This document shows positions 1 through 64,000 of a stretch of 64,000 nt of DNA, piece after piece. The stretch's first letter is position 1. Each line of letters begins with the position of its first letter. Where the stretch lies: positions 71,429-135,428 of the forward strand of contig CAWBOU010000047.1 of the NCBI GenBank assembly GCA_963790365.1, in the 5' to 3' direction. A program made the position numbers and the translations under genes. The notes under the pieces were generated by a model that saw nothing but the letters and a program-made list of their open reading frames with translations, searched no databases and was not told the DNA's origin. The DNA is from an uncultured delta proteobacterium (GTDB taxonomy: Bacteria > Desulfobacterota > Binatia > JACPRU01).

Positions 1-890
1 CCGCGCGCGTACCAGCGGAGGTGCTTCCGCGCGAGGATCGGCGCGATCGTCTTCCCAGCGTAGACGACCTCGTGCGCCGCGAGATGCGCCTCGACGACCT
101 CGCTCCACTCCGCGAGCGTGACGGGCACGCGCCGGCCGGCGAGGAGATCGCGGAAGATCCACGGATTGCCGAGCGCGCCGCGGCTCACCATCACCGCGTC
201 GGCGCCGCTCTCGGCGAGCATGCGCGTCGCGCTCTCGGGATCGAAGACGTCGCCGTTCCCGACCGTGACGATCGGGCGCGTCGCCGCCGCGCGCGCGGCA
301 TCCAGACCGGCGCGGATCGCGCCGCGGTCGGCCGGCGTGCCGTAGTCGTCGGAGCGCGCGCGGCCGTGGATCGTCACCATGTCGGCGCCCGCGGCGGCGA
401 TCCGTGCGGCGACGTCCGCGACGTTCACGCGCTCGCGCGTGAAGCCGATGCGGATCTTCGCGGAGATCGGAAGAGAGGTCGTCCGGCGCGCGAGCTCCAT
501 CGTCCCGGTTACCCGCTCCGGGTCGCACAGGAACGCGCTCCCCCACCCCGCGTTCACGATCTTCCGGACCGGGCAGCCCATGTTCACGTCGATCGCGTCG
601 AAGCCCATCGCGTCGAGCATCGCGATCGCGGCGGAAACCTGCTCGGGCGTGTTGCCCGTGAGCTGGACGCCGAGCCGCGGCTCGTCCGGGTGGCGCGCCA
701 TCATTTCGAGCGTTCGCGGGCTTTTCCGGAGGATCGCCTCGGCGGAGAGCATCTCGACGAACGTGAGCCCCGCCCCGAATTGCTGGCACAGGCGCCGGAA
801 CGGCACGTCGCTCACGGCCGCGAGCGGCGCGAGGAAGGCGCGGTTCGGCAGCTCGAGCGAGCCGAGCCGGATCGGGCGGTTCAAGTCCAC
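1..890 (-). CDS. dus: tRNA-dihydrouridine synthase (Dus family); 3' end runs off the left edge
   Basis: Own minus-strand translation from GTG at 890: [88 protein letters not shown], the Dus TIM-barrel pattern. Absent from the ORF track because it has no stop inside the window. Confidence 0.85.
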
Positions 891-895
891 GAACC

Positions 896-1146
896 TTGGA
901 CGTTGCCATGCCCCGGGGTTTTTCGGAAGAAAGGGTTGTGGCACCCCGAACCGTCAGCTTTCCCGAGATCGAGCGCATCCTCGAGGTGACCGACCGCCTC
1001 GGGCTCGACCGCGAGCGGGTGCGCGTGCCGCTGCGCGCCGAGCCGGGCGGGAGAATCACGCGCAATCGCGGCGGAATCGAGATCGTCGTCGACGCCGACC
1101 GGCCGTTCGACGACTGGCTTGCCGGCCTCGAAGGGAGCCTCTCGTC

Positions 1147-1150
<4 letters not shown>
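896..1150 (+). CDS. hypothetical small protein (start uncertain: TTG 896, ATG 908 or GTG 938)
   Basis: ORF-track ORF with GC3-rich codons. Its stop overlaps the GTG start of ltaE (GTGA at 1147-1150). No family recognised. Confidence 0.45.
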
Positions 1151-2178
<1,028 letters not shown>

Positions 2179-2210
2179 GAACGGCGGAGGATCCTGCCGA
2201 TGCCACGAAG

Positions 2211-2273
2211 GACTTACGAAGTATTTTTCCAGTGCTTGCCGAAGACTGTCTTGAGAAAAATACTTCGTAAGTC
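2211..2273. promoter_or_regulatory. AT-rich 18-bp perfect inverted repeat spanning the lipoprotein start codon
   Basis: Arms GACTTACGAAGTATTTTT (2211-2228) and AAAAATACTTCGTAAGTC (2256-2273) with a 27-nt spacer. TTG 2251 lies at the end of the loop. Confidence 0.6.
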
Positions 2274-2592
2274 TTTTCTCGCTCTTTTCCTCGCGCTTCC
2301 GCTGAGCGCGTGCATGCGTTCCGATCCGCGCGTCAGCGCGGCCGAAGACTTCCGGCAGACGGCATTCGGTCTCATCCGCGAGGACGAAGATCGTGCCGCG
2401 AAGCTCGCCGGGCTCCGGATCGGGATGACCGATAGCGAGGTGCTGAACGCCGCCGGCACCCCGACGAGCCGCGAGGGCCGCACCGCCAGCGACGACGTCC
2501 GCGTCGAAACGTGGACGTACGGGGGCCAGCTGAAGACGCTCGGCACCTTGACCTTCGAGGATCAAAAGCTGGTACAGGTGAAAGTCTACTGA
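2251..2592 (+). CDS. small lipoprotein (SmpA/OmlA-BamE-like size and shape)
   Basis: From TTG 2251 the product starts (M)RKILRKSFLALFLALPLSAC, a signal peptide plus lipobox. The ORF-track ATG at 2200 is an alternative start. Confidence 0.7.
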   Translation: MRKILRKSFLALFLALPLSACMRSDPRVSAAEDFRQTAFGLIREDEDRAAKLAGLRIGMTDSEVLNAAGTPTSREGRTASDDVRVETWTYGGQLKTLGTLTFEDQKLVQVKVY

Positions 2593-3038
2593 TGCTCCGC
2601 CGCCTCGCCATCGCCGTTGCGCTCGTTTCTTCGATCGCCGTCGGCGCAGGCGCCGCGTTCGAGCCGAGCCTCGAGAAGGCGCTCGACTCGAGCCAATACG
2701 TCTACATCTCGTCGACACGGAAGGACGGCAAGCTCTCCAAGCCGGCGGAGATCTGGTTCCTCTGGCACCGCGGCGCGGTCTACGTGGCCACGCCGAAGAC
2801 CGCGTGGCGCGTGCGGCGGATCGAGGCCGGCCGCCCGCAAGCGAAGATCTGGGTCGGCAAGCCGGACGGGCCGTCGTTCGTCGCGACCGGCGCGCTCGTG
2901 AACTCGCCCGAAGTGAACGCCGTCATGTTCGAGACGTTCGCGAAGAAGTACGCGGATCACTGGAAGTCGTACGAGGAACGATTCCGAACCGGGCTCAAAG
3001 ACGGAAGCCGTGTCCTCGTCCGCTACACGCCGAACTAA
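2592..3038 (+). CDS. secreted hypothetical protein
   Basis: ATG 2592 overlaps the upstream TGA by 1 nt. Begins MLRRLAIAVALVSSIAVGAGA (signal-like), followed by a well-composed 125-aa domain. Family not recognised. Confidence 0.7.
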   Translation: MLRRLAIAVALVSSIAVGAGAAFEPSLEKALDSSQYVYISSTRKDGKLSKPAEIWFLWHRGAVYVATPKTAWRVRRIEAGRPQAKIWVGKPDGPSFVATGALVNSPEVNAVMFETFAKKYADHWKSYEERFRTGLKDGSRVLVRYTPN

Positions 3039-4227
3039 ATTTTCTTGGCGACGGCGTCATGGACGCCAATGGCGGTCGTCGCCGGGGACCGCTCGAGGCG
3101 GCCTCGTCGTGGTCGCCCTCGCCCTCGCGCTCGCCAGCTCGGCCCTCGCCGCCGAGCGCATCCGCATCGGCACGAGCGGCGACTATCCCCCCTTCTCCAT
3201 CGGCGAATTCTCCCCCTCCCGCGCTTCGCGCGACCTCCCGACGGGAGGTGGTGCCGGCTTCGACGTCGAGGTCGCGCGCATGTTCGCGGAGAACATCGGG
3301 GCCGAGATCGAGTGGCTGCGCTTCACCTGGCCCGAGCTCGCCGACCGCATGCGCGCCGGCCACTTCGACGTCGTGATGAGCGGCGTCACCTGGCGACCGG
3401 AGCGCGACGCGATCGGCTGGATGACCCGGGCGGTGGCGGTCGGCGGGCCGTGCATCGTCGGCGCGGCGGCGCCGACGCGTGTCGCGGTCAATCGCGGCGG
3501 CGTGCTCGAGCGCTGGGCGCGCGACCGGTTCGACGAGCGGTTGCTGCTGTTGATCGACGACAACCGCTCGCTGCCGGCGCGTCTCCGCATCGGCGAGGTC
3601 GACGCCGTCGTCACCGACAGCTTCGAGAAGAGCGCGTTTCCGGCTTCGGTGCCCGCGCGCTGCGAGCCGCCGCGCGACCGCAAGGTCTACTGGGTGAGCC
3701 AGTCGCGCGCGGATTTTCTCGGCCCCCGGCTCGATCGCTGGCTCGCCGCGAACGAGCGACGCATCGACGCGCTCCGCGCGCGCTGGCTCGGTGCGCCGGC
3801 GCCGCGCGACGACGTCGACGACCTCGTCGATCTCGTCGGCCGCCGGCTCGCCCTGATGCCCGCGGTCGCTGCGGCAAAGCGGACACGCGGTCTGCCGACC
3901 GAGGATGCGGCGCAGGAGGCGCGCGTGCTCGAACGGATCGGCGGAGCCGCACCGGAGGCCGTGCCGTTCTTCGCGACGCAGATCGCGCTCGCCAAGCGCG
4001 TCCAGGATCGATCGACCGAAGAGACGGCCACGCTCGACCTCGAGCGCGACCTCCGCCCGGCGATCGAGAGGCTCGACGGCCGGATCCTCGCTGCCCTCGC
4101 GCGCGTGCGCGGCGTGCCGATCGCGCGCGAGCGCCTCGCGCTGCTCGCCGGCGTCCTCACCGCGGACGAGATCGAAGGGCTCCACCGCGCCCTCGCGATG
4201 CGAGCCGGGGCGAGTCATGGCGGCTGA
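3010..4227 (+). CDS. fusion of a periplasmic family-3 solute-binding / cyclohexadienyl-dehydratase(PheC)-like domain with an AroQ-type chorismate mutase domain
   Basis: Signal-like LVVVALALALASSALAA, then ERIRIGTSGDYPPFS..FDVEVARMFAE..HFDVVMSGVT (SBP_bac_3/PheC pattern). C-terminal DLVDLVGRRLALMPAVAAAKRTRGLPTEDAAQEARVLERI..FFATQIALAKRVQ (CM_2 pattern). The start at ATG 3010 is uncertain. Confidence 0.8.
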   Translation: MSSSATRRTKFSWRRRHGRQWRSSPGTARGGLVVVALALALASSALAAERIRIGTSGDYPPFSIGEFSPSRASRDLPTGGGAGFDVEVARMFAENIGAEIEWLRFTWPELADRMRAGHFDVVMSGVTWRPERDAIGWMTRAVAVGGPCIVGAAAPTRVAVNRGGVLERWARDRFDERLLLLIDDNRSLPARLRIGEVDAVVTDSFEKSAFPASVPARCEPPRDRKVYWVSQSRADFLGPRLDRWLAANERRIDALRARWLGAPAPRDDVDDLVDLVGRRLALMPAVAAAKRTRGLPTEDAAQEARVLERIGGAAPEAVPFFATQIALAKRVQDRSTEETATLDLERDLRPAIERLDGRILAALARVRGVPIARERLALLAGVLTADEIEGLHRALAMRAGASHGG

Positions 4228-5272
4228 TCGGATCGCGAGCCATCTCCGCACGCAGGCCAGTTGGTGCGCGCGGCTCGGCTCGCCGCTGTATGCGTTCCTC
4301 CTCGAGCGCGCGGCGGTCGACGCCGAAACCGGTGGCGCCGTCGGCGACCTGCTCGTCCCGCACGCCGAGCACGCCGCGCCGAACGCGCTCGGCCTCCGCT
4401 TCATGGGCGCGCTCCATCGGCTCGTGCTCACCGGGCGCGCTCCGGCGCTCGCCCGCCACTATCCTTCGGCCGGCGGCACGGTCGGCGACCTCGAGGCGGC
4501 GTGGACGGACTTTCGCGATACCGTCGCGCGAGAGGTCGACGCGATCCGACCGCTCCTCGAGCGGAACGTGCAGACGAACGAGGTCGGACGCGCCGCCTCG
4601 CTCTTCGGCGGCTTCCTCCGCGCCGCGGAGAGCGGCCTGCCGCTTCGGCTCCTCGAGGTCGGCTCCTCCGCGGGGCTGAACCTCCGCTGGGACCGCTTCC
4701 GCTACGAATGGCGCGGCTGGGCGTTCGGCCCCGCGGATTCGCCGGTTCGCTTCGCCGAGCCGTTCGCGGGCGCCGCGCCGGCGCGGGTGCCCGCGGTCGA
4801 GATCGCCGAGCGGCGCGGCTGCGACGCGAGCCCGATCGACCCGGTGAGCGAGGACGGGCGGCTCACGCTCCTCTCCTACGTCTGGCCGGATCAGGCGGAG
4901 CGTTTTGCGCGGCTCCGCGGCGCCCTCGACGTCGCCGCGTCGATGCCCGCGGCCATCGATCGAGCAGATGCATGCGAGTGGCTCGCGGCGCGGCTCGCGA
5001 CGCCGGCGCCCGGGGTCGCGACGGTCGTGTTCCACTCGATCGTCCTCCAGTATCTCGGCCGCGAGGGCGCGGCGCACCTCCGCCGGATCCTCGAGGAGGC
5101 CGGCGCGCGCGCGACCGCGGAGGCGCCGCTCTTCTGGCTCCGGCTCGAGCCCGAGCAGAGCGACGGAGAATGGATCTACCCGGTCCGGCTGACGAGCTGG
5201 CCCGGCGGCGCGGACCGCAAGCTCGCGATCAGCTCGCCCCACGGCCCGCCCGTCGAGTGGAGCGGTACCTAG
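4217..5272 (+). CDS. DUF2332-family protein
   Basis: ATG 4217 inside ORF 3905..5272. Sequence MAADRIASHLRTQASWCARLGSPLYAFLLERAA..LLEVGSSAGLNLRWDRFRY..VVFHSIVLQYL is typical of DUF2332. Confidence 0.8.
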   Translation: MAADRIASHLRTQASWCARLGSPLYAFLLERAAVDAETGGAVGDLLVPHAEHAAPNALGLRFMGALHRLVLTGRAPALARHYPSAGGTVGDLEAAWTDFRDTVAREVDAIRPLLERNVQTNEVGRAASLFGGFLRAAESGLPLRLLEVGSSAGLNLRWDRFRYEWRGWAFGPADSPVRFAEPFAGAAPARVPAVEIAERRGCDASPIDPVSEDGRLTLLSYVWPDQAERFARLRGALDVAASMPAAIDRADACEWLAARLATPAPGVATVVFHSIVLQYLGREGAAHLRRILEEAGARATAEAPLFWLRLEPEQSDGEWIYPVRLTSWPGGADRKLAISSPHGPPVEWSGT

Positions 5273-5275
5273 CGC

Positions 5276-5425
5276 ATCTCACCTCTCCCCGTTGGGGAGA
5301 GGTCGGCGCGCAGCGCCGGGTGAGGGGGAGGAGACCGGGGGCGTCTCCCCCTCACTCGCGCCTTCGGCGCCGCCCAAGATGCTCCTCGCCGGTTCGGAGC
5401 GGGCGCTCCCCAACGGGGAGAGACG
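5276..5425. repeat. composite REP-like element, family A
   Basis: Hairpins CCTCTCCCCGTTGGGGAGAGG (5282-5302) and CTCCCCAACGGGGAG (5406-5420), plus inverted GGGTGAGGGGGAG / CTCCCCCTCAC (5318-5356). Related copies at 37858 and 57083. Confidence 0.75.
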
Positions 5426-5435
5426 TTGGGAAACT

Positions 5436-6587
5436 CTAAAGCAACTCCGCGATCTTTGCTCGCTGGTAGACGCCGTCCCCGAACAGCTGCTGGTTGTGCA
5501 GCTGGCGCTTGAACCAGATCTGCACGTCGCACTCCCAGGTGAAGCCGATGCCGCCGTGGAGCTGCACGGAGCGGTTCGAGCAGAACGCCGCCGCGTCGGA
5601 CGCGGACGACTTCGCCATGCGCGCGAACAGCTCGGCCTTGTCGGGCTCCGTGTCGATCGCGCACGCGGCGTTCAGCGCCTGTGAGCGCGCGTCGTCGACC
5701 GCGAGCATCATGTTGACGATCGGGTGCTTCACCGCCTGGAAGAAGCCGATCTGGCGGTCGAACTGCTTCCGCACCTTGGCGTACTCGGCGGTCGTCTGGA
5801 GCTGCCACTCCCCCGCCCCGCCCATGTCGGCCGCGATCACCGTGAGGATCGCCGGAAGAGCCTTGTCGAGCGCCTTCGGCGCGTTCGGCGCGGCGGCGAC
5901 GACGTTCGCCTTCGGTACGGTGACGCCGGAGAGCTCGACGGACGCCTGGTCGCGGGTGAGGTCGACGATCCGATCCGGCCGGATCGTCACGCCCGGCGTG
6001 TCCGCCGGCACGACGTACATTCCGACGCCTTCTTTGGACCGCGCCGAGACGACGAAGAACGACACTTTGCGCGCGTCCTGCACGAACGACGCGACGCCGT
6101 CGAGCACCGCGCCGTCGCCCTGCGCCTTCGCCGAGACGTCGGTCTCTTCGAAGTCCCACGAGCCGGCCGCGTTCGTGATCGCGAGCGTCGCGCTCTCGCC
6201 GCCGGCGATCTTTTCGAGCCAGGCATCCGCTTCCTTCGTGTTCGCTTCACGCAGCGCGAACGTGGCGTTCAGCGTCGCGATCAGCGGCGAGGGGGCCGCA
6301 TGACGGCCCATCTCTTCCGCGAGCGCGGCGACCGCGACCATCTTCATGCCCGCGCCGCCCGCGCGCTCCGGCACGGCGAGCGCCGTCCAGCCGAGGCCGA
6401 CCATCTCCTTCCAGAGCTTCTCGTCGTAAGGTGCCGGCGGCACCGGCGACTCGTACGCCTCCTGGTGGCTCGCCGCGACCGTCTTGCGGAGCTTGTCGAC
6501 GGGACAGTTCTCGTCGAGGAAGCGCCGAACCGAATCGCGGAGCATCACCTCGTCCGCGCCGAAACCGAAATCTTTGGGCTGTGCCAT
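5436..6587 (-). CDS. acyl-CoA dehydrogenase family protein
   Basis: ATG 6587 (MAQPKDFGFGADEV..) with GGAG 8 nt upstream. Ends ..QLHGGIGFTWECDVQIWFKR, an ACAD C-terminal pattern. Confidence 0.9.
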   Translation of the reverse strand: MAQPKDFGFGADEVMLRDSVRRFLDENCPVDKLRKTVAASHQEAYESPVPPAPYDEKLWKEMVGLGWTALAVPERAGGAGMKMVAVAALAEEMGRHAAPSPLIATLNATFALREANTKEADAWLEKIAGGESATLAITNAAGSWDFEETDVSAKAQGDGAVLDGVASFVQDARKVSFFVVSARSKEGVGMYVVPADTPGVTIRPDRIVDLTRDQASVELSGVTVPKANVVAAAPNAPKALDKALPAILTVIAADMGGAGEWQLQTTAEYAKVRKQFDRQIGFFQAVKHPIVNMMLAVDDARSQALNAACAIDTEPDKAELFARMAKSSASDAAAFCSNRSVQLHGGIGFTWECDVQIWFKRQLHNQQLFGDGVYQRAKIAELL

Positions 6588-6602
6588 GTTTGATCTCCGT
6601 CT

Positions 6603-6678
6603 AGCGGCGTTTGAGCCGCCGAGCAGCAACGCTTACCTCGAGCGCGGACGAGCGGTCGGCCGGCTCCAAACGCCGCGG
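6603..6678 (-). other. intergenic long-loop hairpin between the two ACAD genes
   Basis: GCGGCGTTTGAGCCG (6604-6618) pairs with CGGCTCCAAACGCCGC (6661-6676), with one bulge. It lies directly after the upstream TAA stop. Confidence 0.35.
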
Positions 6679-6680
6679 CC

Positions 6681-7889
6681 TTACTTCGACTTCGCCATGC
6701 CGAGCACGCGTTCGCCGAGGATGTTTCGCTGAATCTCGTTCGACCCCGCGGCGATCGTCATGCCGAAGGAGTTCATGTAGGCGAGCGGCCATTGTCCGCC
6801 GTCGGGCGCGCTCTCGTCGCCGATGTAGAGGCTCGAGGCGATGCCCTCGATCTCGAGCGCGACCTGCGAGAGATCCTGCGAGAGCTCGGTGATGATGAGC
6901 TTCGACGAAAGCGGGATCCGCATCGGATGGTCCGTCAGCGATTCCACGCGCGTTCGGCGGAACGTCTGGCCGAAACCGTTCGCGCGGACGGCGATCTTCA
7001 CGATGCGGTCGCGAATCGCCCCGTCTTCCCAGGCGCTCTTGCCGTTCCGCTTCGTCCGCTTGGCAAGCTCGATCAAGGCTGTCACGCGATCCTCCAGAGA
7101 AGTGCCGCCGCCCGAGCCCGCGCCTTCCGCGGCGCCGCGCTCGTAGAGGAGCGTCGTCATCGCCACCGTCCAGCCTTTGCCGACTTCGTCGAGGCGGAGC
7201 TTGTCGGAGATCTCGAGATCCTCGAACAGCACCTCGTTGAAGCCGGTCTCGCCGGTCATCTTGATGAGCGGCCGCACGGTCACGCCCTTCGCGTCCTTGA
7301 TCGGCACGATGAAGTACGTGAGGCCGTCGTATTTGTGATCGCGGCTGTGGCGCGCGAGCAGGATCATCCAGCTCGCGAAATGCGCGAGGCTCGTCCACAC
7401 TTTGTGGCCGTTGATGATCCACGTGTCGCCGCGCCGCTCGGCCCACGTCTGCGCGCCCGCGAGGTCGGAGCCGGAGCCCGGCTCGCTGAAACCCTGGCAC
7501 CAGATCTCGTCCGACGAGAGGAGCGACGGCAGGAAGCGGCGCTTGTTCTCCTCCGAGGCGTGATTGAGGATCGTCGGCGCGGCCATGCCGAGGCCGATCA
7601 CGTTGATCATGAACGGCACCTGCGCTCGCGCCATCTCGTTCGAGGCGATGCGCTGGAAGCCCTTGTGGCCGTGCCCGCCGTATTCTTTCGGGTAGTCGGC
7701 GCCGACGAGGCCCGCGCCGTGGCACTTCTTCTGCCAAGCGCAGAGATAGACGCGCTGCTCCTCCGTCATGACCTCGATCGCGTTCTGCGGCATGCGGAAG
7801 GTCGGCGCCGGCGGGCGGTTTTCCTTCAGCCAGCGGCGGCAGTACTCGCGAAACTCGGCTTGCTCGGGCGTGTCTTTCGCTTCGGACAT
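6681..7889 (-). CDS. acyl-CoA dehydrogenase family protein
   Basis: ATG 7889 (MSEAKDTPEQAEFREY..). Contains CQGFSEPGSGSDLAG..WIINGHKVWTS..AAGSNEIQRNILGERVLG, ACAD motifs. Confidence 0.9.
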   Translation of the reverse strand: MSEAKDTPEQAEFREYCRRWLKENRPPAPTFRMPQNAIEVMTEEQRVYLCAWQKKCHGAGLVGADYPKEYGGHGHKGFQRIASNEMARAQVPFMINVIGLGMAAPTILNHASEENKRRFLPSLLSSDEIWCQGFSEPGSGSDLAGAQTWAERRGDTWIINGHKVWTSLAHFASWMILLARHSRDHKYDGLTYFIVPIKDAKGVTVRPLIKMTGETGFNEVLFEDLEISDKLRLDEVGKGWTVAMTTLLYERGAAEGAGSGGGTSLEDRVTALIELAKRTKRNGKSAWEDGAIRDRIVKIAVRANGFGQTFRRTRVESLTDHPMRIPLSSKLIITELSQDLSQVALEIEGIASSLYIGDESAPDGGQWPLAYMNSFGMTIAAGSNEIQRNILGERVLGMAKSK

Positions 7890-8006
7890 CGGGTTCCTCG
7901 TCGCGCTGTTGGGGATCCGGCTAGGTAAGTCGGCGGCCGACCCTGAGTCAACGAGGATTCGGCCGGGATTCTCGCGCCCCCGCCTGTCGTGGTAGACGGG
8001 CCGGTC

Positions 8007-9189
8007 ATGGCCGATCTCTTCCACCCCACCGAGGAGCACCGCGAGCTCCGCCGCACGCTCCGCGAGTTCGTCGAGAACGAGGTCGATCCGCAGGCGATGG
8101 CCTCGGATCGAAGCGAGACGTTCAACCTCTCGCTCTTTCGCCGCCTCGGCGAGCTCGGCGTGCTCGGCATCACGGTCGACGAGAAATACGGCGGCGCCGG
8201 GCATGGACGCCGTCGCCGCGGTGATCGTGCACGAGGAGCTCGCGGCGTCCGATCCCGGCTTCTGCCTCGCCTACCTCGCGCACTCGATGCTCTTCGTGAA
8301 CAACTTCTTCCACAACGCGAGCGACGAGCAGCGCGCGCGCTACCTGCCCGACGCCTGCTCCGGCAAGAAGGTCGGCGGCATGTGCATGTCGGAGCCGGGC
8401 GCCGGCACGGACGTGCTCGGCATGCAGCACGACCGCCGTCCGCAAAGGCGACCATTACGTGCTCAACGGCCGGAAGATGTGGATCACGAACGGCGCGATC
8501 TCGCGATACGGAGCTCGGCGACGTCTTCCTCGTCTACGCGAAGACCGGCGACCGCGGGCCGCGAAGCCTCTCGCTGTTCCTCGTCGAGAAGGGCTTCTCC
8601 GGGTTCCGGCTCGGGCAGAAGATCAAGGACAAGCTCGGCATGCGCGCCTCGACGACCGCCGAGCTCGTGTTCGACGGACTGCGCCGTACCGGTCGCGAAC
8701 CGCATCGGCGAGGAGGGCGCCGCCGTCATGCACATGATGCGGAACCTCGAGCTCGAGCGGCTGACGCTCGCGGCGATGAGCCTCGGGCTCGCGCGGCGGT
8801 GCGTCGAGGTGATGAACCGCTACGCGTCCGAGCGGAAGGCGTTCGGCCAGCCGATCCGCGAGTTCGGCCAAGTCCAGCGCCACATCGCCGACTCGTACGC
8901 GAAGTGGATGGCCGGACGGAGCTACGTCTACCAGGTCGCCGGCAAGCTGGATCTCGGCGCGACCGGCAACCGCGTCGACTCCGACGGCGTGAAGCTCTTC
9001 TGCTCGGCGATGGCGAAGGAAGTCGCCGACTCGGCGATCCAGGTGCTCGGCGGGTACGGCTACGTCGGCGAGTACCAGGTCGAGCGGCTCTGGCGGGACG
9101 CGAAGCTCCTCGAGATCGGCGGCGGCACGATCGAGGCGCACCAGAAGAACATGACTCGCGATCTCGCGTCCGCGACGACGCTCGAATGA
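8007..9189 (+). pseudogene. isovaleryl-CoA dehydrogenase-like gene split over 5 frame segments (4 net +1 shifts), or assembly indels
   Basis: Segments: MADLFHPTEEHRELR..EKYGGAG (frame 0) | MDAVAAVIVHEEL..MSEPGAGTDVLGMQ (frame 1) | TTAVRKGDHYVLNGRKMWITNGAI (frame 2) | DTELGDVFLVYAKTG..ELVFD (frame 0) | DCAVPVANRIGEEG..YQVERLWRDAKLLEIGGGT (frame 1). Confidence 0.8.
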
Positions 9190-9632
9190 CCGAGCTTCGG
9201 CGCGCGACGCCGAGCGACGCCGACGCGGTGCTGGCGATGATGCGCGAGTACTACGCGTTCGATCGCCTCGAGTTCGAAGCAGCGGCGGCACGCGCGGCGC
9301 TGGACGGCTTGCTCGCCGATCCCGAGCGCGGAGAGGCCTGGCTCGCCGAGCACGACGGCGTACCGGTCGGCTACGGCGTCCTCTGCCTCGGCTGGAGCCT
9401 CGAGTTTCACGGGCGCGACGCGTTCGTCGACGAGATCTTCGTGGCGGAGAGCGCGCGCGGCACCGGCATCGGCCGCGAGCTTCTCGCGCGCCTCGAGGAG
9501 CGCTGCCGCGCGCTCGGCGTCCGCGCGCTCCACCTCGAGGTCGATCACGAGAATCGGCGCGCGCTCGAGATGTACCGCCGCGCGGGCTTCGTCGACCACG
9601 ACCGATTGCTGATGACGAAACGGATCGCGTGA
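9186..9632 (+). CDS. GNAT family N-acetyltransferase
   Basis: ATG 9186 overlaps the upstream stop (ATGA). Contains VDEIFVAESARGTGIGRELL..MYRRAGF (acetyl-CoA binding Q/RxxGxG/A pattern). Confidence 0.85.
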   Translation: MTELRRATPSDADAVLAMMREYYAFDRLEFEAAAARAALDGLLADPERGEAWLAEHDGVPVGYGVLCLGWSLEFHGRDAFVDEIFVAESARGTGIGRELLARLEERCRALGVRALHLEVDHENRRALEMYRRAGFVDHDRLLMTKRIA

Positions 9633-10861
9633 AGCACGCGACGACCCGCGAGGCCGTCGCCGCGCTGTTTCTCGAGCGGCAGCGACTCGACAAGCCGCGC
9701 GCGCGGAAGCTCTCGGCCGCCTCGCTCGTCGACTTCGCGCGCGCGACGGGCGGCATCCAGCTCGATTCGATCAACATCGTCGACCGCGCCCACCTGCTCA
9801 CGCTCTGGAGCCGCTTCGGCGAGTTCGATCGCCGGCGTTTCGAGGCGCTCGCGTACGAGCGCCGGCTGCTCTTCGAGTACTGGGCGCACGCCGCCTGCCT
9901 GATCGCCGCCGACGACTTCCCCGCGTGGCGCCGCGCGATGCTCGACTACCGCGAGGGAGACCGCGGCTGGTCGACGTTCCTCCGGCGGAATTCGCGCGTC
10001 CTCGCCGAGGTGGAGTCGGCGATTCGCGACCGCGGACCGCTCGGCAACGCGGACTTCGAGGGACGGCGGCCGCGCGGCGCGAGCCCGGGATGGTGGAGCT
10101 GGAAGCCGGAGACGCACGCGCTCGACTTCCTCTGGATGAGCGGACGGATCCTCGTGTCGCGCCGCGTCCACTTCCAGAAGCGCTACGATCTCGCCGAGCG
10201 TGTGCTCGGCGCGGCGCTCGACGGTGAGCCGCCGACGATGGAGGCCTTTCGCCGCTGGCATCTCCGGCGCGCGCTCTCCGCGATGGGCGCAGCCACCGAG
10301 ACCGACCTCCGCATGTACCTCACGTTCCCGCGCACCGCCGCTGCCGAGCGACGACGGACGCTCACGGCAATGATCGCAGACGGAGAGGTCGTCGAGGTCT
10401 CCGTGGCGGGCGATGCCGCACGCTGGTTTGCGCTCCGCGAAGACATGCGGGCGCTCGACCGCGCTGCGCGCCGCTCGATGCCCTCGATCGGCACGACGTT
10501 CCTCTCACCGTTCGACTCGTTCCTCTGGCACCGCGAGCGGACGATCCGGCTCTTCGACTTCGACTACCGGATCGAGGTCTACACGCCCGCCCCCGCGCGG
10601 CGGCACGGCTACTACGTGCTCCCGATCCTGCAGGACGGGCGGCTCGTCGGGCGCGCGGACCTACGGAACGATCGCGCCGCGCGTCGGCTCGAGGTGCCGC
10701 GGATCGCGCTCGAGCCCGCGGCGGAACGCACGACGTCCGCCGCGGGAGTGGCCGATGCGCTTCAGTCGCTCGCGCGATTCGTGGGCGCGACGTCCATCCG
10801 GATCGACGCGGCCTCGCCTGCACGGTTCGGGCGCGAGCTCCGCAAAAAAAATCCTTCGTAA
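9629..10861 (+). CDS. winged-helix YcaQ/AlkZ-like (DUF1006) DNA glycosylase family protein
   Basis: GTG 9629 overlaps the GNAT stop (GTGA). Contains GGIQLDSINIVDRAHLLTLWSR..FEYWAHAACLI..HGYYVLPIL, typical of the YcaQ family. Confidence 0.85.
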   Translation: MKHATTREAVAALFLERQRLDKPRARKLSAASLVDFARATGGIQLDSINIVDRAHLLTLWSRFGEFDRRRFEALAYERRLLFEYWAHAACLIAADDFPAWRRAMLDYREGDRGWSTFLRRNSRVLAEVESAIRDRGPLGNADFEGRRPRGASPGWWSWKPETHALDFLWMSGRILVSRRVHFQKRYDLAERVLGAALDGEPPTMEAFRRWHLRRALSAMGAATETDLRMYLTFPRTAAAERRRTLTAMIADGEVVEVSVAGDAARWFALREDMRALDRAARRSMPSIGTTFLSPFDSFLWHRERTIRLFDFDYRIEVYTPAPARRHGYYVLPILQDGRLVGRADLRNDRAARRLEVPRIALEPAAERTTSAAGVADALQSLARFVGATSIRIDAASPARFGRELRKKNPS

Positions 10862-10872
10862 GCATTTTTTTT
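10844..10872. terminator. A8T / AT8 hairpin between convergent genes (weak bidirectional terminator candidate)
   Basis: AAAAAAAAT (10844-10852) pairs with ATTTTTTTT (10864-10872); loop CCTTCGTAAGC. It overlaps both stop codons. Confidence 0.4.
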
Positions 10873-11773
10873 AGGCGGAGAGGCGGTGCCGGTCGGCTTG
10901 ACGGGTCAGTCGCTCGACCGCATCGGCGATCCGCGGCCAGGCCGGTCGCGGGAGATCGTGGCCCATGCCCTCGATCACCAGGAGCTCGGCGCCGGAGATC
11001 GACCGGGCGGTGTCGAGCCCGGCTTCGAGCGGCACGAGCGGGTCGGCATCCCCGTGCACGACGAGCGCCGGGATCCGGAGCCGCTGAAGCGCGTCCCGCC
11101 GGCTCGTGGCCGTGAGGAGCGCGACGAGCTGCCGGAGCGCTCCCTCGGGGTGATGGCCGCGGTCGTAGGAGCGGCGCTCGCGCTCGCGGATCCCCTCTTC
11201 GTCGAACGGGAAGCCCGGGCTGCCGATCGTGCGGAAGAGATTCACCACCCGCTCGATGTTGCCCTCGCGGTCGGGCGGTCGCGGCGTGAGGAGCGCGGCG
11301 GCGGCTTCGGCACGGGCGGGCGGCAGCGAAGGGTCGCCCGTGCTGGAGAGCATCGAGGTGAGCGAGCGGACGCGGCCGGGCTCGAGGATCGCCATCGTCT
11401 GCGCGATCATGCCGCCGAGCGAGGCGCCGACGACGTGCGCGGAGGACAGGCCGAGCACGTCGAGCACGCCGAACGCGTCGCGCGCCATGTCCTCGAGCGT
11501 GTAGGGAATCTCGAACGGCGCGCGCGCCATGATCCGCACCATCACGTCGAACGGATCCGGCGCGCCGAGATGGTCGAGCTTGGACGAGAGGCCGACGTCG
11601 CGATTGTCGAAGCGGACGACGAAGTGTCCGCGGTGCGCGAGGTCCTCGCAGAACGGCTCGTCCCACAGGATCATCTGCGCGCCGAGCCCCATGATGAGAA
11701 GCAGCGGGCGCGCGTTCACGTCACCGAACGTGTCGTATTCGATCTCGAGATCGTCGACCCGAGCGCGGGGCAT
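10871..11773 (-). CDS. alpha/beta hydrolase
   Basis: 300-aa ORF with PLLLIMGLG, nucleophile elbow VGASLGG and HGDADPLVP..GMGHD. Confidence 0.9.
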   Translation of the reverse strand: MPRARVDDLEIEYDTFGDVNARPLLLIMGLGAQMILWDEPFCEDLAHRGHFVVRFDNRDVGLSSKLDHLGAPDPFDVMVRIMARAPFEIPYTLEDMARDAFGVLDVLGLSSAHVVGASLGGMIAQTMAILEPGRVRSLTSMLSSTGDPSLPPARAEAAAALLTPRPPDREGNIERVVNLFRTIGSPGFPFDEEGIRERERRSYDRGHHPEGALRQLVALLTATSRRDALQRLRIPALVVHGDADPLVPLEAGLDTARSISGAELLVIEGMGHDLPRPAWPRIADAVERLTRQADRHRLSA

Positions 11774-11827
11774 GACCGCCCGCCATGAGGCGTTCCCGGG
11801 CCCGCGTCAATGACTCGGGAACCGATG

Positions 11828-11866
11828 CACCCCCTCAGGGGGTCGGGCGTAAGCCCGGGGGGTGAG
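11828..11866. repeat. REP-like element, family B
   Basis: CACCCCCTCAGGGGGTCGGGCGTAAGCCCGGGGGGTGAG (two nested hairpins). Copies at 16011 and 17095. Confidence 0.75.
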
Positions 11867-11870
11867 TCGC

Positions 11871-12320
11871 CTAGGGCGGGCCGAGCGGAAGCTCGGCTTG
11901 CGGATCGGGCTCGGCGGAGGAGCGACGAAGCGCGGCGAGCTCCTCGTCTCGTTTGCGAAGCTCCTCTTCGAGCATGCTGCAGCGGACCTCGTACATGCGG
12001 ACCTGACCGAGCTCCTGCACGAGCGCGGTGAGGCGCTTCTCGAGCTTCCGGCGGTTCGCGCGCTCGCGCTTGAGCTCGCGCTCGAAATCGACGGCCGGGG
12101 GCGCGGCCTGGTTGGCGACGACCGCTGGCTTCTTCGCGGGCTGCGCCGGGGCGCGGCGCTTCGCCGGTCGCGGCGTCTTCTTCGGGGCCGGCCGTATCCG
12201 CTTTTCGGCTTTCCGGATCGGAGCTTTCCGCTTCGCGGCAGCCTTCGGCTTCTTCCTTGCGGCCTGCGGCTTCCTCTTCGCGGCCTTCGGCCGGGCGCGC
12301 TTCTTCCCGCCTCGCTTCAC
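11871..12320 (-). CDS. Lys/Ala/Pro-rich (histone-H1-like) protein with C-terminal coiled coil
   Basis: GTG 12320: VKRGGKKRARPKAAKRKPQAARKKPKAAAKRK..AKKPAVV, then DFERELKRERANRRKLEKRLTALVQELGQV..LEEELRKRDEELAALRR. It ends just before the REP. The overlapping-frame ORF 11716..12423 runs through the REP and into the next gene, so it was rejected. Confidence 0.55.
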   Translation of the reverse strand: MKRGGKKRARPKAAKRKPQAARKKPKAAAKRKAPIRKAEKRIRPAPKKTPRPAKRRAPAQPAKKPAVVANQAAPPAVDFERELKRERANRRKLEKRLTALVQELGQVRMYEVRCSMLEEELRKRDEELAALRRSSAEPDPQAELPLGPP

Positions 12321-12436
12321 TTCGCGGGTTCTTAGCGAGGAAGCGCGCGGCGCAAAAGAGCCGGCCTGACTTTTTCGGCCTCGGGTGGTCTCCGGCGACG
12401 ACGCTCTTGGGCGTCGGTGACACCGTCGCCAGGAAA

Positions 12437-13366
12437 TCAGTAGAGGGAGGGCTCTCCGGGTGGCCGCGTCCGCCAGCGCTTGTGCATCCAGATCCAGTGG
12501 TCGGGATGGCGGCGGACCATCTCGGCGAACACGCGGTTCAGGCGCGTCAGGTTCTCGAGCGTGTCGCTCGCACGGTCCCCGCCGTGCACGAGCTCGACCT
12601 CGGGCAGGATGACGATCTGGTGGCGAAGCGAGCCGTCCTGCCGCACGAGAAAAACGGGATAGACCGGCGAGCCCGACATCTGCGCGAGACGCGCGAGCCC
12701 GGGGTGCGTCGACGCCGGCACGCCGAAGAAGTCCGCGAACACGCCCCAACGCCCGGTCGCGTTCTGATCGTAGGGCACGGCGACGATCCCGTTCGAGTGG
12801 AGGACCTTCACCGCCTCGCGCGCGGCCGAGCGCTTCGAAATGAGCCCCGTGCCCGCGCGCGAGCGCTCGGCATCGACGAAGCGGCCGAACACGGGGTTCC
12901 GGAACGGGCGATGGATGAAGTGGACGGGCGTGCCGTACATGCCCATCGCGTGCGCGAGAAGCTCCCAGTTCCCGTAGTGTCCCGTCAGCACGAGGATGCC
13001 GGTCGTGCCGATGACGTGATTGTTCGCATCCCAGTACGCCTTGTCGGCGAACGTCACGCGCTCGGCGACGTTCGCCTTCGTCACCTCGTGCATGTGGCAG
13101 AACTCCGCCGCCATGCGCCCGTAGTTCCGGCACGCCGCGCGGATGATCTCGAGGTGCCCGGCCTCGCTGCGCTCGGGGAATGCGATCCGCAGGTTGACGA
13201 GTGCCGTCCGCCGCTGCGGGCGCGCGACGCGGTAAGCGAGCCCGCCGAGCGCCTCGCCGAGCCGGAACGCGCGCGGCAGCGACAGCGAGCGAATGATCGC
13301 CACCGGAAGCGCCACGCCGAGGCGGTACTCGAGCTCGGCGAGGAACGAGGCTTTCGCGCGTGACAT
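12437..13366 (-). CDS. lysophospholipid/lipid A biosynthesis (LpxL/HtrB-type) acyltransferase
   Basis: 309-aa ORF with LTGHYGNWELL (HX4E-type motif region), ..VPYDQN.., ..HPDHWIWMHKRW. Confidence 0.9.
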   Translation of the reverse strand: MSRAKASFLAELEYRLGVALPVAIIRSLSLPRAFRLGEALGGLAYRVARPQRRTALVNLRIAFPERSEAGHLEIIRAACRNYGRMAAEFCHMHEVTKANVAERVTFADKAYWDANNHVIGTTGILVLTGHYGNWELLAHAMGMYGTPVHFIHRPFRNPVFGRFVDAERSRAGTGLISKRSAAREAVKVLHSNGIVAVPYDQNATGRWGVFADFFGVPASTHPGLARLAQMSGSPVYPVFLVRQDGSLRHQIVILPEVELVHGGDRASDTLENLTRLNRVFAEMVRRHPDHWIWMHKRWRTRPPGEPSLY

Positions 13367-13417
13367 CGGGCCCTCTCTCTACCTTGCGAAACGTGACCAC
13401 GGTAGATTCCGCCCGCG

Positions 13418-14290
13418 ATGCGGTTGGATATCGGAGACTGCGCAATCCGCGGATACGAGGCAGGCGACGTTGCCGCGCTCGTGCGCCATGCGGACAATCG
13501 CCAGATCTGGCTGAACCTACGCGACCGCTTCCCCCATCCGTACACGGCGATCAGCGCTTCCCGCTGGCTCGAGCAGGTGGCGCTCGAGCAGCCGACCGTC
13601 AGCTTCGCGATCGCCACGCCCGAGGAGCTGATCGGCGGCATCGGCTTCGTGCTCGGTAGCGACGTGTTCCGCGAAACGGCGGAGATCGGCTACTGGATCG
13701 GCGAGCCGTTCTGGAATCGCGGCATCGCCACGCGCGCGGTGCGCGCATTCACGGAGTGGGGCTTCGCCGAGCTCGCGCTCCGGCGCATCTTCGCCGGCGT
13801 CTTCGAAACGAACCTCGCGTCCGCCCGGGTGCTCGAGAAGTGCGGTTACGTCTGCGAGGGACGCCTGCGGAAGAGCATCCTCAAGGACGGTCGCGTCCTC
13901 GACGAGCTGCTGTACGCGAGCGGTCAGAGAGGCGTGAGGGACGCTCCTCCTCGGCTCTCTCGACGAGATAACCGCGATCCTCGAGCCGGAGAGGAACGTC
14001 CCCTACCCGCGCGAAACGCTGGTGCGTTGCGCGCGGTGCGCGAGCACTTCGTCGCGATCGCCGACGAGCGTGCCCATCACCCAATCCCAGAACGGCACCG
14101 TCACGTTGAAATTCCACTTCTGCATGAGGCGCGGGTCGTGGTGGATCCCGTGATAGCGGCGGAGCCAGCGCACGAGGCCGAGCTCGCCGATCGGGTTCCC
14201 CTTCGGCAGGTGATACGAGAGATGGAGCCACTCGTAGCTCGTCGCGTACATCATCGTCGTCGCCACATAGAGGAGCGCGACGTTCAGTGA
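13418..14290 (+). CDS. GNAT (RimJ/RimL-like) N-acetyltransferase; the 3' end is probably artefactually extended
   Basis: IGYWIGEPFWNRGIATRAV..RIFAGVFETNLASARVLEKCGY..GRVLDELLYA is a complete RimJ-like core ending near 13925. The ORF then reads through 288 nt of the convergent gene. A +1 frame would stop at TGA 13935-13937, just before a hairpin. Confidence 0.65.
   Translation: MRLDIGDCAIRGYEAGDVAALVRHADNRQIWLNLRDRFPHPYTAISASRWLEQVALEQPTVSFAIATPEELIGGIGFVLGSDVFRETAEIGYWIGEPFWNRGIATRAVRAFTEWGFAELALRRIFAGVFETNLASARVLEKCGYVCEGRLRKSILKDGRVLDELLYASGQRGVRDAPPRLSRRDNRDPRAGEERPLPARNAGALRAVREHFVAIADERAHHPIPERHRHVEIPLLHEARVVVDPVIAAEPAHEAELADRVPLRQVIREMEPLVARRVHHRRRHIEERDVQ
13938..14003. terminator. imperfect 20-bp inverted repeat between convergent genes
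   Basis: GGGACGCTCCTCCTCGGCTC (13938-13957) pairs with GAGCCGGAGAGGAACGTCCC (13983-14002). It abuts the TAG of the 14003..14749 gene. Confidence 0.4.
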
Positions 14291-14749
14291 GGCTACCCAC
14301 CAGAGGATCGCGCCGAGCGGCAGCAGTGTGACGAAGATCAGGAAGAGCCCGTAGGCGGGGATCAGCACGAGGTGAAACTCGCGCCAGTCGCGGATCGCCA
14401 TGTCGTCCGTGACGTAGATCATGTGGTGCTCGGGCGTATGGCGGTCGTAGAGAACGGGCGCGAGGAAGAATCGCCGATGCAGCAGATCGCGATGGATCCG
14501 CCACTCGTTCGCGTTCGTGAACGCCCACGTGAGCGGGATCACGAGCCAGACCCACGGGCTCGGGTCATTGAGCGAAGCGAGACACGAGACAATGACCGTG
14601 ATCGAGAACGCCGAGGGCAATGTGACGTGGACCCAGGGGTTGTACCAGGCCGGTGCGGCGGCCAGGACCTCGGCGCGAAGCGCGTCCCGTTTCTCGACCG
14701 GGAGAAGCTCTTCCTGAGGCTTCTGATATCCCTTCTTCACGGGTCGCAT
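14003..14749 (-). CDS. fatty acid hydroxylase / sterol desaturase superfamily membrane protein
   Basis: Histidine boxes HRDLLHR, HHMIY and HGIHH, plus several hydrophobic helices. Confidence 0.85.
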   Translation of the reverse strand: MRPVKKGYQKPQEELLPVEKRDALRAEVLAAAPAWYNPWVHVTLPSAFSITVIVSCLASLNDPSPWVWLVIPLTWAFTNANEWRIHRDLLHRRFFLAPVLYDRHTPEHHMIYVTDDMAIRDWREFHLVLIPAYGLFLIFVTLLPLGAILWWVASLNVALLYVATTMMYATSYEWLHLSYHLPKGNPIGELGLVRWLRRYHGIHHDPRLMQKWNFNVTVPFWDWVMGTLVGDRDEVLAHRAQRTSVSRG

Positions 14750-14843
14750 GGGGCGCCATCCATAGGCGTCAATCAGCCGCCCTGCGTCAAGGCCCAGTTC
14801 GCCCGACGGAGGGGGCGGTGAGCTCGCTTGACGCCGCGCGCGA

Positions 14844-16005
14844 GTGCCGCGTAGAGCCTTCGCGGTGAGCCTGCTCTTCCGCCTGATCGCGGTCGTCGTC
14901 GGCGTCCTCGCAGTCCTCTACGGCATCGTCTGGTCGATCTATGGAGGCGGCGAGCCGCTGCCCGATCGGACCTCCTCGCCGAGCCTCCCGGCCGCCGCGC
15001 TCGAGGTCGTCGCGGACCTCGAGTAGCCGCCGGGGAACATCGCGGTCTCCGACACGGGCGCGTGTTCTTCACGTTCCACCCCGAGGGCGCGCCGCTGATC
15101 AAGGTCGCCGAGCTCGTCGACGGCAAGCCGATGCCGTTCCCGACCGAGGAGTGGCAGCGGCAGGCCCCTAGCATCCCCTACTTCCAGACGCCGCTCGCGA
15201 TGCGGATCGATCGACAGAATCGCCTCTGGGTGCTCGACCACGCGAGCTACGCCACGGGCACGCCGCGCATCCTCGCGTTCGCGCTCGACAGCCGCGAGCT
15301 CGTTACGAGTACGAGTTCCCGTACGAGGTCGCCGGCCTCGGCTCGATGCTGAACGACTTCCAGGTCTCGCCGTCCGGCGAGCGGATCTACATCGCGGAGG
15401 CGAGCCCGTTCCTCCGCACGCCGGCGATCGTCGTGCTCGACGTGCCCGGGAAGAAAAGCCGCCGCGTCCTCGATCGCGACCGCACGGTGATGCCGAAGGA
15501 CTACGTGATCCAGGCGCCCGGCCGCGACATGATCGTCCTCGGCGTCTACGTGCTCCGGATCGGCGTCGACTCGATCGCGCTCGATCGCAAGGGCGAGTGG
15601 CTCTACTTCGGGCCCGTGAACGGCGACCTCCTCTATCGCGTCCGCGCCGAGGACCTCGACGACGAATCGCTGCCGCAGGAGAAGCTCGTCACGAAGGTCG
15701 AGGACTACTCCGAGAAGACGCTCTCCGACGGCATCGCCACGGATCTCGACGGCAACGTGTACCTCACCGACATGGAGCACTCCGCGATCGTGCAGGTGAC
15801 GCCCGATCACAAGCTCCACACGGTCTTCAAGGACGACCGCCTGCGCTGGCCGGACGGCCTGTCCTTCGGCCCCGATGGATGGCTCTACGTGACGGCGAGC
15901 GCGCTTCACCACGTGATCCTGAAGAGCTCCGCGGACATGCGCGCGGCCGCTCCTTTCCAGATCTTCCGCCTCCGGCCGGGACCGCAGGGGATCCCTGGGC
16001 ATTGA
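14844..16005 (+). pseudogene. major-royal-jelly/yellow-type (L-dopachrome tautomerase-related) beta-propeller gene with an in-frame TAG and two net -1 frame changes
   Basis: TM/signal VSLLFRLIAVVVGVLAVLY..LEVVADLE, TAG (15024-15026), PPGNIAVSDTG | RVFFTFHPEG..RLWVLDHASY..ALDSRELV | EYEFPYEVAGLGSMLNDFQVSP..YLTDMEHSAIVQV..WPDGLSFGPDGWLYVT. Confidence 0.75.
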
Positions 16006-16010
16006 CAAAT

Positions 16011-16052
16011 GCTCACCCCCCGGGCTTTCGCCCGACCCCCTGAGGGGGTGCC
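16011..16052. repeat. REP-like element, family B (inverse orientation)
   Basis: CTCACCCCCCGGGCTTTCGCCCGACCCCCTGAGGGGGTG is the reverse complement of the 11828 copy. Confidence 0.75.
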
Positions 16053-16054
16053 TC

Positions 16055-17092
16055 TTGTCTGACGTCCGTCACTCCACCGTCTCGTCGAACGGCATTCGCA
16101 TCCACGTCGCCGAGCAGGGCGAGGGGCCGCTCGTGCTGCTCGTGCACGGCTTTCCCGAGCTCTGGTACTCGTGGCGCCATCAGCTGGCGGCGCTCGCCGC
16201 GGCAGGCTATCGCGCGGTCGCCTACGACCAGCGCGGCTACGGGCTCTCGTCGAAGTTCTGGAACCCGTCCGAGTTCCGCATCTCGAAGCTCGTCGGCGAC
16301 GCGCTCGGCGTCGTCCGCGCGCTCGGCGAGGAGAAGGCCGTGATCGTCGGACACGACTGGGGTGCGCCGGTCGCATGGAGCGCGGCGTGGATGCATCCCG
16401 AGGTCTTCCGCGCGGTCGTCGGCATGAGCGTCCCGTTCAGCGGCCGCGCGCTCGTCGCGATCCCGGGCTCGGCGTTCGGCGAGCTCCGCCCCTCCGAAGC
16501 GCACCGCCGCGTCGCCGGCGAGGGACAGGACTTCTACCAGGAATACTTCGGCGCGCTCGGTCCGATCGTCGACGAGATCGAGGCGGACCTACGCGGCTGG
16601 ATCCGCGACCTCGTGCACAGCTTCTCCGGCGACGCGCCGCTCCCGCCCGGGCTCGATCTCGGGAAAGTCGACGTCGTCCAGCTGATCCGCTCGAGCGGGG
16701 CTTGCATTCCGCACGGCACGCGCATGCGCGATCGCTTCGCCAAGCCGGAGCGGCAACCCGACTGGTTCACCGAGCGCGACCTCGACTTCTTCGCGACGGA
16801 GTTCGAGCGCACCGGCCTCCTCGGCGGGCTCTGCTTCTACCGCGCGATGGAGGAAAGCTGGGAAGAGCTCGCGCCGTTCGAGAAGAAGCCCGTGCGCGTG
16901 CCTGCGCTCTTCATCGGCGCGCGGCGCGACGCGGCAACGATCTGGGGCCGCGAGGCGATCGCCCGCGCGAAGGAGTACCTGCCGGAGCTCGTCGCGTCCG
17001 TCGTCCTCCCGGACTGCGGTCACTGGATCCAGCAGGAGTGCCCTGCCGAGACGAATCGCGCGCTGCTCGATTTCCTCGGTCAGCTTCGCTGA
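16055..17092 (+). CDS. epoxide hydrolase-type alpha/beta hydrolase
   Basis: TTG start. Contains LLVHGFPELWYSWRHQ, nucleophile HDWGAP, and C-terminal DCGHWIQQE. Confidence 0.9.
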   Translation: MSDVRHSTVSSNGIRIHVAEQGEGPLVLLVHGFPELWYSWRHQLAALAAAGYRAVAYDQRGYGLSSKFWNPSEFRISKLVGDALGVVRALGEEKAVIVGHDWGAPVAWSAAWMHPEVFRAVVGMSVPFSGRALVAIPGSAFGELRPSEAHRRVAGEGQDFYQEYFGALGPIVDEIEADLRGWIRDLVHSFSGDAPLPPGLDLGKVDVVQLIRSSGACIPHGTRMRDRFAKPERQPDWFTERDLDFFATEFERTGLLGGLCFYRAMEESWEELAPFEKKPVRVPALFIGARRDAATIWGREAIARAKEYLPELVASVVLPDCGHWIQQECPAETNRALLDFLGQLR

Positions 17093-17094
17093 CG

Positions 17095-17173
17095 CACCCC
17101 CACACCCCCTCAGGGGGTCGGGCAAAAGCCCGGGGGATGAGGAATCGGGGTCGGGCGAAGCCCGGGGGTGAGT
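17095..17173. repeat. REP-like element, family B (about 1.5 copies)
   Basis: CACCCCCACACCCCCTCAGGGGGTCGGGCAAAAGCCCGGGGGATGAG followed by GGGTCGGGCGAAGCCCGGGGGTGAG. Confidence 0.75.
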
Positions 17174-17174
17174 C

Positions 17175-18601
17175 CTACTTCTTCGGCTTCGACCACTCCG
17201 TGTGGAACGAGCCCTTCTTGTTGTCGATCCGCTCGTACGTGTGCGCGCCGAAGAAGTCGCGCTGCGCCTGAATCAGATACGCCGGGACGCGCGCACGGCG
17301 GAACGTGTCGAAGTAGCCGAGCGACGCGGCCATCGCGGGCGCGGTGATGCCGAGTCGGATCGAGAAGCCGACGGTCGCTTCCCAGCCCTCGATGCGCTTG
17401 CGGATCTCCTTGCGAAAGCCGTCGTCGAGCAGCAGGTTCGCAAGCTCGGGATTCTTCGCTGAACGCCTCGCGGATCTTGTCGAGGAAGATCGCGCGAATG
17501 ATGCAGCCGCCTTTCCAGATGCGCGCCAGCTCGGCGAGCTTGAGGCCGTACTCGAGCTCCTGCGAGGCACGCCGCAGGAGATCGAAGCCCTGCGCGTACG
17601 AGCAGATCTTCGACGCGTAGAGCGCCTCGCGGATCTGCTCGATCGCCTTCTTCTTCCCGCTCCGCAGCGGCTTCGGCATCGGCGTCTTGTAGGCCTTCGC
17701 CGCCTCGACGCGGATGTCCTTGATCGAGGAGAGGATGCGCGCGTCGACCGCGGCGGTGATCGTCGGGATCGGCACGCCGAAGTCGAGCGCCGCCTCACCG
17801 GTCCACTTGCCCGTGCCCTTCTGCCCCGCCTTGTCGAGGATCAGGTCGACGAGCAGCTTTCGGGAGCCCTGGTCGTCCTTGAAGTTCACGATCTTCGCGG
17901 TGATCTCGATCAGGAACGACTTGAGATCACCCTCGTTCCACTCGGCGAACATGTCGGCGATCTCGGCGGAAGACAAGCCCGAGTCCGTGACGCAGCAGGT
18001 CGTAGGCTTCGGCGATGAGCTGCATGTCGCCGTACTCGATGCCGTTGTGCACCATCTTCACGAAGTGGCCGGCGCTCCCGACGCCGAAATAGGTGACGCA
18101 CGGCCCGCTGTCGGCCTTGGCCGCGATCTTCGTGAGGATCGGCTCGAGGTGGTCGTAGGTCTTGCGGTCGCCGCCCGGCATGAGGCTCGGTCCCCAGAGC
18201 GCGCCTTCCTCGCCGCCGCTCACGCCCATGCCGAAGAACTTGATGCCGGTCGGATCGAGCTCGGCGATCCGCCGATCCGTGTCGGGGTAATGCGAGTTGC
18301 CGCCGTCGATGATGACGTCGCCCGGCTCGAGGTGCGGACGGAGCGCTGCCGCGACGTCGTCGACCGGACTTCCGGCCTTGACCATGAGAAGTATGCGGCG
18401 CGGCCGCTCGACCTGCGCGGCGAGCTCCGCGAGCGTCTTCGCGCCGACGAAGCGCTTGCCCGCGGCGCGACTGCCGAGAAACGACTCCGTCTTGTCCCAG
18501 TCGCGATTGTAGACCGCGACCGAGAAACCATTCCGCTCGACGTTCATAGCGAGGTTCTCGCCCATCACGCCGAGGCCGACGAGACCGAACTCTTGCGCCA
18601 C
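17175..18601 (-). pseudogene. gnd: 6-phosphogluconate dehydrogenase (decarboxylating) with two single-base insertions, or assembly indels
   Basis: GTG 18601 preceded by GGAGA: VAQEFGLVGLGVMGENLA..GGNSHY..MVHNGIEYGDMQLIAEAYDLLRHGLGL | SSAEIADMFAEWNEGDL..WKGGCIIRA..IREAFS | KNPELANLLLDD..AQRDFFGAHTYERID. Shifts near 17976 and 17462. Confidence 0.85.
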
Positions 18602-18618
18602 GAAAATTCTCCTTTTGC

Positions 18619-19344
18619 TCAGGCGGCTTCGCCGGCCGACGCGCGATCGAGCCACCATACGAGCTCGCCGCGCGACGGGCGGACGCCGAGGATCGGATAC
18701 TGCTCGACCGCGGCCGGGTCGTCTTGGGAAGCGAGGCACTTGGCGATGATGTCTTTCTTGTCACCGCCGGCGACGAGCACCCAGACGCGCTTCGCCGCGT
18801 TCAACAGCGGGTAGGTGAACGTCATCCGCCGGGTGTTCAGCTTCGGCACTTCGTTCATCACCACGAGGCGGGTCCGCTCCTTCGTCGCGGCCGTGCCCGG
18901 GAACAACGACGCCGTGTGACCGTCCGGCCCGATGCCGAGGAGGATCAGATCGACCGCGGGGATGCCGTCCGTCCCCGCCGGCACGCGCTCGCGGATCTTC
19001 CGCTCGTAGGCTTCCGCCTCGCCGGCTTCGGCGCGCATGCGGTGCGTGACGATCGGGATCTCGTGGAGGAGCGCCTTCTCGACCATCGCGAAGTTGGAGT
19101 CCGAGTGGTCGGGCGGCACCGCGCGCTCATCGCCGAAGAACACCTCGGCGCGCGCCCACGGCACGGCGGCGGCGAACGGCGGCTTCGCGAGCGTCTCGTA
19201 GAGACGCTTCGGGGTGGAGCCGCCCGAGAGCGCGATCGTCACGGGAGGGGTCGGCGATTCCGCGACGAGCGCGGCGAGCGCCTCGGCCACGCGACCCGAG
19301 ACGTCCTTCGCGTCGGCCGCGATCACCAGCCGCCGCTCGCTCAC
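18619..19344 (-). CDS. pgl: 6-phosphogluconolactonase
   Basis: GTG 19344 overlaps the zwf TGA (GTGA). Contains IALSGGSTPKRLYE..FFGDERAVPPDHSDSN..LLGIGPDGHTASLFPG. Intact frame. Confidence 0.85.
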   Translation of the reverse strand: MSERRLVIAADAKDVSGRVAEALAALVAESPTPPVTIALSGGSTPKRLYETLAKPPFAAAVPWARAEVFFGDERAVPPDHSDSNFAMVEKALLHEIPIVTHRMRAEAGEAEAYERKIRERVPAGTDGIPAVDLILLGIGPDGHTASLFPGTAATKERTRLVVMNEVPKLNTRRMTFTYPLLNAAKRVWVLVAGGDKKDIIAKCLASQDDPAAVEQYPILGVRPSRGELVWWLDRASAGEAA

Positions 19345-20940
19345 ATCTCGTCCAGCGAGCGCCAGCGTGCGGTCGTCCCTTCGAGCAAGCGATTCGCCTC
19401 GTCGGGTCCGTCGCGTGAACGGATAGTAGTTCGGGAACGTCGGCGGCGGCAGCGCCGCCCAGCCCTCGATGGATCGAGCTGATGAAGCGCCACGCGTACT
19501 CGACCTCGTCGGAGCGCGTGAACAGCGACGGGTCGCCGCGCAGCGCGTCGAGCAGCAGCCGCTCGTAGGCCTCCGGCGAGCGCTGCTGGAACGCCTCGCC
19601 GTAGATAGAAGTCCATGTCGACTTCCTCGAGCTGGATCTTCATGCCCGGCTGCTTGCACGCGAACGAGAGGCTGATGCCCTCGTCGGCTGGATGCGCATC
19701 ACGAGCCGGTTCGAGCGCGGGATCGCCGTGCTCGACCTCGTCGTCGTCGACCGCGCTGGCGGAAGAGATGCATCGGCGGCTGCTTGAAGCTCACCGCGAT
19801 CTCGGAGACGCGCTTCGTCAGCCGCTTGCCGGTGCGCAGCAGGAACGGCACGCCCGCCCAGCGCCAGTTGTCGATGTGGATGCGGAGCGCGACGTAGGTC
19901 TCGGTGATCGACTTCGGGTCGACGCCCTCTTCCTGGCGGTAGCCCTTCACGACCTTGCCGTCGATCTCGCCGACACCGTACTGGCCGCGCACGGTGTCGG
20001 CCGCGACCTCCTTCGTGGTGAGCGGCAGGATCGCCCGCAGCACCTTCACCTTCTCGTCGCGGATCGACTGTCGCCTCGAGCGCCGACGGCGGCTCCATCG
20101 CGATCAGGCAGAGGAGCTGCAGCATGTGGTTCTGCACCATGTCGCGCAGCGCGCCGGCGGTGTCGTAGTAGGCGCCGCGCCGCCCTCCATGCCGAGCGTC
20201 TCGGCGACGGTGATCTGCACGTTGTCGACGTACTTCTGGTTGAAGAGCGGCTCGAAGATCGAGTTGCCGAAGCGGAAGCGACAGGATGTTCTGGACGGTC
20301 TCTTTCCCGAGGTAGTGATCGATGCGGTAGATCTGGCTCTCGTCGAGCGACGGACGTGACGTCGCGGTTCAGCTGCGCGCGCGCTCTCGAGGTCGCGCGC
20401 CGAACGGCTTCTCGATGATGACGCGCGACCAGGCGGCGTCGCCGCGGGCGGACGCACGAGGCCGGCCTCGGCGAGGCTGCTTGATGATCGTCGCGAAGAA
20501 CTCCGGCGCGACCGAGAGGTAGAAGAGCCGGTTGCCCGGCAGCGAGGCTTCCTTCTCGAGCCCCTCGACGCGCTCACGCAGACCGCGGAACGACTCCGGA
20601 TCGTCGGCGTTGCCCGGCGAAGTAGTGGAGCGAGCGAACGAGCGGGTGCTCCGCCGTCACGTTCGGGTCCGCATGCTCCTTCAGCGCTTCGAGCATCACC
20701 TCGCGGAACTGCTCGTCGCTCATCGGGCTTCGCGAGAACCCGACCACCTTGAAGCGTATCGGGGAGGAAGCCGTCCTGATGGAGGTGATAGAGGGCGGGG
20801 ATCAGCTTGCGTTTGCTGAGATCACCCGACGCTCCGAAGATGACCACCGTGAAGGGGTCGTGAACGCGGATCTGTTCCGAGCCCGCGCTTGCCGGCGCAG
20901 AGACCGAAACCGAGGCTTTGGGGCGGGTCGTCGGTTCCAA
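19341..20940 (-). pseudogene. zwf: glucose-6-phosphate dehydrogenase broken into about 15 frame segments, or assembly indels
   Basis: TTG 20940 after GGAGGAGG. Recognisable pieces in changing frames: [20 protein letters not shown]; [17 protein letters not shown]; [17 protein letters not shown]; LAEAGLV; [11 protein letters not shown]; [21 protein letters not shown]; [12 protein letters not shown]; [20 protein letters not shown]; [18 protein letters not shown]; GPDEANRLLEG..DEM. Confidence 0.85.
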
Positions 20941-21009
20941 TCGAAGCCTCCTCCGCGCTCGTATCGTCGCGCGAGGCCCGCGGTGTCAACAGGTCGCGCG
21001 TCAACATCA

Positions 21010-21037
21010 CGGGCGCCGGCGATTTCGCCGGCGCCCG
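21010..21037 (-). terminator. GC-rich stem-loop downstream of the 21077..21433 gene
   Basis: CGGGCGCCGGCG attt CGCCGGCGCCCG, a perfect 12-bp stem with no clear U-tract. Confidence 0.45.
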
Positions 21038-21076
21038 TGGCGTCGATCGGACCGACGATCTCCGCTGAGGTCGGGA

Positions 21077-21433
21077 CTACCAGCCGCGGCGATGATCGTA
21101 CCGCCAGTCGAGGCGATCGCCGCGACGGTCGAGACGCTCATCGATGCGGTCACCGCGCCGATCGTACCACTCCTCGATCCGATCGCCCCTCTCGTCGAGG
21201 TAGCGAGCGCGCCGATAGTCGCCACGCGCCGCGGCACGTTCCGAGAGCCGATCGTAGTGATCCTCGATGCGATCGCCGCGCCGGTCGAGGCGCGCGTCGA
21301 TGCGATCGCCACGACGGTCCCAGCGGTGCTCGACGCGGTCGCCGCGGTCGCGGCAGAATTCGTCGGCCTGCGCCGCGCCCGCCGTCAGGAGAAAAGCCAA
21401 GCTTCCGGTTGCCAACAGGATTCGCGTCTTCAT
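21077..21433 (-). CDS. small secreted protein made of DRRGDRI(D/E) repeats
   Basis: ATG 21433: MKTRILLATGSLAFLLTAGAAQA signal, then six RGD-containing repeats (RDRGDRVE, DRRGDRID x3, DRRGDRIE, ERGDRIE, DRRGDRLD). Confidence 0.65.
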   Translation of the reverse strand: MKTRILLATGSLAFLLTAGAAQADEFCRDRGDRVEHRWDRRGDRIDARLDRRGDRIEDHYDRLSERAAARGDYRRARYLDERGDRIEEWYDRRGDRIDERLDRRGDRLDWRYDHRRGW

Positions 21434-21560
21434 GCCCGATAGACCGCGCTCGCGCCGAAACGGTTCACGCGAGCCGAATGCCGAGCGGCCGCAACATCGT
21501 CTCATTGGTGCGGTCCGATGCAGCGCGTCGCTCGGTGAGACGATCGGAAGCAGCGTCCCC

Positions 21561-22103
21561 TCAGGGGAGTGACTGGCTGGTCGACGGAATCGACCGCTCG
21601 CCACGATCGGTGAGGATCCGTCCGCTCGCCACGCGAACCGTCGGACGCTCGCTCGTGTCGGCGTCGACCGCGCAGCTCCTCACGGACAGCGTGAACGGTT
21701 GCTGGCTGCGCGGCGGGACGACGCCCGCGAAGGGGAACTCACGCGACTGACACGACGGCGGCTGGCCGGCGCCGCCGGCAGTGAAGGGAAAGTTCGTTTC
21801 GTAGGAAAGCGCCGTCCCCTGACGGACCTGCAGCGGCTCATCGCAAGGATTCCCGACCGATGCGGTCACGACGAAGTCGACGTGCTCGATGTCGGAGTCG
21901 CGGGAGACGGTCGCGCGCCGGATCGCGACCTGCGCGTCGACCGTGAAGCCGGCGCAGACCGGCGCGCCCTGCGGGAGCGCTCGCGCCGGCGGCTTGTCGC
22001 TCCGAAAGTGAGGCTGCGCGAGCGCGAGCTCGGCGATCCCGACGAGCGTGACGACGAGCGGCGCCCTCACGGCGCCGGGGATTCGCTGAACGACGGCACG
22101 CAT
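21561..22103 (-). CDS. secreted hypothetical protein (last gene of the 34.4-21.6 kb operon)
   Basis: N-terminus MRAVVQRIPGAVRAPLVVTLVGIAELALAQP (signal-like), four Cys, no family recognised. Alternative GTG start at 22070. Confidence 0.6.
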   Translation of the reverse strand: MRAVVQRIPGAVRAPLVVTLVGIAELALAQPHFRSDKPPARALPQGAPVCAGFTVDAQVAIRRATVSRDSDIEHVDFVVTASVGNPCDEPLQVRQGTALSYETNFPFTAGGAGQPPSCQSREFPFAGVVPPRSQQPFTLSVRSCAVDADTSERPTVRVASGRILTDRGERSIPSTSQSLP

Positions 22104-23719
22104 CCCGACAGGTCCGAGCTACAGACCTCGCCGACCGGGCAGCAGCAACACGTCTGCCCGCAGTTCTCCGCGGTCTCGTCGGGGCAGCCGCCGGTCGCCG
22201 CGCAGCAGCCGGCCTCGCTGTTGCAGACGGCCGCCTGCTCGTCGGCTCCGTTCGGGCAATCCGACTGCGTGTTGCAAACGAGGTTTCTCGCGATGCAGGT
22301 TCCCTCGCCGCACTCGAACTGGTCGTTCGGGCAGTTGCCCTCGCCCGGCACGTCCCCGCCGCCGTCGCCGCCGCCACTGCTCGCCGCGATCCCGCCCGCG
22401 ACCGCGCCGGCAACGACCGCCACGCCGGCGATCACCGCGGTGGTCGTGCTGACGCCGATTCCACCACCCGCCGTCGCGGCCGTTCCCGTGGCGGCGACCG
22501 CGCTCTGTGCGGACGGCGCCGCGCCTTCGACGGCGGCGACAATCCCGGCCGTAGAAAGGAAAATCAGCGGCAGCAAGGCAAGCTCGCGGCGCGCGAGCTC
22601 GAAGTCCGGATCCTCGCGGAGCGCCTGCTCGAGCTCGCGTCGCGCGCCCTCGTAGTCGCCGCGATCCTTGGCGTCGAGCCCGTTCGAGAACGCGATCATC
22701 GCCGGCATGCTCTTCGTCTGCTGCTCTTTCACTTCCGCGATGACCTGCGAATCGAGCGGCCGCACGACGACGGGCGCCGCCACGGGCCGCCGCGGCGCGG
22801 GCGACGGAGCCGCGGACGGCTGCGTCACCCAGGCCGGCACCTCCTCCTTCGGCTCCGCCGGCTTCGGTTCGGCGCGCTCCAGCGCGGCCGGCTTCTCGCC
22901 GTAACCGAGATCGGCGAGGATCCGCAGCGCGAGCGCTTTCTCGAGCTCGAAGAAATCGTCGATTCCCCCGCTCGCTTCCTGCGTGCCGAGAATCGCGGCC
23001 GTGCCGCTCTCCGCGACGACCGAGTCGAGGCGCAGCTCGCTCTTCGACGGATCCACGTAGCTGCCGGTCGTCACTTTGCCGGCGCCGAGCAGCTTGCCGA
23101 CCTTCGGCGCCGTGCGCTCGTCGACGAGGCCGCTCTGTCCGACCTTCATCTCCTGGAGCATCGCCTGCAGGCGATCGCGCTCGACGACGCGCAGCTCTTT
23201 CACCTTGGAGACGTCGTCGATGAGGAGCGCGGTGAGGCCCTTCTGCAGCGGCGTCAGCTCCGCGGAGCCGAGGTTGCGGTAGTACGTGATCGCCACGGTG
23301 CGTGGATCGCCGGGCCCGAGCCGCTGCTCCTTGGCGATCTGCTCGCGCGCGAGCTGCTCGTTCGCCTCGCGGATGAGCAGCGTGAGATGGCGCCGCACGT
23401 CCTCGGGAAGCTCTTGTTCCCGCTCTTCCGGAGTCGACGGCGCGAGCTTCGTGTAGGTGTCCCAGGCGGCAATCGCGTCGCTCGTGCGTCCGAGCCGCAG
23501 ATGGGCGAGACCGAGGTAGAGCGCGACCGGGCTCGACTTCGGCGCGAGCGCGCGGGCCTGCCCGAGCACGCGGGCGGCCTCTTCGTAGTTGCCCGCCTTG
23601 TACGCGTCGATGCCGGTCTCGATCGCGCCCGCGGCGTTCGACGGCGACGCGGCATGGAGCGCGGGCCCGAAGGCGATTCCCAGTGCGAGCCAAACGGCCA
23701 AGGCCTGTCGCGAGCGCAT
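22067..23719 (-). CDS. TPR + CsgG/LpoB-like domain protein with Gly/Ala-rich hydrophobic segment, C-terminal LDL-receptor class A module and Cys-rich tail
   Basis: ATG 23719 overlaps the upstream TGA. Signal [23 protein letters not shown]; TPR (YKAGNYEEAARVL..ALYLGLAHLRLGR); VAITYYRNLG..LRVVERDRLQAMLQEMKVGQSGLVD..GKLLGAGKVTTGSY; CPNDQFECGEGTCIARNLVCNTQSDCPNGADEQAAVC. Confidence 0.85.
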   Translation of the reverse strand: MRSRQALAVWLALGIAFGPALHAASPSNAAGAIETGIDAYKAGNYEEAARVLGQARALAPKSSPVALYLGLAHLRLGRTSDAIAAWDTYTKLAPSTPEEREQELPEDVRRHLTLLIREANEQLAREQIAKEQRLGPGDPRTVAITYYRNLGSAELTPLQKGLTALLIDDVSKVKELRVVERDRLQAMLQEMKVGQSGLVDERTAPKVGKLLGAGKVTTGSYVDPSKSELRLDSVVAESGTAAILGTQEASGGIDDFFELEKALALRILADLGYGEKPAALERAEPKPAEPKEEVPAWVTQPSAAPSPAPRRPVAAPVVVRPLDSQVIAEVKEQQTKSMPAMIAFSNGLDAKDRGDYEGARRELEQALREDPDFELARRELALLPLIFLSTAGIVAAVEGAAPSAQSAVAATGTAATAGGGIGVSTTTAVIAGVAVVAGAVAGGIAASSGGGDGGGDVPGEGNCPNDQFECGEGTCIARNLVCNTQSDCPNGADEQAAVCNSEAGCCAATGGCPDETAENCGQTCCCCPVGEVCSSDLSGCVPSFSESPAP

Positions 23720-25725
23720 CACTCCACCCCTTCCGGAATCGTGACGGTGCCGAGCACGAGCGGGAGCCCGGCGAACGTGAACGACCCGTTCGGCCCGGCC
23801 GCGGTCACCGCGGTCAACCGCTGCGTCGAAACCGGCCGCGTCGGTACCGCCGTATCGTCGTCGTCCCCACAGCTCGCCTGAAGCGCCGCTGCGGCGAGCA
23901 GCATCGCGAGCACGAGCGCGCGCTTTCGCCGCGACGGCGCCGCGGCGGCGAGGAAGACGATCCCGATCACATCGAGCCAGCCCGGGTACCGCGCGGGCGT
24001 CAGACCGGCGAGGACCACCCGCGGGCGGCCGGCGAAGAATTCCGGCGTGCCCACGAGACCGACCGTCAGCTCGAACGTCGCGGTTCCGCCGGGCTCGAGC
24101 ACGAGCGGATCGACGAAGCAGAACTCGCTCGGGCGGGCAGGCACGGCTTTGGCGCGCCGGTTGAACGCGCCGGAAGCACCGACGATGATCGCGGTATCGA
24201 AGAACTCCGGCCGTCCGAAATCGATCGCGGCGCACGAGACCCCGACCGCGACGCTCGACCGGTTGTGGAGATCGAAGCGCCCGGCGACGACGGTCTCGTC
24301 CTCCGAGCCGAGGGCACGCACCGGCGCCTCGGTCGTGGCATCGCTGTCGGGATCGGGCGTGGGGCTCGGGCCCTGAGTCGGGGTCGAGGTCGGGCCGAAC
24401 GGCGGCGTCGCGGTCGGGCTCGGGCCGGGCGTGATCGGCGGCCCGCTCGTCGGCGTCGACGTCACGGTCGGTGTCGGCGTGGGCGATGGTCCGAAGGTCG
24501 GCGTCGGCGACGGTCCGAAGGTCGGCGTCGGGGTCGGCAGGGAGAGCGGATTGTCGAACGCGAGCACGCGATTGTACTCGTTGTCCGCGACGTAGACGTT
24601 CCCCAACGAGTCGATGGCGACTCCGGTCGGGCCGCAGAGCGCGTCCGCGCTCGGGCTCGCGCAATCCCCGGTGTTGAAGCTGCCGTTCTGGCCGAACACG
24701 AAGTCCGCGGTGGTGTCGATGGTGCCCGGATCGAGGTAGACGAGGACGCGGTTGTTGCCGAAATCGGCGGCGAAGAGATTGCCCGCCGCGTCGACCCCCA
24801 AGCTCGAAGGGTCGCAGAGTCGATCCGCCGTCGGACCCCCGTCCTCGTTGCACGCGCCGTCCACGAACGTGCCCTGCCCGATCGGGAACGACGGCGAGCT
24901 GCTAGCGAGCGGGTCGGCGAACTTGAGGATCCGGCTGTTGCCCGCATCCGCGATGAACAACTCGCCGAGCGGGTCGAGCACGACCCCGCCGGAGGCGCAG
25001 AGGACGTCGGGCCCGAGCGGCCCACCTTGGTTGCACAGGTTCGTCGCGAAGCTCCCACTCTGACCGAAGACCCGATCCGCCAACGCATCCCCGGCGATCG
25101 GCGCGTCGTATTCGAGCACGCGGTTGTTCCCCGCATCCTTCACGTAGAGGTTCCCCGCGCTGTCGAGCGCGAGGGACACCGGGAAACACAAGCTCCCGGC
25201 ATCGATTCCGTTGGTGTTGCAAGAGGTCGTCGCGAAGCTTCCGCCTTGCCCGAACACCCGGTCCGCAACCCCGCCGGACGTGAACGGGCTGTCGTACTCG
25301 AGCACCCGGTTGTTGAACGCGTCCGCTACGAACAGATTCCCGGCGCCGTCGACGGCGACGCCGATGGGATTACAGAGAGTGGACGCGCTCGGACCCGATG
25401 CCTGGTTGCAGTCCACGGCATCCGCGGTCGGCTGCCCGATGATCAGGTCGGGCAACGCGCCGTTCGTGAACGTGGTCGCGTTCGCCCAACCGAGCACGCG
25501 GTTATTGTTGGAGTCGACGACGTAGAGGCGGTTCGACGAGTCCACCGCCACCGCCGCGGGCGCGCTGAGCCCGCCTCCGTCAGGCGGGTTCGAATCGGCC
25601 GAAACGAAGTCGGTCTGGCCGAGGACGCGATCCGCGGTCGTGTCGCCCGGCGCCGCTCGGCCGGTGACCGGCAGGAGAGCAAGCACCAGGATCGCGAGAC
25701 AAGCGCTGGATCGGCGCTCATTCAT
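23719..25725 (-). CDS. NHL-repeat beta-propeller protein with Pro/Thr-rich linker and C-terminal domain
   Basis: ATG 25725: signal [24 protein letters not shown]. Six or more repeats of the type G(V/L)A(V/L)D..GNL(Y/F)VAD..NNRVL.(Y/F)D. PT-linker [30 protein letters not shown]. Confidence 0.85.
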
Positions 25726-26959
25726 GACGCAGAGCCTCGATGGGATAGATCGCGGACGCTCGTCGTGCGGGATGAAACCCGAAGACGAGCCCGAACGTGA
25801 TGGAGATGATCGAAGTCCATAACATCGCCGACGCGGACACGTAAATCGGGAAACTCGCGAACGCACGGAGCGCGAGCGCCGTGACGAGCCCGAAGAACGT
25901 GCCTGCGATACCCGCGCCGAGCGCGAGCGCGGCCGATTCCGCGAGAAACTGGAGCTGCACGTCGCGTGCGCTCGCGCCGACTGCCCGGCGGACACCGATC
26001 TCGGCCGTGCGCTCGGTGACCGTCGCGAACATGACGTTCGAGATCCCGATGCCGCCGACGAAGAGCGCGAGCGCGGCGATGCCCATCAATGCGAGCTCGA
26101 GCGTCGCGCGCGCTTGCCGCCCGCGCTCGAGGAGCTCGATCGGCGCGACGACCTCGTACGCGCCGCGCCCTCGGGACGAGCGGTCGAGGACGCTTCGCAC
26201 GAGCGTCGCCGCCGCGGGCACGTCGGTCGTGCGCTCGAGGTCGAGCGCGATCTCGGTGAGCGGCCAGCGCTGCTGCGTCGTGCCTGCCGGGGCGAGCAAT
26301 TCGATCGGCACGTAGACGTCGCGATTCACGTCGCGCGCGCGCACCACCGCCTTCTCCGCACGAAGCTCGGCGCGGTCGGCGAGCACGCCCACCACGCGGA
26401 GATGCATCGCGCCCGCCTGCAGCCGCCGTCCGATCGGGTCGGCGAGGCCGAAGAGCTCGCGCGCGACGCCGGCGCCGAGCACGCAGACGGCATGTCGCCG
26501 GCGTCCGTCCTCGGGGGCGAGATAACGCCCGGAGGCGAGCCCGAGCCGAAACGTCGCGTACGACTCCGCCGTCGTGCCGACGATGCGCGCGTCCGCGCGG
26601 CGGCCGCCGGCGAAGACTTGCGCTCGCCGCTCGTCGCTCGGCGCGATCGTCGCGAGGCTCGGAATCGCGCTCGCGAGACGGGACGCGTCGCCGAGGGTCA
26701 GGGGCACACCCCCGGCAGACGCCTCCGCACCGGCCGCACGCACGAAGATCGACGTCGCACCCGCCTCTTCCACCTGGCGGACGACTTCCTGCCGCGCGCC
26801 TTCGCCGATCGCGGCGATGACGATGACGGTCGCGATGCCGACCGAGATGCCGACCGCGCTCGCCGCCGCCCTTCCGCGATGGGCGCGAAGGCCCTGCCAC
26901 GCGAGAACCGCGAGCCGGCGCCAGGGGATCCCCGTCCGCTCAGCCGTCGAGGCGACCAT
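25718..26959 (-). CDS. ABC transporter permease, FtsX/MacB/DevC type
   Basis: 413 aa: N-terminal TM, large periplasmic domain, and C-terminal FtsX-like helices ([27 protein letters not shown]). Confidence 0.85.
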
Positions 26960-27611
26960 CTTCGAGCTCGAGCACGCGCGTCGCGAAAGCCGCGACCGCG
27001 GGGTTGTGCGTGACGACGACGACGCTCGTGCCCGAGGCGTGGAGGCCGCGGAACACTTCCATGACCTCCGCCCCGGTCCGCGCGTCGAGGTTGCCGGTCG
27101 GCTCGTCGGCGAGAAGCAGCGCCGGCTCGTTCACCACCGCGCGTGCAATCGCCGCGCGCTGGCATTCACCTCCCGAGAGCTCGGACGGCCGGTGGCCGGC
27201 TCGATGCGCGAGACCGACCGCTTCGACCGCGCGGAGCGCACGCCGACGCGCCTCCGCGAGCGACGCGTCCGAGTAAAGGAGCGGTACCTCCACGTTCTCG
27301 AGGACGGACAATCGCGGGATCAGGTGGAATCGCTGGAAGACGAACCCGATCTCCGCGTTCCGGAGCGCGGAGACGCGCACGTCGTCGAGCGCCGCGACGT
27401 CGTCCCCGCGGAACCGCACGCAGCCGGTCGTCGATCGATCGAGGCAGCCGAGCAGATGGAGCAGCGTCGACTTGCCGGCGCCCGAAGGTCCCGTGATCGC
27501 GAGGAACTCACCCTCGGCGACGTCGAGGGACACGTCGTTCAGCACTCGCACCGAGCGCACGCCGGCGCCGTACGTCTTCGACACGTTCGCGAGCGACGCG
27601 AGCGGGGTCAT
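26940..27611 (-). CDS. ABC transporter ATP-binding protein (MacB/LolD/DevA type)
   Basis: ATG 27611 (ATGA overlap). Walker A GPSGAGKST, signature LSGGECQR, Walker B LLLADEPTGNLD. Confidence 0.9.
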   Translation of the reverse strand: MTPLASLANVSKTYGAGVRSVRVLNDVSLDVAEGEFLAITGPSGAGKSTLLHLLGCLDRSTTGCVRFRGDDVAALDDVRVSALRNAEIGFVFQRFHLIPRLSVLENVEVPLLYSDASLAEARRRALRAVEAVGLAHRAGHRPSELSGGECQRAAIARAVVNEPALLLADEPTGNLDARTGAEVMEVFRGLHASGTSVVVVTHNPAVAAFATRVLELEDGRLDG

Positions 27612-29053
27612 GGTTTCGCCGTCCGCGGTATGAGGCTCACCTCGTCGCCCTCTTCGAGGCCGGCGACGACCGCGACGAAGTCGTCGTTGCTCTCCGCGAC
27701 CTGCACCTCGCGATCGACGAACGTGCCGCCCGACTTGACCGCGCACAGTCGCCGCCCGTCGCGCTCGAAGATCGCTTCGATCGGCACGAGCATCGCGTTC
27801 GCCGCCCGGCCGAGCGCGATCGCGACTTCCGCGGTCATCCCGGGCCGGAGCCGCGGGTCACTCCCGTCGAGCCGCACGCGGACCTCGAAGTGCTTGTCTT
27901 CGCGAGCACCGGCCCGGTCCGTGGCGAGGTTGCCGACGAAGTCGACGACGCCCGCGAGCCGGAGATCGGGGAACGCGTCGAGCGTGATCTCGGCGCGTTG
28001 CCCGGCGGCGAGGCGGTGGACGTCGAACTCGCGAATCGCGGTCTCGACCCCCATCTCCGAGGTGTCCGGGATCGTCATGATCGGCTGGCCCTGCCACACG
28101 GAATCGCCGATCTGAATCTTGCGGTACTCCGAGCCCATCGGGATCGCGTCGTAGACGAGGAATCCGTCCGTCGGCGCGAGGACCTCGAGCCGGCGGACGT
28201 CCGCTTCGGAGCGCGCGAGATCGGCACGCGCGGCCTCGAGCGCCATTTCCGCCTTCGCGGCGAGCGCTTCCTGCCGCACGCGCTCGTGCGTCGCGCTTTC
28301 CGTCAGGCGGGAGACTTCCTGCTTCGCGCGTTCGAGCGCGGCGCGCGAGCGCTCGATCTCGGCCGGCTGGCGGTACTTGAGCAGGTTCTCGTGCTGCGCC
28401 GCCGCGAGCGCTCGCGAGCGCTGGGCCTCCGACAAGCGCGAGTGCGCCTCCTCGAACTCCTTCCGAGTGACGAAGCCCTGCTTCAGGAACTCGTCCGCGT
28501 CGGCGGCCGCCTGCGAAGCCTGGAGGAGCTGCTCGTCCGCTTGATCGAGGCGCGCCTTCGCTTCGCGCACGGTGAGCGGCGCACTGCCCTCCTCGAGCGT
28601 GCGGAGGTCGATCTCCGCGAGCCGAGCACGCATCTCCGCGTCCTGGATCGCCTGGGCGGATTTCCCCTGGAGGAGCGCCGAGTCCGCGCGCGCCTGCGCG
28701 AGGCTCGCCTCGGCTTCCTTCACCGCGCGCGAGAACTTCGTCACTTCCTCCGCGAAAGGCGCCGCGTCGAACTGCACGAGGAGGTCGCCCTTGCGGACGA
28801 ACGTGCCCTCCTGCGCGAGACGGATCACCTTCGCGCGGTTGCTCTGGATGTCGGACGCGATCGTCACCGAGCGCGGCGCGACGAGCGTGCCGCGCTCGAC
28901 GATGCGGCTCTCGAGGGGGCCGCGACGAACACGGGCGGTAGGCTCTGCGACCGAGACGCGCCCGCCACTGCCGACGCGACCGCCGAACACGAGGGTCGCC
29001 CCGATGAGCCCTACGGCCGCCCAGGCGAGCGTTCTCTTTCCCCCGTGATCCAT
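27608..29053 (-). CDS. HlyD/MacA/DevB-type periplasmic adaptor
   Basis: 481 aa: N-terminal TM, long coiled-coil centre, barrel/lipoyl halves (GDLLVQFD .. APTDGFLVY .. GMTAEVAI). Confidence 0.85.
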   Translation of the reverse strand: MDHGGKRTLAWAAVGLIGATLVFGGRVGSGGRVSVAEPTARVRRGPLESRIVERGTLVAPRSVTIASDIQSNRAKVIRLAQEGTFVRKGDLLVQFDAAPFAEEVTKFSRAVKEAEASLAQARADSALLQGKSAQAIQDAEMRARLAEIDLRTLEEGSAPLTVREAKARLDQADEQLLQASQAAADADEFLKQGFVTRKEFEEAHSRLSEAQRSRALAAAQHENLLKYRQPAEIERSRAALERAKQEVSRLTESATHERVRQEALAAKAEMALEAARADLARSEADVRRLEVLAPTDGFLVYDAIPMGSEYRKIQIGDSVWQGQPIMTIPDTSEMGVETAIREFDVHRLAAGQRAEITLDAFPDLRLAGVVDFVGNLATDRAGAREDKHFEVRVRLDGSDPRLRPGMTAEVAIALGRAANAMLVPIEAIFERDGRRLCAVKSGGTFVDREVQVAESNDDFVAVVAGLEEGDEVSLIPRTAKP

Positions 29054-29054
29054 C

Positions 29055-30464
29055 TCAGGAACAGACCGAGCCGAGCGGGTCGTCTCCGACGAGCGTCCGC
29101 AAGAGCTCCTCGAGGCGACCCGAGCTGCGCCGTACCCGGAGCGAGGCGAGAATCCGCTCGATCCGCAGCGCAGCCTCGTCGCGCTGCGCCTTGGCGAGCG
29201 CGTCCTCCGCCTCGAGGACGTCGAGCAGGCTCGCGTACCCGCGATCGAATCGGAGGTTCGCGAGCTCCACGTTGGCCGAAGACGCCTGCACGTTTCTCTC
29301 CTGCACGGCGATCCGGCGCTCGATCGTGGCGAGACGACGCACCGCCTGTCGCACTTCGAGCGTCACGCGCTGCTGGATCTGCGCGGCTTCGCGCTTGCGC
29401 GTCGCGAGCTCGAGGCGTGCCTGCTCGGCTTGGGCGCGCCCGACTCGCCAGTCGAGCGGATTCGTGCCGGACACGAGGAAGCGAACGCCCGACTCGTCGA
29501 GCGAGGTGCTCTGCTCGAACGTCGGCCCGACGCCGACGAGCGCGAAGTTCACTCCGACGCGGAGGTCCGGGTAGATGTTTCGCTGCGCCACGCGCGCGCG
29601 AAGCTCGGCCTCCGCCGCCTGGTCGATCGCCTCGGCGATCTCCGCGCGCCGCTCGAGCGCCGCGGCGATGAGCGTTTCTTCGCCTTCCTCGACCTGCACG
29701 ACGAGCGGCTCCGGCACGATCGCGAGCGGCTCGCCCGGCGCGCGCCCGAGGAGCACGTCGAGCTCGTCGCGGGCCGACTCGGCGGACTCGCGGGCGTCGA
29801 GGAGATCGTTCTCCGCAGCGGCCTCCTGCCCCTGCGCGCGGAAGACCTCCATGCGCGTCGCGAGCGCCTTCGCGAGACGCGCGTCGGCGACGCGCGCGTG
29901 ATGCTGCGCGCGCTCGAGCTGGCGCTCGAGGATCGCGATCTCGGAGTCGAGACCGACGATGCGATAGAACGCCTCCGCGACGTCCATCGCGACCTGCTCG
30001 GCGGTCAGTCGGAGCTGCCGCTCCGCCGAGCCGACGCGTCGCGAGGCCTCCACGACCCGCGCGGTGTTCGTCAGCGGGCCGAAGTCGCGGAACAACGCCT
30101 GCGAGAGCGTCACCCCGGAGAACGAGCGATGGAAATCGTCCTCCGTCGAGGCGGTTCCGGCGCCGAGCTCGACGATCGTGCCGGTCGAGAACTTCTTGTT
30201 CACGCTGACGGCGCTCGACTGTGACGTCTCGGTATCGGAGCCGAGCCCGCTCGTCGCGAGCGGAACGAGATGCACGGCGAATTCCGCGTTCGCGACGTCG
30301 ATGCCGTAGCGAGCCGAGCGCACGGAGTCGCAGCCGTCGTGGATCCGCCGATTCGATTGCAGCGCCGTGCGGAGCGCGTCGGTCAGCGCAATCGGCGTGG
30401 GCTCGGCGGCACAGAGCTCGGCGAAGGTGACCGTCGCGGCAAGCACGAGAGCTCGATTCTTCAT
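29055..30464 (-). CDS. TolC-family outer-membrane channel
   Basis: 469 aa with a signal peptide and a duplicated coiled-coil/beta architecture (LTDALRTALQSN.., LLDVLEAEDALAKAQRDE). Confidence 0.85.
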   Translation of the reverse strand: MKNRALVLAATVTFAELCAAEPTPIALTDALRTALQSNRRIHDGCDSVRSARYGIDVANAEFAVHLVPLATSGLGSDTETSQSSAVSVNKKFSTGTIVELGAGTASTEDDFHRSFSGVTLSQALFRDFGPLTNTARVVEASRRVGSAERQLRLTAEQVAMDVAEAFYRIVGLDSEIAILERQLERAQHHARVADARLAKALATRMEVFRAQGQEAAAENDLLDARESAESARDELDVLLGRAPGEPLAIVPEPLVVQVEEGEETLIAAALERRAEIAEAIDQAAEAELRARVAQRNIYPDLRVGVNFALVGVGPTFEQSTSLDESGVRFLVSGTNPLDWRVGRAQAEQARLELATRKREAAQIQQRVTLEVRQAVRRLATIERRIAVQERNVQASSANVELANLRFDRGYASLLDVLEAEDALAKAQRDEAALRIERILASLRVRRSSGRLEELLRTLVGDDPLGSVCS

Positions 30465-31174
30465 GATGACGTCTCGAGAAGCTTCTTCAGGCGCTCCTCG
30501 GCCTCCACGTCGTTCGCGTTCAGCTCGAGCGCCTTCTTGTAGCCTTCGATCGCCGCGTCCGTCTTGCCGGCCTTCTCGGCGGCGAGCGCGGCGTAGTAGT
30601 GCTCCGCCGCGCGGAGCGATTTGTTGTTCGCCACTCCGGCGCCGCTCGCGCGCTTCGCGACCGCGAGGCCGAGACCGCGTACGAGCTGGTCGGAGAGCTT
30701 GCCGGCGACGGTCCGCGGCGACCCGGGCGAGCCGCGCTCCGTCACCGAACGGAGCACCACGCCGCTCTCGACGTCGACGATCCGCGCATCGACGCTGAGC
30801 GAGCCCGCGATCGCCATGAAGCCGCCGAAGATCATCGTCTGCGCACCCAGGATCTTACCCAAACGAATTTTCGTCTCGTCCGCGGCGAGGTCGGAGCTCC
30901 CGAGCTTTTGCTCCGCGAGGACGTTCGCGAGCTTCTGCCGTTCGACCACGACGAGCTGCTTCGATTCCACGAGCCGCGTGGTGATCGCGTCCGGCAGCCA
31001 CTCGCGGAGGAAGTCCAGCCGCTTCCGGCCCTCGATGGAGTTGTTGTCGAACGGAATCACGGCGACGGTCTGGCGCCGCGTGGCCACCTTCACCTTGGCC
31101 TTCGCTTCGGCGGCGAGCGCCTCGCCGCCCGCGAGAGCGATCGCCGTCCCGAGCACCAGGATGCCGAGCTTCAT
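30461..31174 (-). CDS. CsgG/LpoB-like domain + TPR protein
   Basis: ATG 31174 (ATGA overlap). Signal MKLGILVLGTAIALAGGEALA; VAVIPFDNNS..LVVVERQKLANVLAEQKLGSSDL..LGKILGAQTMIFGGF..DARIVDVESG; C-terminal TPR (AEHYYAALAAEKAGKTDAAIEGYKKALELN). Confidence 0.8.
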   Translation of the reverse strand: MKLGILVLGTAIALAGGEALAAEAKAKVKVATRRQTVAVIPFDNNSIEGRKRLDFLREWLPDAITTRLVESKQLVVVERQKLANVLAEQKLGSSDLAADETKIRLGKILGAQTMIFGGFMAIAGSLSVDARIVDVESGVVLRSVTERGSPGSPRTVAGKLSDQLVRGLGLAVAKRASGAGVANNKSLRAAEHYYAALAAEKAGKTDAAIEGYKKALELNANDVEAEERLKKLLETSS

Positions 31175-33084
31175 TCTTTCGACTCGAGCAGGCGCTGACC
31201 CTTCGCGAACGAGCTCCCGGAGACGCCCTTGGCCACGGCGAAGCCGTCCTCGACCGAGGTGAGCTCGAGCTTGCCGATCGTTTTCTTCCTCGTGCCCACG
31301 ACTTTCCCGTTCACCTCGACCGGCACTTCGTCGCCGATCACGTTGAAGCGCTGCCCGGCTTTCGCGCCGTGCTTCTTGCCGATGCCGACGACGATCTCTT
31401 CGCCTTCGACCGAGGCGATCGTGCCCTTGAGCGGATACTCGCCCCGCAGCTTTTCTTCGATCGTCGTGGCGACCTTCTCGGCGAACGTGCCGATCTCTGC
31501 GGGATCCGCGAGCGTCTCCTGCACCGTCGAGCGGACCGCCGTCGTTTCGGTATCGACCAACCGGAGCTGCAGGCGGCTCTGGCCGCCCGCCGGCTGGAAA
31601 CCGCCGAGACCGACGACGGACGCCGCGAAGAGCTTGCCGAGCTTCAATTGCGTTGCCGGATCCGCGAGCTCCGAGGAGCCGAGCTTCAGCTCCTGGAGGA
31701 GCTTGTCGAGGGTCTCGCGCTCGACGAGCGTGACTCGGCCCGATTTCTCGAACCCCTGCGTGAGGCCGATCAGGAACGCATCGTCGAGCCCGTCGCGCGC
31801 GAGCGGCCCGAGCTCCATCTTCAGATCGACGAGCGAGATGACGAGCTTCCGCGGCTCCCACTCGTCCGCGGGCTTCGCCGTCGCGGCGCCGCTCTTGTAG
31901 GCCTTGGCGAGGTCGTCGACGAGCTTGTCGGTGAATTTCTGCCGCTCGAGATCGAGCTTCTCGCGCTCGGTCCGCTCGATCTTCGTGAGGAGAGCGGCGA
32001 CGAGCTCGTCGTCGGGCGCGAGCGCCTTGGCCGCGGTGAGCGTCTTCTTCGCCTCGGCGGTCTTGCCGGCCTTCTCGAGCGCGGCTCCCTGATTGCTCCG
32101 CGCCGCGACGAGGAACGGCTCCTTCTCGATCGCCTGGTCGTACGTGCGGATCGCCTCTTCGGGCTCGGTCTCGCGGGTGACCAACGCGAGATTGTTGAGC
32201 GCCATCGCCGACTGCCAGCCGAACTGCGCTTGTTTCTGTCCGGCTTCCTCGAACGAGGCCTTCGCGAGCTCGAGCTTCCCGCCGCGAGCGGCGATCTCAC
32301 CGCGGACGATCGCCGCCGGCGCGCTGTCGGCGCCCGCCTTCTTCGCCTGCGCCTCGGCTTCATCGAGGTTGCCCTTCCGCAGCGCGACCGCCGCGAGCCC
32401 CTCGGCCGCGACCTTTCCGCCCGTGCCTTCGAGCTTGCCGAGCGCGCGGAACGCCTTCTCCGCTTCGGCGAGGTTGCCTTTCTCCAGCATCGCGTAGGCG
32501 GCGCCCGCGCGCGCCTCGACGCTGTTCGGGTCCGCCATCAGCGCATCGCTGAACACGTCGGCGGCGAGCTGCGGGTTGCCGCGCGCGAACTGCTTCTCGC
32601 CGACGGAGATCAGCACCTTCTGCGAGGCGAGCCCGCCGCCGCGCACGACGTCGCCGATGATGCCGTCCGGCGAGACGACGTAGGTGAGCGGCACTCCATC
32701 GCGGGCGCCGTACGTCGAGAACGTCTCGCCCTTCGTGTCCGCGCACACCGGGTACCGCAGCGAGTGGGCGTTCACGAACTCGACCAGCTCCTTCGGCGGA
32801 TCGCCGGCCACCGACACGACCGCGAGGCCGTTATCGCCATGCTTGGTCGCGATCGTGCCGAGCGTGACGGCGAGATTCCGCGACGGCTCCGAGCCGAGCG
32901 ACATGAACGAGACGATCGCGATCGGCGACTCGTGGAGCGACTCGAGCGAGATCTCCTTGCCGGTCACCGTGGTCAGGCGGAACGGCGGTGCGGGCTTGCC
33001 GACCTCGAGGTCCGCGGCCATGGATGCCACGGCGTAGAAGAGGAAACTGGGAAGGAGTGAAAGGAGGCGGGAAGCATTCGTCAT
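31171..33084 (-). CDS. thioredoxin-fold (TlpA/redoxin-like, Cys-less) + TPR + CsgG/LpoB-like domain protein
   Basis: ATG 33084 (ATGA overlap with the kinase stop). GKPAPPFRL..IAIVSFMSLGSEPSRNL (SEPS where redoxins have CxxC); TPR block; VISLVDLK..VTLVERETLDKLLQELKLGSSEL..LGKLFAASVVGLGGF. Confidence 0.8.
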   Translation of the reverse strand: MTNASRLLSLLPSFLFYAVASMAADLEVGKPAPPFRLTTVTGKEISLESLHESPIAIVSFMSLGSEPSRNLAVTLGTIATKHGDNGLAVVSVAGDPPKELVEFVNAHSLRYPVCADTKGETFSTYGARDGVPLTYVVSPDGIIGDVVRGGGLASQKVLISVGEKQFARGNPQLAADVFSDALMADPNSVEARAGAAYAMLEKGNLAEAEKAFRALGKLEGTGGKVAAEGLAAVALRKGNLDEAEAQAKKAGADSAPAAIVRGEIAARGGKLELAKASFEEAGQKQAQFGWQSAMALNNLALVTRETEPEEAIRTYDQAIEKEPFLVAARSNQGAALEKAGKTAEAKKTLTAAKALAPDDELVAALLTKIERTEREKLDLERQKFTDKLVDDLAKAYKSGAATAKPADEWEPRKLVISLVDLKMELGPLARDGLDDAFLIGLTQGFEKSGRVTLVERETLDKLLQELKLGSSELADPATQLKLGKLFAASVVGLGGFQPAGGQSRLQLRLVDTETTAVRSTVQETLADPAEIGTFAEKVATTIEEKLRGEYPLKGTIASVEGEEIVVGIGKKHGAKAGQRFNVIGDEVPVEVNGKVVGTRKKTIGKLELTSVEDGFAVAKGVSGSSFAKGQRLLESKE

Positions 33085-34391
33085 CGAGTCTCCTCGGCGA
33101 CCAGCGCGAGCTCGATCTGTACGCGCTGATTCGGTTTCACCACGGCGGTCTGACGCGCGGTGTAGTAACCTGCCTTGCGTAGCTCGACCTCGTAACGCCC
33201 GGGCGGAACTTCGAGCGTGAACGGCGTGCGGCCGACCATCTTGCCGTCGACGTAGACGTCCGCACCGTCAGGGTCGGTGATGGATTCGACGAAGCCGCGC
33301 TCGACGACCGCCGGCGGCGCCGGCGGTGGTTGCGGAGGCGCCGTGTCCGGGGCACGCGCGGGCTTCGCCGCGAAGCGAAGGTAGAGCGCGGCCCCGAGGG
33401 CGAGCACGAGCGCGAGCGCGACCACACTGCCGACGAGCCCACCCCGCCCGCGCGCCGGCAGGGCCGCGGGCGCCGGCTTCCCGGGCGCGGCTGTCGACTG
33501 GAGCAGCTCCGTCGCGTCCGCGGCGGGCGTCGCGACCGTCTGTTGCGCGGCTTGCGGCGCCGGTTGCCTCGCCGCGATCCGCTCGAACGCTTCGCGCGCA
33601 GCGCCCGCGTCGGCGGGACGGCGCTCGCGGTCCTTCTCGAGGAGGCTCATCACGAGGTCGCGGAGATCCTGCGGGACCGCAGGAGGGAGCGGCGGCGGCG
33701 CCTCGTTCAGGTGCTTGAACATCATCGCTTCGAGGGTGCCGGGAAACGGCGGGGCACCCGCGAGCATCTCGTAGGTCATCGCGCCGAGCGAATAGAGATC
33801 GGCGCGGCCGTCGATCTCCTCGCCGCGCCACTGCTCCGGTGGCATGTACCGCGGCGTACCGACGACGAAGCCCGTGCTCGTGAGGTTCGCGCCGTCGTTC
33901 GCGAGCTTGGCGATGCCGAAGTCCGCGACCTTGACGTGGTCACCGCCCGCCGTCTTGATCACGAAGACGTTCGGCGGCTTGAGATCGCGGTGCACGATTC
34001 CGAGCGGCGGCTTATGCGCGTCCGCGAGCGCATCGCAGATCTGTTGGGCGATTCGCGCCGCGCGTTGCGGCGGCAGCGGCGCTTCTCGCTTCAGCAGCTC
34101 ACCGAGCGTCTCGCCGCGAATCAGCTCCATCGCGAAGTAGAGCGCGCCCTCCGGGGTTCGCCCCGCGTCATAGACGGTGACGGCGTGAGGATTCGACAGG
34201 CTCGCCGTGACGCGGACCTCACGGAGGAAGCGTCGGGCGAACACTTCGTTCGACGCATGCGCGGCGTGCACGGTCTTCAGGGCCACTTCGCGAAGCGCCT
34301 CTCCGTCGGGACCGAGCTGCTCGGCGCGGTAGACGGTGCCCATCCCGCCCTCGCCGAGCGTCCCCAGAATGCGGTACTTGTCGACGATCAA
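33081..34391 (-). CDS. Ser/Thr protein kinase with TM segment and C-terminal PEGA domain
   Basis: TTG 34391: [50 protein letters not shown]; [22 protein letters not shown]; PEGA-like [34 protein letters not shown]. Confidence 0.85.
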
Positions 34392-34474
34392 TCGGGATTC
34401 TCTTTCGACGCTACAACACCGGTTGCGCCGGTCGCAAGATCGGCAAATGTCTCTACCGAGGAGGTTCCGCGACG

Positions 34475-36075
34475 ATGAACGACCGAGAGCTCTGGGATCG
34501 CTACCGCCGTCATCTTTGTGTCGTCGACAGTCTCGGGCTCGAGCTCGATCCGTCGCGGATGCGCTTCGGCGACGACTTCTTCGACCGCATGGCGCAACCG
34601 ATGGCGCAGGCGTTCGACGAGATGGAGGCGCTCGAGCGCGGCGCGATCGCGAACCCCGACGAGAATCGCATGGTCGGGCACTACTGGCTTCGCGCGCCCG
34701 AGCTGGCGCCGACGCCGGAGCATCACTCGGGCGATCCGAGAACACGCTGGCGGCGATCCACGGCTTCGCCGCGGACGTCCACGCCGGGCGCATCCGCCCG
34801 GAGAAGGCCGACCGCTTCCGCAGGATCCTCGTGGTCGGCATCGGCGGCTCGGCGCTCGGTCCGCAGCTCGTGGCCGATGCGCTCGGCGGGCGCGCAGGAC
34901 GCGATGCGGCCGTCGTTCCTCGACAACACCGATCCGGACGGCATCGACCGCGTGCTCGGCGGCCTCGGCGACGAGCTCGCGGCGACGCTCACCGTCGTCA
35001 TCTAGCAAGTCCGGCGGCACCAAGGAAACGCGCAACGGCATGCTCGAGGCCGCGCGCCGCGTATCCGCGCGGGGGCTCACGTTCGCCCGGCACGCGGTGG
35101 CGGTGACCGGCGAGGGCAGCGAGCTCGACCGCCACGCGGTCGCGGAGAAGCTGGCTCGCGCCGCTTCCCGATGTGGGACTGGGTCGGCGGCCGCACGTCC
35201 GAGCTTTCCGCGGTCGGTCTCCTGCCGGCGCGCGCTGCAGGGGATCGACATCGACGCGCTCCTCGCCGGGCGCGCGGGACATGGACGTCGCGACGCGGGT
35301 CGGCGACGTCAAGCGGAACCCCGCGGCGCTGCTCGCGCTCATGTGGCATCACGCCGGGGACGGCCGAGGCAAGAAGGACATGGTGATCCTGCCCTACAAG
35401 GACCGCTTGCTCCTCATGCAGCAAGTACCTCCAGCAGCTCGTGATGGAGTCGCTCGGCAAGGAGCTCGATCGCAAGGGCCAGGTCGTGAACCAGGGCATC
35501 GCCGTCTACGGCAACAAGGGCTCGACCGATCAGCACGCCTACGTGCAGCAGCTCCGCGACGGCGTGAACAACTTCTTCGTCACGTTCATTGAGGTGCTGA
35601 ACGATCGCGCAGGCGACATCGATGGCCGTCGATCCGGGCGTGACGAGCGGCGACTACCTGCTCGGCTTCCTGCTCGGCACGCGACGCGCGCTCTTCGAGA
35701 AGGACCGCGAGTCGATCACGATCACGGTGCCCGAGGTGAGCCCGCGCACGCTCGGCGCGCTGATCGCGCTCTACGAGCGCGCGGTCGGCTTCTACGCGAT
35801 CGCTCGTCGACATCAACGCCTATCACCAGCCCGGCGTCGAGGCGGGCAAGAAGGCGGCGACGGCCGTGCTCGAGCTGCAGGGACGCGTGCTCGCCCACCT
35901 GAAGGGGGGCGGGTCCGGCACGGCGGAAGCGATCGCCGCGGCCGTCGGCGCGCCGGAGGCGGCCGAGACGATCCTGCACGTCCTTCGACACCTCGCCGCC
36001 AACGGCCGCGGCGTGGAGGCGTCGGTCGCCAAGTCCCCGTTCGAACAGAGCTTTCGCCTCGCCCAGGCTCGTTAG
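34475..36075 (+). pseudogene. pgi: glucose-6-phosphate isomerase in about 12 frame segments, or assembly indels
   Basis: Pieces in successive frames: [27 protein letters not shown] | ITRAIRE | [24 protein letters not shown] | [16 protein letters not shown] | SKSGGTKET.. | [22 protein letters not shown] | [12 protein letters not shown] | ..[18 protein letters not shown] | [31 protein letters not shown] | [15 protein letters not shown] | [15 protein letters not shown]. Confidence 0.85.
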
Positions 36076-36123
36076 CAACGCTACGGGGGTCGTAGCGCCT
36101 CGGCGGGCGGAGGCACTGCAGCT

Positions 36124-36657
36124 TTGGACATTTTCGATCTCGCCGGCGTTCTGTGGCCCGTTCTCATCTTCGCCCCACTCACGCTGCGGACCCTCGGCAG
36201 CTGGTCGTGGGCGGCCTGGCTGCCCCCGCGGCTTCGCGCGATCGAGAACCGTCGTGCGCTCGCGTTCGTGGAGAAGCTGGTCGGCATCGTCGCCGAAGAG
36301 AAACGATCGGGACGGGTCGCCGTGAACGAGCGGGCGTTGCGTGAGGAATTCTTCGATGCGGCCGACGGCATCGCGCGCGTCCTGCCGGAAGCGGAGCAGG
36401 AGCTCACCCGCGCCGCGGTGCAACCGGTGAGCGATCGGCTCCGCGCGTTCGCGACGAAGGCTCTCGAGCGGGCGCTCGCGAACGGTCTCCAAGGAAGCGC
36501 CGAGGAGCTCGCGCGACGCGATCGCGTCGCGCGCGCGTGCCTCGAGATCCTCCGCAAGCTGCCGAGCCCCACGAGCACGAGCGTGCTCCGCCAGGCCGCA
36601 GCCGCTCCTGCCGACGACGTCGGCGACGGAGAGCACAAGATCTACCGCGCACGCTAG
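36124..36657 (+). CDS. hypothetical protein with N-terminal hydrophobic segment
   Basis: TTG start; GC3-rich codons. LAGVLWPVLIFAPLTL followed by a helical, Ala/Glu/Arg-rich body. The antisense ORFs 35722..36636 and 36081..36638 look like off-frame artefacts. Confidence 0.5.
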   Translation: MDIFDLAGVLWPVLIFAPLTLRTLGSWSWAAWLPPRLRAIENRRALAFVEKLVGIVAEEKRSGRVAVNERALREEFFDAADGIARVLPEAEQELTRAAVQPVSDRLRAFATKALERALANGLQGSAEELARRDRVARACLEILRKLPSPTSTSVLRQAAAAPADDVGDGEHKIYRAR

Positions 36658-36703
36658 CGCGGCCCTCGTTGCCGCAGCCGCCGCCCCGTGAAACGGTGGC
36701 GCG

Positions 36704-37618
36704 ATGCCGGCACCGGCCGAAAACGTGGGTCGCGGCGCGGCCCTGCTGGTCGTCGCGGCACTGCTCTTCGCCTGCGCCGGCGCGGCGGTGAAGGAGGTCT
36801 CGGCGACCGTTTCGACCGAGATGGTCGTCTTCTTCCGCTCCGCGCTCGCGCTCGTCCCGCTCCTGCCCTTCTTCTTCCGCGCGGGCCGACGCGGGCTCGC
36901 GACGCAGTGCTTTCGCCTCCATCTCGTGCGCGCGCTCGCCGGCCTCGCGGCGATGTACTGCTTCTTCTACGCGATCGCGCGGCTCCATCTCGCCGAGGCG
37001 GTCGTCCTCAACTACAGCGCGCCGCTCTTCATCCCGTTCGTGGCGCATTTCTGGCTGAAGGAGAGAGTGCCGGGAACGGTCGGCTGGGCGGCCGCGATCG
37101 GCTTCGCCGGCATCGTGCTGATCCTGAAGCCGGGGCTCGGCCTCGTCTCGCCGGCGGCGATCGTCGGCCTCGTCGGCGGAGTGCTCGCCGCGCTCGCGTT
37201 CGTCGGCATCCGCCGCTTGGCGGAAACCGAGCCGACGACGCGCATCGTCTTCTACTTCAGCACCGTCTCGACCGTCGTCTCGGCGGTGCCGCTGCTCGCC
37301 ATCTGGCAGACGCCGCCGGCCTCGGCCTGGGGGCTGCTGCTCTTGATCGGCCTCTTCGCTAGCGCCGGGCAGATGGCGATGACGCACGCCTACGCGTACG
37401 CGCCGGCGGCGAGGATCGGACCGTTCTCGTACGCGACGGTGGTGTTCGCCGCGCTCCTCGGCTGGGCGCTCTGGACCGAGGTGCCGGACGCGCTTTCGTT
37501 CGGCGGCGCCGCGCTCGTGTGCGTCGCCGGCGTGCTCGCCACGCGGCGTGACGCGCCCGCCGAGCCGATCGCGGTCAGCGAACCGGCGGTCGAGCCACCG
37601 GTCGTAGCGACGCGATAG
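36704..37618 (+). CDS. DMT superfamily (EamA-type) transporter
   Basis: 304 aa, about 10 hydrophobic helices, duplicated EamA pattern. Confidence 0.85.
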   Translation: MPAPAENVGRGAALLVVAALLFACAGAAVKEVSATVSTEMVVFFRSALALVPLLPFFFRAGRRGLATQCFRLHLVRALAGLAAMYCFFYAIARLHLAEAVVLNYSAPLFIPFVAHFWLKERVPGTVGWAAAIGFAGIVLILKPGLGLVSPAAIVGLVGGVLAALAFVGIRRLAETEPTTRIVFYFSTVSTVVSAVPLLAIWQTPPASAWGLLLLIGLFASAGQMAMTHAYAYAPAARIGPFSYATVVFAALLGWALWTEVPDALSFGGAALVCVAGVLATRRDAPAEPIAVSEPAVEPPVVATR

Positions 37619-37857
37619 AGATTCTTGTCCTCGACCGCAACGGCGAGATCGACGGGTCCTGTCGCTCCGCAGCCCATCGGGTGCTCACGACGTCACTCGG
37701 GAGCGTTCGCAAGCAGGCGGCGCGGCGTCGCCTTGCGTATGGTGGCAGTGCTTTGCGCTCGGCGGCAGATTCGTCCACGTCGCTGGGCGCCCAACGGGCG
37801 CCCGCTGCGCGCCACCCGTCGCTCTCACGGCCGGTCGTGATCGCCGAGCGCCTCTTT

Positions 37858-37912
37858 CACCTCTCCCCTTTGGGGAGAGACGGCAAAGCCGTCGGGTGAG
37901 GGGGAGACCACC
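37858..37912. repeat. REP-like element, family A
   Basis: CACCTCTCCCCTTTGGGGAGAGA..GGGTGAGGGGGAG. Inverse of the 57083 copy. Confidence 0.75.
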
Positions 37913-37916
37913 TCGA

Positions 37917-39027
37917 TTACCCCGTATGGCACTCGGCGCACTTCGTCGGGCCGCCGTCCTTCTTATGACAATCGATGCATTGCGTGTGGTACGCGTCCTC
38001 GAAGCTCGGGCAGGCCTTGTTCTTCTTCCCCACCGTCGCGCCGTTGCACTCGTTCGCGGTGTGGCAGCCCGAGGAAGAGCACGAGTACGAGGGCACCGCC
38101 CCGCCCTTCGCCTTCACCGGGTGATGACACGTCTCGCACTTGATCGAGTAGTCTTCCCAATGCGCCTTGTGCGTGAACGGCGTGGCCGGCCGCTTCTTCG
38201 CGGTGCCGGCGATCGGCTCGAGGTTCACGTTGTCGGGCCCGTTGCCGGCCGGCTTCTTCGCCGGTGCCGCCTTCGGCTGCGGCGGCCGGCTTCGCGGCGG
38301 GCGCCTTCGTGCCGCCCTCCGCGGCCGGTGCCTTCGCAACTTCCGTCTTCTTGTCGGCGGGAGCGGCCTTGGCCGGCGCCGGCTTCGCCGCGGGATCCGC
38401 GAGCCGCGCGGTCTCGACCCAGCCCTCGATCGCGCCGCCGTCGATCACCTGCGTGCGGACGCGCGACCAACCCTCGCGATCCTCCAGCACCTCGACGTCG
38501 GTGCGGCCCTGGAACTCGCCGAGCACCGCGCCACTCGGCGACGAGGCGAGCTCGGTGCCGCGCGCGGCGACCGCGCGGCGTGCGAGCCGGATCGGCGTCG
38601 GCTCGGCGACGGGCGCGGGCTTGTCGGCGACCGCGGCGGGCGGCTCCGGCTTCGGCTCGTCGACCACGACGGTCTTGCCTGCGGCCTCGTCCTTCGGCTC
38701 GGCGGCCGGCGCCGCCGGCTCGGTCTTCGGCGGCGCCGCCTTGGCGACTTCCTTCGGCGCCGCTTTCCCGTCGGCGCTTTCCTTCGCCGCGGCGCTCTCC
38801 TTTGCCTCGTCCTTGGCAGCCGAGTCTTTCGCCGGCTTCTCCTTGCCGGGCTTCGGCGTGTGCGCCGAGAGCGCGGCGCCGACCCGCGTCGCGGCCTTCG
38901 GCGTCTTCAGCCGAGTTTCGACGATCGGCGTGCGCCCCGCCGCGCCGCTTTCCTGGTCGCGCCCGCACGCAACCAGCACGAGAAGCGCAAGCCCGACCGA
39001 AACACCCGCTCGTCGAAGGCCGCTCAT
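37917..39027 (-). pseudogene. lipoprotein: bacterial SH3-like domain + Ala/Pro/Lys linker + tetrahaem cytochrome c3-like domain (one frame change near 38285)
   Basis: ATG 39027 after GGGAGAG (ATGA overlap with the upstream stop). [21 protein letters not shown] lipobox; ..LGEFQGRTDVEVLEDREGWSRVRT..GWVETARL. After the shift: FTHKAHWEDYSIKCETCHH, CSSSGCH, CIDCH, CAECH. Confidence 0.75.
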
Positions 39028-42000
39028 TCGCTCTCCCGCAGGCGAACGCCGGGCGCTTCGCGGAGCCTCACGCCCGGCCCCTCGCGCAGCTTGATGCCGG
39101 GCGCCTCGCGGAGCTTGATCCCGGGCTGCTCGATCACCGGCTGGCCGCGACGAACGCGCTCGACGCCTTCCGGCGGCGGCGCGGCCTCCGCGGCGACCGT
39201 CTGGAACGTGAGCTCCTTGCCGTCGTCGGGCGCGAAGTCCGTGACGGTGTAGAGCTCGCCGTTGCGCACGTAGAGCCGTCGCATCTCGTCCGCCGTGAAC
39301 GGGCGGCCGCCGCGGCGGCCGAAGACGGCGACCTGGTTGCCGGTCTCGTCGACCGCGCGATCGCGGTCGAGGCCCTTCGAGAGCGCGATCGCCGGGCCGT
39401 GCGTCGGGAACGATGGCGATCAAGTGCGGCTGCGGCCTCGGGCTGAAGCCGAAGTGCCCGGAGCTTCCCGTCGGCGACGTGAGCTGCAGCACGCGGAGGC
39501 CGTTCTTGCCGTCCGCGACGTAGGCGAAGAGGCTCGCGTTCGTCATGCCGACTGCGGACGCGCGCGCGTCGTTCATCTCGCCGCCCGCGTCGAACGTCTC
39601 GACGAGCTTCGGCGTCATCGGCTTCTCGACGTCGACGATCGCGATGCCCTGCGCGCCCGCTGCGACGTACGCGTACGTGCGCGCCACGTAGACGTCGTTC
39701 GCCGCGGCGATCGGCACCTTCGCGTCGGGCACAACGACCGGTTTGTCATGCTCGGTGATGTCGAGGACCTTGAGGCCCTCGGCGTCGGCGACGAACGCGT
39801 AGCGGAACTGGCGATCGATCGCCCGCGGCTTGACGATCGCGGGCGCGCCGATCTCGGCGGTCACGCGGGGATGGAGCGGATCGTCGAGGTCGACGACGAC
39901 GAGCCCGCGGTCGCAGAGCACGTAGGCGTACGTGCCGGTGATCGCGACGTTGCCGCGCCGTCGAGGACGCCGCCCGGGTTGAACGTCAGCGGCGCGCTCG
40001 AGGAAGTTGTTCGCGGGATTGCCGTCGAGCAGCGTCGCGGCGTGCACGAGGATCAAGCCCTCCTCGCGGTCGGTCACGTAGAGGTAGCGCGTAGAGCGGA
40101 TGGATCGGCTGCTCCTCGTTCTCGGCGAGCCGGTCCGCGCGGGATCGACCGCGAGCGTCGCCGGCGCCGCGACCGAGGTCGCGTCCTTCGTCTTCACGTA
40201 GAGGCGCTGCCCGAGCGGCGAGACGGGCGCCGTGGTGATGCGCTCCGAGAACGCCCTTGTTGTCGATGTTGGCGACGTCGTAGACGCGAAGGCCGCCCGG
40301 CCCGTTCGCCGCGTAGAGGTACTCGCCGCGCAGCTGCAGGCTCTGCACCTCGTCACCGCGGCCGCACAGCCAGGAGACTCGAGGATGTCGTTGCCGGGGT
40401 GCTCGATGACCTCGTCGAGCTCGCGATCGCGCTCGACGTGGCGGCGGTATCGCATCGGGATAGGCGAGCGGTGGAGCTGGCTGCCGATCACCGCCTGCGG
40501 CTCGTCGCCCTCGGTGACCGCCACCGCCTCGAGCCCTTCGTCCTCCGAGCCCGACGTACGCGAAGCGGCCGAAGAAGTTCACGAAGCTGCGTGCCGTGGA
40601 GCAGCAGCTGCGCCATCCACGCGTTGTTGTCGCCTCGGTCGGAGACGTGGCAGTCCGTGCAGACCTTCGTCTCCGTGCGCGCGCACGGTGTGCGGCACGT
40701 GCGTGTTGAACGCCTGGCCGGTGAAGCCCTCCGCGGAGATCGTCTGCTGCTGCGAGTAGAACCACTCGCGGTTCTGCGTTCTGCGAGCTCACGAGCACGC
40801 GCGCTCGACGAGCGCACCGGCGAGATCCGGCTGCCCGCGGCGGTGCCGTCGCTGCCGAGCATGAAGACGTCGTCGCGCAGCACCTGGAAGTTGTAGCCGG
40901 TCCAGTTGCGGAGCTTCTCGCCCTCGTTGTGGAGAGTTCGTGCGGCGGTTCGCCTGCTGCGAGCAGATGGCAGCCGAAGCAGCTCGTCATCCACGAGGTG
41001 TGGCACGTGAAGCAGGTCATCTTGTCGTCGCCGTGCGCGAGCGCGCTCGCGTCGTCCGGCACGTCGCCCCACGTCTTGCCGTCTCTGCGGATGGTCTTCG
41101 CGAGGCGCGAGGCCTCGTTGTAGTGCGCGCTCGCGGGATCCACGGTGTCGCGCGTCTGCACGACTTCCCACTCGACGTTCGGCGTCACCGCCGAGCGCTG
41201 GAAGAGCTTGGCGCCCTTCTTGAAGAACGCGCTCGCCGAACGCCGTGCGGTTGTACTTCTTCAGCGGATTTCCGCCCGCGGGCCCGCGGGTCTTCCAGTC
41301 GCGCGCCGTCGGATCGGCGAGCGCGGAGATCGAGCCGTGGCAGTCGATGCACTGGATCTCGATCGCGTTCCGCACCTCGCCGTAGAGCTTGCCGTCGCCG
41401 TGCGCGTCCTGCTCGAAGTGGCAGTCGACGCAGTGCATCCCCTTCTCGAGGTGGATGTCCTTGAGATGCACGGCCTTCTTGAAGCGCTCGGGATCGTCCC
41501 ACGGGATCGTCTTGCCGCGCGCGTCGAGCAGGTTGCCCTTGCGATCCTGCTTGTAGACGTTCCGGAAGATCCAGCCGTGGCCGTGGAAGTCGGCGAACTG
41601 CGTCTTCGTGAGCTTCGGGTTCAGATCCGTCAGGTTCGCGAGGAACTCCGGCGTCGGACCAAGGCCGCGGAGCGCCGCGCGGCCTCGGGTTCGCCGTCTC
41701 GAGCGTCGACGCTGCTCGCTCGCGGCGAGCGCCTCTTCGGCTCGCGCTGATACGAAGCGCTCGCCGTCGGTCTCGTTGTCCCACCAGGTCGTGCCGTAAT
41801 ACGTGTTCACGACGTTCGTGCCCGGATGCATGTGGCAGACGACGCACTGGCTCGACGGGATCGCGCTCGTGAACTGTGCCGGATCGGGTGGCCGGGCTCG
41901 TCCTTCGGGATCGTCGGGTCGACCGTCGCCGTCTGGCCGCGGTTGCCGAACTGGGCCCACGGGCCGGAGTGCACCGGGTCGCGATCGTTCGCGTAGACGA

Positions 42001-42956
42001 CGTGGCAGCCGGTGCAGCCGCTCGAGCGGTAGTCGCCGGGGTGATCGTTCGTGCCGAGCATGTGGAGGATCGGGTCGAGCAGACGCGTCTTCTGCAGGCC
42101 GAAGAAGACCGGGTCCGTGCGATTCGCCGTGCCGAGGCCGCGCTGGCTGAGTCGCCGCTCGGGCGCCCCGGAGGATCCGGCTCGAGCACGTTGATGTTGC
42201 CGATCTCGAGGGCTTCCGCCCGCCGCGCTCGAAGAAGCGGAGGATGTTGCCGGGCTGGCTGATCTCCCACCGCGCGAGCGGCGCGAGGAACGGCAGGATC
42301 CCGCGCTTTTTCGTCGCCTCCGCGTCGGGCGCATCTTTGGCGACGAGCGCCTGCGGCTTGCCGTCGCGGCCGTAGCTCTCGCCGAAGCGCGGGTCCTTCA
42401 CCGGGATCGAGCCGTTGTTGTAGAGCGCCGCGCCCCAGAGGCTCGCCCCGTGGGTCATCATGCTCGTCTTCACGCGCGCGACCTGATCCGCGTGACATCC
42501 GTCGAGCCCGCACGTGCGGTCCGCGACGCGGAGATCCCCGGGGTTCATGAACTGTACGAACTCGGGGCTCTCCTTCAGGAACGCCGCGTTCGAGCGGACG
42601 GGGTTCGCGCTCGTCTTGAAGACGTCCGCCTGAAGCGGCGCGACGTGGGCGGTCTCCTTGTCCTTGGCGCCGATGGTCCCCCCGTGACAGTCGACGCACG
42701 CGAGCGGGATGTCCGCCTCGTGCATCGACGCCGAGTCCGTCGAGGTGTGACAGGAGACGCAGCCCTCGTTCTTGCGCGTGACGTCGTCCGACGATTGGCT
42801 CATCAGGTCGACGGTCGGCGCCTTCGCGGTCTCCGCCGCGGCGGGGGTGTCCGCGCTCGCAGGCTCCGGCGCCTCGTCGGCGGTCGTCGCCACCGGCGCG
42901 ACGATCAGAAAGAGCGCGAGGAGAGTGCGCGACAGGGGGAAAGTTCTTCTTACCAC
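39024..42956 (-). pseudogene. about 1300-codon multihaem cytochrome c fused to an LVIVD-repeat beta-propeller, read through at least a dozen frame changes (or assembly indels)
   Basis: Signal MVRRTFPLSRTLLALFLIVAPVA. Haem sites CVSCH, CVDCH, CGLDGCH, CTGCH, CVVCH, CVDCH, CIDCH, CFTCH, CFGCH, CTDCH. Then, with no stop, GEYLYAANGPGGLRVYDV, GTYAYVLCDRGLVVVDLDD, YAFVADAEGLKVLDI, YAYVAAGAQGIAIVDV, FAYVADGKNGLRVLQL. C-terminus has 4x PG(I/V)(K/R)LRE. Confidence 0.7.
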
Positions 42957-44713
42957 GTGAGCGTCACGGCCAAGAAGGTCGAGAACAGCGTCTGGTCGCG
43001 GAGTATCTCGCGAAGCCCCTCGAACGGCGTCAGCGCGGCGGCGCTCGCGACGAGGATCACGTTGTCGATGAGCAGCGGCCGGTACTGGATGCCGATCGAG
43101 TAATCGAGGCCGATGTTCGGATCGATGTCGGCCTGCTCGAGCACGAGCTCGAGCGAGTCGGTTTCCGCAAAGCGGAGATAGTTCACGTTGACGACGGCGC
43201 GGAGCTTCGGCGTGAGCTCCATGTCGAAGCCCACGTTCGAGACGATGACGCCGGGGTTCACGAAGTTCGGCTGGCCCTCGAACTTGCTCGTCCGGAGGCT
43301 CGGCAAGAGCGAGAAGCGTTGGTCGAGCGCGACCGGCGCGCCAGTCAGCGGTAGGCCCTGGCGGTTCCAGTAGCTGAACCCGCCGCCCGCGAACGCGCTG
43401 TTGTCGGAGATCGTGTCGAAGCCGTTCGCATCGTCGTCGAGCGGATCGTCGTCGCCCGAGGCGTAGAGCACCGAGATCTTCGGGCGCAGCCAGTCGCGGT
43501 CGAACGAGAGCTCGAGCGCGGCGAGCTGCGCGTTGATGTCGACCTGGCGGCCGGCGATCGGATTGAAGTCGTCTTCGCCGACGACCCAGTAGAAGGCGTG
43601 ACTGACGTTCAGCCAGCCGACGTGCCCCTCACCCGCCCAGCCGGCGTAGTAGGCGTCGATGTCGTGGAAGCGGACGCTGCCGTCGGGGATGACCGAGCCG
43701 ACGACCGCCGGGCGCACGAGGAACCCGTTCTCGTCGAAGTGCGTCTCATCCGCGTGGTCCGCGTTGTAGTGGAACGAGAACTGGGTGGTGTAGCCGTACC
43801 AGAACGTGTCCTGGCGGTAGAGATTCGCGATGGCCACGTCCTGCTGGCGATCCTCGAACGCGTCGAAGCTGTCGAGGCGGTTCAAGCCGCTGTTCGTGTC
43901 CTTCTCGAGCGGGCGGAAGTACGCGAGGTTGTACTGCCACTGGTTCGCGCCCCAGTTGCCGAAGAGGCGCGCGCCCGCCTGGTTGTCCGCGAAGATGAAG
44001 CCGCGGAAGTCGCTGGTGAAGCCCTGCACGCCGAGGCGCGTCGAGATGAAGTCGTAGTAGTCGTTCAGATCGCCGAGGTGGTACTCGACGAGGGCCTCCT
44101 GGATGCCGACGAAGCCGTCGAATCGCGTGGTGCCCTCGCGCGGATCGATCTCGAGGACGTTCTCCTCGCCCGCGTCGACGTAGCTGATGTTGAAGACCGG
44201 CGTGAAGCGGATCTCCCAGTCGCGCGGCTTGAACGCGGATTGGCCTTTGAAGAACTCGAACGAGGTGACGAAGTTCTGGTTGAAGACGAGGATCTCACTC
44301 TGACCGAAGAAGTCGTCGCGATCCGCCTCGGCCGCCGGAATGCCGCTCGGCTTCGGAATCCGCGACGCCTCGAAGAGCGTGTCGGAGACGCCGGTGAACG
44401 CGAGGAAGATGTCCTGCCCGAGGATCGGGTAGTCACCCTTCGCCACGTTCTGGTTGTACGGGTCGTACCAGCGGCCCTCGACCAAGGGATGCTCGCCCGG
44501 CGTCGACTCGTAGCGCTGCCAGCGCGGGAAACCGATGCGCCATCGGTCGGGCAGCGGCAGGAAGTCGTCGTCCGTCGCGCTCTGCATGCGCCGCGGGCGG
44601 CCGGCGGCGCCGAGCGTCTGGCCGAAGTCGGGGCCGGCCTCTTGCGCGGCCGCGACGAGCGGCGACGAGAGGCACGCGAGAAGCACGGACACTGCCGTCC
44701 TTCGAGCATTCAT
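42950..44713 (-). CDS. outer-membrane beta-barrel (porin-like) protein
   Basis: Signal MNARRTAVSVLLACLSSPLVAAAQ; alternating beta-strand-like composition rich in Y/F/W/G/N/D; terminal ..FLAVTLTW (aromatic C-terminus). Overlaps the cytochrome start by 7 nt. Confidence 0.75.
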   Translation of the reverse strand: MNARRTAVSVLLACLSSPLVAAAQEAGPDFGQTLGAAGRPRRMQSATDDDFLPLPDRWRIGFPRWQRYESTPGEHPLVEGRWYDPYNQNVAKGDYPILGQDIFLAFTGVSDTLFEASRIPKPSGIPAAEADRDDFFGQSEILVFNQNFVTSFEFFKGQSAFKPRDWEIRFTPVFNISYVDAGEENVLEIDPREGTTRFDGFVGIQEALVEYHLGDLNDYYDFISTRLGVQGFTSDFRGFIFADNQAGARLFGNWGANQWQYNLAYFRPLEKDTNSGLNRLDSFDAFEDRQQDVAIANLYRQDTFWYGYTTQFSFHYNADHADETHFDENGFLVRPAVVGSVIPDGSVRFHDIDAYYAGWAGEGHVGWLNVSHAFYWVVGEDDFNPIAGRQVDINAQLAALELSFDRDWLRPKISVLYASGDDDPLDDDANGFDTISDNSAFAGGGFSYWNRQGLPLTGAPVALDQRFSLLPSLRTSKFEGQPNFVNPGVIVSNVGFDMELTPKLRAVVNVNYLRFAETDSLELVLEQADIDPNIGLDYSIGIQYRPLLIDNVILVASAAALTPFEGLREILRDQTLFSTFLAVTLTW

Positions 44714-44715
44714 TT

Positions 44716-46302
44716 CTATCGTTCCGGTTGGCGGTTGAACTTCAGGTACGGAATCCGTTCTCCGGCGAAGAAGAAGTTGTCGATGCGGATCGCGTCGGGC
44801 GGCTCGAAGCCTTCGGCACCCTCGGCGGCGATCACGTCGTTGTTCTCGACGCCGTCGCCCGAGACGCCGAGCCCGCCGATCAGGTTGCCGGCGCCGTCGT
44901 AGAGCGGCACGGCGCCCGGGAAGAACGTGAGGCCGTTCTGCCGTCCGGGCACCGGCGGCGCGTTGCCGAGGCGCGTCGCCTGCTCGGGACGCTGGTTCTG
45001 CAGCGCGAGGTTGAAGAGCGGGCCGGGCGCGGTGCCGTCGATGCCCGGCGGGAAGACCGGCTGCGAGAGGAAGCCGAGCGCGGTCGTCGTGGTCGCCGTA
45101 CCGTTCGGGACGCCGGGGATCGCGTCCTGCGGCGCGGGCCCTTCCGGCCGGCTGTAGTAAACCACGGAGCGCGCCTTCGCAGGCACGACGTCGACCGCGT
45201 CCGTCAGGCAGTCCTCCATCCGGAAGTGGCCGAGGATGAGGCCATCGAGATCCGTGATCGTGATGATCACGACGGCGGTCGTGCCGCCGGGCAGACGGAC
45301 CGCCGCGCGCGTGCGGTTCGAGCTCGCCACCGCCTGCTGAACGATGCGATCGACCGCTTCCGCGGGGAAATTGCCGCGAGGGCTGCTGCGCGGCCCGATC
45401 AGATAGCCGAACGGATCGACGTTGCCGTCACGCGGCGCGACCGTGATCGCGCCCGAGCCGTCGCCGGGCGGCGCACCCGCTGGACGGTCGAACGTCGCGA
45501 CGAACGGCAGGCGGATGCCGAACAGCACGACCGCGCCCTCCGGCGGAATGTCCACGGGAAAGCGGAAGCCGGCCGAGCCGGAGAACGCGGCGAACTCGCT
45601 CGCGTCGAAGGACAGGCTCGGCGCGTAGGCACCGACGCCGCCGACGAGCCGGCCGTTCTTGTAGAGCGGCACCGCGCCCGGGAGCAGCGTGATGCCCGGG
45701 CTCGGGAAGCTGCCGTCGATGTTCGTCGAGCGCGGATATGCCTGTCCGGGATTGAAGCTCGTGTCCCCCGTCTCGATCGGCGCGCCGCGGTTCGTCGCGT
45801 TGATCTGCCAGAGCGGCCCTTGGTCGGTCCCGGGAACCCCGGAGGTCGTGAGCTGCGGCGCGATCACCGTCGGGCCGCAGCTGCCGCCGCTCGACGGACA
45901 GACGGACGGGAGCAGCGGCGCCGAGAACGTCGGCGGGAAGTGGAAGGCGCCGAGGAACTGCACGGTGCGCGAGCTGAGCGGCGCCTGGCTGTTCGAGAAG
46001 AACGAGGTCGTGCGGGCGAGGCTGACGGCGATGTTCTGCACGTCGCGGCCCGCGCCGGGATAGGCGAAGACGCCGAGGATCGAGCCCTGGCGGTCCGTCA
46101 CGGCGAGCGCCAGGTCGCTCGCGGCGACCGCCGCCGCGCCCTGCTGGAGGACCTGCGAGACGTCGCCGGCGGTGAGCGGCGTGACCGGGCCGAACGTGGG
46201 CGTTTCGAGATCGCTCCCGCTGCCGCCGCAGCCGATCGCGATCGCCGCGACGAGAACCGCGAATCGTCGCGAAGTGCGCCCCAGGATCGCCGGCTCCCCC
46301 AT
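44716..46302 (-). CDS. lipoprotein with two GlcG/HbpS-like (DUF336) domains
   Basis: ATG 46302 after GGAGGAGG. MGEPAILGRTSRRFAVLVAAIAIGC lipobox. Two copies of (LA)VTD..G.ILG.. and PGAVPLY..G.L(V/I)GG(V/L)G(A/V); the second is PGAVPLYDGAGNLIGGLGVSGDGVENNDVIAAEGA. Confidence 0.75.
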   Translation of the reverse strand: MGEPAILGRTSRRFAVLVAAIAIGCGGSGSDLETPTFGPVTPLTAGDVSQVLQQGAAAVAASDLALAVTDRQGSILGVFAYPGAGRDVQNIAVSLARTTSFFSNSQAPLSSRTVQFLGAFHFPPTFSAPLLPSVCPSSGGSCGPTVIAPQLTTSGVPGTDQGPLWQINATNRGAPIETGDTSFNPGQAYPRSTNIDGSFPSPGITLLPGAVPLYKNGRLVGGVGAYAPSLSFDASEFAAFSGSAGFRFPVDIPPEGAVVLFGIRLPFVATFDRPAGAPPGDGSGAITVAPRDGNVDPFGYLIGPRSSPRGNFPAEAVDRIVQQAVASSNRTRAAVRLPGGTTAVVIITITDLDGLILGHFRMEDCLTDAVDVVPAKARSVVYYSRPEGPAPQDAIPGVPNGTATTTTALGFLSQPVFPPGIDGTAPGPLFNLALQNQRPEQATRLGNAPPVPGRQNGLTFFPGAVPLYDGAGNLIGGLGVSGDGVENNDVIAAEGAEGFEPPDAIRIDNFFFAGERIPYLKFNRQPER

Positions 46303-46366
46303 GTCCTCCTCCCCGATGCGGCGGGTAACACGCCCGCTCACGCACGGTCAACGAGAGTCAAACGAG

Positions 46367-46450
46367 AGGGGACGTTGCGCTCTTGTTGTCCTTTTCGCCG
46401 CTTCTCCAACGGGCGTCCCGGAAAAGGACAACAAGAGCGCAACGTCCCCT
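46367..46450. repeat. 30-bp perfect inverted repeat (large hairpin) between the FHA-cytochrome gene and the DUF336 gene
   Basis: AGGGGACGTTGCGCTCTTGTTGTCCTTTTC (46367-46396) is the exact reverse complement of GAAAAGGACAACAAGAGCGCAACGTCCCCT (46421-50); 24-nt loop. Confidence 0.9.
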
Positions 46451-46462
46451 TCACTCTTTCCG

Positions 46463-49400
46463 TCACGACCAGGCGATGACTTGCTCCTGCTTCTCGACGA
46501 ACGGCACGCCGATCTTTTCGATCCAGCCGCGCGGCGGGTCCGCGCCGATGAGCGCGAAGACGTGCACGCAGTCGAGCGTGCGCGGCCCGGCGGCGAGCTT
46601 CAGCACGGCACCCTCGGCGCGCAGCTCGGTCACCGACGACTCCCAGACGATCTCGATCCGGCCGGCCTTCGAGAGCTCCTCGATCTGCTCGAGATTCCGC
46701 TTCTTCACGCGCGCAAACGCGTTCTTGCGGTAGGAGAGCCAGACGGTCGTGCCCTCCGCCTTGCCGAGCGCGACGGCCGCCTCGATCGCGCTGTCGCCGC
46801 CGCCGACGACGAGCACCTTCTTGCCCTTCCAATCCCCGGCGTCGATCAGGTTGTAGGAGACGAGGCCCGCCTCTTCGCCCGTGCAGCCCAGACGACGCGG
46901 GTTCCCGCGCGTGCCGATCGCGAGCACCACGTTCGCGGCGGTGTACTCGCCCTTCGCGGTCTTCACCTTGAGGAGCTCGCCCTCGCGGCGGATCTCGCTC
47001 ACTTCCTCGTGCTGCTGCACCTCGAGGCCGGTCGCCTTCACGACCGCTTCCCACACCGCGATCAGCTCGTCCTTCTCGGCGTCCATCATGGGAAGCTTGC
47101 CGTAGAGCGGAACCTTCACGGGCTCGGCGAGCACCGCCTTGTCGCGCGGGTACGCGCGGATCGTGCTCGCGACCGTGTCGCGCTCGAGGACGAGGTAGCG
47201 GAGACCCGTGGCCTTCGCCTCGAGGCCGGCGCCGAGGCCGGCGGGCCCGGCGCCGACGACGATCACGTCGTAGTGCGGCGCAGCGACTCGCTTCTTCTTG
47301 TCCTTGATGTACCGCACGACGTCGGTGCCCTGGTTCACCGCCGATTTGATCAGCGCGGCACCGATCACCTCGCCAACGAAGAAGAGGCCCGGCATCGGCT
47401 TCGCCTCGAGGTGGTCGTCCGTGTCCGGCCGCTCGACCGTGCGCACCAGCGGCGCGGTGCTGACGCGGATCGCACCCGTCGGACAGCCCTGCTCGCAAAC
47501 CGCGCAGCCTTCGAGCGCGATGCAGCTGTCGGGATTGACGACGGTCGACTTGCCGTGGTCGTCGCCCGCGAGCACCTGCTTCGGGCACGAGTTGTAGCAG
47601 CTGCTGCACGAGATGCAGGCTTCGACGTCGACCGTCGGGAAGGGCATGACCTCGCCCTTCGGAGTGTCTCCCTCGGGCGGCGCTCCGGCCGGCGCCTGGC
47701 CCGGCCCGGCCGCGGCCTGCTCCGGCTCGAGATAGCGCCGCGCGACGCGCATGTCCGTGTAGAGGTAGGCGAAGCCGCCGAGGATGAGCGTCGCGAGCCC
47801 GATCAAGAAGCGATCGAAGCCGCGTGCGGGCGGGGCCGCGGCCGCGGCGGTCTCGCCGCCGTCGAAGCTGTGGTGCGAGCGATGGCAATCGAGGCACGCG
47901 ACCGTCGCCTTCTTCTCCTCGTGGCAGGTCACGCACGCGTCCATCGTCATCACGTAGACGTCGGGCGAGCGGAACACGCTCGCGTACGTCCCCTCCTCCC
48001 ACACCGGCGCGTGGCAGCTCTGGCAGAGCTCCTCGCCATGATCGCGATGCGCGAACCGCGTCCACGCGAACGCGCTCGGCGGGAGCTCCTGCATCTCCCC
48101 GTCCTCGCGCGTGTGGCATTCGAGACAATCCGGGCCCTTCTTCTGCTGCGCGACCTTCTCGTCCGCCGAGACGGCCTTCTCGTGGCACTCGATGCACTGT
48201 GCGTGGCCGGGCATCGCGAACGTGCGGCCGTCGTCCACGTTCGCGTGGCAGCCCGTGCAGTTGTCGAACCTCGCCTCCCCTTTCGTTTCCGCATCGTGAG
48301 CCGCGTGCGCGAAGCGGAGACCGATCTCGACCTTGCGGAACGGCTCGGCGAGCTTGGCGATCGCGGCGGTGCCGCCGGCGACCGTGGCCGCCGCGCGCAT
48401 CGGCCGCGCGTCGAAGTCGCGCGGCTCGTCGCGCCCGAGGTGGCAGCTCCAGCAGACGTCCTTGCCGCCGGCGATCGGGAAATTCCGGCCGCGATGGTCG
48501 GTGTGGCAATCGAGGCAGTTGTCCTGGATACCTGGTTCGTTCGCGAGCGCGCTCGCGTGGCAGTCCGCGGTGACGCAGCTGCCACTCATCGCGAGCTGCG
48601 TCTGACGAGTGCCGATGCCCTCGAAGCCGGCGTGGCAGCTGCCGCACTTCTCGCGCGACTCGAGCTCGGCATGCTCGGCGTGGAGCGGCCCGGCCGAGAG
48701 CAGCGCCGGATACTGCATGCTGAAGCCGAGCGAGACGATCGCGGCGAGGAGCATCATGCCGAGGCTCGCCCACTGTCGCGGCGTGCCGGGCACGCGCACC
48801 GGGCGAAGGCTCACGCCCTTCATGATGCGGCTGATCCGCTGCTTCGCCTCGGCGCTCTTCGCGAGCTCCGGGATCGGCTCCGCCTTCTTGCCCTTGCCCT
48901 TCGCGGCCGGCGCTTCCCCACCCGCGGCCGGTGGCGCGGCGGAAGGCGGTGCGGCAGGAGGCGGCGGAGCCGCGGCCACCGCGCCGATGCGCGTGAGCTG
49001 CGTGCCCTCCTCGACCGCGGACGCGACGCCGGCTCCGCCGAGCTCCACCGCGACGCGCGCATCGCCGAGCCGGAGCTCCTCGCCGCCGCGAAGCGGAAGC
49101 GACTGCACGCGCTCCGTGGAATCGCCGACGAACGTGCCGTTCCGGCTGCCGATGTCCTTCAGGACCCAGCCATCCGGCGTGCGCAGGACCGTGCAGTGAT
49201 TCCCCGAGACCGAGGGATCGTCGATCCGGAGCATCGCGGCCGAGCTGCGGCCGATCGTCACCTCTTGCGTGCCGGCCGGGACCTCGAGCACGCTGCCGGA
49301 CGCGAGGATGCGGAAGCGGAGCACGGGCGGGGCGTCGGCCGCCGGCACTGCGTCGGTGGCGGGCAGCGGCGCATCCGCCGGAGCCGCCTCGGCTTCAGCC

Positions 49401-50164
49401 TCGCGCGGGCGGATCGCGGTGAGCGATGGCATCGAGAGCGCGAACGTGGACTCGCCCACCTTGATCGCGAACGTCTGCTCGGAGGCCTCGACCTTGGCGC
49501 CGCCGCCCATCTCGACGCGGATCTGAGTGCCGCCGCCGAGCCGCACGATGTCTCCATGCGCGAGAACGCCGTGGTAGATCCTTTGCGGAGGCGTGCCGAC
49601 GTAGATGCCGTTTCGGCTGTTCTCGTCGTAGATCGCGTAGCCGCCCTTCTCGCGCTTGATCGTCGCGTGAAGGCGCGAGAGCGACGGGTCGTTCAGCGGC
49701 ACGTCGTTCGTCGGCAGCCGCCCGAGCGTGATCTTCTCCTTCGGCGGCGAGAAGACCTGGCCGCGATCCGGCCCGGAGACGACCGTGAGCACGATCGGCA
49801 GGTCCGACGGCAGCTGCGCGATGACGGTCGCGCCTTCGGCCTTCACGGCCGCGGCCTGCCCGGCGAGGATCGCGACGCGGAGGCGCGCCTTGCCGACGAG
49901 AATCGTCTCGCCGTCGGCGAGCCGCCGGCGCTTCACCCGATCCTGCGAGCCCTCGACGAACGTGCCGTTCCGACTCTCGAGATCGACGAGCGCGAAGCCG
50001 TCGCCGTCGCGCTCGATCGCGGCGTGCTTGCGCGAGATCTGATCGTCGTCGAGCTCGACGTCGGCTTCGACACGCCCGATCGTGAGCCGCTCACCACGCA
50101 GCTCGAACTCATGCCGTTTCTTTTCAGCATCGAACCAGGCGAGCTTCAGTCGCGTCGAAGGCAT
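46463..50164 (-). CDS. 3x FHA, TM, about 10-haem cytochrome c domain, TM, 2x[4Fe-4S] ferredoxin, FAD/NAD(P)-binding oxidoreductase fusion protein (1233 aa)
   Basis: Uninterrupted ORF. FHA patterns at aa 25-95, 143-215 and 300-372. Hydrophobic helices at aa 465-483 and 785-802. Nine CxxCH plus CVTADCH between them. CISCSSCYNSCP and CIALEGCAVCEQGCP. VIVVGAGPAGLGAGLEA and VLVVGGGDSAIEAA. Confidence 0.9.
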   Translation of the reverse strand: MPSTRLKLAWFDAEKKRHEFELRGERLTIGRVEADVELDDDQISRKHAAIERDGDGFALVDLESRNGTFVEGSQDRVKRRRLADGETILVGKARLRVAILAGQAAAVKAEGATVIAQLPSDLPIVLTVVSGPDRGQVFSPPKEKITLGRLPTNDVPLNDPSLSRLHATIKREKGGYAIYDENSRNGIYVGTPPQRIYHGVLAHGDIVRLGGGTQIRVEMGGGAKVEASEQTFAIKVGESTFALSMPSLTAIRPREAEAEAAPADAPLPATDAVPAADAPPVLRFRILASGSVLEVPAGTQEVTIGRSSAAMLRIDDPSVSGNHCTVLRTPDGWVLKDIGSRNGTFVGDSTERVQSLPLRGGEELRLGDARVAVELGGAGVASAVEEGTQLTRIGAVAAAPPPPAAPPSAAPPAAGGEAPAAKGKGKKAEPIPELAKSAEAKQRISRIMKGVSLRPVRVPGTPRQWASLGMMLLAAIVSLGFSMQYPALLSAGPLHAEHAELESREKCGSCHAGFEGIGTRQTQLAMSGSCVTADCHASALANEPGIQDNCLDCHTDHRGRNFPIAGGKDVCWSCHLGRDEPRDFDARPMRAAATVAGGTAAIAKLAEPFRKVEIGLRFAHAAHDAETKGEARFDNCTGCHANVDDGRTFAMPGHAQCIECHEKAVSADEKVAQQKKGPDCLECHTREDGEMQELPPSAFAWTRFAHRDHGEELCQSCHAPVWEEGTYASVFRSPDVYVMTMDACVTCHEEKKATVACLDCHRSHHSFDGGETAAAAAPPARGFDRFLIGLATLILGGFAYLYTDMRVARRYLEPEQAAAGPGQAPAGAPPEGDTPKGEVMPFPTVDVEACISCSSCYNSCPKQVLAGDDHGKSTVVNPDSCIALEGCAVCEQGCPTGAIRVSTAPLVRTVERPDTDDHLEAKPMPGLFFVGEVIGAALIKSAVNQGTDVVRYIKDKKKRVAAPHYDVIVVGAGPAGLGAGLEAKATGLRYLVLERDTVASTIRAYPRDKAVLAEPVKVPLYGKLPMMDAEKDELIAVWEAVVKATGLEVQQHEEVSEIRREGELLKVKTAKGEYTAANVVLAIGTRGNPRRLGCTGEEAGLVSYNLIDAGDWKGKKVLVVGGGDSAIEAAVALGKAEGTTVWLSYRKNAFARVKKRNLEQIEELSKAGRIEIVWESSVTELRAEGAVLKLAAGPRTLDCVHVFALIGADPPRGWIEKIGVPFVEKQEQVIAWS

Positions 50165-50174
50165 CGTCGGAATC

Positions 50175-51245
50175 TCAGTAGTAGAAGACCGACACGATGT
50201 GGATCAGCGAAAACGCCGCGAGCCCCGCGGAGAGCGGAATGTGCGCGGTGAGCCACACCTTCAGCAGGTAGTCGTATCGCAGCTGCGGATAGAGCGAGAC
50301 TTCGAGCTTCTCCTTGTCGAAGACGAGCCGCATCGCCTTGCGGAAGTCCTCCTGCTCGCCGGCAGGGATCTCCTTGACGATCAGCCGCAGGCGATCCGGC
50401 CGGCTCGTGTCGCGCTCGAGCGTCGCCGGGCCCCAGATCCAGGGGAGCGACGGCTTCATCGCGATGCCCGGAATCGACATCTCGACGTCGTACACGCGGC
50501 GGAACGCGTCGGACTTCCCGGTCGCGAGACCCTTCAGCTCTTCGAGGACCTGCTTCAGCTCGTCCCGCAGCTCCTCCGGCGACCGCGCCGCCTTCTCCTC
50601 GATCTCCGTGAGCCTCGGCGGGATGCGGCGGTAGAGGACCACACCGAGGAGCCCGGTCAGCACGACGGCGACGAGCAGCACGAAGGCGATCGCGGCGATC
50701 GGGTTCGCGAAGCGGAAGCCCGCGTGAAGGAGGATCAGCACGACGGCGAGCACGCCGAGCGCGAGATGCCACTCGTACCAGACCTGCAGACGCCCGCCCC
50801 ACTCGCGCCGCTCGAAGACGAGCCGCGGCGCGCCGCTGCTCGTCTTCAGGAGGCGCACGCGGATCGTCCTCGTCACCTTGTGGCGCTTCAGGATCTTCTT
50901 CACCTCGCTCCGGAGCTGCCGCAGGTCCTGCTTCGGATTCTGCATCAGCGAGCGCTCGACGCCGCGAAGGTCGTTCTGCGCCTTGCGCTCGCGGCTCACG
51001 AGGTCCCTGCGCTTCTCCGCGTCGATGAGGATCGGCCGGCTCGCGCGCTCGATCTGCCGACGCCGCCATCCGTAGAGACCGGCGACGATCATCGCGAGCG
51101 TGCCGAAGATGCCGAGCCACACGCCCGTCGCCGAGCGGCCGGAAGGCGCGAGCGGACGAACCGAGGCGTCCTGCGTGTACCAGATGGCGCACGCGATCGC
51201 GGCGAGCACCGCGATCGACACCACTCGCAACCTGAGAGCGCTCAC
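50175..51245 (-). CDS. 5-TM membrane protein with two H-x13-H helices (candidate dihaem b-type cytochrome)
   Basis: 356 aa. Helices around aa 8-24, 41-60, 160-177, 183-205 and 331-353. His160/His174 and His335/His349 are each spaced by 13 residues inside helices. Starts 4 nt after the upstream stop. Confidence 0.75.
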   Translation of the reverse strand: MSALRLRVVSIAVLAAIACAIWYTQDASVRPLAPSGRSATGVWLGIFGTLAMIVAGLYGWRRRQIERASRPILIDAEKRRDLVSRERKAQNDLRGVERSLMQNPKQDLRQLRSEVKKILKRHKVTRTIRVRLLKTSSGAPRLVFERREWGGRLQVWYEWHLALGVLAVVLILLHAGFRFANPIAAIAFVLLVAVVLTGLLGVVLYRRIPPRLTEIEEKAARSPEELRDELKQVLEELKGLATGKSDAFRRVYDVEMSIPGIAMKPSLPWIWGPATLERDTSRPDRLRLIVKEIPAGEQEDFRKAMRLVFDKEKLEVSLYPQLRYDYLLKVWLTAHIPLSAGLAAFSLIHIVSVFYY

Positions 51246-51249
51246 GCCG

Positions 51250-52794
51250 CTACTCCCGAGCGGAAATGATGCGATCCAGCTCGTCGGCGCGCAGCCGCTG
51301 GATCGCCCCCGTTGGACAGTTGCTCACGCAGGCGGGGAACAGATGTCCCTTGTCGAGATCGCACTTCACGGGGATGCGCTTCAGCTTCGGCCGCTTGTCC
51401 GTCGCTTCCGGGACGTCGGCGCGGCGCCGGCCGTCGCGGCGCAGCACGACGTCGATCAACGAGGGCACCGCCGGCCGATCGATCTCGTCGGTGTCGACCA
51501 TCGTGATGTTCCCGTAGGGACACCGCTGCGCACATCCGCTGCAGCCGATGCAGCTCTCGGTGAAGTAGATGTCACCGTCCTTGTCGCGCTTGATGCCGCC
51601 CGACTTGCAGAGGAGGCACGACGGATCCTGACAGAAGCGGCACGCCGTCGGGATCATCAGCTCTTCGAAGTGCACGCCCTTCCGGATCAGGCGCGAGAAG
51701 CCGTCTTCGTGCGCGGCCGCGCAGGCCTTCACGCAGTTGTCGCAGCGAACGCACGTATCTTCGTTGATCACGATGACGTCGAGGTTCGGCATGACCTCGG
51801 CGCGAAGCTCCATGCGCCTGCCGACGAACGTGACGTTCGCGACCATGTCGGCGTCGAGGCGCCGTACTTGATCGACGGCCCCGGCCTCCGCCGCGGCCGC
51901 GGGATTCGACATCACGATCTCGCGGAACGCCTTGCCCGCGAGGACGAGCGCTTCGACGCGGCCGAGCGCCGTGGCGGTCGCGGAGCGAGGCGCCCCGTTG
52001 AGGACGCCGACGTCACCGAAACAGTCGCCTTCGACGAGATACGAGAGGACCCTCGTTTCGCCGTCGGCCTCGCGCTGGGCGATCTTCACGAAGCCGGTGG
52101 AGATCACGAAGACGTCGTCGGAAGGCTGTCCCTGCTCGAAGATCGTCGCGCCGACCTCGAACGTGCGCGTCGACGCCGCGCGGAGCACGTTCTCGAACTC
52201 CTTCTCGCTCGCCGAGCGCAGCACCGGCACGCGACGCACGAGCGTGCGGATCACCCGGAACACGTACCGCTCCATGATCGCCGCGCGGAAGCTTTCGGTC
52301 GTCGAGACGAGCTCTTGGACGATGAACTGCGGGATCAACATCAAGAGCGCCGGCGTCTTCGTCACGACGCTCGCGAGGTGTGCGTTCATGGAAAGCACAG
52401 AGTGCTCGCCGAAGAACGAGCCTTCGGGAAGATCGTCGACCGGCAGCGCGACGGTGCGATCGATGTCGGCGGAGTAGTTCGTCGACATCCCCGCCTGCCC
52501 GCGCAGGATGAAGAAGAGATGCTCGCCGAAGCTGCCTTCCTGGAAGACGCTCGTGTCGGCCGGAACTTCCCAGAACTCCGCGTGCTCGCCGAGCGCATCG
52601 CCGACGGAAACCTTGACCGGCCCCTTCGCGCCCGGCCGCGTCTCGTACGGCTTGTCGAGCAGGTCCTTGAAGAGCGCGAGGCCTTGGAAGAAGCGCAGCT
52701 TCTCGTCCGCGGAGAGGCTCAGCTGCTTCACCGCCGGCGATCGCGTCAGCGCAAAGCTCGGTCGATGAGCTTCGCTCGACTCCAGGAGTGCCAT
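51250..52794 (-). CDS. two cyclic-nucleotide-binding domains fused to a multi-cluster [4Fe-4S] ferredoxin domain
   Basis: ATG 52794 (MALLESSE..). cNMP-like FQEGSFGEHLFFILRG..FFGEHSVL, and a canonical second domain IFEQGQPSDDVFVISTG..CFGDVGVLNGAPRSATATA. CVRCDNCVKAC, CRFCQDPSCLLC, CIGCSGCAQRCP, ..ACVSNCP. Confidence 0.85.
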   Translation of the reverse strand: MALLESSEAHRPSFALTRSPAVKQLSLSADEKLRFFQGLALFKDLLDKPYETRPGAKGPVKVSVGDALGEHAEFWEVPADTSVFQEGSFGEHLFFILRGQAGMSTNYSADIDRTVALPVDDLPEGSFFGEHSVLSMNAHLASVVTKTPALLMLIPQFIVQELVSTTESFRAAIMERYVFRVIRTLVRRVPVLRSASEKEFENVLRAASTRTFEVGATIFEQGQPSDDVFVISTGFVKIAQREADGETRVLSYLVEGDCFGDVGVLNGAPRSATATALGRVEALVLAGKAFREIVMSNPAAAAEAGAVDQVRRLDADMVANVTFVGRRMELRAEVMPNLDVIVINEDTCVRCDNCVKACAAAHEDGFSRLIRKGVHFEELMIPTACRFCQDPSCLLCKSGGIKRDKDGDIYFTESCIGCSGCAQRCPYGNITMVDTDEIDRPAVPSLIDVVLRRDGRRRADVPEATDKRPKLKRIPVKCDLDKGHLFPACVSNCPTGAIQRLRADELDRIISARE

Positions 52795-52843
52795 GAGATG
52801 GGACCGTCTACCCGACTGCGACGCGCGACGGCAAGGAGCGCGG

Positions 52844-53626
52844 ATGTCAGTGCCGCCTCTCATCTGCTATGGGGCGCCCGTGGCTGCCCCCTCGCCCATC
52901 GACGACGCGCTCCGTCCCGTCGGCGAGCTCGCGGCCGGTTACGTCGACGACGGCATGCGCGTCGGCCTCGGAACCGGACGCGCCGCGTCGGCGTTCGTTC
53001 ACGCGCTCGCGCTGCGCGCGCGTGAGGGGCTCGACGTCGTCGGCGTGCCGACGTCCGAAGCGACGCGACGACTCGCCGAATCTCTGGGGCTCCGCGTCAC
53101 GGAGCTCGACGGCGTCGGCGAGCTCGATCTCACCGTCGACGGCGCGGACGAGGTCGATCCCCATCTCGATCTGATCAAGGGGCTCGGCGGCGCCCTCGTG
53201 CGCGAGAAGATCGTCGCGGCTTCGTCGGCCCGGCTCGTGATCGTCGTCGGCGGCGAAAAGCTCGTCTCTCGCCTCGGCGTGAAGACGCCGGTGCCGGTCG
53301 AGATCGTGCAGTTTTCCCGGCCGCTCTGCGAGCGGCTCATTCGCGCGCTCGGCGCCGAGCCGCGCCTGCGGATGACCCCCGCCGATTCGAAAGCGCCGTA
53401 CGTCACCGACAACGGAAACTTCATCTTGGATTGCCACTTCGCCGGCATCGACCATCCCCGCGCTCTGGAAGTCGCGCTGCGGGAGATCCCGGGGGTCGTC
53501 GGCACCGGCCTGTTCCTGAACATGGCGGAGCGGGTTCTCGTGCAGGAAGGCAACACGGTGCGCGTCCTCATGGCGCAACCGTCGCAGAGCGGAGCGACCT
53601 TGCATCCGATCGGGAAAGGGAAATAG
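52844..53626 (+). CDS. rpiA: ribose-5-phosphate isomerase A
   Basis: ATG 52844. [46 protein letters not shown]. Confidence 0.9.
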
Positions 53627-53636
53627 GCCTGCGACG

Positions 53637-55688
53637 ATGACCGCCGAACAGCTCGATCAGCTCGCGATCAACACGATTCGCTTCCTTTCGGCGGACGCCG
53701 TGCAGAAGGCGAACTCCGGTCATCCCGGCCTCCCCATGGGTGGCGCGGCGATGGCCTATGCGCTCTGGACGCGATTCCTTCGCCATTCCCCGACGCAGCC
53801 CGATTGGCCGGATCGCGACCGCTTCATCCTCTCCGGCGGCCACGGCTCGATGCTCCTCTACTCCCTCCTCCATCTCACCGGCTACGACCTGCCGATGGAG
53901 GAGATCCAGTCGTTCCGGCAGTGGAAGAGCCGGACGCCCGGCCACCCCGAATCGCACATCACGAAGGGCGTGGAGGCGACCACGGGCCCGCTCGGCCAGG
54001 GTCTTTCGAACGCGGTCGGCTTCGCGATCGGCGAGGCGCACCTCGCCGCCAGCTTCAATCGCCCCGGGCACGCGATCGTCGATCATCGCACCTGGGTGAT
54101 CGCGAGCGACGGCGACGTCATGGAGGGCGTCGCCTCCGAAGCCTGCTCGCTCGCCGGGCACCTTCGCCTCGGCAAGCTGAACGTCCTCTACGACGACAAC
54201 CAGATCTCGCTCGCGGGCACGACGTCGCTCTCGTTCAGTGAAGACGTCGGCAAGCGCTTCGAGGCGTACGGCTGGCACGTGCAGCACGTCGCCGACGGCA
54301 ACGACCTCGAGGCGGTCGACCGAGCCTGCAAGCGAGCGCTCGAGGCGACCGACCGGCCGTCGATCATCTGCGTCCGGACGATCATCGGCTACGGCGCGCC
54401 GCACAAGGCGAACACGTTCGAGGCGCACGGCTCGCCGCTCGGTCCCGACGAGCTGAAGGCCGCGAAGGAGAATCTCGGCTGGCCGCTCGAGCCCGCGTTC
54501 CTCGAGCCGCCCGAGGCGCTCGCGAAATTCCGCGCGTCGGTGGAAGCCGGCAAGCTGCTCGTCGCCGAGTGGACGAAGCGCTTCGACGCGTATCGCCAGG
54601 CGCATCCCGATCTCGCCGCGGAATTCGAGCGCCGCATGGCGGGCAAGCTGCCGGACGGCTGGGACGCCGAGATTCCGACGTTCCCCGCCGACGAGAAGGG
54701 GCTCGCGACACGGAAAGCTTCCGAAGCGGTGATCCAAGGGCTCGCGAAGAAGCTCCCCGAGCTCTTCGGGGGCTCGGCCGATCTCAACCCCTCGACGTTC
54801 ACGTGGATCAAAGGCGCAGGCGACTTCGAGAGCCCGGCCGCGTCGAAAGACGGCGCGCAGGGTGCGGTCGGCGGCCCGTGGGGCTACGACGGACGGAACC
54901 TCCATTTCGGCGTCCGCGAGCACGGGATGGGCTCCGCGGTGAACGGCCTCGCGTATCACGGCGGCTTCATCCCCTACGGCTCCACCTTTCTGATTTTCTC
55001 CGACTACATGCGCGCCGCGATCCGGCTGTCCGCGCTCTGCGAGCTCGGCTCGCTCTGGATCTTCACGCACGATTCGATCGGCCTCGGCGAGGACGGGCCG
55101 ACGCACCAGGCGGTCGAGCACTATGCCGCGCTGCGCGCGATCCCGGGCCTCCTCTTCATCCGTCCGGGCGACGCGAACGAGACGGCCGTCGCGTATCGCG
55201 CCGCGATCGAGAATCGCCATCGCCCGACGGTCTTCGCGCTCACGCGCCAGAACGTGCCGACGCTCGACCGCACGAAGTTCGCCTCGGCGGACGGGGTGCG
55301 GAAAGGCGCGTACGTGCTGAACCCCGACGTAACGAACCCCGAGGCGATCTTGATGGCGACCGGCTCCGAGATAGGGCTGATCGTCACGGCCGGTGAGACG
55401 CTCGCGAAGAAGGGCGCCCGCGTGCGGCTCGTGTCGATGCCGTGCTGGGAGCTCTTCGCCGAGCAGCCGGACGGCTATCGCGAGAGCGTCCTCCCCGCCG
55501 GCGTGAAGCGCCGCCTCGCGGTCGAGAGCGGCGTGTCGCTCGGCTGGCATCGCTGGGTCGGCGACGCGGGCGAGCTCGTCACGCTCGAGCGCTTCGGCGC
55601 CTCGGCCCCCGCCCCGCGCCTGATGAAGGAATTCGGATTCACGACGGAGAACGTCGTCGCCCGCGCCGAGAAGCTGCTCGGCCGCTAG
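53637..55688 (+). CDS. tkt: transketolase
   Basis: 683 aa. [57 protein letters not shown]. Confidence 0.95.
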
Positions 55689-55714
55689 ATTTCTCGACGA
55701 AACGGAGATCGCGC

Positions 55715-57082
55715 ATGTCGAATCCCCTCCTCGAGCTCCAACGCCTCGGCCAATCGCCCTGGCACGACAACATCCGCCGCGAGCTTCTCACCAGCGGCAA
55801 GCTCAAGAAGATGATCGACGACGGCGACATCACGGGCCTCACGTCGAATCCGACGATCTTCGAGCAGGCGATCGCTCAATCGTCGGACTACGACGCGGAT
55901 CTCGCGAGCCTCGCCAAAAAAGGAAAGTCGTCCGAGGAGATCTTCGACCAGCTCGCCTGCGACGACGTCCGCGACGCGTGCGACCTCTTCGCCGACGTCC
56001 ATCGCCGGACCGAGGGCAAAGACGGGTTCTGCTCGATCGAGGTCGCGCCGAAATTCGCGCGCGACACGGTCGCGACGATCGCCGAGGCGCAGCGGCTCTG
56101 GAAGAAGGTCGACCGCCCGAATCTGATGGTGAAGATTCCGGCAACCCGCGAAGGCATCCCCGCGATCGAAGAGTCGATCGCCTCCGGCCTCAACATCAAC
56201 GTGACGTTGATCTTTTCCCTCGAGCGTTACGACGAGGTGATGAATGCGTACCTCTCCGGGTTGATCCGCCGCGTGCAGCGCGGCGAGGCGGTCGACCGCA
56301 TCGCTTCCGTCGCGAGCTTCTTCGTGAGCCGCGTCGACACACTCGTCGACAAATTGCTGGACGAGAAGATCACGAGTGGCGACGGAGACGCCGCACAGCT
56401 CGAGGGTCTGCGAGGAAAGGCCGCAATCGCGAATGCGAAGCTCGCATTTCAGGCGTTCCGTCGGAAGTTCGCGACCGAGGCGTACGCGGGCACGGCCGCG
56501 CGCGGCGCGCGCGTGCAGCGCCCGCTCTGGGCGAGCACCTCGACGAAGAATCCGAAGTATCCCGACGTGTACTACGTCGAGGCGCTCGTCGGACCGGACA
56601 GCGTCGACACGCTGCCCCCGGCGACGATCGTCGCCTACAAGGACCACGGACGGCCCGAGCTCCGGATCGAGAGCGAGATCGACGGTGCGCGCCAGGTAAT
56701 GTCCGACCTCTCCCGAGTCGGCATCGACATGGATGCGGTGACGAAGAAGCTCGAGGAAGACGGCGTCGCGTCCTTCGCGAAGTCGTTCGACTCGCTGATC
56801 GCGACGGTCGAGGAGCGCCGGGCGAAGGCGGTGACCGCGAAGCCGAAGGGAGCGAAGCCGAAGGCAGCCGCGAAGGCGAAGAAGAAAGCCGCGCCGAAGC
56901 GAAAGGCCGCGCCCAAGAAGGCGAAGGCGGGCAAAGCGAAGAACGTCGCAAAACCGAAGAAAGTCTCGAAGCCGAAGAAGCGCGCCGTCAAGACGAAGGC
57001 GCGGAAGAAGCCGGCGAAGCGGCGGCCGGCGGCGAAGAAGGCAAAGCGACGCGCGGTGAAGCGCCCGCGCAAGAAGCGCTAG
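55715..57082 (+). CDS. tal: transaldolase with an approximately 85-aa Lys/Ala/Pro-rich C-terminal extension
   Basis: ATG 55715 after GGAG. LGQSPWHDNIRRELL..TSNPTIFEQAI..MVKIPATREGIPAIEE..NVTLIFS; the core ends near ..FDSLIATVEERRAK and continues AVTAKPKGAKPKAAAKAKKKAAPKRK..KRPRKKR. Confidence 0.9.
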   Translation: MSNPLLELQRLGQSPWHDNIRRELLTSGKLKKMIDDGDITGLTSNPTIFEQAIAQSSDYDADLASLAKKGKSSEEIFDQLACDDVRDACDLFADVHRRTEGKDGFCSIEVAPKFARDTVATIAEAQRLWKKVDRPNLMVKIPATREGIPAIEESIASGLNINVTLIFSLERYDEVMNAYLSGLIRRVQRGEAVDRIASVASFFVSRVDTLVDKLLDEKITSGDGDAAQLEGLRGKAAIANAKLAFQAFRRKFATEAYAGTAARGARVQRPLWASTSTKNPKYPDVYYVEALVGPDSVDTLPPATIVAYKDHGRPELRIESEIDGARQVMSDLSRVGIDMDAVTKKLEEDGVASFAKSFDSLIATVEERRAKAVTAKPKGAKPKAAAKAKKKAAPKRKAAPKKAKAGKAKNVAKPKKVSKPKKRAVKTKARKKPAKRRPAAKKAKRRAVKRPRKKR

Positions 57083-57140
57083 GCTCCCCCTCACCCGCCG
57101 GCTTCGCCGGCGACCTCTCCCCAACGGGGAGAGGTGGGGT
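57083..57140. repeat. REP-like element, family A
   Basis: CTCCCCCTCACCC..ACCTCTCCCCAACGGGGAGAGGT. Confidence 0.75.
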
Positions 57141-57652
57141 CAGCGCGCGATCCGCCGCGCCGACTCGTCCGGCGTGACGAGCGTGATGTTCGGGCGCTCG
57201 GCGACCGAGACCGGGCTCGGCCCGACTCCGAGGCGCGGCAGGTGGTGACGGCCGTGTCGGCCATGGTGGTGATGACCGCCACCGCCGACGAAGACGACCG
57301 GCGGCACCGGCTCGACGACGGGCACCACGACGGGCTCGCGGAGGCTCCGTTCGAGCTCGCGGTTGCGCGCCGCTTCGCGCTCGGCGGCGCGGAGCCGCAT
57401 GATCTCGCGGCCGTGCGCCGCGGCGTCGGAGATCACGGTCGTCGTCCCCTCGCTCGCGGTGAGCTCGATGCGCTCGAGGAGCACGCTTCCCGCCGGCGGA
57501 CGATCGCCGATGTAGAGCGTGCCTTCCGGCGTCCGCCATTTCTGGAAGACGTCCGTGCCGGCGAACGCGGAAATCGCCGTCGACGCCAGCAGAAGAAAAA
57601 GCGCGAGCCGCTTCACGCTCTCGAACGTGCGTCCGTTGGCGCAGGGAGTCAA
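57140..57652 (-). CDS. secreted DUF4124-like protein with His-rich tract
   Basis: Signal VKRLALFLLLASTAISAFA (GTG 57616 is a likely true start). DVFQKWRTPEGTLYIGDRPP resembles the DUF4124 motif. GGGGHHHHGRHGRHH. Confidence 0.65.
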   Translation of the reverse strand: MTPCANGRTFESVKRLALFLLLASTAISAFAGTDVFQKWRTPEGTLYIGDRPPAGSVLLERIELTASEGTTTVISDAAAHGREIMRLRAAEREAARNRELERSLREPVVVPVVEPVPPVVFVGGGGHHHHGRHGRHHLPRLGVGPSPVSVAERPNITLVTPDESARRIAR

Positions 57653-57714
57653 GCGCGAGCGTCACGGCTATCGTGTAAATCCGCGATTTGTTACGTCAGA
57701 TCGCTGACCCGCTC

Positions 57715-58794
57715 ATGCTCCCCCCTCTCCTCCTCGCGCTCGTCGCCTCGCTCCTCTTCTCCGCCTGCTCGGGCGGCGACGCGTCCGGCAAGCCCGAGGG
57801 GCAGATGCCTCCGGTCTTCGTCGAGACGTTGGTGATGAAGCCGTCGGCCATCCGCGACGTCGCCGCGCTGGTGGGGCAGCTCGAGGCCGAGGAATCCGTC
57901 GACGTCCATGCCGAGATCCGCGGGATCATCGAGGAGATCGGATTCGAGGACGGCGCGCGAGTCGAGACCGGCGCGCTCCTCTTCCGGTTGCGGGACGCCG
58001 AGCAGGGTGCCGAGGTCGCCGCGGCGGAGGCGCGCGAGCGGCTCGCCGCGGATACGCACCGGCGGTTCCGCGAGCTCGCCGAGCAGGAGATCACGTCGAA
58101 GTGGGAGCTCGCGCGAATGACGCGCGAGCTCGACGTCGCTCGCGCGGAGGTCGAGCGCGCGCGCGTGCGATTCGCAAAGACGCGCATTCGCGCGCCGTTC
58201 GCCGGCCGGCTCGGCGCACGGAAGGTTTCGCCCGGAGATGCGATCGATTCGGACACGTCGCTCGTCGACATCCACGCGACCGAGCGACTCCGGCTGACGC
58301 TCGCGGTCCCCGAGCGCTTCGCGCCGGTCGCTCGCGTCGGCATCCCCCTCGAAGTCGCCGTCCAGGCGTACCCAGGCGAATGGTTCAGGGGGGAAGTGTA
58401 CTTCGTCGCACCGGCGGTCGACGCCGCGAACCGGCAGCTCTCGATGAAGGGCCTCGTCCAGAACGCGGATGGGCGTCTCTGGCCGGGGCAATTCGCGGAG
58501 ATCCGCACCGAGCTCGCCCGCCGTGACGACGCGCTCGTCGTGCCGGACTCCGCGCTCGTCTATGAAGGACGGTCGTCGTTCGTCTGGCGCGTCGGCGACG
58601 ATCGGAAGGCCGAGCGGGTCGACGTCGAGACCGGGATCCGTGGCGAGGGCAAGATCGAGCTCCGGAGCGGCGTCGCGGTCGGCGACGAGGTCGTCGTCGC
58701 CGGGACGAACAAGCTCTTCCCCGGAGCGACGCTCGCGGCGAGCCCGCCGCCGGCGAGCGCGAGCGCGCCGGCGGACGCCGAGCGAGGCTCGTGA
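57715..58794 (+). CDS. efflux RND transporter periplasmic adaptor (MFP) lipoprotein
   Basis: ATG 57715: MLPPLLLALVASLLFSAC lipobox. ..IRAPFAGRLG.. hairpin and barrel motifs. The ORF-track TTG at 57688 is an alternative start. Confidence 0.85.
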   Translation: MLPPLLLALVASLLFSACSGGDASGKPEGQMPPVFVETLVMKPSAIRDVAALVGQLEAEESVDVHAEIRGIIEEIGFEDGARVETGALLFRLRDAEQGAEVAAAEARERLAADTHRRFRELAEQEITSKWELARMTRELDVARAEVERARVRFAKTRIRAPFAGRLGARKVSPGDAIDSDTSLVDIHATERLRLTLAVPERFAPVARVGIPLEVAVQAYPGEWFRGEVYFVAPAVDAANRQLSMKGLVQNADGRLWPGQFAEIRTELARRDDALVVPDSALVYEGRSSFVWRVGDDRKAERVDVETGIRGEGKIELRSGVAVGDEVVVAGTNKLFPGATLAASPPPASASAPADAERGS

Positions 58795-61700
58795 AGCTTT
58801 CCGAAGTCTCGATCGAGCGCCCCGTCCTCGCGACCGTGATGTCGGTCGTCATCGTGATCTTCGGCGCGATCTCGCTGACGCGCCTGCCGAATCGCGAGCT
58901 TCCGGACATCGACACGCCGGCCGTTTCGGTGACCACCGTCTACCCCGGCGCCGCCGCCGAGGTGATCGAGACGTCGATCACGCAGCCGCTCGAGGATCAG
59001 CTGATCGCGATCGAGGGCGTGAAGCATCTCATTTCCGTCAGCCGCGAGCAGGTGTCCGACATCACCGTGCAGTTCGAGCTCGGGCGCGACGTGGATCTCG
59101 CCGCGAACGACGTGCGTGACCGCGTCGCTCGCGCGCGCCGCGATCTGCCCGACGACGTCGACGACCCGATCGTCGCCAAGCGCGAGGCCGACGCGAGCCC
59201 GATCATGTGGCTCGGGCTCGCGAGCCCGAACCGGAACCCGATCGAGGTCTCGACGATCGCGGAGACGCAGATCAAGGACCGTCTCGCGAAGCTCCCCGGC
59301 GTGTCCGAGGTGATCCTCGCCGGCGAGAGCCGGTACTCGATCCGCGTCTGGATCGACAACCCGCGGCTCACGGCGCACGGCTTGACCGTCTCCGACGTCT
59401 CGGGGGCGCTGCAGCGCGGAAACGTCGAAGTGCCGGCGGGTCGGATCGAAGGCGTCGGACGCGAGCTCACCGTGCGCGCGCTCGGCGAGCTCCGCGACGC
59501 GAAGGACTTCGGCGCGCTCGTCGTCGCCGAAGTCGGCGGCCGTCCCGTTCGGCTCCGCGACGTGGCCCGAGTCGAGGTCGGTGCCGAGGACGACCGCAAG
59601 GTCGTCCGCTACCAAGGCGAGCCGGCCGTCGCGCTCGGCATCATCCGGCAGTCGAAGTCGAACACTCTCGACATCGCCGAGGCCGTGAAGCGCGAGATCG
59701 CCGCGATCCAGAAGGAGCTGCCGCCGGATCTCGTGCTCGAGTCGGCATTCGACTCGTCGATCTTCATCGATCGCTCGATCGCCGACGTCCGCGAGACGAT
59801 CTTCGTCGCGGTCGTCCTCGTCGTCCTGGTGATCTACCTCTTCCTCCGCTCGCTGCGCGCGACGCTGATCCCGATCGTGGCGATCCCGATCTCGATCATC
59901 GGCACGTTCACCGCGCTCGACTTTCTGGGCTTCACGATCAACACGCTCACGCTGATGGGCATGACGCTCGCGATCGGCGTCGTCGTCGACGACGCGATCG
60001 TCGTGCTCGAGAACATCGCGCGGTGGATCGAGGAGGGCACGCCGCCGATGGAAGCGGCGCGGAAGGGCATGGCGGAGATCTCGTTCGCCGTCATCGCCGC
60101 CACGGTCGCGGTGATCGCGGTCTTCGTGCCGCTCGCGTTCCTCTCGACCACGACCGGCAAGCTCTTCCGCGAGTTCGGTCTGACGGTCGCCGTCTCGGTG
60201 GGGATCTCCGGCTTCGTCGCGCTGACCCTGTCGCCGATGCTCTGCGGCCGCGTGCTCCGCCGCCACCAAGCCGAGCACGGCATCAAGGCGTGGCTCGAGC
60301 GCGCTTTCGACGGGATGGCGAACGCCTACGCCCGCACGCTGCGGCCCGCGCTCCGCTTCGGCGGCACGACGATGCTCGCGGGCGTCGGCTGGGTCGCGCT
60401 CGGTTTCGTTCTCTACTCGACAGCCGGGCGCGAGTTCATCCCCGAAGCCGATCGCGGGACCATGTGGGGCTTCGCGCGTGCGCCGGAAGGCAGCACGGTC
60501 GCCTACACGGACCGCTACATGGCGCAGATGGACGCGGCGTTCCGCGCGGTGCCGGAGATGGCGAGCGTGTTCTCGGTCGTGAGCCTCGGCCTCGGCACAC
60601 CCGGCATCGTCAGCGAGGGCGGCGTCTTCGCGATGCTCGATCCCTGGGAGGAGCGCGAGCGCTCGCAGAAGGAGATCGCGAACGACCTCCGCCAGACGCT
60701 TTGGAAGATTCCCGGAATGTTCGCGTGGGTGTTCAGCCCCTCGGCGCTCGGCCAGGACTCGTTCGCAGGCGGGCTGTCGCTCGTGATCCAGGGGCCCGAC
60801 GCGAGCGTGCTCGCGCGCGCGGCGAACGACATCGTGATCCGCGCGGGAGCCGTGCCCGGCATCGTTCAGCCGCGCACGGATCTTCTCGTCAACAAGCCGC
60901 AGCTCCTCGTCGAGATCGATCGCGACCGCGCCGCGGATCTCGGCATCTCCGTTCGCGATCTCGCGTCGACGCTCCAGGTGCTCTTCGGCGGCGTCGACGT
61001 CTCGACGTTCAAGCTCTTCGGCGAGACGTACAAGGTGATGGTGCAGCTCCCGGTCGACGACCGCGCGAGCGAGCGCGACCTCTCGCGGGTCTACGTACAC
61101 GGCGAGGGTGGAAGGCTCGTGCCGCTCTCTTCGGTCGTCTCGGTTCGCGAGTCGGCGGCGCCGCGCGAGCTCCCGCACTTCGACCGGCTCCGCTCCGCGA
61201 CGATCTCCGCCGACATCGCTCCCGGAGCCACGCTCGGCGCGTCGCTCGAGGCTCTCCGCGCGATCGCCGAGGACGTCGTGCCCGACGGCGAGGGCTACCG
61301 GATCACGTTCTCCGGCGAGTCGGAGGAGTTCTACGAGTCCGGCAATGCGCTCCTGTTTGCCTACGGCCTCGCGATCGTGATCGTGTACCTCGTGCTCGCG
61401 GCGCAATTCGAGAGCTTCGTCCAACCGCTGATCGTGCTCGTGGCCGTCGCGCTCTCGTTCACCGGTGCGCTCGTCACGCTCGCCCTCACGGGCTCGACGA
61501 TCAATCTCTTCAGTCAGATCGGGCTCGTGCTGCTCGTCGGCCTCGTGACGAAGAACTCGATCCTCATCATCGAGTTCGCGGATCAGCTGCGCGCGCGGGG
61601 TGTCTCGCTCGAGGAGGCGACGTTCGAAGCCTCTCGACTCCGCTTCCGCCCGATCCTGATGACCGCGCTCTCCACGATCCTCGGGATCTTGCCGATCGCG

Positions 61701-61883
61701 CTCGGTCTCGGCGCCGGCGGCGAATCGCGGGCGCCGCTCGGCATCGCGGTCGCCGGCGGCATGCTCTTCTCGACGATCCTCACGATCTACGTGGTGCCCG
61801 CGATCTACCTCGCGGTCGGCAGACTCTTCGCGCGCCTCGAGCGGCGGCGCGCCGTCGAGCCTCTGCCTACGTCCGCGATCTGA
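58791..61883 (+). CDS. efflux RND transporter permease (AcrB/HAE family)
   Basis: 1030 aa; GTG overlaps the MFP stop (GTGA). FSIERPVLATVMS.., ..LGMTLAIGVVVDDAIVVLENI.., 12-TM organisation. Confidence 0.95.
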   Translation: MKLSEVSIERPVLATVMSVVIVIFGAISLTRLPNRELPDIDTPAVSVTTVYPGAAAEVIETSITQPLEDQLIAIEGVKHLISVSREQVSDITVQFELGRDVDLAANDVRDRVARARRDLPDDVDDPIVAKREADASPIMWLGLASPNRNPIEVSTIAETQIKDRLAKLPGVSEVILAGESRYSIRVWIDNPRLTAHGLTVSDVSGALQRGNVEVPAGRIEGVGRELTVRALGELRDAKDFGALVVAEVGGRPVRLRDVARVEVGAEDDRKVVRYQGEPAVALGIIRQSKSNTLDIAEAVKREIAAIQKELPPDLVLESAFDSSIFIDRSIADVRETIFVAVVLVVLVIYLFLRSLRATLIPIVAIPISIIGTFTALDFLGFTINTLTLMGMTLAIGVVVDDAIVVLENIARWIEEGTPPMEAARKGMAEISFAVIAATVAVIAVFVPLAFLSTTTGKLFREFGLTVAVSVGISGFVALTLSPMLCGRVLRRHQAEHGIKAWLERAFDGMANAYARTLRPALRFGGTTMLAGVGWVALGFVLYSTAGREFIPEADRGTMWGFARAPEGSTVAYTDRYMAQMDAAFRAVPEMASVFSVVSLGLGTPGIVSEGGVFAMLDPWEERERSQKEIANDLRQTLWKIPGMFAWVFSPSALGQDSFAGGLSLVIQGPDASVLARAANDIVIRAGAVPGIVQPRTDLLVNKPQLLVEIDRDRAADLGISVRDLASTLQVLFGGVDVSTFKLFGETYKVMVQLPVDDRASERDLSRVYVHGEGGRLVPLSSVVSVRESAAPRELPHFDRLRSATISADIAPGATLGASLEALRAIAEDVVPDGEGYRITFSGESEEFYESGNALLFAYGLAIVIVYLVLAAQFESFVQPLIVLVAVALSFTGALVTLALTGSTINLFSQIGLVLLVGLVTKNSILIIEFADQLRARGVSLEEATFEASRLRFRPILMTALSTILGILPIALGLGAGGESRAPLGIAVAGGMLFSTILTIYVVPAIYLAVGRLFARLERRRAVEPLPTSAI

Positions 61884-61890
61884 GGGACTC

Positions 61891-62556
61891 ATGCCGACGA
61901 CACGACTGCTCCTCGTTCGACACGGCGCGACCACGCTCTCTGCGGAGGACCGCTTCGCGGGAGCCACGAACGTCGACCTCTCGGAAGACGGGCGCAGCCA
62001 GGCGCGCGCGCTCGCGAGACGGCTCAGCCACGAGAAGCTCCACGCCGTCTACGCGAGCCCGCTACGCCGGACGATCGAGACGGCCTCGATCATCGCCGAG
62101 CCGCACGGGCTCGCCCCGGAGCCGCGGGACGGGCTTCGCGAGATCGACCACGGTCGGTGGGAGCAGCTCAAGCGAGCCGAGGTGGAGGAGCGCTTCCCGG
62201 AGGAATATGCGGCGTGGGAAGCCGACCCCTTCACCTTCGCGCCGGAGGGCGGCGAAACCGGGCTCGCCGTGATGGCGCGGGCGATGCCGGTGCTGCGCGC
62301 GATCGTCGAGAAGCACCCGGGCGAGCGGGTGCTCGTGGTCTCGCACAAGGCGACGATCCGTCTCGCGCTCGCGAGCCTCCTCGGCTTCGATCCGCGCGGG
62401 TACCGCGATCGGCTCGACCAGCTGCCCTGTTCCCTCAACATGCTCGACTTCAAGGACCCGGTGCGGGCACGCCTCGTCCTCTACAACGACGTCTCCCACT
62501 ACACGGTCGAGCCCGAAAAGACGGGCCCACGACTGTCGAAATGGTTCGGTGACTGA
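61891..62556 (+). CDS. histidine phosphatase (phosphoglycerate-mutase-like) family protein
   Basis: LLLVRHGAT..SPLRRTIETA..VVSHKATIR (RHG..H motif set). Confidence 0.85.
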   Translation: MPTTRLLLVRHGATTLSAEDRFAGATNVDLSEDGRSQARALARRLSHEKLHAVYASPLRRTIETASIIAEPHGLAPEPRDGLREIDHGRWEQLKRAEVEERFPEEYAAWEADPFTFAPEGGETGLAVMARAMPVLRAIVEKHPGERVLVVSHKATIRLALASLLGFDPRGYRDRLDQLPCSLNMLDFKDPVRARLVLYNDVSHYTVEPEKTGPRLSKWFGD

Positions 62557-62559
62557 GCG

Positions 62560-63423
62560 ATGAGCACGACCGCCCCCTACTGCCGCGAGCTCGGCCTCGA
62601 GGTCGAAGCCATCGACGCGAACGGCGCGAAGCTTCGCCTGCCCTACCGCGACGGCAACTCGAATCCGGGCAAGGCACTGCACGGCGGCGTCGCCGCTTCG
62701 CTGATCGACATCGCCGGCGGGCTCGTGTCGCTGGCCGGCGCACCGGAAGGTCCGGTCGCGCACGGGGCGATCGACGTCTCCGTCAGCTACCTCGCGGCCG
62801 CGATCGGCGAGGAGATCGTCGCCGACGCCCGCGCTCTCCGGCGAGGCAAGGAGATCACCTACGTCGAGGTCGACGTCGCCACCGCGGGCGGGAAGGCGAT
62901 CGCCAAGGGCATCGTCGTCCATCGCGTGCTGCCGGAAGCGCTCGCCGCGGGCGCGCGCACGTTCGGCGCGCCGCCGAGCGCCGACGAGATCTCGGCGAAG
63001 TCGGTGTCCGACTACGGCCGCGCGTTCATGAAGGTGCCGTTCATCGCCAGGCTCGGCATGCGGAACGAAGGGTTCGAGGACGGCACGGCGCGCGTGCGGC
63101 TGCCGTTCGCCGAGGCGAACACGCTCGACGGGCAGCGGCTTCACGAGGGCGCGATCCTCGCGCTCATGGACACGACCGGCGCGCTCTCCTCCTGGTCGAT
63201 CACCGGCATGGACTTCCGCTACAAGGCCTCGACCGTCGCGGTTCACGGTCAGTTCGTCGCGCCGGCCGCGGGCGAAGACTTGCTCGCGGTATCGCGGACC
63301 GTCCGCAGAGAAGAAGAGATCTTCTGGAACTCGGTCTCGGTGCTCGGCGCGAGCTCGAACACGCTCGTCGCCCGCGGCGACGTCCTCTACCGCATCGTCG
63401 TACCGAAGGAGGAAGGCTCGTGA
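62560..63423 (+). CDS. double hot-dog PaaI-type thioesterase
   Basis: Two halves, each with the (A/G)LHGG(V/A).. / ..HEGAILALMDT.. pattern of the PaaI/4HBT fold. Confidence 0.75.
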   Translation: MSTTAPYCRELGLEVEAIDANGAKLRLPYRDGNSNPGKALHGGVAASLIDIAGGLVSLAGAPEGPVAHGAIDVSVSYLAAAIGEEIVADARALRRGKEITYVEVDVATAGGKAIAKGIVVHRVLPEALAAGARTFGAPPSADEISAKSVSDYGRAFMKVPFIARLGMRNEGFEDGTARVRLPFAEANTLDGQRLHEGAILALMDTTGALSSWSITGMDFRYKASTVAVHGQFVAPAAGEDLLAVSRTVRREEEIFWNSVSVLGASSNTLVARGDVLYRIVVPKEEGS

Positions 63424-63893
63424 CGCTCGCCGGCTCCTGTCAGTGCGGCAAGGTGCGCTTCCGCTGCCGGTCGGAGACGCCCTACCCATACATGTATTGC
63501 TACTGCTCGATCTGCCGGAAGCTTCAGGGCGCGTTCGGCTGCAACGTGATGGGCAAGCGCGAGACGCTCCGCGTGACCGGCAAGCGCCATCTCAAGATGG
63601 TCCACGCCGTGATGCGCGAGCGCGGCAAGCGGGCCACGCGGAGCTCGGGCGAGCGCTGGTTCTGCCGCGAGTGCGGCACGCACCTCTACGTGCTCGACGA
63701 TCGCTGGCCGGACGGCGTGTGGCCGAACGCATGCGCGCTCGACACGAAGCTCCCGAACCCGCCCGAGATCGTCCACATCCTCCTCGATTCGAAGGCGAGC
63801 TGGGTGCCGACGCCCGGACGCGGGCCGCGGTACGAGCACTACCCTCCGCTCTCGATCGCGGAGTGGCACGAGAAGAAGATCAAACGCCGCTAG
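63420..63893 (+). CDS. GFA (glutathione-dependent formaldehyde-activating / CENP-V-like) family zinc protein
   Basis: GTG overlaps the upstream stop. CQCGKVRF, CYCSICRK, CRECGTHL Cys clusters. Confidence 0.8.
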   Translation: MTLAGSCQCGKVRFRCRSETPYPYMYCYCSICRKLQGAFGCNVMGKRETLRVTGKRHLKMVHAVMRERGKRATRSSGERWFCRECGTHLYVLDDRWPDGVWPNACALDTKLPNPPEIVHILLDSKASWVPTPGRGPRYEHYPPLSIAEWHEKKIKRR

Positions 63894-64000
63894 CGAATCC
63901 CGCGCCAGCGGCGCGACTCGAGCACGAGCAGCGTCGCGAACAGGAACACCGCGACGAACAAAACGAAGAACACGACGTCCTTCGTGTCGACCGCGCCCCG
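63890..64000 (-). CDS. C-terminal fragment of a membrane protein (gene continues beyond the right edge)
   Basis: Own translation: ..GAVDTKDVVFFVLFVAVFLFATLLVLESRRWRGIR-stop; the stop shares the CTAG with the GFA stop. Family not identifiable. Confidence 0.35.
   Translation of the reverse strand, partial: RGAVDTKDVVFFVLFVAVFLFATLLVLESRRWRGIR

Follow-up and report, generated by a model that had tools for sequence, protein, structure and literature searches.

The four genes between 37917 and 46302 represent one copy of a bacterial gene set that is very widespread yet has hardly been studied, and that is probably wired to intracellular NAD(P)H. They lie in a window (the whole 64,000-nucleotide stretch analyzed) from an uncultured member of the Binatia, and we tentatively read them as the outer half of an envelope redox system with seven genes (37917-52863) that includes a periplasmic, barrel-docked terminal oxidoreductase, a reading we favor while rating it a little short of even. 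Gene content, domain content, synteny, predicted folds and conserved histidines can be read directly from the following features and their homologues.

37917..39027, minus strand: lipoprotein with a tetrahaem class III cytochrome c at its C-terminus (Cytochrom_CIII match, lipobox)
39024..42956, minus strand: secreted decahaem cytochrome with a seven-bladed LVIVD beta-propeller (LVIVD match; frame-disrupted as sequenced)
42950..44713, minus strand: outer-membrane 18-strand beta-barrel with a conserved N-terminal extension (AlphaFold2, Foldseek)
44716..46302, minus strand: tandem HbpS-like (DUF336/GlcG-type) lipoprotein (PF03928, internal duplication, lipobox)
46368..46449: perfect inverted repeat of 29 bp, within the 160 nt that separate the four-gene module from the upstream block
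46463..50164, minus strand: FHA-decahaem-FAD fusion, PtdG plus PtdC-like (FHA, Pyr_redox_3, Fer4_7)
50175..51245, minus strand: membrane protein, probable di-haem b electron carrier, PtdF-like (conserved His)
51250..52863, minus strand: cytoplasmic protein with two cNMP-binding domains and a polyferredoxin, PtdE-like (Pfam)

Components of the outer module

All four genes of the outer module (37917-46302) lie on the minus strand, as the initial annotation had described, and their junctions were confirmed at these coordinates. Both of the overlaps that it listed hold: the barrel gene's stop (TAA, 42952-42950) shares seven nucleotides, GTGGTAA, with the start of the next gene (GTG, 42956-42954), and an ATGA overlap joins the stop of the decahaem gene (TGA, 39026-39024) to the start of the tetrahaem gene (ATG, 39027-39025). 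The supposed 3-nt gap between the HbpS-like and barrel genes is instead a spacer of 2 nt, between a TAG stop at 44718-44716 and an ATG at 44713-44711.

The first of the four products had been called a tandem-DUF336 lipoprotein, and rightly so. PF03928 is matched by its C-terminal half (E=1.5e-17; 64.3 bits, cut-off 25), to which the N-terminal half shows a relationship (25% identity, E=9e-9), making the protein a tandem, and a lipobox (AIAIGC) is present. The closest solved relative is EfgA/GlcG (6bws, E=2.7e-9). A Tat-type RR motif in the window copy is not conserved. An orthologue is found at 46 of the 64 loci with enough upstream DNA, and at 53 loci in the count of recurrent neighbors, usually divergent and immediately 5' of the barrel gene. 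The protein may be an accessory factor, for which ligand or tetrapyrrole binding, or sensing, could be the role.

The second product was expected to be a beta-barrel outer-membrane protein (OMP), and its AlphaFold2 model (pTM 0.74) indeed folds into 18 long strands. Foldseek places the alginate exporter AlgE first (3rbh; E=4e-17, TM 0.7 on the target) and Occ/OprD channels next, while a profile search returned no Pfam match and no PDB sequence match was found. A 75-residue N-terminal extension and a long loop are both conserved, and no CXXCH motif occurs in either the window OMP or that of Sphingobium. Homologues number more than 7,700, with 454 representatives at 50% identity and E<=1e-30; one homologue carries a precomputed match to PF13372 (Alginate_exp). 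The model predicts an AlgE-like barrel, not an MtrB-like sheath.

Adjoining the barrel gene is that of a multihaem cytochrome (MHC) fused to an LVIVD propeller, an assignment that stands once the reading frame has been corrected, as discussed below. The corrected protein, of 1,280 codons, contains ten haem-binding motifs, of which nine are CXXCH and one is CX4CH. Their density is low (10 in about 780 aa), and an LVIVD domain is also present (PF08309; E=3e-18, 65.3 bits against a cut-off of 20.2). The model of an orthologue shows a seven-bladed propeller with pLDDT above 90; for its haem domain, neither a PDB match nor a structural relative was found. No catalytic haem with open coordination could be picked out in the decahaem domain, the propeller lacks the invariant His or Cys expected of a metal center, and profile searches gave no NrfA-type match. 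The family has at least 8,000 members, with about 60% identity across phyla.

The last gene encodes a lipoprotein (lipobox LVLVAC) in which a long Ala/Pro/Lys-rich linker and a possible SH3-like domain precede a C-terminal class III cytochrome (PF02085; E=5.3e-10, 40 bits against a cut-off of 22.9) with four haem motifs: CETCH, CSSSGCH, CIDCH and CAECH. Of the SH3/tetrahaem-c3 description given earlier, the c3 domain and the lipid anchor hold, whereas the SH3 call falls below threshold (SH3_3, 19.9 bits against a cut-off of 27). Orthologues in Binatia relatives are intact, 320-343 aa long and encoded after the MHC gene.

The upstream inner-membrane block

Upstream, the FHA protein is a fusion in which three FHA domains are followed by a transmembrane (TM) helix (residues 465-483), a periplasmic domain with ten haem motifs (507-761), a hydrophobic segment, two [4Fe-4S] clusters and an FAD/NAD(P) reductase domain of TrxR/YpdA-like type. 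Profile matches are strong for FHA (E=1.7e-48, three stretches) and Pyr_redox_3 (E=1.8e-40), and Fer4_7 is also matched. The cytoplasmic polyferredoxin matches Pfam cNMP_binding (E=7.5e-33, two stretches) and several Fer4 families; elsewhere it is fused to the 4-TM subunit (Acidobacteriota) or to an FAD domain (Nitrospira, Sphingobium).

Between these two genes lies that of a membrane protein with about five hydrophobic helices and two transmembrane His pairs spaced i/i+14, all four histidines being invariant in 16 sequences from at least six phyla. Its profile matches are sub-threshold (Ni_hydr_CYTB, 18.5 bits against a cut-off of 30.1; DUF4405, 21.8 against 26.7; 22.1 bits for Ni_hydr_CYTB in the Sphingobium protein), and neither b561 nor Ferric_reduct Pfam families were matched above threshold. 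It is probably a di-haem b transmembrane electron carrier.

A strong hairpin stands between the inner and outer modules of the window: the 160-nt spacer folds at -90 kcal/mol (z=-7.0), and the arms of its 29-bp inverted repeat are the only two copies of that sequence within the window. Possible roles of the repeat are termination, processing or mRNA stabilization.

Conservation across phyla

The OMP gene is followed on the same strand by the MHC-LVIVD gene in 66 of 67 informative OMP-anchored loci, drawn from Nitrospira, Acidobacteriota, Planctomycetota, Verrucomicrobiota, Chitinophagales and Proteobacteria, and in three further loci anchored on the MHC. The initial annotation had raised the prospect that the OMP might belong to an unrelated, well-defined family; its fold is AlgE-like, yet it is almost invariably linked to cytochromes. 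An FHA-TM-multihaem protein neighbors the pair in 38 loci, small multihaem cytochromes in 23, 17 and 13 loci, and a CHASE2-cyclase in nine. In 35 of 80 loci an orthologue of the cNMP-Fer4 protein is encoded no more than 10 kb from the OMP, and the count of recurrent neighbors gives 37 loci for it. Three non-homologous types of NAD(P)H flavoprotein occur in the cluster: TrxR-like in the window, Nitrospira and Sphingobium; NuoEF-like in one locus (L088); and NDH-2-like, with a cNMP domain of its own, in another (L090). In two cases, locus L001 and a JGI Binatia contig, the inner module is absent within 10 kb of the outer one.

The four-gene module is therefore syntenic in relatives, as had been anticipated, and its repeated linkage to upstream components across phyla argues that the 15-kb block is a functional unit. 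Hosts are mostly soil and freshwater bacteria, and include chemolithotrophs (Nitrospira, NC10/Methylomirabilota), common heterotrophic aerobes and obligate aerobes such as Sphingobium and Nitrospira. The full gene set is present in cultured Sphingobium herbicidovorans.

A proposed route for electrons

The likeliest function suggested by these sequences would be a signal-gated electron chain from NAD(P)H to a reductase docked at the outer membrane. In such a chain, the FAD domain would oxidize cytoplasmic NAD(P)H and pass electrons on through [4Fe-4S] clusters, both those at the C-terminus of the FHA-cytochrome and those in the cNMP-binding polyferredoxin. The inner membrane would be crossed on two b-haems of the four-histidine membrane protein, and the periplasmic ten-haem domain of the FHA protein would receive the electrons on the far side. 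Small cytochromes of c3/c554 type could then act as relays—here the tetrahaem lipoprotein, tethered to the outer membrane and reaching out on its long flexible linker—with the decahaem-propeller protein reached last. That protein would act in the periplasm as the terminal oxidoreductase, docked on an 18-strand barrel of its own. The barrel would not sheath a haem wire; a substrate that is external, or that can permeate the outer membrane, would reach the enzyme by way of it. Cyclic nucleotides, acting on the cNMP domains, and Ser/Thr phosphorylation, acting via the FHA domains, probably gate the flow. The protein contacts, the localization of the decahaem protein and the nature of its substrate are what we infer in this scheme, and the direction of flow is taken from thermodynamic reasoning only.

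Taken to its full extent, the proposal describes a quinone-bypassing machine for exporting electrons from NAD(P)H, with a new decahaem-propeller terminal enzyme seated on its own 18-strand channel and switched by cNMP and phosphorylation; this fuller version is possible, albeit doubtful. The gene set occurs in many hundreds of species of at least 10 phyla, common aerobic soil bacteria among them. If the fuller version is true, it could explain extracellular or periplasmic reductive chemistry (for example, reduction of metals or humics, or ways of dealing with reactive oxygen species) in organisms that do not count as electroactive.

Alternative explanations

In its reading of the block as an envelope-spanning pathway, the initial annotation is upheld as regards predicted cytoplasmic, inner-membrane, periplasmic and outer-membrane parts that are linked to one another; the Mtr/Pcc-type conduit it had in mind is unsupported. 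Under that reading, part of the decahaem protein, or the c3 lipoprotein, inserts in the barrel and delivers electrons to acceptors that are insoluble or lie outside the cell, such as Fe(III), Mn(IV) or humics, with the propeller exposed at the surface as a docking or reduction site. We regard this as unlikely. The pairing of OMP and MHC is strict and translationally coupled, which suggests a physical complex, and the periplasmic N-terminal extension and long loop of the OMP, both conserved, could hold the partner; the barrel, however, has 18 predicted strands in an AlgE/Occ-like arrangement that resembles substrate channels, as against 26 in MtrB. Cyc2 illustrates that a narrow barrel is able to take part in electron transfer, but an OMP with no haem motif is not Cyc2-like. 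LVIVD and "choice-of-anchor B" propellers are typical of cell-surface proteins, and beta-propeller proteins are found with the outer-membrane cytochromes of Desulfovibrio ferrophilus and of the Uet cluster. The propeller type fits an extracellular role of the decahaem protein as well as a periplasmic one. The extracellular cytochrome originally proposed is not borne out for any of the products; the decahaem protein has an ordinary signal peptide and no lipobox or recognized surface-sorting signal, nor is identity of about 60% across phyla usual for surface cytochromes. Obligate aerobes (Sphingobium, Nitrospira) are among the hosts, and no match attains the family thresholds of MtrA/DmsE or MtrC.

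Electrons might also run inward. In that case, the decahaem-propeller protein would take electrons from a donor in the periplasm or outside the cell, such as Fe(II), Mn(II) or a reduced compound of sulfur or nitrogen, and hand them to the inner-membrane module, with NAD(P)+ or a disulfide in the cytoplasm as the final acceptor. Chemolithotrophic hosts such as Nitrospira and NC10/Methylomirabilota would suit this direction, but heterotrophic aerobes commonly carry the cluster too. Likewise, enzymes related to the YpdA/TrxR-like FAD domain can reduce disulfides, and genes of the comparable ptd operon are transcribed in a marine bacterium that uses sulfide and formate (bioRxiv 10.1101/2023.11.21.568154). 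Moving electrons from the potential of a cytochrome c to NAD(P)+, and into a negatively charged cytoplasm, would nevertheless be doubly uphill, and no energy-coupling subunit (a proton pump or quinone site) is evident in the block, which leaves inward flow improbable.

A different challenge comes from the cytochrome genes themselves, which could have been genuinely and recently inactivated here, the module being a decaying remnant in this organism. As sequenced, 39024-42956 is not a single ORF: its GC3 phase switches about 10 times, a frameshift-aware alignment to the intact L001 orthologue (73% identity) needs about 20 corrections of +1 or -1, and the overall requirement is about 10-20 single-base corrections. 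In the c3 gene the frame shifts at least once, near 38340. Damage is uneven, with the EamA, OMP, HbpS-like and FHA-cytochrome genes intact. Yet in comparison with the 88.7%-identical locus L006, the indels of the HbpS-like and OMP genes keep the frame, and those of the MHC gene are of one base. The corrected MHC frame has no stop in 1,280 codons, the GC3 signal is kept in every segment, and dN/dS against L006 is 0.141 after correction, equal to that of the intact OMP gene (0.147). The housekeeping gene pgi and an acyl-CoA dehydrogenase gene have the same type of single-base break; their damage, together with dN/dS of 0.14 and the absence of stops, makes sequence error much likelier than pseudogenes. 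Because EamA is intact between two damaged genes, such errors must be patchy, and an unpolished long-read consensus, with about one indel per 200 bp in patches, has a matching error rate. The breaks in both cytochrome genes are thus most likely assembly errors, and the dead pseudogenes that the initial annotation had allowed for are a slim prospect.

That the OMP is an AlgE-type polymer exporter or nutrient channel, adjacent to cytochromes by chance, is scarcely credible and essentially refuted by synteny: AlgE tops its structural matches and one homologue has the Alginate_exp match, but the pairing with MHC-LVIVD spans many phyla, the neighbors of OMP loci are redox genes with no recurrent polysaccharide-synthesis gene among them, and the window OMP reaches no Pfam threshold.

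Comparison with known systems

Profile searches placed no part of the block in the Mtr, Pcc or OmcS families, in keeping with what had been judged by eye. Like MtrCAB and the Pcc systems (OmaB-OmbB-OmcB), it sets a barrel gene beside multihaem genes and links an inner-membrane input to the outer membrane, but the barrel has 18 strands and not 20-26, and neither an MtrA-like compact periplasmic decahaem protein (DmsE family TIGR03508, 15.6 bits against a cut-off of 192) nor a lipoprotein decahaem or dodecahaem surface cytochrome is apparent. The tetrahaem c3 protein, a lipoprotein, could face either way; the Pfam MtrC/MtrF domain reaches 24 bits, below its cut-off of 30. Input is apparently from NAD(P)H via FAD, FeS and haem b, not from quinol via CymA, ImcH or CbcL. 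Cyc2 differs in that the OMP here has no haem-binding motif, the cytochrome being a separate 1,280-aa protein. AlgE and Occ/OprD share the 18-strand barrel and are its top structural matches, but have no significant sequence similarity to the OMP, whose 75-residue N-terminal extension is conserved and whose gene lies among no polysaccharide or catabolic genes.

Closer in logic are Fre-MsrQ-MsrP and the NOX/ferric-reductase systems, in which an NAD(P)H flavoprotein passes electrons to a di-haem b protein with two His pairs and on to an acceptor in the periplasm or outside, with no part played by quinones. Our proposal follows that logic, with the differences that the membrane protein falls below the Ferric_reduct and b561 Pfam thresholds, that a polyferredoxin and a c-type cytochrome chain are interposed, and that regulatory cNMP and FHA domains are added. 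Multihaem cytochromes with a beta-propeller and an outer-membrane barrel are also found in Desulfovibrio ferrophilus (DFE_0448-0465) and the Uet cluster (Ca. Tenderia), where the propellers are NHL-repeat proteins with genes of their own; the propeller here is of LVIVD type and forms one protein with the cytochrome. In Geobacter, the ExtHIJKLMNOPQS cluster, tied to a soluble substrate (selenite/tellurite) and not to Fe(III) oxide, brings together a porin-like OMP (ExtI), several cytochromes and inner-membrane redox proteins. The 12-haem ExtM is the only named NCBIfam match of the decahaem domain (NF040943, E=9e-21), but a score of 74 bits against a cut-off of 800 indicates that the decahaem protein is not an ExtM orthologue; ExtM has no propeller, and the Ext rhodanese, Rieske and cytochrome b components have no counterpart here.

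The ptdABCDEFG operon of marine Alphaproteobacteria (UBA11136) and others has a single description so far, without known function, and has an NrfA-family pentahaem protein beside a porin at the equivalent position (bioRxiv 10.1101/2023.11.21.568154). In terms of component descriptions, as opposed to Ptd sequences, the upstream half of the block matches it part for part, so that the unusual composition noted by the initial annotation is not wholly unprecedented; a search aimed at a Ptd locus returned sphingomonads only. A PtdC-type FAD/NAD(P) oxidoreductase, PtdE-type cNMP-4Fe-4S protein, PtdF-type ferric-reductase-like TM protein and PtdG-type periplasmic decahaem protein all lie within 46463-52863, and all four recur together in Nitrospira, Sphingobium and others. 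The two systems further share a porin (PtdB) and a tetrahaem cytochrome (PtdD). The outer module of OMP, decahaem-LVIVD protein and lipoproteins, in contrast, appears to be undescribed so far: its terminal protein is a 1,280-aa decahaem-LVIVD cytochrome where PtdA is an NrfA-like pentahaem protein with a beta-sandwich, and a tandem HbpS-like lipoprotein is added. The decahaem protein of the inner module bears FHA domains and, in the window, is further fused to the FAD reductase, and the hosts are mostly from soil and freshwater instead of the sea.

Organization of the gene cluster

Seven genes, all on the minus strand, occupy positions 37917-52863 of the window, where G+C content is ~70%.

Genes of the cluster and its flanks (window positions)
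36704-37618, plus strand: EamA, flank on one side
37917-39027, minus strand: c3 lipoprotein gene
39024-42956, minus strand: haem/LVIVD gene (decahaem-propeller protein)
42950-44713, minus strand: outer-membrane protein (OMP), 587 aa
44716-46302, minus strand: tandem HbpS-like lipoprotein
46463-50164, minus strand: 1,233-aa fusion of three FHA domains, a TM helix, ten haem motifs, a second hydrophobic segment, 2x[4Fe-4S] and a TrxR/YpdA-like FAD/NAD(P) reductase
50175-51245, minus strand: membrane protein, 356 aa
51250-52863, minus strand: cNMP-polyferredoxin with two cNMP-binding domains
From 52793, plus strand: rpiA and tkt, flank on the other side

The three tight junctions quoted in the initial annotation are all present, although the first spacer measures 2 nt rather than 3. 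Its tandem DUF336 lipoprotein is confirmed, the two HbpS-like halves being 25% identical (E=9e-9); the SH3 domain that it placed on the c3 lipoprotein scores under threshold. Only some lineages carry a lipobox on the HbpS-like protein. Tat export was considered for the window copy, which reads TSRRFAVL, and was rejected, as orthologues lack the RR motif.

Between the FHA-cytochrome and HbpS-like genes lies a perfect 29-bp inverted repeat (46368-46449, loop ~24 nt), in a spacer with a folding energy of -90 kcal/mol (z=-7.0). The repeat has no clear U-tract, and its arms are found nowhere else in the window. Further out, the module is flanked by pgi (34463-36072) and by rpiA and tkt (52793-55688), and at the homologous locus L001 (1-7893) genes for glucokinase, 6PGD, PGL, G6PD and a TAL-PGI fusion lie by the module. 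This setting among pentose-phosphate and glycolytic genes in Binatia could be no more than coincidental synteny of the lineage, or could point to a tie with NADPH supply.

Conservation and distribution

Binatia relatives keep the four-gene outer set with an intact multihaem (MHC-LVIVD) gene, encoding products of 1,196-1,305 aa, and c3 proteins of 320-343 aa. More widely, relatives of the OMP occur in at least 591 species-representative genomes (one genome per species scanned). The best 80 of these loci come from Nitrospira, Acidobacteriota, Planctomycetota, Verrucomicrobiota, Chitinophagales and Proteobacteria; among the 67 of them with at least 1.5 kb downstream of the OMP, 66 have the MHC-LVIVD gene next, in the same orientation and no more than 1.3 kb away. 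The sole exception holds a 4.6-kb insert (L023:11600-16250). A HicAB toxin-antitoxin pair (L090:9546-9985) and a 187-aa ORF (L088:9441-10004) interrupt the pair elsewhere, so the otherwise tight junction tolerates insertion. The block is syntenic in relatives.

Neighbour families, drawn from cross-phylum clusters because greedy longest-ORF calling chose antisense shadow ORFs in high-GC loci, comprise the tandem HbpS-like protein, usually divergent and directly upstream (53 loci), an FHA-TM-multihaem protein (38), the cNMP-polyferredoxin (37), three clusters of small multihaem cytochromes (23, 17 and 13) and a CHASE2-nucleotide cyclase (9). Anchoring on the MHC gene instead recovers the same neighbourhood. 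Hosts include Binatia, Nitrospira, NC10/Rokubacteria, Acidobacteriota, Planctomycetota, Verrucomicrobiota, Bacteroidota and sphingomonads, and the homologues of either core protein run into the thousands. Of particular use is a cultured host, Sphingobium herbicidovorans MH, which carries the complete set on plasmid pMSHV; many other sphingomonads possess it too.

The set in Sphingobium herbicidovorans MH
B6S01_RS18410: c554-like cytochrome
B6S01_RS18415: tandem HbpS-like lipoprotein
B6S01_RS18420: OMP, 40% identity to the window OMP
B6S01_RS18425: decahaem-LVIVD protein, 46-52% identity to that of the window
B6S01_RS18445: FHA-decahaem protein
B6S01_RS18450: four-histidine membrane protein
B6S01_RS18455: FAD, two cNMP domains and polyferredoxin

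The decahaem-propeller protein

All 8,000 candidates scored for the decahaem-propeller family were significant, giving at least 8,000 members, nearly all annotated "hypothetical". Conservation is unusually high, at ~60% identity between Binatia, Acidobacteriota, Rokubacteria/Methylomirabilota and "Wallbacteria", and extends to all ten haem motifs, which sit at the low density of ten haems per ~780 residues. A type-I signal peptide is present, without a lipobox. The model of a 1,112-aa orthologue (pTM 0.82) contains a confident 7-bladed propeller; the solved structures closest to it are those of YbhE-type lactonases, of the zinc chaperone AztD and of the B12-binding lipoprotein BtuG, with the cd1 nitrite reductase propeller lower in the ranking. 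Its haem domain has no PDB match by Foldseek, and a PDB sequence search returned nothing significant. Among named families only Geobacter ExtM matches the protein, partially and below threshold (74 bits against a cut-off of 800); the propeller also gives a weak "choice-of-anchor B" match. No His or Cys is invariant in the propeller across the family alignment. A nearly invariant acidic/basic motif follows it (residues 1023-1047 of the homologue P0131: [26 protein letters not shown]) and could be a cation-binding or partner-binding site. The C-terminal tail (39024-39180, minus strand) repeats a PG(I/V)(K/R)LRE motif ([31 protein letters not shown]) and is modelled as disordered; L001 and P0131 have comparable repeats.

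The outer-membrane protein

The OMP has no Pfam match, an OMP-profile search of PDB sequences found nothing significant, and an exact-match look-up found no identical sequence on record. Homologues nevertheless number more than 7,700, headed by Candidatus Binatia MAGs at 92% identity, with 454 matches at E<=1e-30 in a set of 1.84 billion cluster representatives (50% identity). An AlphaFold2 model built from 70 sequences (pTM 0.74) has 18 long strands, a conserved long loop (residues 420-488) and an N-terminal extension (PDRWR...WDPYNQN...KGDYPI) whose conservation is strong although the model resolves it poorly. Its nearest structural neighbour by Foldseek is the alginate exporter AlgE (E=4e-17, TM 0.7 on target), followed by Occ/OprD substrate channels. 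On this model the OMP does not resemble MtrB, and its sequence has no haem motif. Many homologues (P0362-P0423; L090:7198-9459) have long N-terminal extensions, for totals of up to ~1,140 aa, some with CarboxypepD_reg or AMIN domains; the window OMP has neither.

Inner-membrane and cytoplasmic parts

The membrane protein carries two His pairs, each spaced i/i+14 and invariant across at least six phyla, and in Acidobacteriota is fused to the polyferredoxin. The strongest argument for the cytoplasmic end of the chain comes from the flavoproteins: three non-homologous NAD(P)H-dependent kinds occur by lineage, namely a TrxR-like domain (window, Nitrospira and Sphingobium), in L088 a NuoE/F-like protein, and in L090 an NDH-2-like protein that itself carries a cNMP domain, which argues for NAD(P)H at this end.

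Signalling genes are also found nearby. Putative cyclic-nucleotide cyclases, CHASE2-nucleotide cyclases among them, recur beside the cluster in several loci, together with phosphodiesterase-fold proteins of metallo-beta-lactamase/Apyc1-like and metallophosphoesterase types (L004:1892-4986; L091:15281-16129 and 23503-24246; also L014, L025 and L070). Alongside the cNMP-binding polyferredoxin, these genes suggest a self-contained cNMP circuit. Ser/Thr kinases occur near several loci, including L090. In the window, a Hanks-type Ser/Thr protein kinase that ends in a PEGA domain is encoded ~3 kb beyond the module (33081-34841, minus strand), and the FHA domains of the decahaem protein may have it as their partner.

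A proposed electron path

The analysis shows which parts are present, what topology is predicted for them, that their cofactor-binding motifs are conserved and that the genes are linked; a path can be proposed through these parts. Electrons would pass from NAD(P)H via FAD to the [4Fe-4S] clusters, cross the inner membrane over two b-haems to the periplasmic decahaem domain of the FHA protein, and move through c3/c554-type carriers to the decahaem-propeller protein at the outer membrane. We favour outward flow, since inward transfer to NAD(P)+ would be uphill twice over, once in redox potential and once in membrane potential, with no evident coupling subunit.

For the last step, we favour a decahaem-propeller protein that works as an enzyme in the periplasm, docked on a substrate channel of its own. 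The 18-strand barrel, the missing lipobox, enzyme-like sequence conservation, the aerobic hosts and an NrfA-family protein in the equivalent position of the ptd operon all argue for this arrangement. Alternatively, the OMP could sheathe the cytochrome as in Mtr-type conduits, the kind of system that the initial annotation had in mind; the strict OMP-MHC pairing would suit such a sheath, as would the usual surface location of LVIVD propellers, but the barrel fold, at 18 strands, does not support it, and we regard it as less likely. The complete envelope-spanning pathway proposed initially is partly supported: the block is a conserved, multi-compartment redox system of unusual composition, with putative electron passage through the outer membrane.

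Frame breaks in the cytochrome genes

The initial observation of the module is real, with one caveat: the cytochrome genes contain frame breaks. As sequenced, the haem/LVIVD gene spans more than one ORF. GC3 phase switches ~10 times between 42.3 and 39.4 kb, and once in the c3 gene near 38.34 kb, while frameshift-aware protein-to-DNA alignment against the intact 1,281-aa L001 orthologue needs ~20 shifts (+1 or -1), of which close compensating pairs (40960/40935, 40796/40774, 39987/39952 and 38850/38764) may be alignment noise. Plain tblastn had crossed the breaks at low identity, masking them, and was replaced by this aligner. After frame correction the gene shows 73% identity to L001 over 1,266 codons, with no stop codon.

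Selection on the corrected gene is not relaxed: Nei-Gojobori dN/dS, on the codons of the Binatia MAG contig L006 (88.7% DNA identity over 4.47 kb), is 0.141, close to that of the OMP (0.147), with 0.066 for the HbpS-like gene. Against L006, whose cytochrome ORF is open throughout, all indels in the HbpS-like and OMP genes keep the reading frame, and those in the cytochrome gene are isolated single-base events. Nor is the damage confined to cytochromes. The pgi gene (34463-36072, plus strand) is readable only with ~9 frame changes, of the same kind and density; these were read directly across frames, the L001 TAL-PGI fusion having given noise as a reference (30% identity) and been dropped. An acyl-CoA dehydrogenase gene (7996-9186, plus strand) has compensating shifts, with its N-terminus out of frame and an inner out-of-frame stretch of ~85 codons before the frame is regained. 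Further frame-switch patches lie near 17-20.5 kb. With four unrelated genes hit at ~1 indel per 200 bp in patches, and clean neighbours, patchy consensus error in the assembly is indicated. The breaks are thus most likely a sequencing or assembly artefact, and real, very recent decay is improbable; the apparent death of these genes is not to be read as biology.

Significance and comparison with known systems

Most of what is known of cytochrome systems that span the cell envelope comes from a small number of specialised bacteria that respire or oxidise metals. The interest of the present system lies in its breadth, conservation and near-total lack of characterisation, rather than in anything unique to the window copy. 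If NAD(P)H electrons are indeed exported, ordinary aerobic soil and water bacteria would have a new, regulated route for exchanging electrons with the environment, which would bear on iron, manganese, humic and reactive-oxygen chemistry. Because the full set is present in cultured Sphingobium herbicidovorans MH, the system is testable now.

On the features tested, the system is not of the Mtr/Pcc type, in line with the initial impression that none of the parts resembles MtrABC, and it likewise falls outside the Cyc2, Ext and AlgE families. The "novel porin-MHC" of Verrucomicrobia (He 2017) is a different system: its periplasmic cytochrome has 8 haems and its barrel at least 20 strands. Searches of the literature accessible here on LVIVD/multihaem, decahaem-propeller, Binatia and FHA themes found no description of the outer module; in that literature the inner half alone has been noticed once, without a function. 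A search with the Sphingobium cNMP-Fer4 domain for a Ptd-type locus returned sphingomonads only. The nearest described system is ptdABCDEFG, named in a single preprint with no function assigned (bioRxiv 10.1101/2023.11.21.568154). Compared by description of parts, the upstream block of the window matches PtdC, PtdE, PtdF and PtdG, and a porin and a tetrahaem protein are likewise found in the module, whereas the decahaem-propeller protein takes the position of PtdA, and the HbpS-like protein and FHA domains are extras of the present system. The composition of the block is unusual and largely undescribed.

Follow-up and report, generated by a model that had tools for sequence, protein, structure and literature searches.

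A conserved FHA-decahaem-flavoprotein fusion of uncultured Binatia and its possible part in regulated electron export across the inner membrane

Positions 46463-50164 of the window (the whole 64,000-nucleotide stretch of DNA that was analysed) are occupied by an uninterrupted minus-strand ORF encoding a 1233-residue protein. The codon-position GC of this ORF, 0.69/0.50/0.91, is typical of the real genes in the window. The protein comprises, in order, three FHA domains, a transmembrane helix (TM1), ten c-type haem sites, a second transmembrane helix (TM2), a 2x[4Fe-4S] ferredoxin domain and an FAD/NAD(P) domain. The initial annotation had recognised FHA, haem, ferredoxin and flavoprotein parts within this single ORF, and the Pfam searches support all of its assignments (FHA, multihaem, Fer4 and Pyr_redox). 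The features of the ORF are as follows:

49892..50083, minus strand: FHA domain 1, aa 28-91 (best Pfam FHA stretch; GR, SRxH and NGTF residues conserved)
49538..49738, minus strand: FHA domain 2, with approximate bounds aa 143-209 (one of three Pfam FHA stretches)
49067..49267, minus strand: FHA domain 3, with approximate bounds aa 300-366 (Pfam/NCBIfam stretches aa 284-439 and 293-370)
49001..49003, minus strand: Thr388, in the linker after FHA domain 3 (Thr in 12/12 full-length homologues)
48713..48781, minus strand: TM1, aa 462-484 (Kyte-Doolittle 1.77-1.93; AF2 helix aa 462-484)
47870..48691, minus strand: periplasmic decahaem cytochrome c domain, aa 492-765 (9 CxxCH and 1 CxxxxCH)
47729..47824, minus strand: TM2, aa 781-812 (long AF2 helix, pLDDT 64-74; Kyte-Doolittle 1.55)
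47462..47638, minus strand: 2x[4Fe-4S] ferredoxin domain, aa 843-901 (Fer4_7, Fer4_10 and Fer4_21 matches)
47285..47452, minus strand: PGLFFVGEVIGAALIKSAVNQG, a conserved stretch ahead of the Rossmann fold, aa 905-960 (AF2 pLDDT 88-95)
46466..47278, minus strand: TrxR/YpdA-like FAD and NAD(P)-binding domain, aa 963-1233 (Pyr_redox_3 E 1.8e-40)

Full-length or near-full-length homologues, 39-55% identical and mostly from Binatia, display the same domain order in ~13 independent assemblies. An assembly chimera, or a neighbouring gene pair fused by a frameshift, might be suspected given that split versions are known elsewhere (loci L033 and L041) and that the reading frame switches on the same contig ~4 kb downstream. 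However, the ~13 assemblies originate from different projects and their fusions can be aligned end to end, GC3 is uniformly high (0.91) across the entire ORF, and an identical 1233-residue protein is recorded from a 349-kb contig. The recurrence of one domain order in independent assemblies therefore argues against a chimera, a reading that is effectively refuted and extremely improbable. The architecture is conserved, its parts being either fused or encoded in tight linkage in every homologue; the 1233-residue FHA-decahaem-flavoprotein fusion is a real conserved membrane protein of uncultured Binatia. As stated in the initial annotation, no characterised protein of such architecture is known. 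The combination of FHA and multihaem domains has already been noted in Gallionellaceae, with no function given (PMC10734462; bioRxiv 10.64898/2026.01.22.701106), and the Ferrigenium "NHC" relatives were noticed in a 2026 preprint (bioRxiv 10.64898/2026.01.22.701106).

The region between the two helices, aa 484-784, contains exactly 20 Cys, every one within a haem motif, and 20 His. The haem sites are CGSCH 507, CVTADCH 530, CLDCH 550, CWSCH 571, CTGCH 636, CIECH 657, CLECH 680, CQSCH 714, CVTCH 744 and CLDCH 757, positions that agree with the earlier tally of nine CxxCH and one CxxxxCH. Across 15 homologues, every Cys and His of these motifs is invariant or close to it. Nine additional His residues of the haem domain are conserved, six of them invariant (498, 557, 620, 623, 654 and 706) and three nearly invariant (709, 764 and 765), and the ten c haems are probably all bis-His coordinated. 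The domain matches Pfam Cytochrome_C7 (29.9 bits; cut-off 24.8), Paired_CXXCH_1 (23.3 bits; cut-off 20.6) and Cytochrom_CIII, and the last three haems align with cytochrome c7 (1kwj/1ehj) at E values of 0.02-0.03; the AF2 pLDDT is <50 across the domain. Because the modules are of the c7/c3 type and the ligand counts are only of the bis-His type, the periplasmic domain fits the part of a wire better than that of a catalytic or sensing haem.

TM1 is preceded by a conserved cytoplasmic motif, LRPxxxPGxPRQW, with Q464 and W465 invariant. K/R versus D/E residues number 5/0 before TM1 and 0/3 after it, and an RVARR stretch follows TM2, a charge distribution that supports a cytoplasmic location of both termini. 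The hydropathy of TM2 is weaker than that of TM1, and TM2 matches the N-terminal TM anchor of a separate Fer4-flavoprotein in L033. The two-helix topology with a periplasmic haem block that had been proposed earlier thus holds by charge bias, Kyte-Doolittle hydropathy and AF2 helices.

On the cytoplasmic side, Pfam Fer4_7 matches aa 850-898 (29.6 bits; cut-off 27), and 8/8 ferredoxin Cys residues (850, 853, 856, 860, 881, 887, 890 and 894) are invariant or nearly so. Segment PGLFFVGEVIGAALIKSAVNQG shows a weak similarity (E 0.5-1.1) to dihydrolipoyl dehydrogenases around their GD motif and is possibly a relocated FAD 'GD' motif. Pyr_redox_3 spans aa 968-1220 (E 1.8e-40) and Pyr_redox_2 matches with an E value of 5e-24; the dinucleotide loops GAGPAG and GGGDSA are invariant or nearly so, and the C-terminal Trp is conserved. 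The closest solved flavoprotein is the YpdA/Bdr disulfide reductase, and PDB entry 7a76 is matched with E values of 5.6e-23 by sequence and 4.5e-21 by Foldseek. However, the Cys of the YpdA GGPCG loop is replaced by Ala (GAGPAG), a redox-disulfide CxxC is absent from the TrxR/YpdA-like domain, and the YpdA profile TIGR04018 reaches 150.9 bits where the cut-off is 339.9, the TrxR equivalog cut-off being missed widely as well. The domain resembles the NADPH-dependent YpdA, TrxR and TrxR-type FNR, and the GGGDSA loop is followed by a SYR(K/R) stretch with a nearly invariant R1146, which sits where TrxR binds the 2'-phosphate of NADPH. This resemblance and this stretch point to NADPH as the donor; ferredoxin or another reductant could serve instead.

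The initial annotation had proposed that the fusion alone conducts electrons across the membrane. In the homologue alignment, TM1 and TM2 contain no conserved His or Cys and hence neither helix offers a conserved haem ligand, which leaves the single-polypeptide conduit unsupported; nothing in the 1233-residue polypeptide can span the ~3 nm of membrane that separate its FeS clusters in the cytoplasm from its haems in the periplasm. Two genes lie upstream:

50175..51245, minus strand: Partner 1, 356 aa with five TM helices, a predicted di-haem cytochrome b (10 nt separate its end from the ORF start)
51250..52863, minus strand: Partner 2, a 537-aa cytoplasmic protein with two cNMP-binding domains and a HydN/DmsB-like multi-[4Fe-4S] part (Pfam)

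Partner 1 contains four His residues paired 14 residues apart, His160/174 on TM3 and His335/349 on TM5. All four are invariant in 59 homologues and are kept across Binatia, Binataceae, Acidobacteriota and Rhodocyclales, that is, in four lineages from at least three phyla whose proteins are 22-32% identical. The profile matches to DUF4405 and Ni_hydr_CYTB are below threshold, the AF2 pLDDT is 81, and Foldseek found no fold relative in the PDB. Based on the conserved His residues and the sub-threshold profile matches, Partner 1 is predicted to be a newly recognised di-haem cytochrome b, which most likely supplies the wire across the membrane that the fusion lacks. Partner 2 matches Pfam cNMP_binding in two stretches (E 7.5e-33) as well as Fer4 families, with sub-threshold NCBIfam matches to HydN, AegA and DmsB-like proteins and weak HmcB-like and DsrO-like matches. 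Its position before the cytochrome b gene is kept in many loci. This FeS subunit with its two cNMP-binding domains is a second regulatory input, missed by the initial annotation.

The trio (cNMP-FeS protein, cytochrome b and multihaem-flavoprotein) recurs in Binatia, Acidobacteriota, Planctomycetota and Betaproteobacteria, fused or split and in both fusion orders. The order cNMP-Fer4, cytochrome b, multihaem cytochrome, (FHA), flavoprotein is found in dozens of loci from several phyla. The parts are separate genes in L041 and L033, the multihaem cytochrome and flavoprotein are fused in L025 and fused in reverse order in P0209, and P0205 presents a cNMP-Fer4-flavoprotein fusion.

A cytochrome b next to a decahaem domain might also work as an oxidoreductase between quinol and cytochrome c, or between cytochrome c and quinone, comparable to CbcL, ImcH, CymA and NrfH, such that the Fer4-flavoprotein feeds or drains the quinone pool or only regulates, and electrons travel via quinone and not straight through the b haems. 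The known inner-membrane links that connect multihaem cytochromes to metabolism nearly all depend on quinone. Di-haem b proteins of the Ni_hydr_CYTB type, the family matched by Partner 1 below threshold, usually bind quinone, and the Ferrigenium preprint proposes quinone reduction by an FHA-nonahaem protein (bioRxiv 10.64898/2026.01.22.701106). Nevertheless, this alternative is credible but unlikely. No NapC/NirT-type profile is among the matched families listed, and QrcA reaches 33.9 bits versus a cut-off of 180; the repeated fusion or tight linkage of the FeS-flavoprotein, in both gene orders, would be left without reason; and the arrangement of four His on two helices reaches across the membrane, which is what through-membrane transfer leads one to expect.

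Further genes adjoin the operon on both sides:

44716..46341, minus strand: 541-aa protein, HbpS-like domain, N-terminus of lipoprotein type (Pfam HbpS-like E 1.5e-17; ...AIAIGCGGSG)
42950..44713, minus strand: 587-aa protein with a signal peptide and C-terminal ...LTW (translation)
37963..42956, minus strand: multihaem cytochrome (MtrC/ExtM-like motifs) and LVIVD-repeat protein (Pfam; NCBIfam ExtM E 1.4e-19)
52793..57082, plus strand: divergent ribose-5-P isomerase A, transketolase and transaldolase (Pfam)

Homologues of the 541-aa protein occur near the module in L007, L025-L029, L037, L042, L058 and L074. The 587-aa protein, which has no Pfam or NCBIfam match and is accompanied in at least 10 loci by genes for a multihaem cytochrome and an LVIVD protein, is a candidate outer-membrane beta-barrel. 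Across 37963..42956 the reading frame switches, with no single frame of sustained high GC3 and with tblastn matches in three frames. G6PD, glucokinase and 6PGL adjoin the module in L001/L005 and L006, and G6PD and glucokinase in L025 and L026; NADPH-producing pentose-phosphate genes thus flank it here and at four more distinct loci. Neither this linkage nor that to the outer-membrane module extends beyond a subset of loci.

The reading that we favour, with middling confidence, is a regulated exporter that would move electrons from NAD(P)H through FAD, FeS, haem b and haem c across the inner membrane. Three proteins encoded in one tight operon would form a redox complex of the inner membrane, with the ORF product as its largest subunit. 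The FAD of the TrxR-like domain would be reduced by NAD(P)H, probably NADPH, and would pass electrons to the fused 2x[4Fe-4S] domain, and they might also run through the FeS wire of the cNMP-binding subunit. The membrane would be crossed via the two b haems of Partner 1, the cytoplasm-side haem on His160/His335 and the periplasm-side haem on His174/His349. The electrons would then move on to the ten bis-His c haems of the segment between TM1 and TM2 and leave to periplasmic acceptors or to the candidate downstream outer-membrane barrel-cytochrome-LVIVD module. This reading is favoured because TM1 and TM2 are without a ligand and the neighbour has four His at i/i+14 on two helices; because the fusion is conserved, with 10 haem motifs, 9 additional His, 8 ferredoxin Cys and both loops kept; because the gene order recurs in its several forms; and because the split flavoprotein of L033 has its own N-terminal TM corresponding to TM2. 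The flanking pentose-phosphate genes and the barrel, multihaem cytochrome and LVIVD trio, downstream here and near the module elsewhere, also argue for it. The cytochrome b may carry a quinone site.

Electrons might instead flow inward, from periplasmic or extracellular donors through the haem wire, the cytochrome b and FeS/FAD to a cytoplasmic acceptor such as NAD(P)+, ferredoxin or a low-molecular-weight disulfide, much as in sulfate reducers with their Tmc and Hmc complexes. Hmc and Tmc consist of a periplasmic multihaem c, a membrane cytochrome b and a cytoplasmic FeS protein, a layout similar to that of the trio, and the weak HmcB-like and DsrO-like matches of Partner 2 and the kinship of the flavoprotein with YpdA/Bdr point the same way. 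However, donors at the level of Fe(II) could reduce NAD(P)+ only in an uphill reaction, and inward electrons oppose the membrane potential. The missing CxxC and loop Cys and the wide margins by which the YpdA and TrxR cut-offs are missed likewise weigh against this direction, and NADPH-producing neighbours fit NADPH use, not production. Inward flow thus appears improbable, although relatives occur in Fe(II)-oxidising Gallionellaceae (PMC10734462; bioRxiv 10.64898/2026.01.22.701106) and inward electron flow to quinone has been proposed for the Ferrigenium relative, which comes from an Fe(II) oxidiser (bioRxiv 10.64898/2026.01.22.701106).

The three FHA domains match Pfam with an E value of 1.7e-48 (163 bits; cut-off 20.7), and the pThr-binding residues are conserved in all of them, including the nearly invariant G148, R149, S163, H166 and G186 of domain 2 and G305, R306, S320, H323, N342 and G343 of domain 3. 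T388 is invariant though the surrounding linker is variable, and is a candidate phospho-acceptor. One kinase gene is present in the window:

33081..34841, minus strand: Hanks-type Ser/Thr kinase with a PEGA domain (Pfam Pkinase E 2.9e-45; 11.6 kb from the ORF)

The initial annotation rightly named it as the only kinase in the window, where tblastn found no other, but ended it at 34391 instead of 34841. Kinase or PP2C genes lie <=10 kb away in only some loci, the kinase linkage being sporadic. Given the conserved pThr-binding residues and the invariant T388, gating of the complex by a Ser/Thr kinase is plausible.

As modules, FHA and cNMP-binding domains are typical of signalling, and c-haem sensor domains are known in Geobacter chemoreceptors and kinases. 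The protein could accordingly be pictured as a redox sensor or signalling scaffold, whose haems sense the redox state of the envelope and alter FHA/flavoprotein activity or partners with no net throughput. This is very improbable, since ten bis-His haems, a di-haem b partner, ~6 FeS clusters and a nearby candidate outer-membrane module exceed the needs of a sensor, and the Pfam results include no output domain (kinase, GGDEF or DNA-binding) in the operon.

Electron export from the cytoplasm is exergonic and dissipates the membrane potential, as in NADPH oxidases, and for this reason the proposed complex would carry two regulatory inputs on its cytoplasmic face, the three FHA domains and the two cNMP-binding domains.

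The minus-strand ORF at 46463–50164 is uninterrupted over 1233 residues, and its GC content by codon position (0.69/0.50/0.91, in a window of ~69% GC) follows the pattern of a real gene. Each of the domains proposed for it in the initial annotation is backed by Pfam.

Pfam matches that define the domains of the fusion protein
FHA domains, three stretches: PF00498, E 1.7e-48, 163.3 bits against a gathering score of 20.7
Multihaem cytochrome of the c3/c7 type: Cytochrome_C7, 29.9 bits against 24.8; Paired_CXXCH_1, 23.3 bits against 20.6
2x[4Fe-4S] ferredoxin: Fer4_7, 29.6 bits against 27; Fer4_10, 28.4 bits against 25.5
Flavoprotein, residues 965–1222: Pyr_redox_3, E 1.8e-40; Pyr_redox_2, E 5e-24

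All three FHA domains have the residues (GR, SxxH and NG) with which such domains would bind phospho-Thr, and homologues keep them; Thr388 in the linker is invariant. The haem domain aligns with cytochrome c7. A recount of its haem motifs returned the positions first listed, nine CxxCH and one CxxxxCH. Between the two hydrophobic helices there are exactly 20 Cys, every one of them within these motifs, and 20 His; ten proximal and ten extra His are the count expected for ten bis-His haems. Ten c haems are predicted to be attached covalently on the periplasmic side, a prediction in which only the topology signals bear on attachment. The ferredoxin motifs are CxxCxxCxxxCP and Cx5CxxCxxxCP, with all eight Cys invariant. 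The observation that opened the study, one ORF joining FHA domains, haem sites, a ferredoxin and a flavoprotein, is confirmed.

The initial annotation had named an assembly chimera, and a split of all homologues into separate unlinked genes, among the outcomes that would speak against it. A 349-kb contig encodes an identical protein (P0001), and thirteen full-length or near-full-length homologues of 1161–1417 residues with 39–55% identity, obtained in different projects and mostly labelled Candidatus Binatia, have the same domain order. This combination of an identical protein elsewhere and independent homologues with intact order rules out a chimera. The homologues keep every haem Cys and His, the eight ferredoxin Cys and the GxGxxG loops. 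Nine further His are also conserved, with residues 498, 557, 620, 623, 654 and 706 invariant and residues 709, 764 and 765 nearly invariant.

The gene is the last of three that together form a recurrent module.

Genes of the module in the window
51250–52863, minus strand: 537-residue cNMP-Fer4 protein, the FeS subunit
50175–51245, minus strand: 356-residue protein with five predicted TM helices, the cytochrome b partner
46463–50164, minus strand: FHA–multihaem cytochrome–ferredoxin–flavoprotein fusion

Gene neighbourhoods were drawn from P0006, P0002 and the genome scan, and the neighbouring genes were compared by tblastn with 82 related loci. The order cNMP-Fer4, cytochrome b, multihaem cytochrome, (FHA), flavoprotein occurs in Binatia, Binataceae, Acidobacteriota, Gemmatimonadales and others, and in many Betaproteobacteria the cytochrome b–cytochrome c pair adjoins a Fer4-flavoprotein gene. 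A word-indexed search with the C-terminal 794 residues returned only 25 proteins; the family's breadth emerged from an exhaustive search, which yielded 648 representative clusters of the Fer4-flavoprotein module at E <= 1e-30. The parts are found separate, adjacent and fused in several ways.

Arrangements of the module parts in related loci (L) and homologous proteins (P)
L041: every part a separate gene
L033: cytochrome and flavoprotein in neighbouring, overlapping genes
L025: cytochrome–flavoprotein fusion without FHA
L011, 9998–12370: FHA3-TM-decahaem-TM paralogue without the ferredoxin-flavoprotein
P0209, 1087 residues: reverse order, the multihaem cytochrome being C-terminal to the flavoprotein
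P0205, 977 residues: N-terminal cNMP-binding domain in a cNMP-Fer4-flavoprotein fusion
P0201: form with two FHA domains
P0217, 1384 residues: form with five FHA domains

That the parts are fused in both orders, and with each of the regulatory domains, is a strong argument for their working together. L011 comes from the same Binatia MAG as L006 and is a second paralogue there; genes for an alpha/beta hydrolase and a luciferase-like monooxygenase come after it, and upstream of it is only a short cytochrome b-like match. Among cultured organisms, Caenimonas koreensis DSM 17982 has a Fer4-flavoprotein and a distant multihaem-cytochrome gene, with no cytochrome b detected by tblastn in the stretches examined, and Rubrivivax albus ICH-3 has, of the module parts, the Fer4-flavoprotein only. 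Complete split sets were seen only in MAG or isolate assemblies, for example at locus L021.

FHA domains are cytoplasmic and c haems are attached outside the cytoplasm. The fusion has no N-terminal signal peptide. TM1 (residues 462–484) is clearly hydrophobic, preceded within 20 residues by five Lys/Arg and no acidic residue and followed by no Lys/Arg and three acidic residues. The hydropathy of TM2 is weaker (1.55); the AlphaFold2 (AF2) model, which covered residues 440–1233, has a 30-residue helix at 781–812 followed by RVARR. The haem domain of this model has a pLDDT below 50, as is expected when haems are left out. The split loci offer comparative evidence that is independent of hydropathy and charge. 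The Fer4-flavoprotein of the Rhodocyclales locus L033 is a separate 431-residue protein with its own N-terminal TM helix, the Binatia paralogue in L011 still terminates in TM2 though it lacks the flavoprotein, and in the Acidobacteriota locus L041 genes for FHA proteins separate the cytochrome gene from the flavoprotein gene, the flavoprotein itself carrying an FHA and a 2Fe-2S domain. Charge bias, TM helices and split loci support the topology first proposed, with cytoplasmic FHA and flavin/FeS parts and periplasmic haems, and argue strongly for an N-in/C-in protein.

Neither TM helix of the fusion carries a conserved His or Cys. No cofactor is therefore placed inside the membrane, and the single polypeptide cannot be the whole conduit. 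The proposal of a regulated conduit stands in its topology and domains, but its claim that one polypeptide suffices gives way to a probable subunit of a three-protein complex with a cytochrome b.

The gene for the 356-residue partner ends 10 nt upstream of the ORF, and its product combines five predicted TM helices with two large charged loops. Its family comprises ~60 clusters, nearly all from Binatia and without annotation. Di-haem cytochromes b are classically recognised by two pairs of His on two helices, each pair placing one His near either face of the membrane. When sought as four conserved His in two pairs 13–14 residues apart on two TM helices, this signature was found in the partner: H160 and H174 in TM3 and H335 and H349 in TM5, each pair 14 residues apart, are invariant in 59 sequences. 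The same four His are among the few invariant columns after the addition of counterparts from Binataceae, Acidobacteriota and Rhodocyclales (22–32% identity), and so extend across four lineages in at least three phyla. The curated cytochrome b families Ni_hydr_CYTB, DUF4405 and Ferric_reduct are matched below threshold at most: of the 59 members, 18 match DUF4405 (best E 5.3e-6) and five match Ni_hydr_CYTB. A Foldseek search of the PDB with the AF2 model (pLDDT 81) returned nothing better than E 0.2, which neither supports nor contradicts the assignment. The family is probably a di-haem b membrane wire, as predicted from the conserved His. The product of the cNMP-Fer4 gene, which lies four nt further upstream, combines a pair of cNMP-binding domains with a multi-cluster ferredoxin domain that is HydN/DmsB-like. 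Scans for promoters and terminators over 44–53.5 kb gave no signal above shuffled expectation.

The flavoprotein part shares its two-Rossmann FAD/NADPH fold with PDB entries 7a76, 7a7b, 2zbw, 3ab1 and 6gas, the best match having E 5.6e-23 in the sequence search and E 4.5e-21 with Foldseek. Its closest relatives are the NADPH-dependent YpdA/Bdr, thioredoxin reductase (TrxR) and TrxR-type ferredoxin-NADP+ reductase (FNR). YpdA/Bdr proteins have a conserved Cys in a GGPCG loop, the reported catalytic Cys14. Membership in that family was rejected on a TIGR04018 score of 150.9 bits against an equivalog cut-off of 339.9 and on the replacement of the loop Cys, GAGPAG taking the place of the GGGPCG of 7a76 and 7a7b. 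Thioredoxin reductase was likewise rejected (TIGR01292, 83.3 bits against 343.45; no CxxC in residues 963–1233). Set beside the TrxR-type FNRs, the domain has fold matches to 3ab1, 2zbw and 6gas, no CxxC and a C-terminal Trp in at least 90% of homologues. This Trp (residues 1232–1233, window 46466–46471) recalls the flavin-stacking aromatic residue of ferredoxin-NADP+ reductases. An SYR(K/R) stretch after GGGDSA is also kept, and the two features presumably fit flavin stacking and 2'-phosphate binding as in TrxR/FNR proteins. From these sequence features, an NADPH:ferredoxin-type reductase with its ferredoxin fused would be the most economical reading.

Alignments of the flavoprotein end ~40–55 residues short of the reference families, at residue 271 of 326 for YpdA, and the usual C-terminal FAD segment is missing. 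A conserved PGLFFVGEV...NQG segment, of high confidence in the model, lies ahead of the first Rossmann loop. Its resemblance to the FAD "GD" motif is weak, and it may have been relocated by circular permutation. The 65-residue segment alone matches the GD region of dihydrolipoyl dehydrogenase at E 0.5–1.1. Artificial de-permutation of the sequence left the YpdA alignment no longer than before (85.4 against 84.7 bits) and raised the Pyr_redox_2 score by only 4 bits and that of HI0933_like by 9.5 bits.

The nearest described relatives, which share cytoplasmic FHA, a TM helix and a periplasmic 9–10-haem cytochrome c, are two uncharacterised proteins, the nonahaem "NHC" protein of Ferrigenium straubiae (bioRxiv 10.64898/2026.01.22.701106) and Gallionellaceae cluster 403, a "Forkhead-associated protein, 10 CXXCH" (PMC10734462). 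In the Gallionellaceae pangenome the ten-CXXCH forkhead-associated protein occurs in 27 genomes (PMC10734462), and the Ferrigenium authors stated that FHA–multihaem combinations had not been reported before (bioRxiv 10.64898/2026.01.22.701106). Both relatives adjoin genes for a 5-TM and a [4Fe-4S] protein and, as in the window operon, have no signal peptide. The FHA-TM-multihaem gene of the window, next to its own 5-TM and [4Fe-4S] genes, matches the Ferrigenium-type cluster by description, not by sequence. The Ferrigenium protein has one FHA domain and one TM helix and lacks the ferredoxin and flavoprotein, whereas the Binatia fusion adds a second TM helix and both of these parts. The literature searched on Binatia multihaem cytochromes or extracellular electron transfer (EET), on LVIVD–multihaem proteins and on cNMP, 4Fe-4S and multihaem combinations contained no description of this fusion; the Gallionellaceae reports of FHA–multihaem proteins were all that came up, and a Tenderiales LVIVD protein found there belongs to an unrelated context.

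Periplasmic multihaem c, membrane cytochrome b and cytoplasmic FeS subunits are combined in the Tmc (TmcABCD) and Hmc (HmcABCDEF) complexes of Desulfovibrio and the Cbc complexes of Geobacter. The window operon shares this layout, with weak HmcB, DsrO and QrcA matches. It differs in having an NAD(P)-type flavoprotein, not a CCG/HdrD-like protein, at the cytoplasmic end, a cytochrome c tethered to the membrane by two helices, and FHA and cNMP-binding regulatory domains. No subunit attains an equivalog cut-off, and membership in Qrc, Hmc or Tmc was rejected on scores of 33.9 bits against 180 for QrcA and, for the FeS subunit, 21.2 against 420 for HmcB and 30.2 against 200 for DsrO. NapC/NirT/NrfH/CymA quinol dehydrogenases would be marked by an N-terminal TM helix that leads straight into a tetrahaem domain with a NapC/NirT-type profile match; no such family is among the 25 best Pfam or NCBIfam matches, and membership was rejected.

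NADPH oxidases (NOX), Fre and STEAP proteins pass electrons from cytoplasmic NAD(P)H through flavin and two b haems, bound by His pairs on two helices, to an outside acceptor, and are electrogenic, energy-dissipating and under tight control by phosphorylation or second messengers. The proposed logic is the same here without kinship in sequence or fold; profile searches gave no Ferric_reduct match, and the flavoprotein is TrxR-like, not plant-FNR-like. Compared with NOX, FeS clusters would stand between flavin and haems, the output would be a ten-haem c wire instead of O2 or Fe(III) directly and the system comprises three polypeptides; compared with YpdA/Bdr and FNR, the flavoprotein is membrane-anchored and fused to 2x[4Fe-4S]. 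For the regulatory end, the ABC transporter Rv1747 of M. tuberculosis is a membrane machine whose cytoplasmic side carries N-terminal tandem FHA domains, the linker Thr residues being possible docking sites. The fusion appears to share the tandem cytoplasmic FHA, but the regulated machine would be a redox complex, not a transporter. FHA–ABC transporters are the commonest FHA-only matches.

Genes on either side of the module bear on its possible electron donors and acceptors.

Genes flanking the module in the window and in related loci
44716–46341, minus strand: HbpS-like putative lipoprotein, 541 residues, lipoprotein-type N-terminus
Downstream, same strand: candidate outer-membrane barrel, 587 residues, beginning with a signal peptide and ending in an aromatic residue
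Downstream, same strand: multihaem cytochrome with MtrC/ExtM-like motifs, then an LVIVD-repeat protein
52793–57082, plus strand, divergent and upstream: RpiA, Tkt and Tal (ribose-5-P isomerase, transketolase, transaldolase)
L001/L005 (L001 130–7178) and L006 2832–7201: G6PD, glucokinase and 6PGL flanking the module
L025 6–3769 and L026 265–5487: G6PD and glucokinase flanking the module

The HbpS-like domain belongs to a haem-binding or haem-degrading family, and the protein could be a periplasmic haem or redox carrier. Its gene separates the inner-membrane module from the outer-membrane one, and about ten loci have a homologue near the module. Homologues of the barrel, the MtrC/ExtM-like cytochrome and the LVIVD protein occur near the module in at least ten loci of several phyla. 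A 2026 preprint described a "porin-scaffold-cytochrome" cluster expressed in peat Acidobacteriota, to which the outer-membrane cytochrome modules beside the trio may correspond. In the window, the multihaem cytochrome and LVIVD genes at 37963–42956 (minus strand) switch reading frame: no frame is high in GC3 throughout, tblastn matches of the L002 orthologue fall in three frames, and part of an 822-residue translation looks like out-of-frame Arg/Pro-rich text. These switches are probably assembly indel errors or pseudogenisation.

The enzymes encoded beside the module in these loci are of the NADPH-producing kind, and the pentose-phosphate neighbours in several lineages hint at NADPH from sugar oxidation as the electron source. 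In the window, G6PD-like (19762–20307, 67% identity, seemingly partial) and 6PGL-like (18631–19239) tblastn matches lie within 18631–20307 of the minus strand, ~30 kb from the operon.

The sole kinase of the window (33081–34841), considered in the initial annotation as a possible regulator, is 11.6 kb from the ORF. A Hanks kinase lies within 10 kb of the module in six distinct loci. The clearest genomic tie of the module to Ser/Thr signalling is in a Candidatus Solibacter MAG (locus L064, 11134–12613), where the gene for the homologous multihaem cytochrome is directly followed by genes for a PP2C phosphatase and a Hanks kinase, and these in turn by the outer-membrane barrel–cytochrome–LVIVD genes. 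The window's run at 27608–34841 (minus strand) encodes an HlyD-type membrane-fusion protein, an OEP outer-membrane factor and a pair of CsgG-domain proteins, one of them in fusion with AhpC/TSA and TPR, followed by the Pkinase-PEGA kinase already named; it may be a kinase-linked secretion or envelope system.

Read from the sequences, electrons would pass from NAD(P)H to FAD and the 2x[4Fe-4S] ferredoxin, possibly via the FeS wire of the cNMP subunit, then to the inner haem b, the outer haem b, the ten c haems and periplasmic or outer-membrane acceptors. Each step is put forward conditionally. Outward flow would be exergonic and aided by the membrane potential, and hence energy-dissipating, as in NADPH oxidases. 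Such dissipation would be a reason for strict control on the cytoplasmic side, where three FHA domains, Thr388 and two cNMP-binding domains are found. The main rival is a quinone-coupled scheme of the kind proposed for the Ferrigenium relative, whose authors favoured inward transfer to quinone (bioRxiv 10.64898/2026.01.22.701106). They found no redox motif in their 5-TM protein, whereas the 5-TM partner in the window has four invariant His. Inward flow as far as NAD(P)+ would be uphill on both counts. The boldest form of the outward reading, in which the trio would be the first example of a widespread class of quinone-independent, NADPH-driven exporter that sends electrons through a di-haem b and a decahaem cytochrome to an outer-membrane conduit, switched by phosphorylation and cyclic nucleotides, is put forward tentatively and is somewhat more likely to be wrong than right.

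To our knowledge, the route from cytoplasmic reducing power to periplasmic or extracellular cytochromes is well worked out only in a few model organisms, where it runs via the quinone pool, and we know of no demonstration of FHA regulation of a bacterial electron-transfer complex. A transmembrane complex of multihaem cytochrome, cytochrome b and FeS subunit is of a known kind; the fusion, the regulatory domains on the complex and the haem b subunit appear to be new. The operon suggests a different solution, a flavoprotein–FeS–haem b–haem c chain that would bypass quinone and carry phospho-Thr and cNMP control on the respiratory complex itself. An unannotated family, whose counterpart in an Fe(II) oxidiser was recently judged redox-inactive, is thereby assigned a probable di-haem b role. 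Uncultured lineages that are abundant in soil and sediment carry the module widely. If the exporter reading is true, the trio would be a functional counterpart of NADPH oxidase in bacteria and a regulated redox valve for EET in the uncultured soil phyla Binatia, Acidobacteriota and Planctomycetota and in some Betaproteobacteria.

Follow-up and report, generated by a model that had tools for sequence, protein, structure and literature searches.

A widespread four-histidine membrane protein family as a candidate dihaem cytochrome b between cytoplasmic iron-sulfur proteins and periplasmic multihaem cytochromes c

What kind of protein is encoded between the FeS protein and the FHA-cytochrome fusion of a Binatia redox gene cluster, and could it carry electrons across the membrane between them? 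The window, which is the whole 64,000-nucleotide stretch of DNA analysed, contains such a protein of 356 residues, referred to here as the four-His protein. A sequence-only reading had seen in it two transmembrane (TM) helices, each carrying a pair of His residues separated by exactly 13 others, together with two long charged loops. It had taken the protein as a candidate dihaem b cytochrome and as a possible transmembrane wire of the module, either quinone independent or quinone linked, with no family recognised by eye. The gene order in the window is as that reading gave it, with the four-His gene between its two partners:

51250..52863, minus strand: upstream partner, a cytoplasmic cNMP/FeS protein lacking TM segments, in which two cNMP-binding domains accompany a HydN/DmsB-like poly-[4Fe-4S] region
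50175..51245, minus strand: four-His membrane protein, 356 aa, GTG start, TGA stop at 50175-50177
46463..50164, minus strand: downstream fusion partner of 1233 residues, assigned by domain searches

The fusion partner is composed of three FHA domains, a TM segment, a periplasmic cytochrome c domain (nine CxxCH motifs and one CxxxxCH), a 2x[4Fe-4S] ferredoxin domain, and a YpdA/TrxB-like NAD(P)H flavoprotein domain. The three genes are tightly spaced; the four-His gene lies 4 nt downstream of the cNMP/FeS gene stop and 10 nt upstream of the fusion gene. Its GTG start is preceded, 7 nt upstream, by a GGGAG ribosome site, and the N-termini of 25 homologues line up there. No paralogues of the protein were found in its own genome.

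The protein has only five His residues in total (H122, H160, H174, H335, and H349), four of which form the two H-x13-H pairs, H160/H174 and H335/H349. Translation and hydropathy show both pairs to be exact and to lie in hydrophobic helices, TM3 and TM5, respectively, and two such pairs arise by chance in 0.08% of 200,000 residue shuffles. The codons are at 50766-50768 (H160), 50724-50726 (H174), 50241-50243 (H335), and 50199-50201 (H349), such that H349 and H160 mark the exact limits of the span originally singled out, 50199..50768. Hydropathy identifies five TM segments (residues ~8-23, 41-60, 156-177, 183-205, and 327-356), and the two long charged loops between the helices are also as described, with 29 K/R versus 11 D/E in residues 61-155 and 23 versus 23 in residues 206-326. 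The segments are arranged as follows:

51177..51224, minus strand: TM1 (residues 8-23), in to out, poorly conserved; hydropathy, and an AF2 helix at residues 3-29
51066..51125, minus strand: TM2 (residues 41-60), out to in; hydropathy and conservation
50781..51065, minus strand: cytoplasmic loop 1 (residues 61-155), very basic, with long helices and a beta-hairpin in the AF2 model
50715..50780, minus strand: TM3 (residues 156-177), in to out, W156-x3-H160-x3-G164-x9-H174; proposed carrier of axial ligands for both haems
50631..50699, minus strand: TM4 (residues 183-205), out to in; G198 and G201, both invariant, lie close to its cytoplasmic end
50268..50630, minus strand: cytoplasmic loop 2 (residues 206-326), helical, its final helix continuous with TM5; proposed docking surface for the FeS partner
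50178..50267, minus strand: TM5 (residues 327-356), in to out, W331-x3-H335-x-P337-x11-H349; proposed carrier of the second pair of axial ligands

Relatives of the four-His protein are numerous and highly diverse. A word-based search identifies 64, nearly all of them in Candidatus Binatia MAGs, and the four His are invariant in 26 aligned relatives of this Binatia type. An exhaustive HMMER search extends the family to at least 1,393 clusters (50% identity; E <= 1e-3), most with ~275 residues that match residues 150-356 of the window protein. Loop 1 is missing from this short form of the family, and loop 2 is kept throughout. Among 90 diverse representatives with a mean column identity of 18%, the only invariant columns are G45, H160, H174, G198, G201, H335, and H349, with W156, G164, W331, P337, and R61 nearly invariant, and the four His are also invariant in a set of 94 sequences. 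This degree of conservation greatly exceeds chance. The near-invariant Trp residues together with the invariant His show that TM3 and TM5 share a single motif, W-x3-H-x13-H. A genome scan locates 58 loci in Thermoanaerobaculia, other Acidobacteriota, Nitrospirota, Binatia, Planctomycetota, Anaerolineales, Alphaproteobacteria, Verrucomicrobiota, and Actinomycetota. Both helices carry the shared motif in 24 of the 26 homologues extracted from these genomes, spanning at least eight phyla; the remaining two (L156 and L163) were extracted in the wrong frame. The conserved Gly residues fall on the other two core helices, each group level with one His pair (G41/G45 on TM2 and G198/G201 on TM4).

The topology assigns one prospective ligand pair to each leaflet of the membrane. 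The basic N-terminus and very basic loop 1 indicate that the N-terminus and both long loops are cytoplasmic, and TM2 has G41 and the invariant G45 at its periplasmic end and R61 and R/K62 at its cytoplasmic end. Five relatives (P0105, P0204, L148, L155, and L166) have a multihaem c domain fused at the C-terminus, with the first CxxCH about 20 to 40 residues beyond H349 or its equivalent in TM5. Because haem c is attached in the periplasm, these fusions put the C-terminus there and make TM3 and TM5 parallel, so that H160 and H335 are both in the inner leaflet and H174 and H349 are both in the outer leaflet. The predicted placement, in which each leaflet holds one His pair, is what two stacked bis-His haems require. 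Partner His in different leaflets would have refuted the initial reading, and the topology shows no such split. A helix spacing of 14 residues puts both His on one face, ~21 Å apart, which suits two bis-His sites and no single metal site. The fusion proteins at L148, L155, and L166 are from Anaerolineales and Actinomycetota.

The question of family is less direct, and no known family was reached at threshold in Pfam, NCBIfam, or the PDB. The Pfam and NCBIfam searches of the window protein match no model at threshold, and its best weak Pfam matches are to DUF4405, DUF4079, and Ni_hydr_CYTB. DUF4405 (PF14358) scores 21.8 bits against a cut-off of 26.7 and covers residues 148-177 only, such that the protein is not a member by Pfam, and Ni_hydr_CYTB (PF01292) is also below threshold, at 18.5 bits against 30.1. 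Ferric_reduct (PF01794; 28-bit cut-off) has no match in the window protein and none in the whole genome. Sub-threshold matches recur among the 90 relatives to Ni_hydr_CYTB (38 of 90), DUF4405 (20 of 90), and Ferric_reduct (13 of 90), with no other Pfam families recurring, and the strongest in some relatives have E values of 1e-7 (Ni_hydr_CYTB) and 3e-6 (Ferric_reduct). These three are all members of one Pfam clan, 2heme_cytochrom.

Profile comparisons with hhalign used reference alignments of these families built from genomes of the same phylum. With both cytoplasmic loops removed, the core of the four-His family aligns with ferric-reductase domains at a probability of 61.5% (E 7.8e-5) over 115 columns from TM2 to TM5, with all four His and W331 on corresponding His and Trp residues. 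Reversed references score no more than 1.2%, and accepted clan members score 48-72% among themselves. One control failed, with the full-length A2 alignment scoring 52.7% against a reversed DUF4405 reference through a soluble helical region, and only the TM-core comparison is thus relied on and is graded moderate. The probability against Ni_hydr_CYTB is 13%, and comparison of the family profile with the single Escherichia coli MsrQ and YodB sequences gives nothing. The cytochrome b of the bc1/b6f type (PF00033) was also considered and is rejected, scoring below 1% and no better than its reversed control; the parallel with bc1 cytochrome b, which has His on two helices and Gly on others, is thus an analogy only. 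This genome has a PF00033 gene of its own elsewhere. Overall, profile comparison gives moderate support for assigning the family to a branch of the two-haem superfamily.

Each of the three families in this superfamily resembles the four-His protein in some respects and differs in others. In NOX, FRE, STEAP, and MsrQ (PF01794), two bis-His haem sites are formed by TM3 and TM5 with H-x13-H or H-x12-H spacing. The four-His protein likewise has its His pairs on TM3 and TM5, has its best profile-profile match here, and would also draw its electrons from cytoplasmic NAD(P)H via a flavin. It differs in having five TM helices and ending after TM5, rather than six, and in its two large cytoplasmic insertions; moreover, FeS clusters would lie between flavin and haem, and electrons would go to a multihaem cytochrome c rather than to O2, Fe(III) chelates, or MsrP. 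The prokaryotic b561/FdnI/HyaC proteins (PF01292) are also four-helix dihaem membrane cytochromes, with an H-x13-H on the last helix like that of TM5. However, the haem ligands of FdnI (structure 1KQF) are distributed 1+1+2 over three helices, whereas the candidate ligands of the window protein are 2+2 on two helices. True members of DUF4405, the best single Pfam match of the window protein, share the W-x3-H-x3-G-x9-H helix of TM3, although in those of the same phylum this helix occurs only once and the soluble domain at the C-terminus is of another kind, and their partners are flavinylation (ApbE) systems rather than FeS/multihaem modules. Haem b binding by a DUF4405 protein has been demonstrated experimentally, and a role in transmembrane electron transfer was proposed (PMC11334425).

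Structure models are compatible with the predicted topology. The AF2 model of the window protein has a pLDDT of 79.9, and that of a short homologue (P0068; 279 residues) has a pLDDT of 92.9 and a pTM of 0.86; both are all-helical with the expected TM helices, and TM2 and TM5 extend into long cytoplasmic helices. Foldseek searches of the PDB with both models give nothing at E <= 0.001, with STEAP1, cytochrome b561, and a bacterial NADPH oxidase appearing only at E values of 2.6-4.7. HMM profiles A1 and A2 searched against PDB sequences return only noise from GPCRs, ATP synthase b, and coiled coils.

The lack of a significant structural match to any haem protein by Foldseek, and of any redox motif from InterPro or Pfam at threshold, would fit a non-redox scaffold or signalling protein that holds the FHA-cytochrome and the FeS protein together, with the His residues binding a metal ion or stabilising the bundle and the large cytoplasmic helical loops serving as a docking platform. 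The same verdict was reached for the homologue in Ferrigenium straubiae, whose nonahaem (NHC) cluster encodes a five-TM protein flanked by a [4Fe-4S] protein and an FHA-bearing multihaem cytochrome c; signal peptides are lacking from all three proteins, and the authors report no redox motif in the five-TM protein and propose that it is a scaffold (bioRxiv 10.64898/2026.01.22.701106, section 6.3.2). These proteins are likened to those of the window by description and not by sequence identity, and the analysis here differs in pointing to four invariant His and a link to two-haem cytochromes b. A scaffold is nonetheless very improbable, given that W-x3-H-x13-H on two parallel helices and the Gly of the flanking helices are the only invariants at 18% identity, and that the His of one helix are too far apart for a single metal site. 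In addition, direct fusions to multihaem c domains occur in several phyla, and the module is otherwise without a transmembrane redox link from the cytoplasmic FeS clusters to the periplasmic haems c, the four-His protein being its sole part able to cross the membrane as one.

The favoured reading is that this gene codes for a dihaem b-type cytochrome of an uncharacterised family, a distant branch of the ferric-reductase/DUF4405/prokaryotic b561 superfamily. We regard this as probable, based on the invariant His, the parallel helices, the weak matches to two-haem families, and the best profile alignment being with ferric reductases, all of which support the initial suggestion of a dihaem b protein. 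TM2-TM5 would form a four-helix core with two candidate haem b sites. The haem in the cytoplasmic leaflet may be coordinated by H160 of TM3 and H335 of TM5 and pack on G198/G201 of TM4, and that in the periplasmic leaflet may be coordinated by H174 and H349 of the same two helices and pack on G41/G45 of TM2.

The gene neighbourhoods of the family support the other part of the suggestion, that the protein is the transmembrane wire of its module, in that the context running from FeS and flavin proteins to multihaem cytochromes c is conserved and its domains are variously fused. In all examined loci but L007, a fusion locus, the cNMP/FeS gene adjoins the four-His gene, and the three-gene arrangement of the window is repeated in four other Binatia loci. 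Neighbours with cNMP+Fer4, NAD(P)H flavoprotein, and FHA+multihaem c domains are found in Binatia, Acidobacteriota-type, soil, and planctomycete loci. The domains are shuffled at L003, where flavoprotein, cNMP, and Fer4 domains constitute one protein and FHA and multihaem domains another; at L005 and L008, a cNMP+Fer4 gene is upstream and a multihaem cytochrome gene downstream, the latter carrying an FHA domain at L008. Lacipirellula limnantheis I41, a planctomycete in culture, codes in this order for an FNR-type NAD-binding/2Fe-2S reductase, a c554-like cytochrome, a cNMP+Fer4 protein, the four-His protein, and a multihaem cytochrome, and its four-His homologue keeps all four His. That NAD(P)H oxidation is supplied by two unrelated flavoprotein families argues for a constant function, from NAD(P)H to FeS, across the membrane, and on to multihaem c. 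A link to NADPH supply was also considered, as pentose-phosphate genes adjoin the module in the window and at L001/L002; they do not adjoin it at L010/L011, and this linkage is thus not conserved.

Electrons could instead enter the predicted cytochrome from the quinone pool. In this alternative, a quinone-reactive dihaem b protein oxidises menaquinol (or reduces quinone) and exchanges electrons with the periplasmic multihaem cytochrome, as in CymA/NrfH-type or CbcL/NarI/DsrM-type modules, with the FeS and flavin proteins as a second, regulated input or output. It is established that a quinone site is common in two-haem cytochromes b of the same superfamily (FdnI, NarI, and CybB), and Ni_hydr_CYTB is the commonest weak match in the family; the possibility was also raised for the homologous cluster by the Ferrigenium authors (bioRxiv 10.64898/2026.01.22.701106). 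Against it, a motif for a quinone site was not identified, and invariance is confined to His and Gly. The cytoplasmic FeS protein, a constant companion of the gene, is without its own membrane anchor, and an NAD(P)H flavoprotein of one of the two unrelated types is always present too. The unanchored FeS protein and the ever-present flavoprotein together provide a complete quinone-free path, and we consider the quinone-linked alternative unlikely.

For the favoured dihaem b reading, the proposed path would begin at the flavoprotein domain, with the oxidation of NAD(P)H, and continue through two sets of [4Fe-4S] clusters, those in the fusion protein and those in the cNMP-binding FeS protein. The latter protein may dock on the large cytoplasmic loops of the four-His protein. 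Electrons would cross the membrane through the two haems b to the periplasmic ten-haem c domain, and from there could reach outer-envelope cytochromes. Such a path can be likened to a modular bacterial NADPH oxidase or MsrQ, and would not need the quinone pool. Outward flow from NAD(P)H would be favoured by both redox potential and membrane potential, and would spend both NAD(P)H and membrane potential.

Flow in the opposite direction has also to be weighed, with a dihaem b protein taking electrons from extracellular or periplasmic donors (e.g., Fe(II) via outer-membrane cytochromes) through the multihaem domain to the FeS protein and flavoprotein, and ultimately to NAD(P)+ or a disulfide. Homologous clusters are present and expressed in the Fe(II) oxidiser Ferrigenium, and the YpdA/TrxB-like flavoprotein belongs to a disulfide-reducing family. 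However, bioenergetic considerations suggest that inward flow would run against the membrane potential and uphill to the NAD(P) couple, with no coupling device visible in the module, and it is hardly to be expected.

The closest described system is ptdABCDEFG (bioRxiv 10.1101/2023.11.21.568154), in which PtdF is a transmembrane 'ferric reductase-like' protein encoded after PtdE and before PtdG. Its partners are PtdC (FAD/NAD(P) oxidoreductase), PtdD (tetrahaem), PtdE (cNMP-binding with two 4Fe-4S clusters), and PtdG (decahaem); the haem ligands, topology, and function of PtdF were not analysed in that preprint (bioRxiv 10.1101/2023.11.21.568154). The ptdC-G order is matched around the L. limnantheis I41 homologue of the window protein, and the window protein corresponds to PtdF, as matched by gene order and published description and not by sequence. 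A ptd-like context, with a cNMP-4Fe-4S gene before the four-His gene, a multihaem c gene beside it, and an NAD(P)H flavoprotein, is present in the window, L001-L006, L008-L011, and L165. The window module differs from ptd in that its flavoprotein is of the pyr_redox type and is fused with the FHA domains and a decahaem, and its TM protein has a further cytoplasmic loop of 95 residues. Both the superfamily and its working principle are already known; the four-His family itself is covered by no Pfam model, has been the subject of no experimental study, and is named only as 'PtdF, ferric reductase-like' in one preprint.

Known respiratory electron exit routes in bacteria begin at the quinone pool (CymA, ImcH, and CbcL), whereas the window codes in full for an alternative set, consisting of an NAD(P)H flavoprotein, an FeS wire, the predicted dihaem b protein, and a multihaem c protein. 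The cytochrome b reading makes modules of the ptd/NHC type interpretable and testable, and L. limnantheis I41, as a cultured carrier, offers a practical entry point.

Outward flow would be wasteful if unregulated, which may explain the cNMP and FHA sensor domains on the partner proteins. Their presence suggests that an electron conduit is gated post-translationally here, a kind of control hardly described so far. It is plausible, but somewhat short of probable, that the four-His family constitutes the inner-membrane core of a widespread quinone-bypassing conduit, running from cytoplasmic NAD(P)H via flavin, FeS clusters, and two haems b to multihaem cytochromes of the periplasm and outer membrane, and switched by cyclic nucleotides and Ser/Thr phosphorylation. 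If so, extracytoplasmic electron transfer would have a new, regulated route, with a range that takes in Binatia, Acidobacteriota, Planctomycetota, Chloroflexota, and Proteobacteria. At one of the homologous loci, L009, further FHA, GAF, and cyclase genes lie close by.

About half of the 90 aligned representatives of the four-His family, a proposed group of dihaem cytochromes b, carry an additional His at the periplasmic start of TM4; this residue may contact a propionate or act as a fifth ligand specific to a subfamily. The window protein has no His at this position (A184; codon 50692-50694). Its cytoplasmic loop 1 (residues 61 to 155; window 50781-51065) is a basic 95-residue insertion that most relatives lack, and is modeled as two long helices and a beta-hairpin. 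Against the PDB, loop 1 shows a weak likeness to the stalk helices of ATP synthase subunit b (E 0.55), and one JGI homologue is annotated as this subunit. The ordinary bc1/b6-type cytochrome b of the window's genome (a 279-aa ORF, G000:C12:101011-101589) also matches DUF4405 weakly, so this two-haem family model cross-reacts with any H-x13-H haem helix.

Several ∼200-aa ORFs in the same phylum (listed as genome:contig:coordinates) match the family profile over its N-terminal half only, spanning TM1 to TM4 with one H-x13-H helix:

G064:C71:10989-11387, half-profile ORF
G100:C103:4128-4520, half-profile ORF
G023:C104:1504-1863, half-profile ORF
G049:C128:87425-87757, half-profile ORF
G086:C72:635-955, half-profile ORF
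G005:C5:43610-43915, half-profile ORF

These may be split or two-subunit versions of the four-His protein; in several genomes of the phylum, Ni_hydr_CYTB genes lie within ∼2 kbp of such ORFs.

A multihaem cytochrome c is joined to the C-terminus of the four-His domain in related loci L148, L155, and L166, from Anaerolineales and Actinomycetota, and in homologues P0105 and P0204, with the first CxxCH of the fusions ∼20 to 40 residues past the second His of TM5; the fused cytochromes of the three loci have five CxxCH motifs. A cultured planctomycete also has the module:

L165 265-8708, Lacipirellula limnantheis I41 (NZ_CP036339.1), module in ptdC-G order

The NAD(P)H reductase of L165 is an FNR-like NAD_binding_1 plus 2Fe-2S protein, with the pyr_redox flavoprotein not used there, and is a non-orthologous replacement of the module's electron-input part.

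Genes next to the module in three loci are as follows:

Window 52793-57082, + strand, rpiA, tkt, and tal (non-oxidative pentose-phosphate genes), adjoining the module divergently
L001 (Binatia) 2830-8304, same strand as the module, gnd-like, zwf, glk, pgl, and HAD hydrolase genes, immediately upstream
L009 (distant long-form relative) 10719-12380, stand-alone FHA protein, GAF protein, and guanylate/adenylate-cyclase fragment, downstream

The pentose-phosphate neighbors possibly reflect an NADPH-supply link; none adjoin the module in loci L010 and L011. The L009 downstream genes are consistent with local cyclic-nucleotide signaling to the cNMP-FeS subunit.
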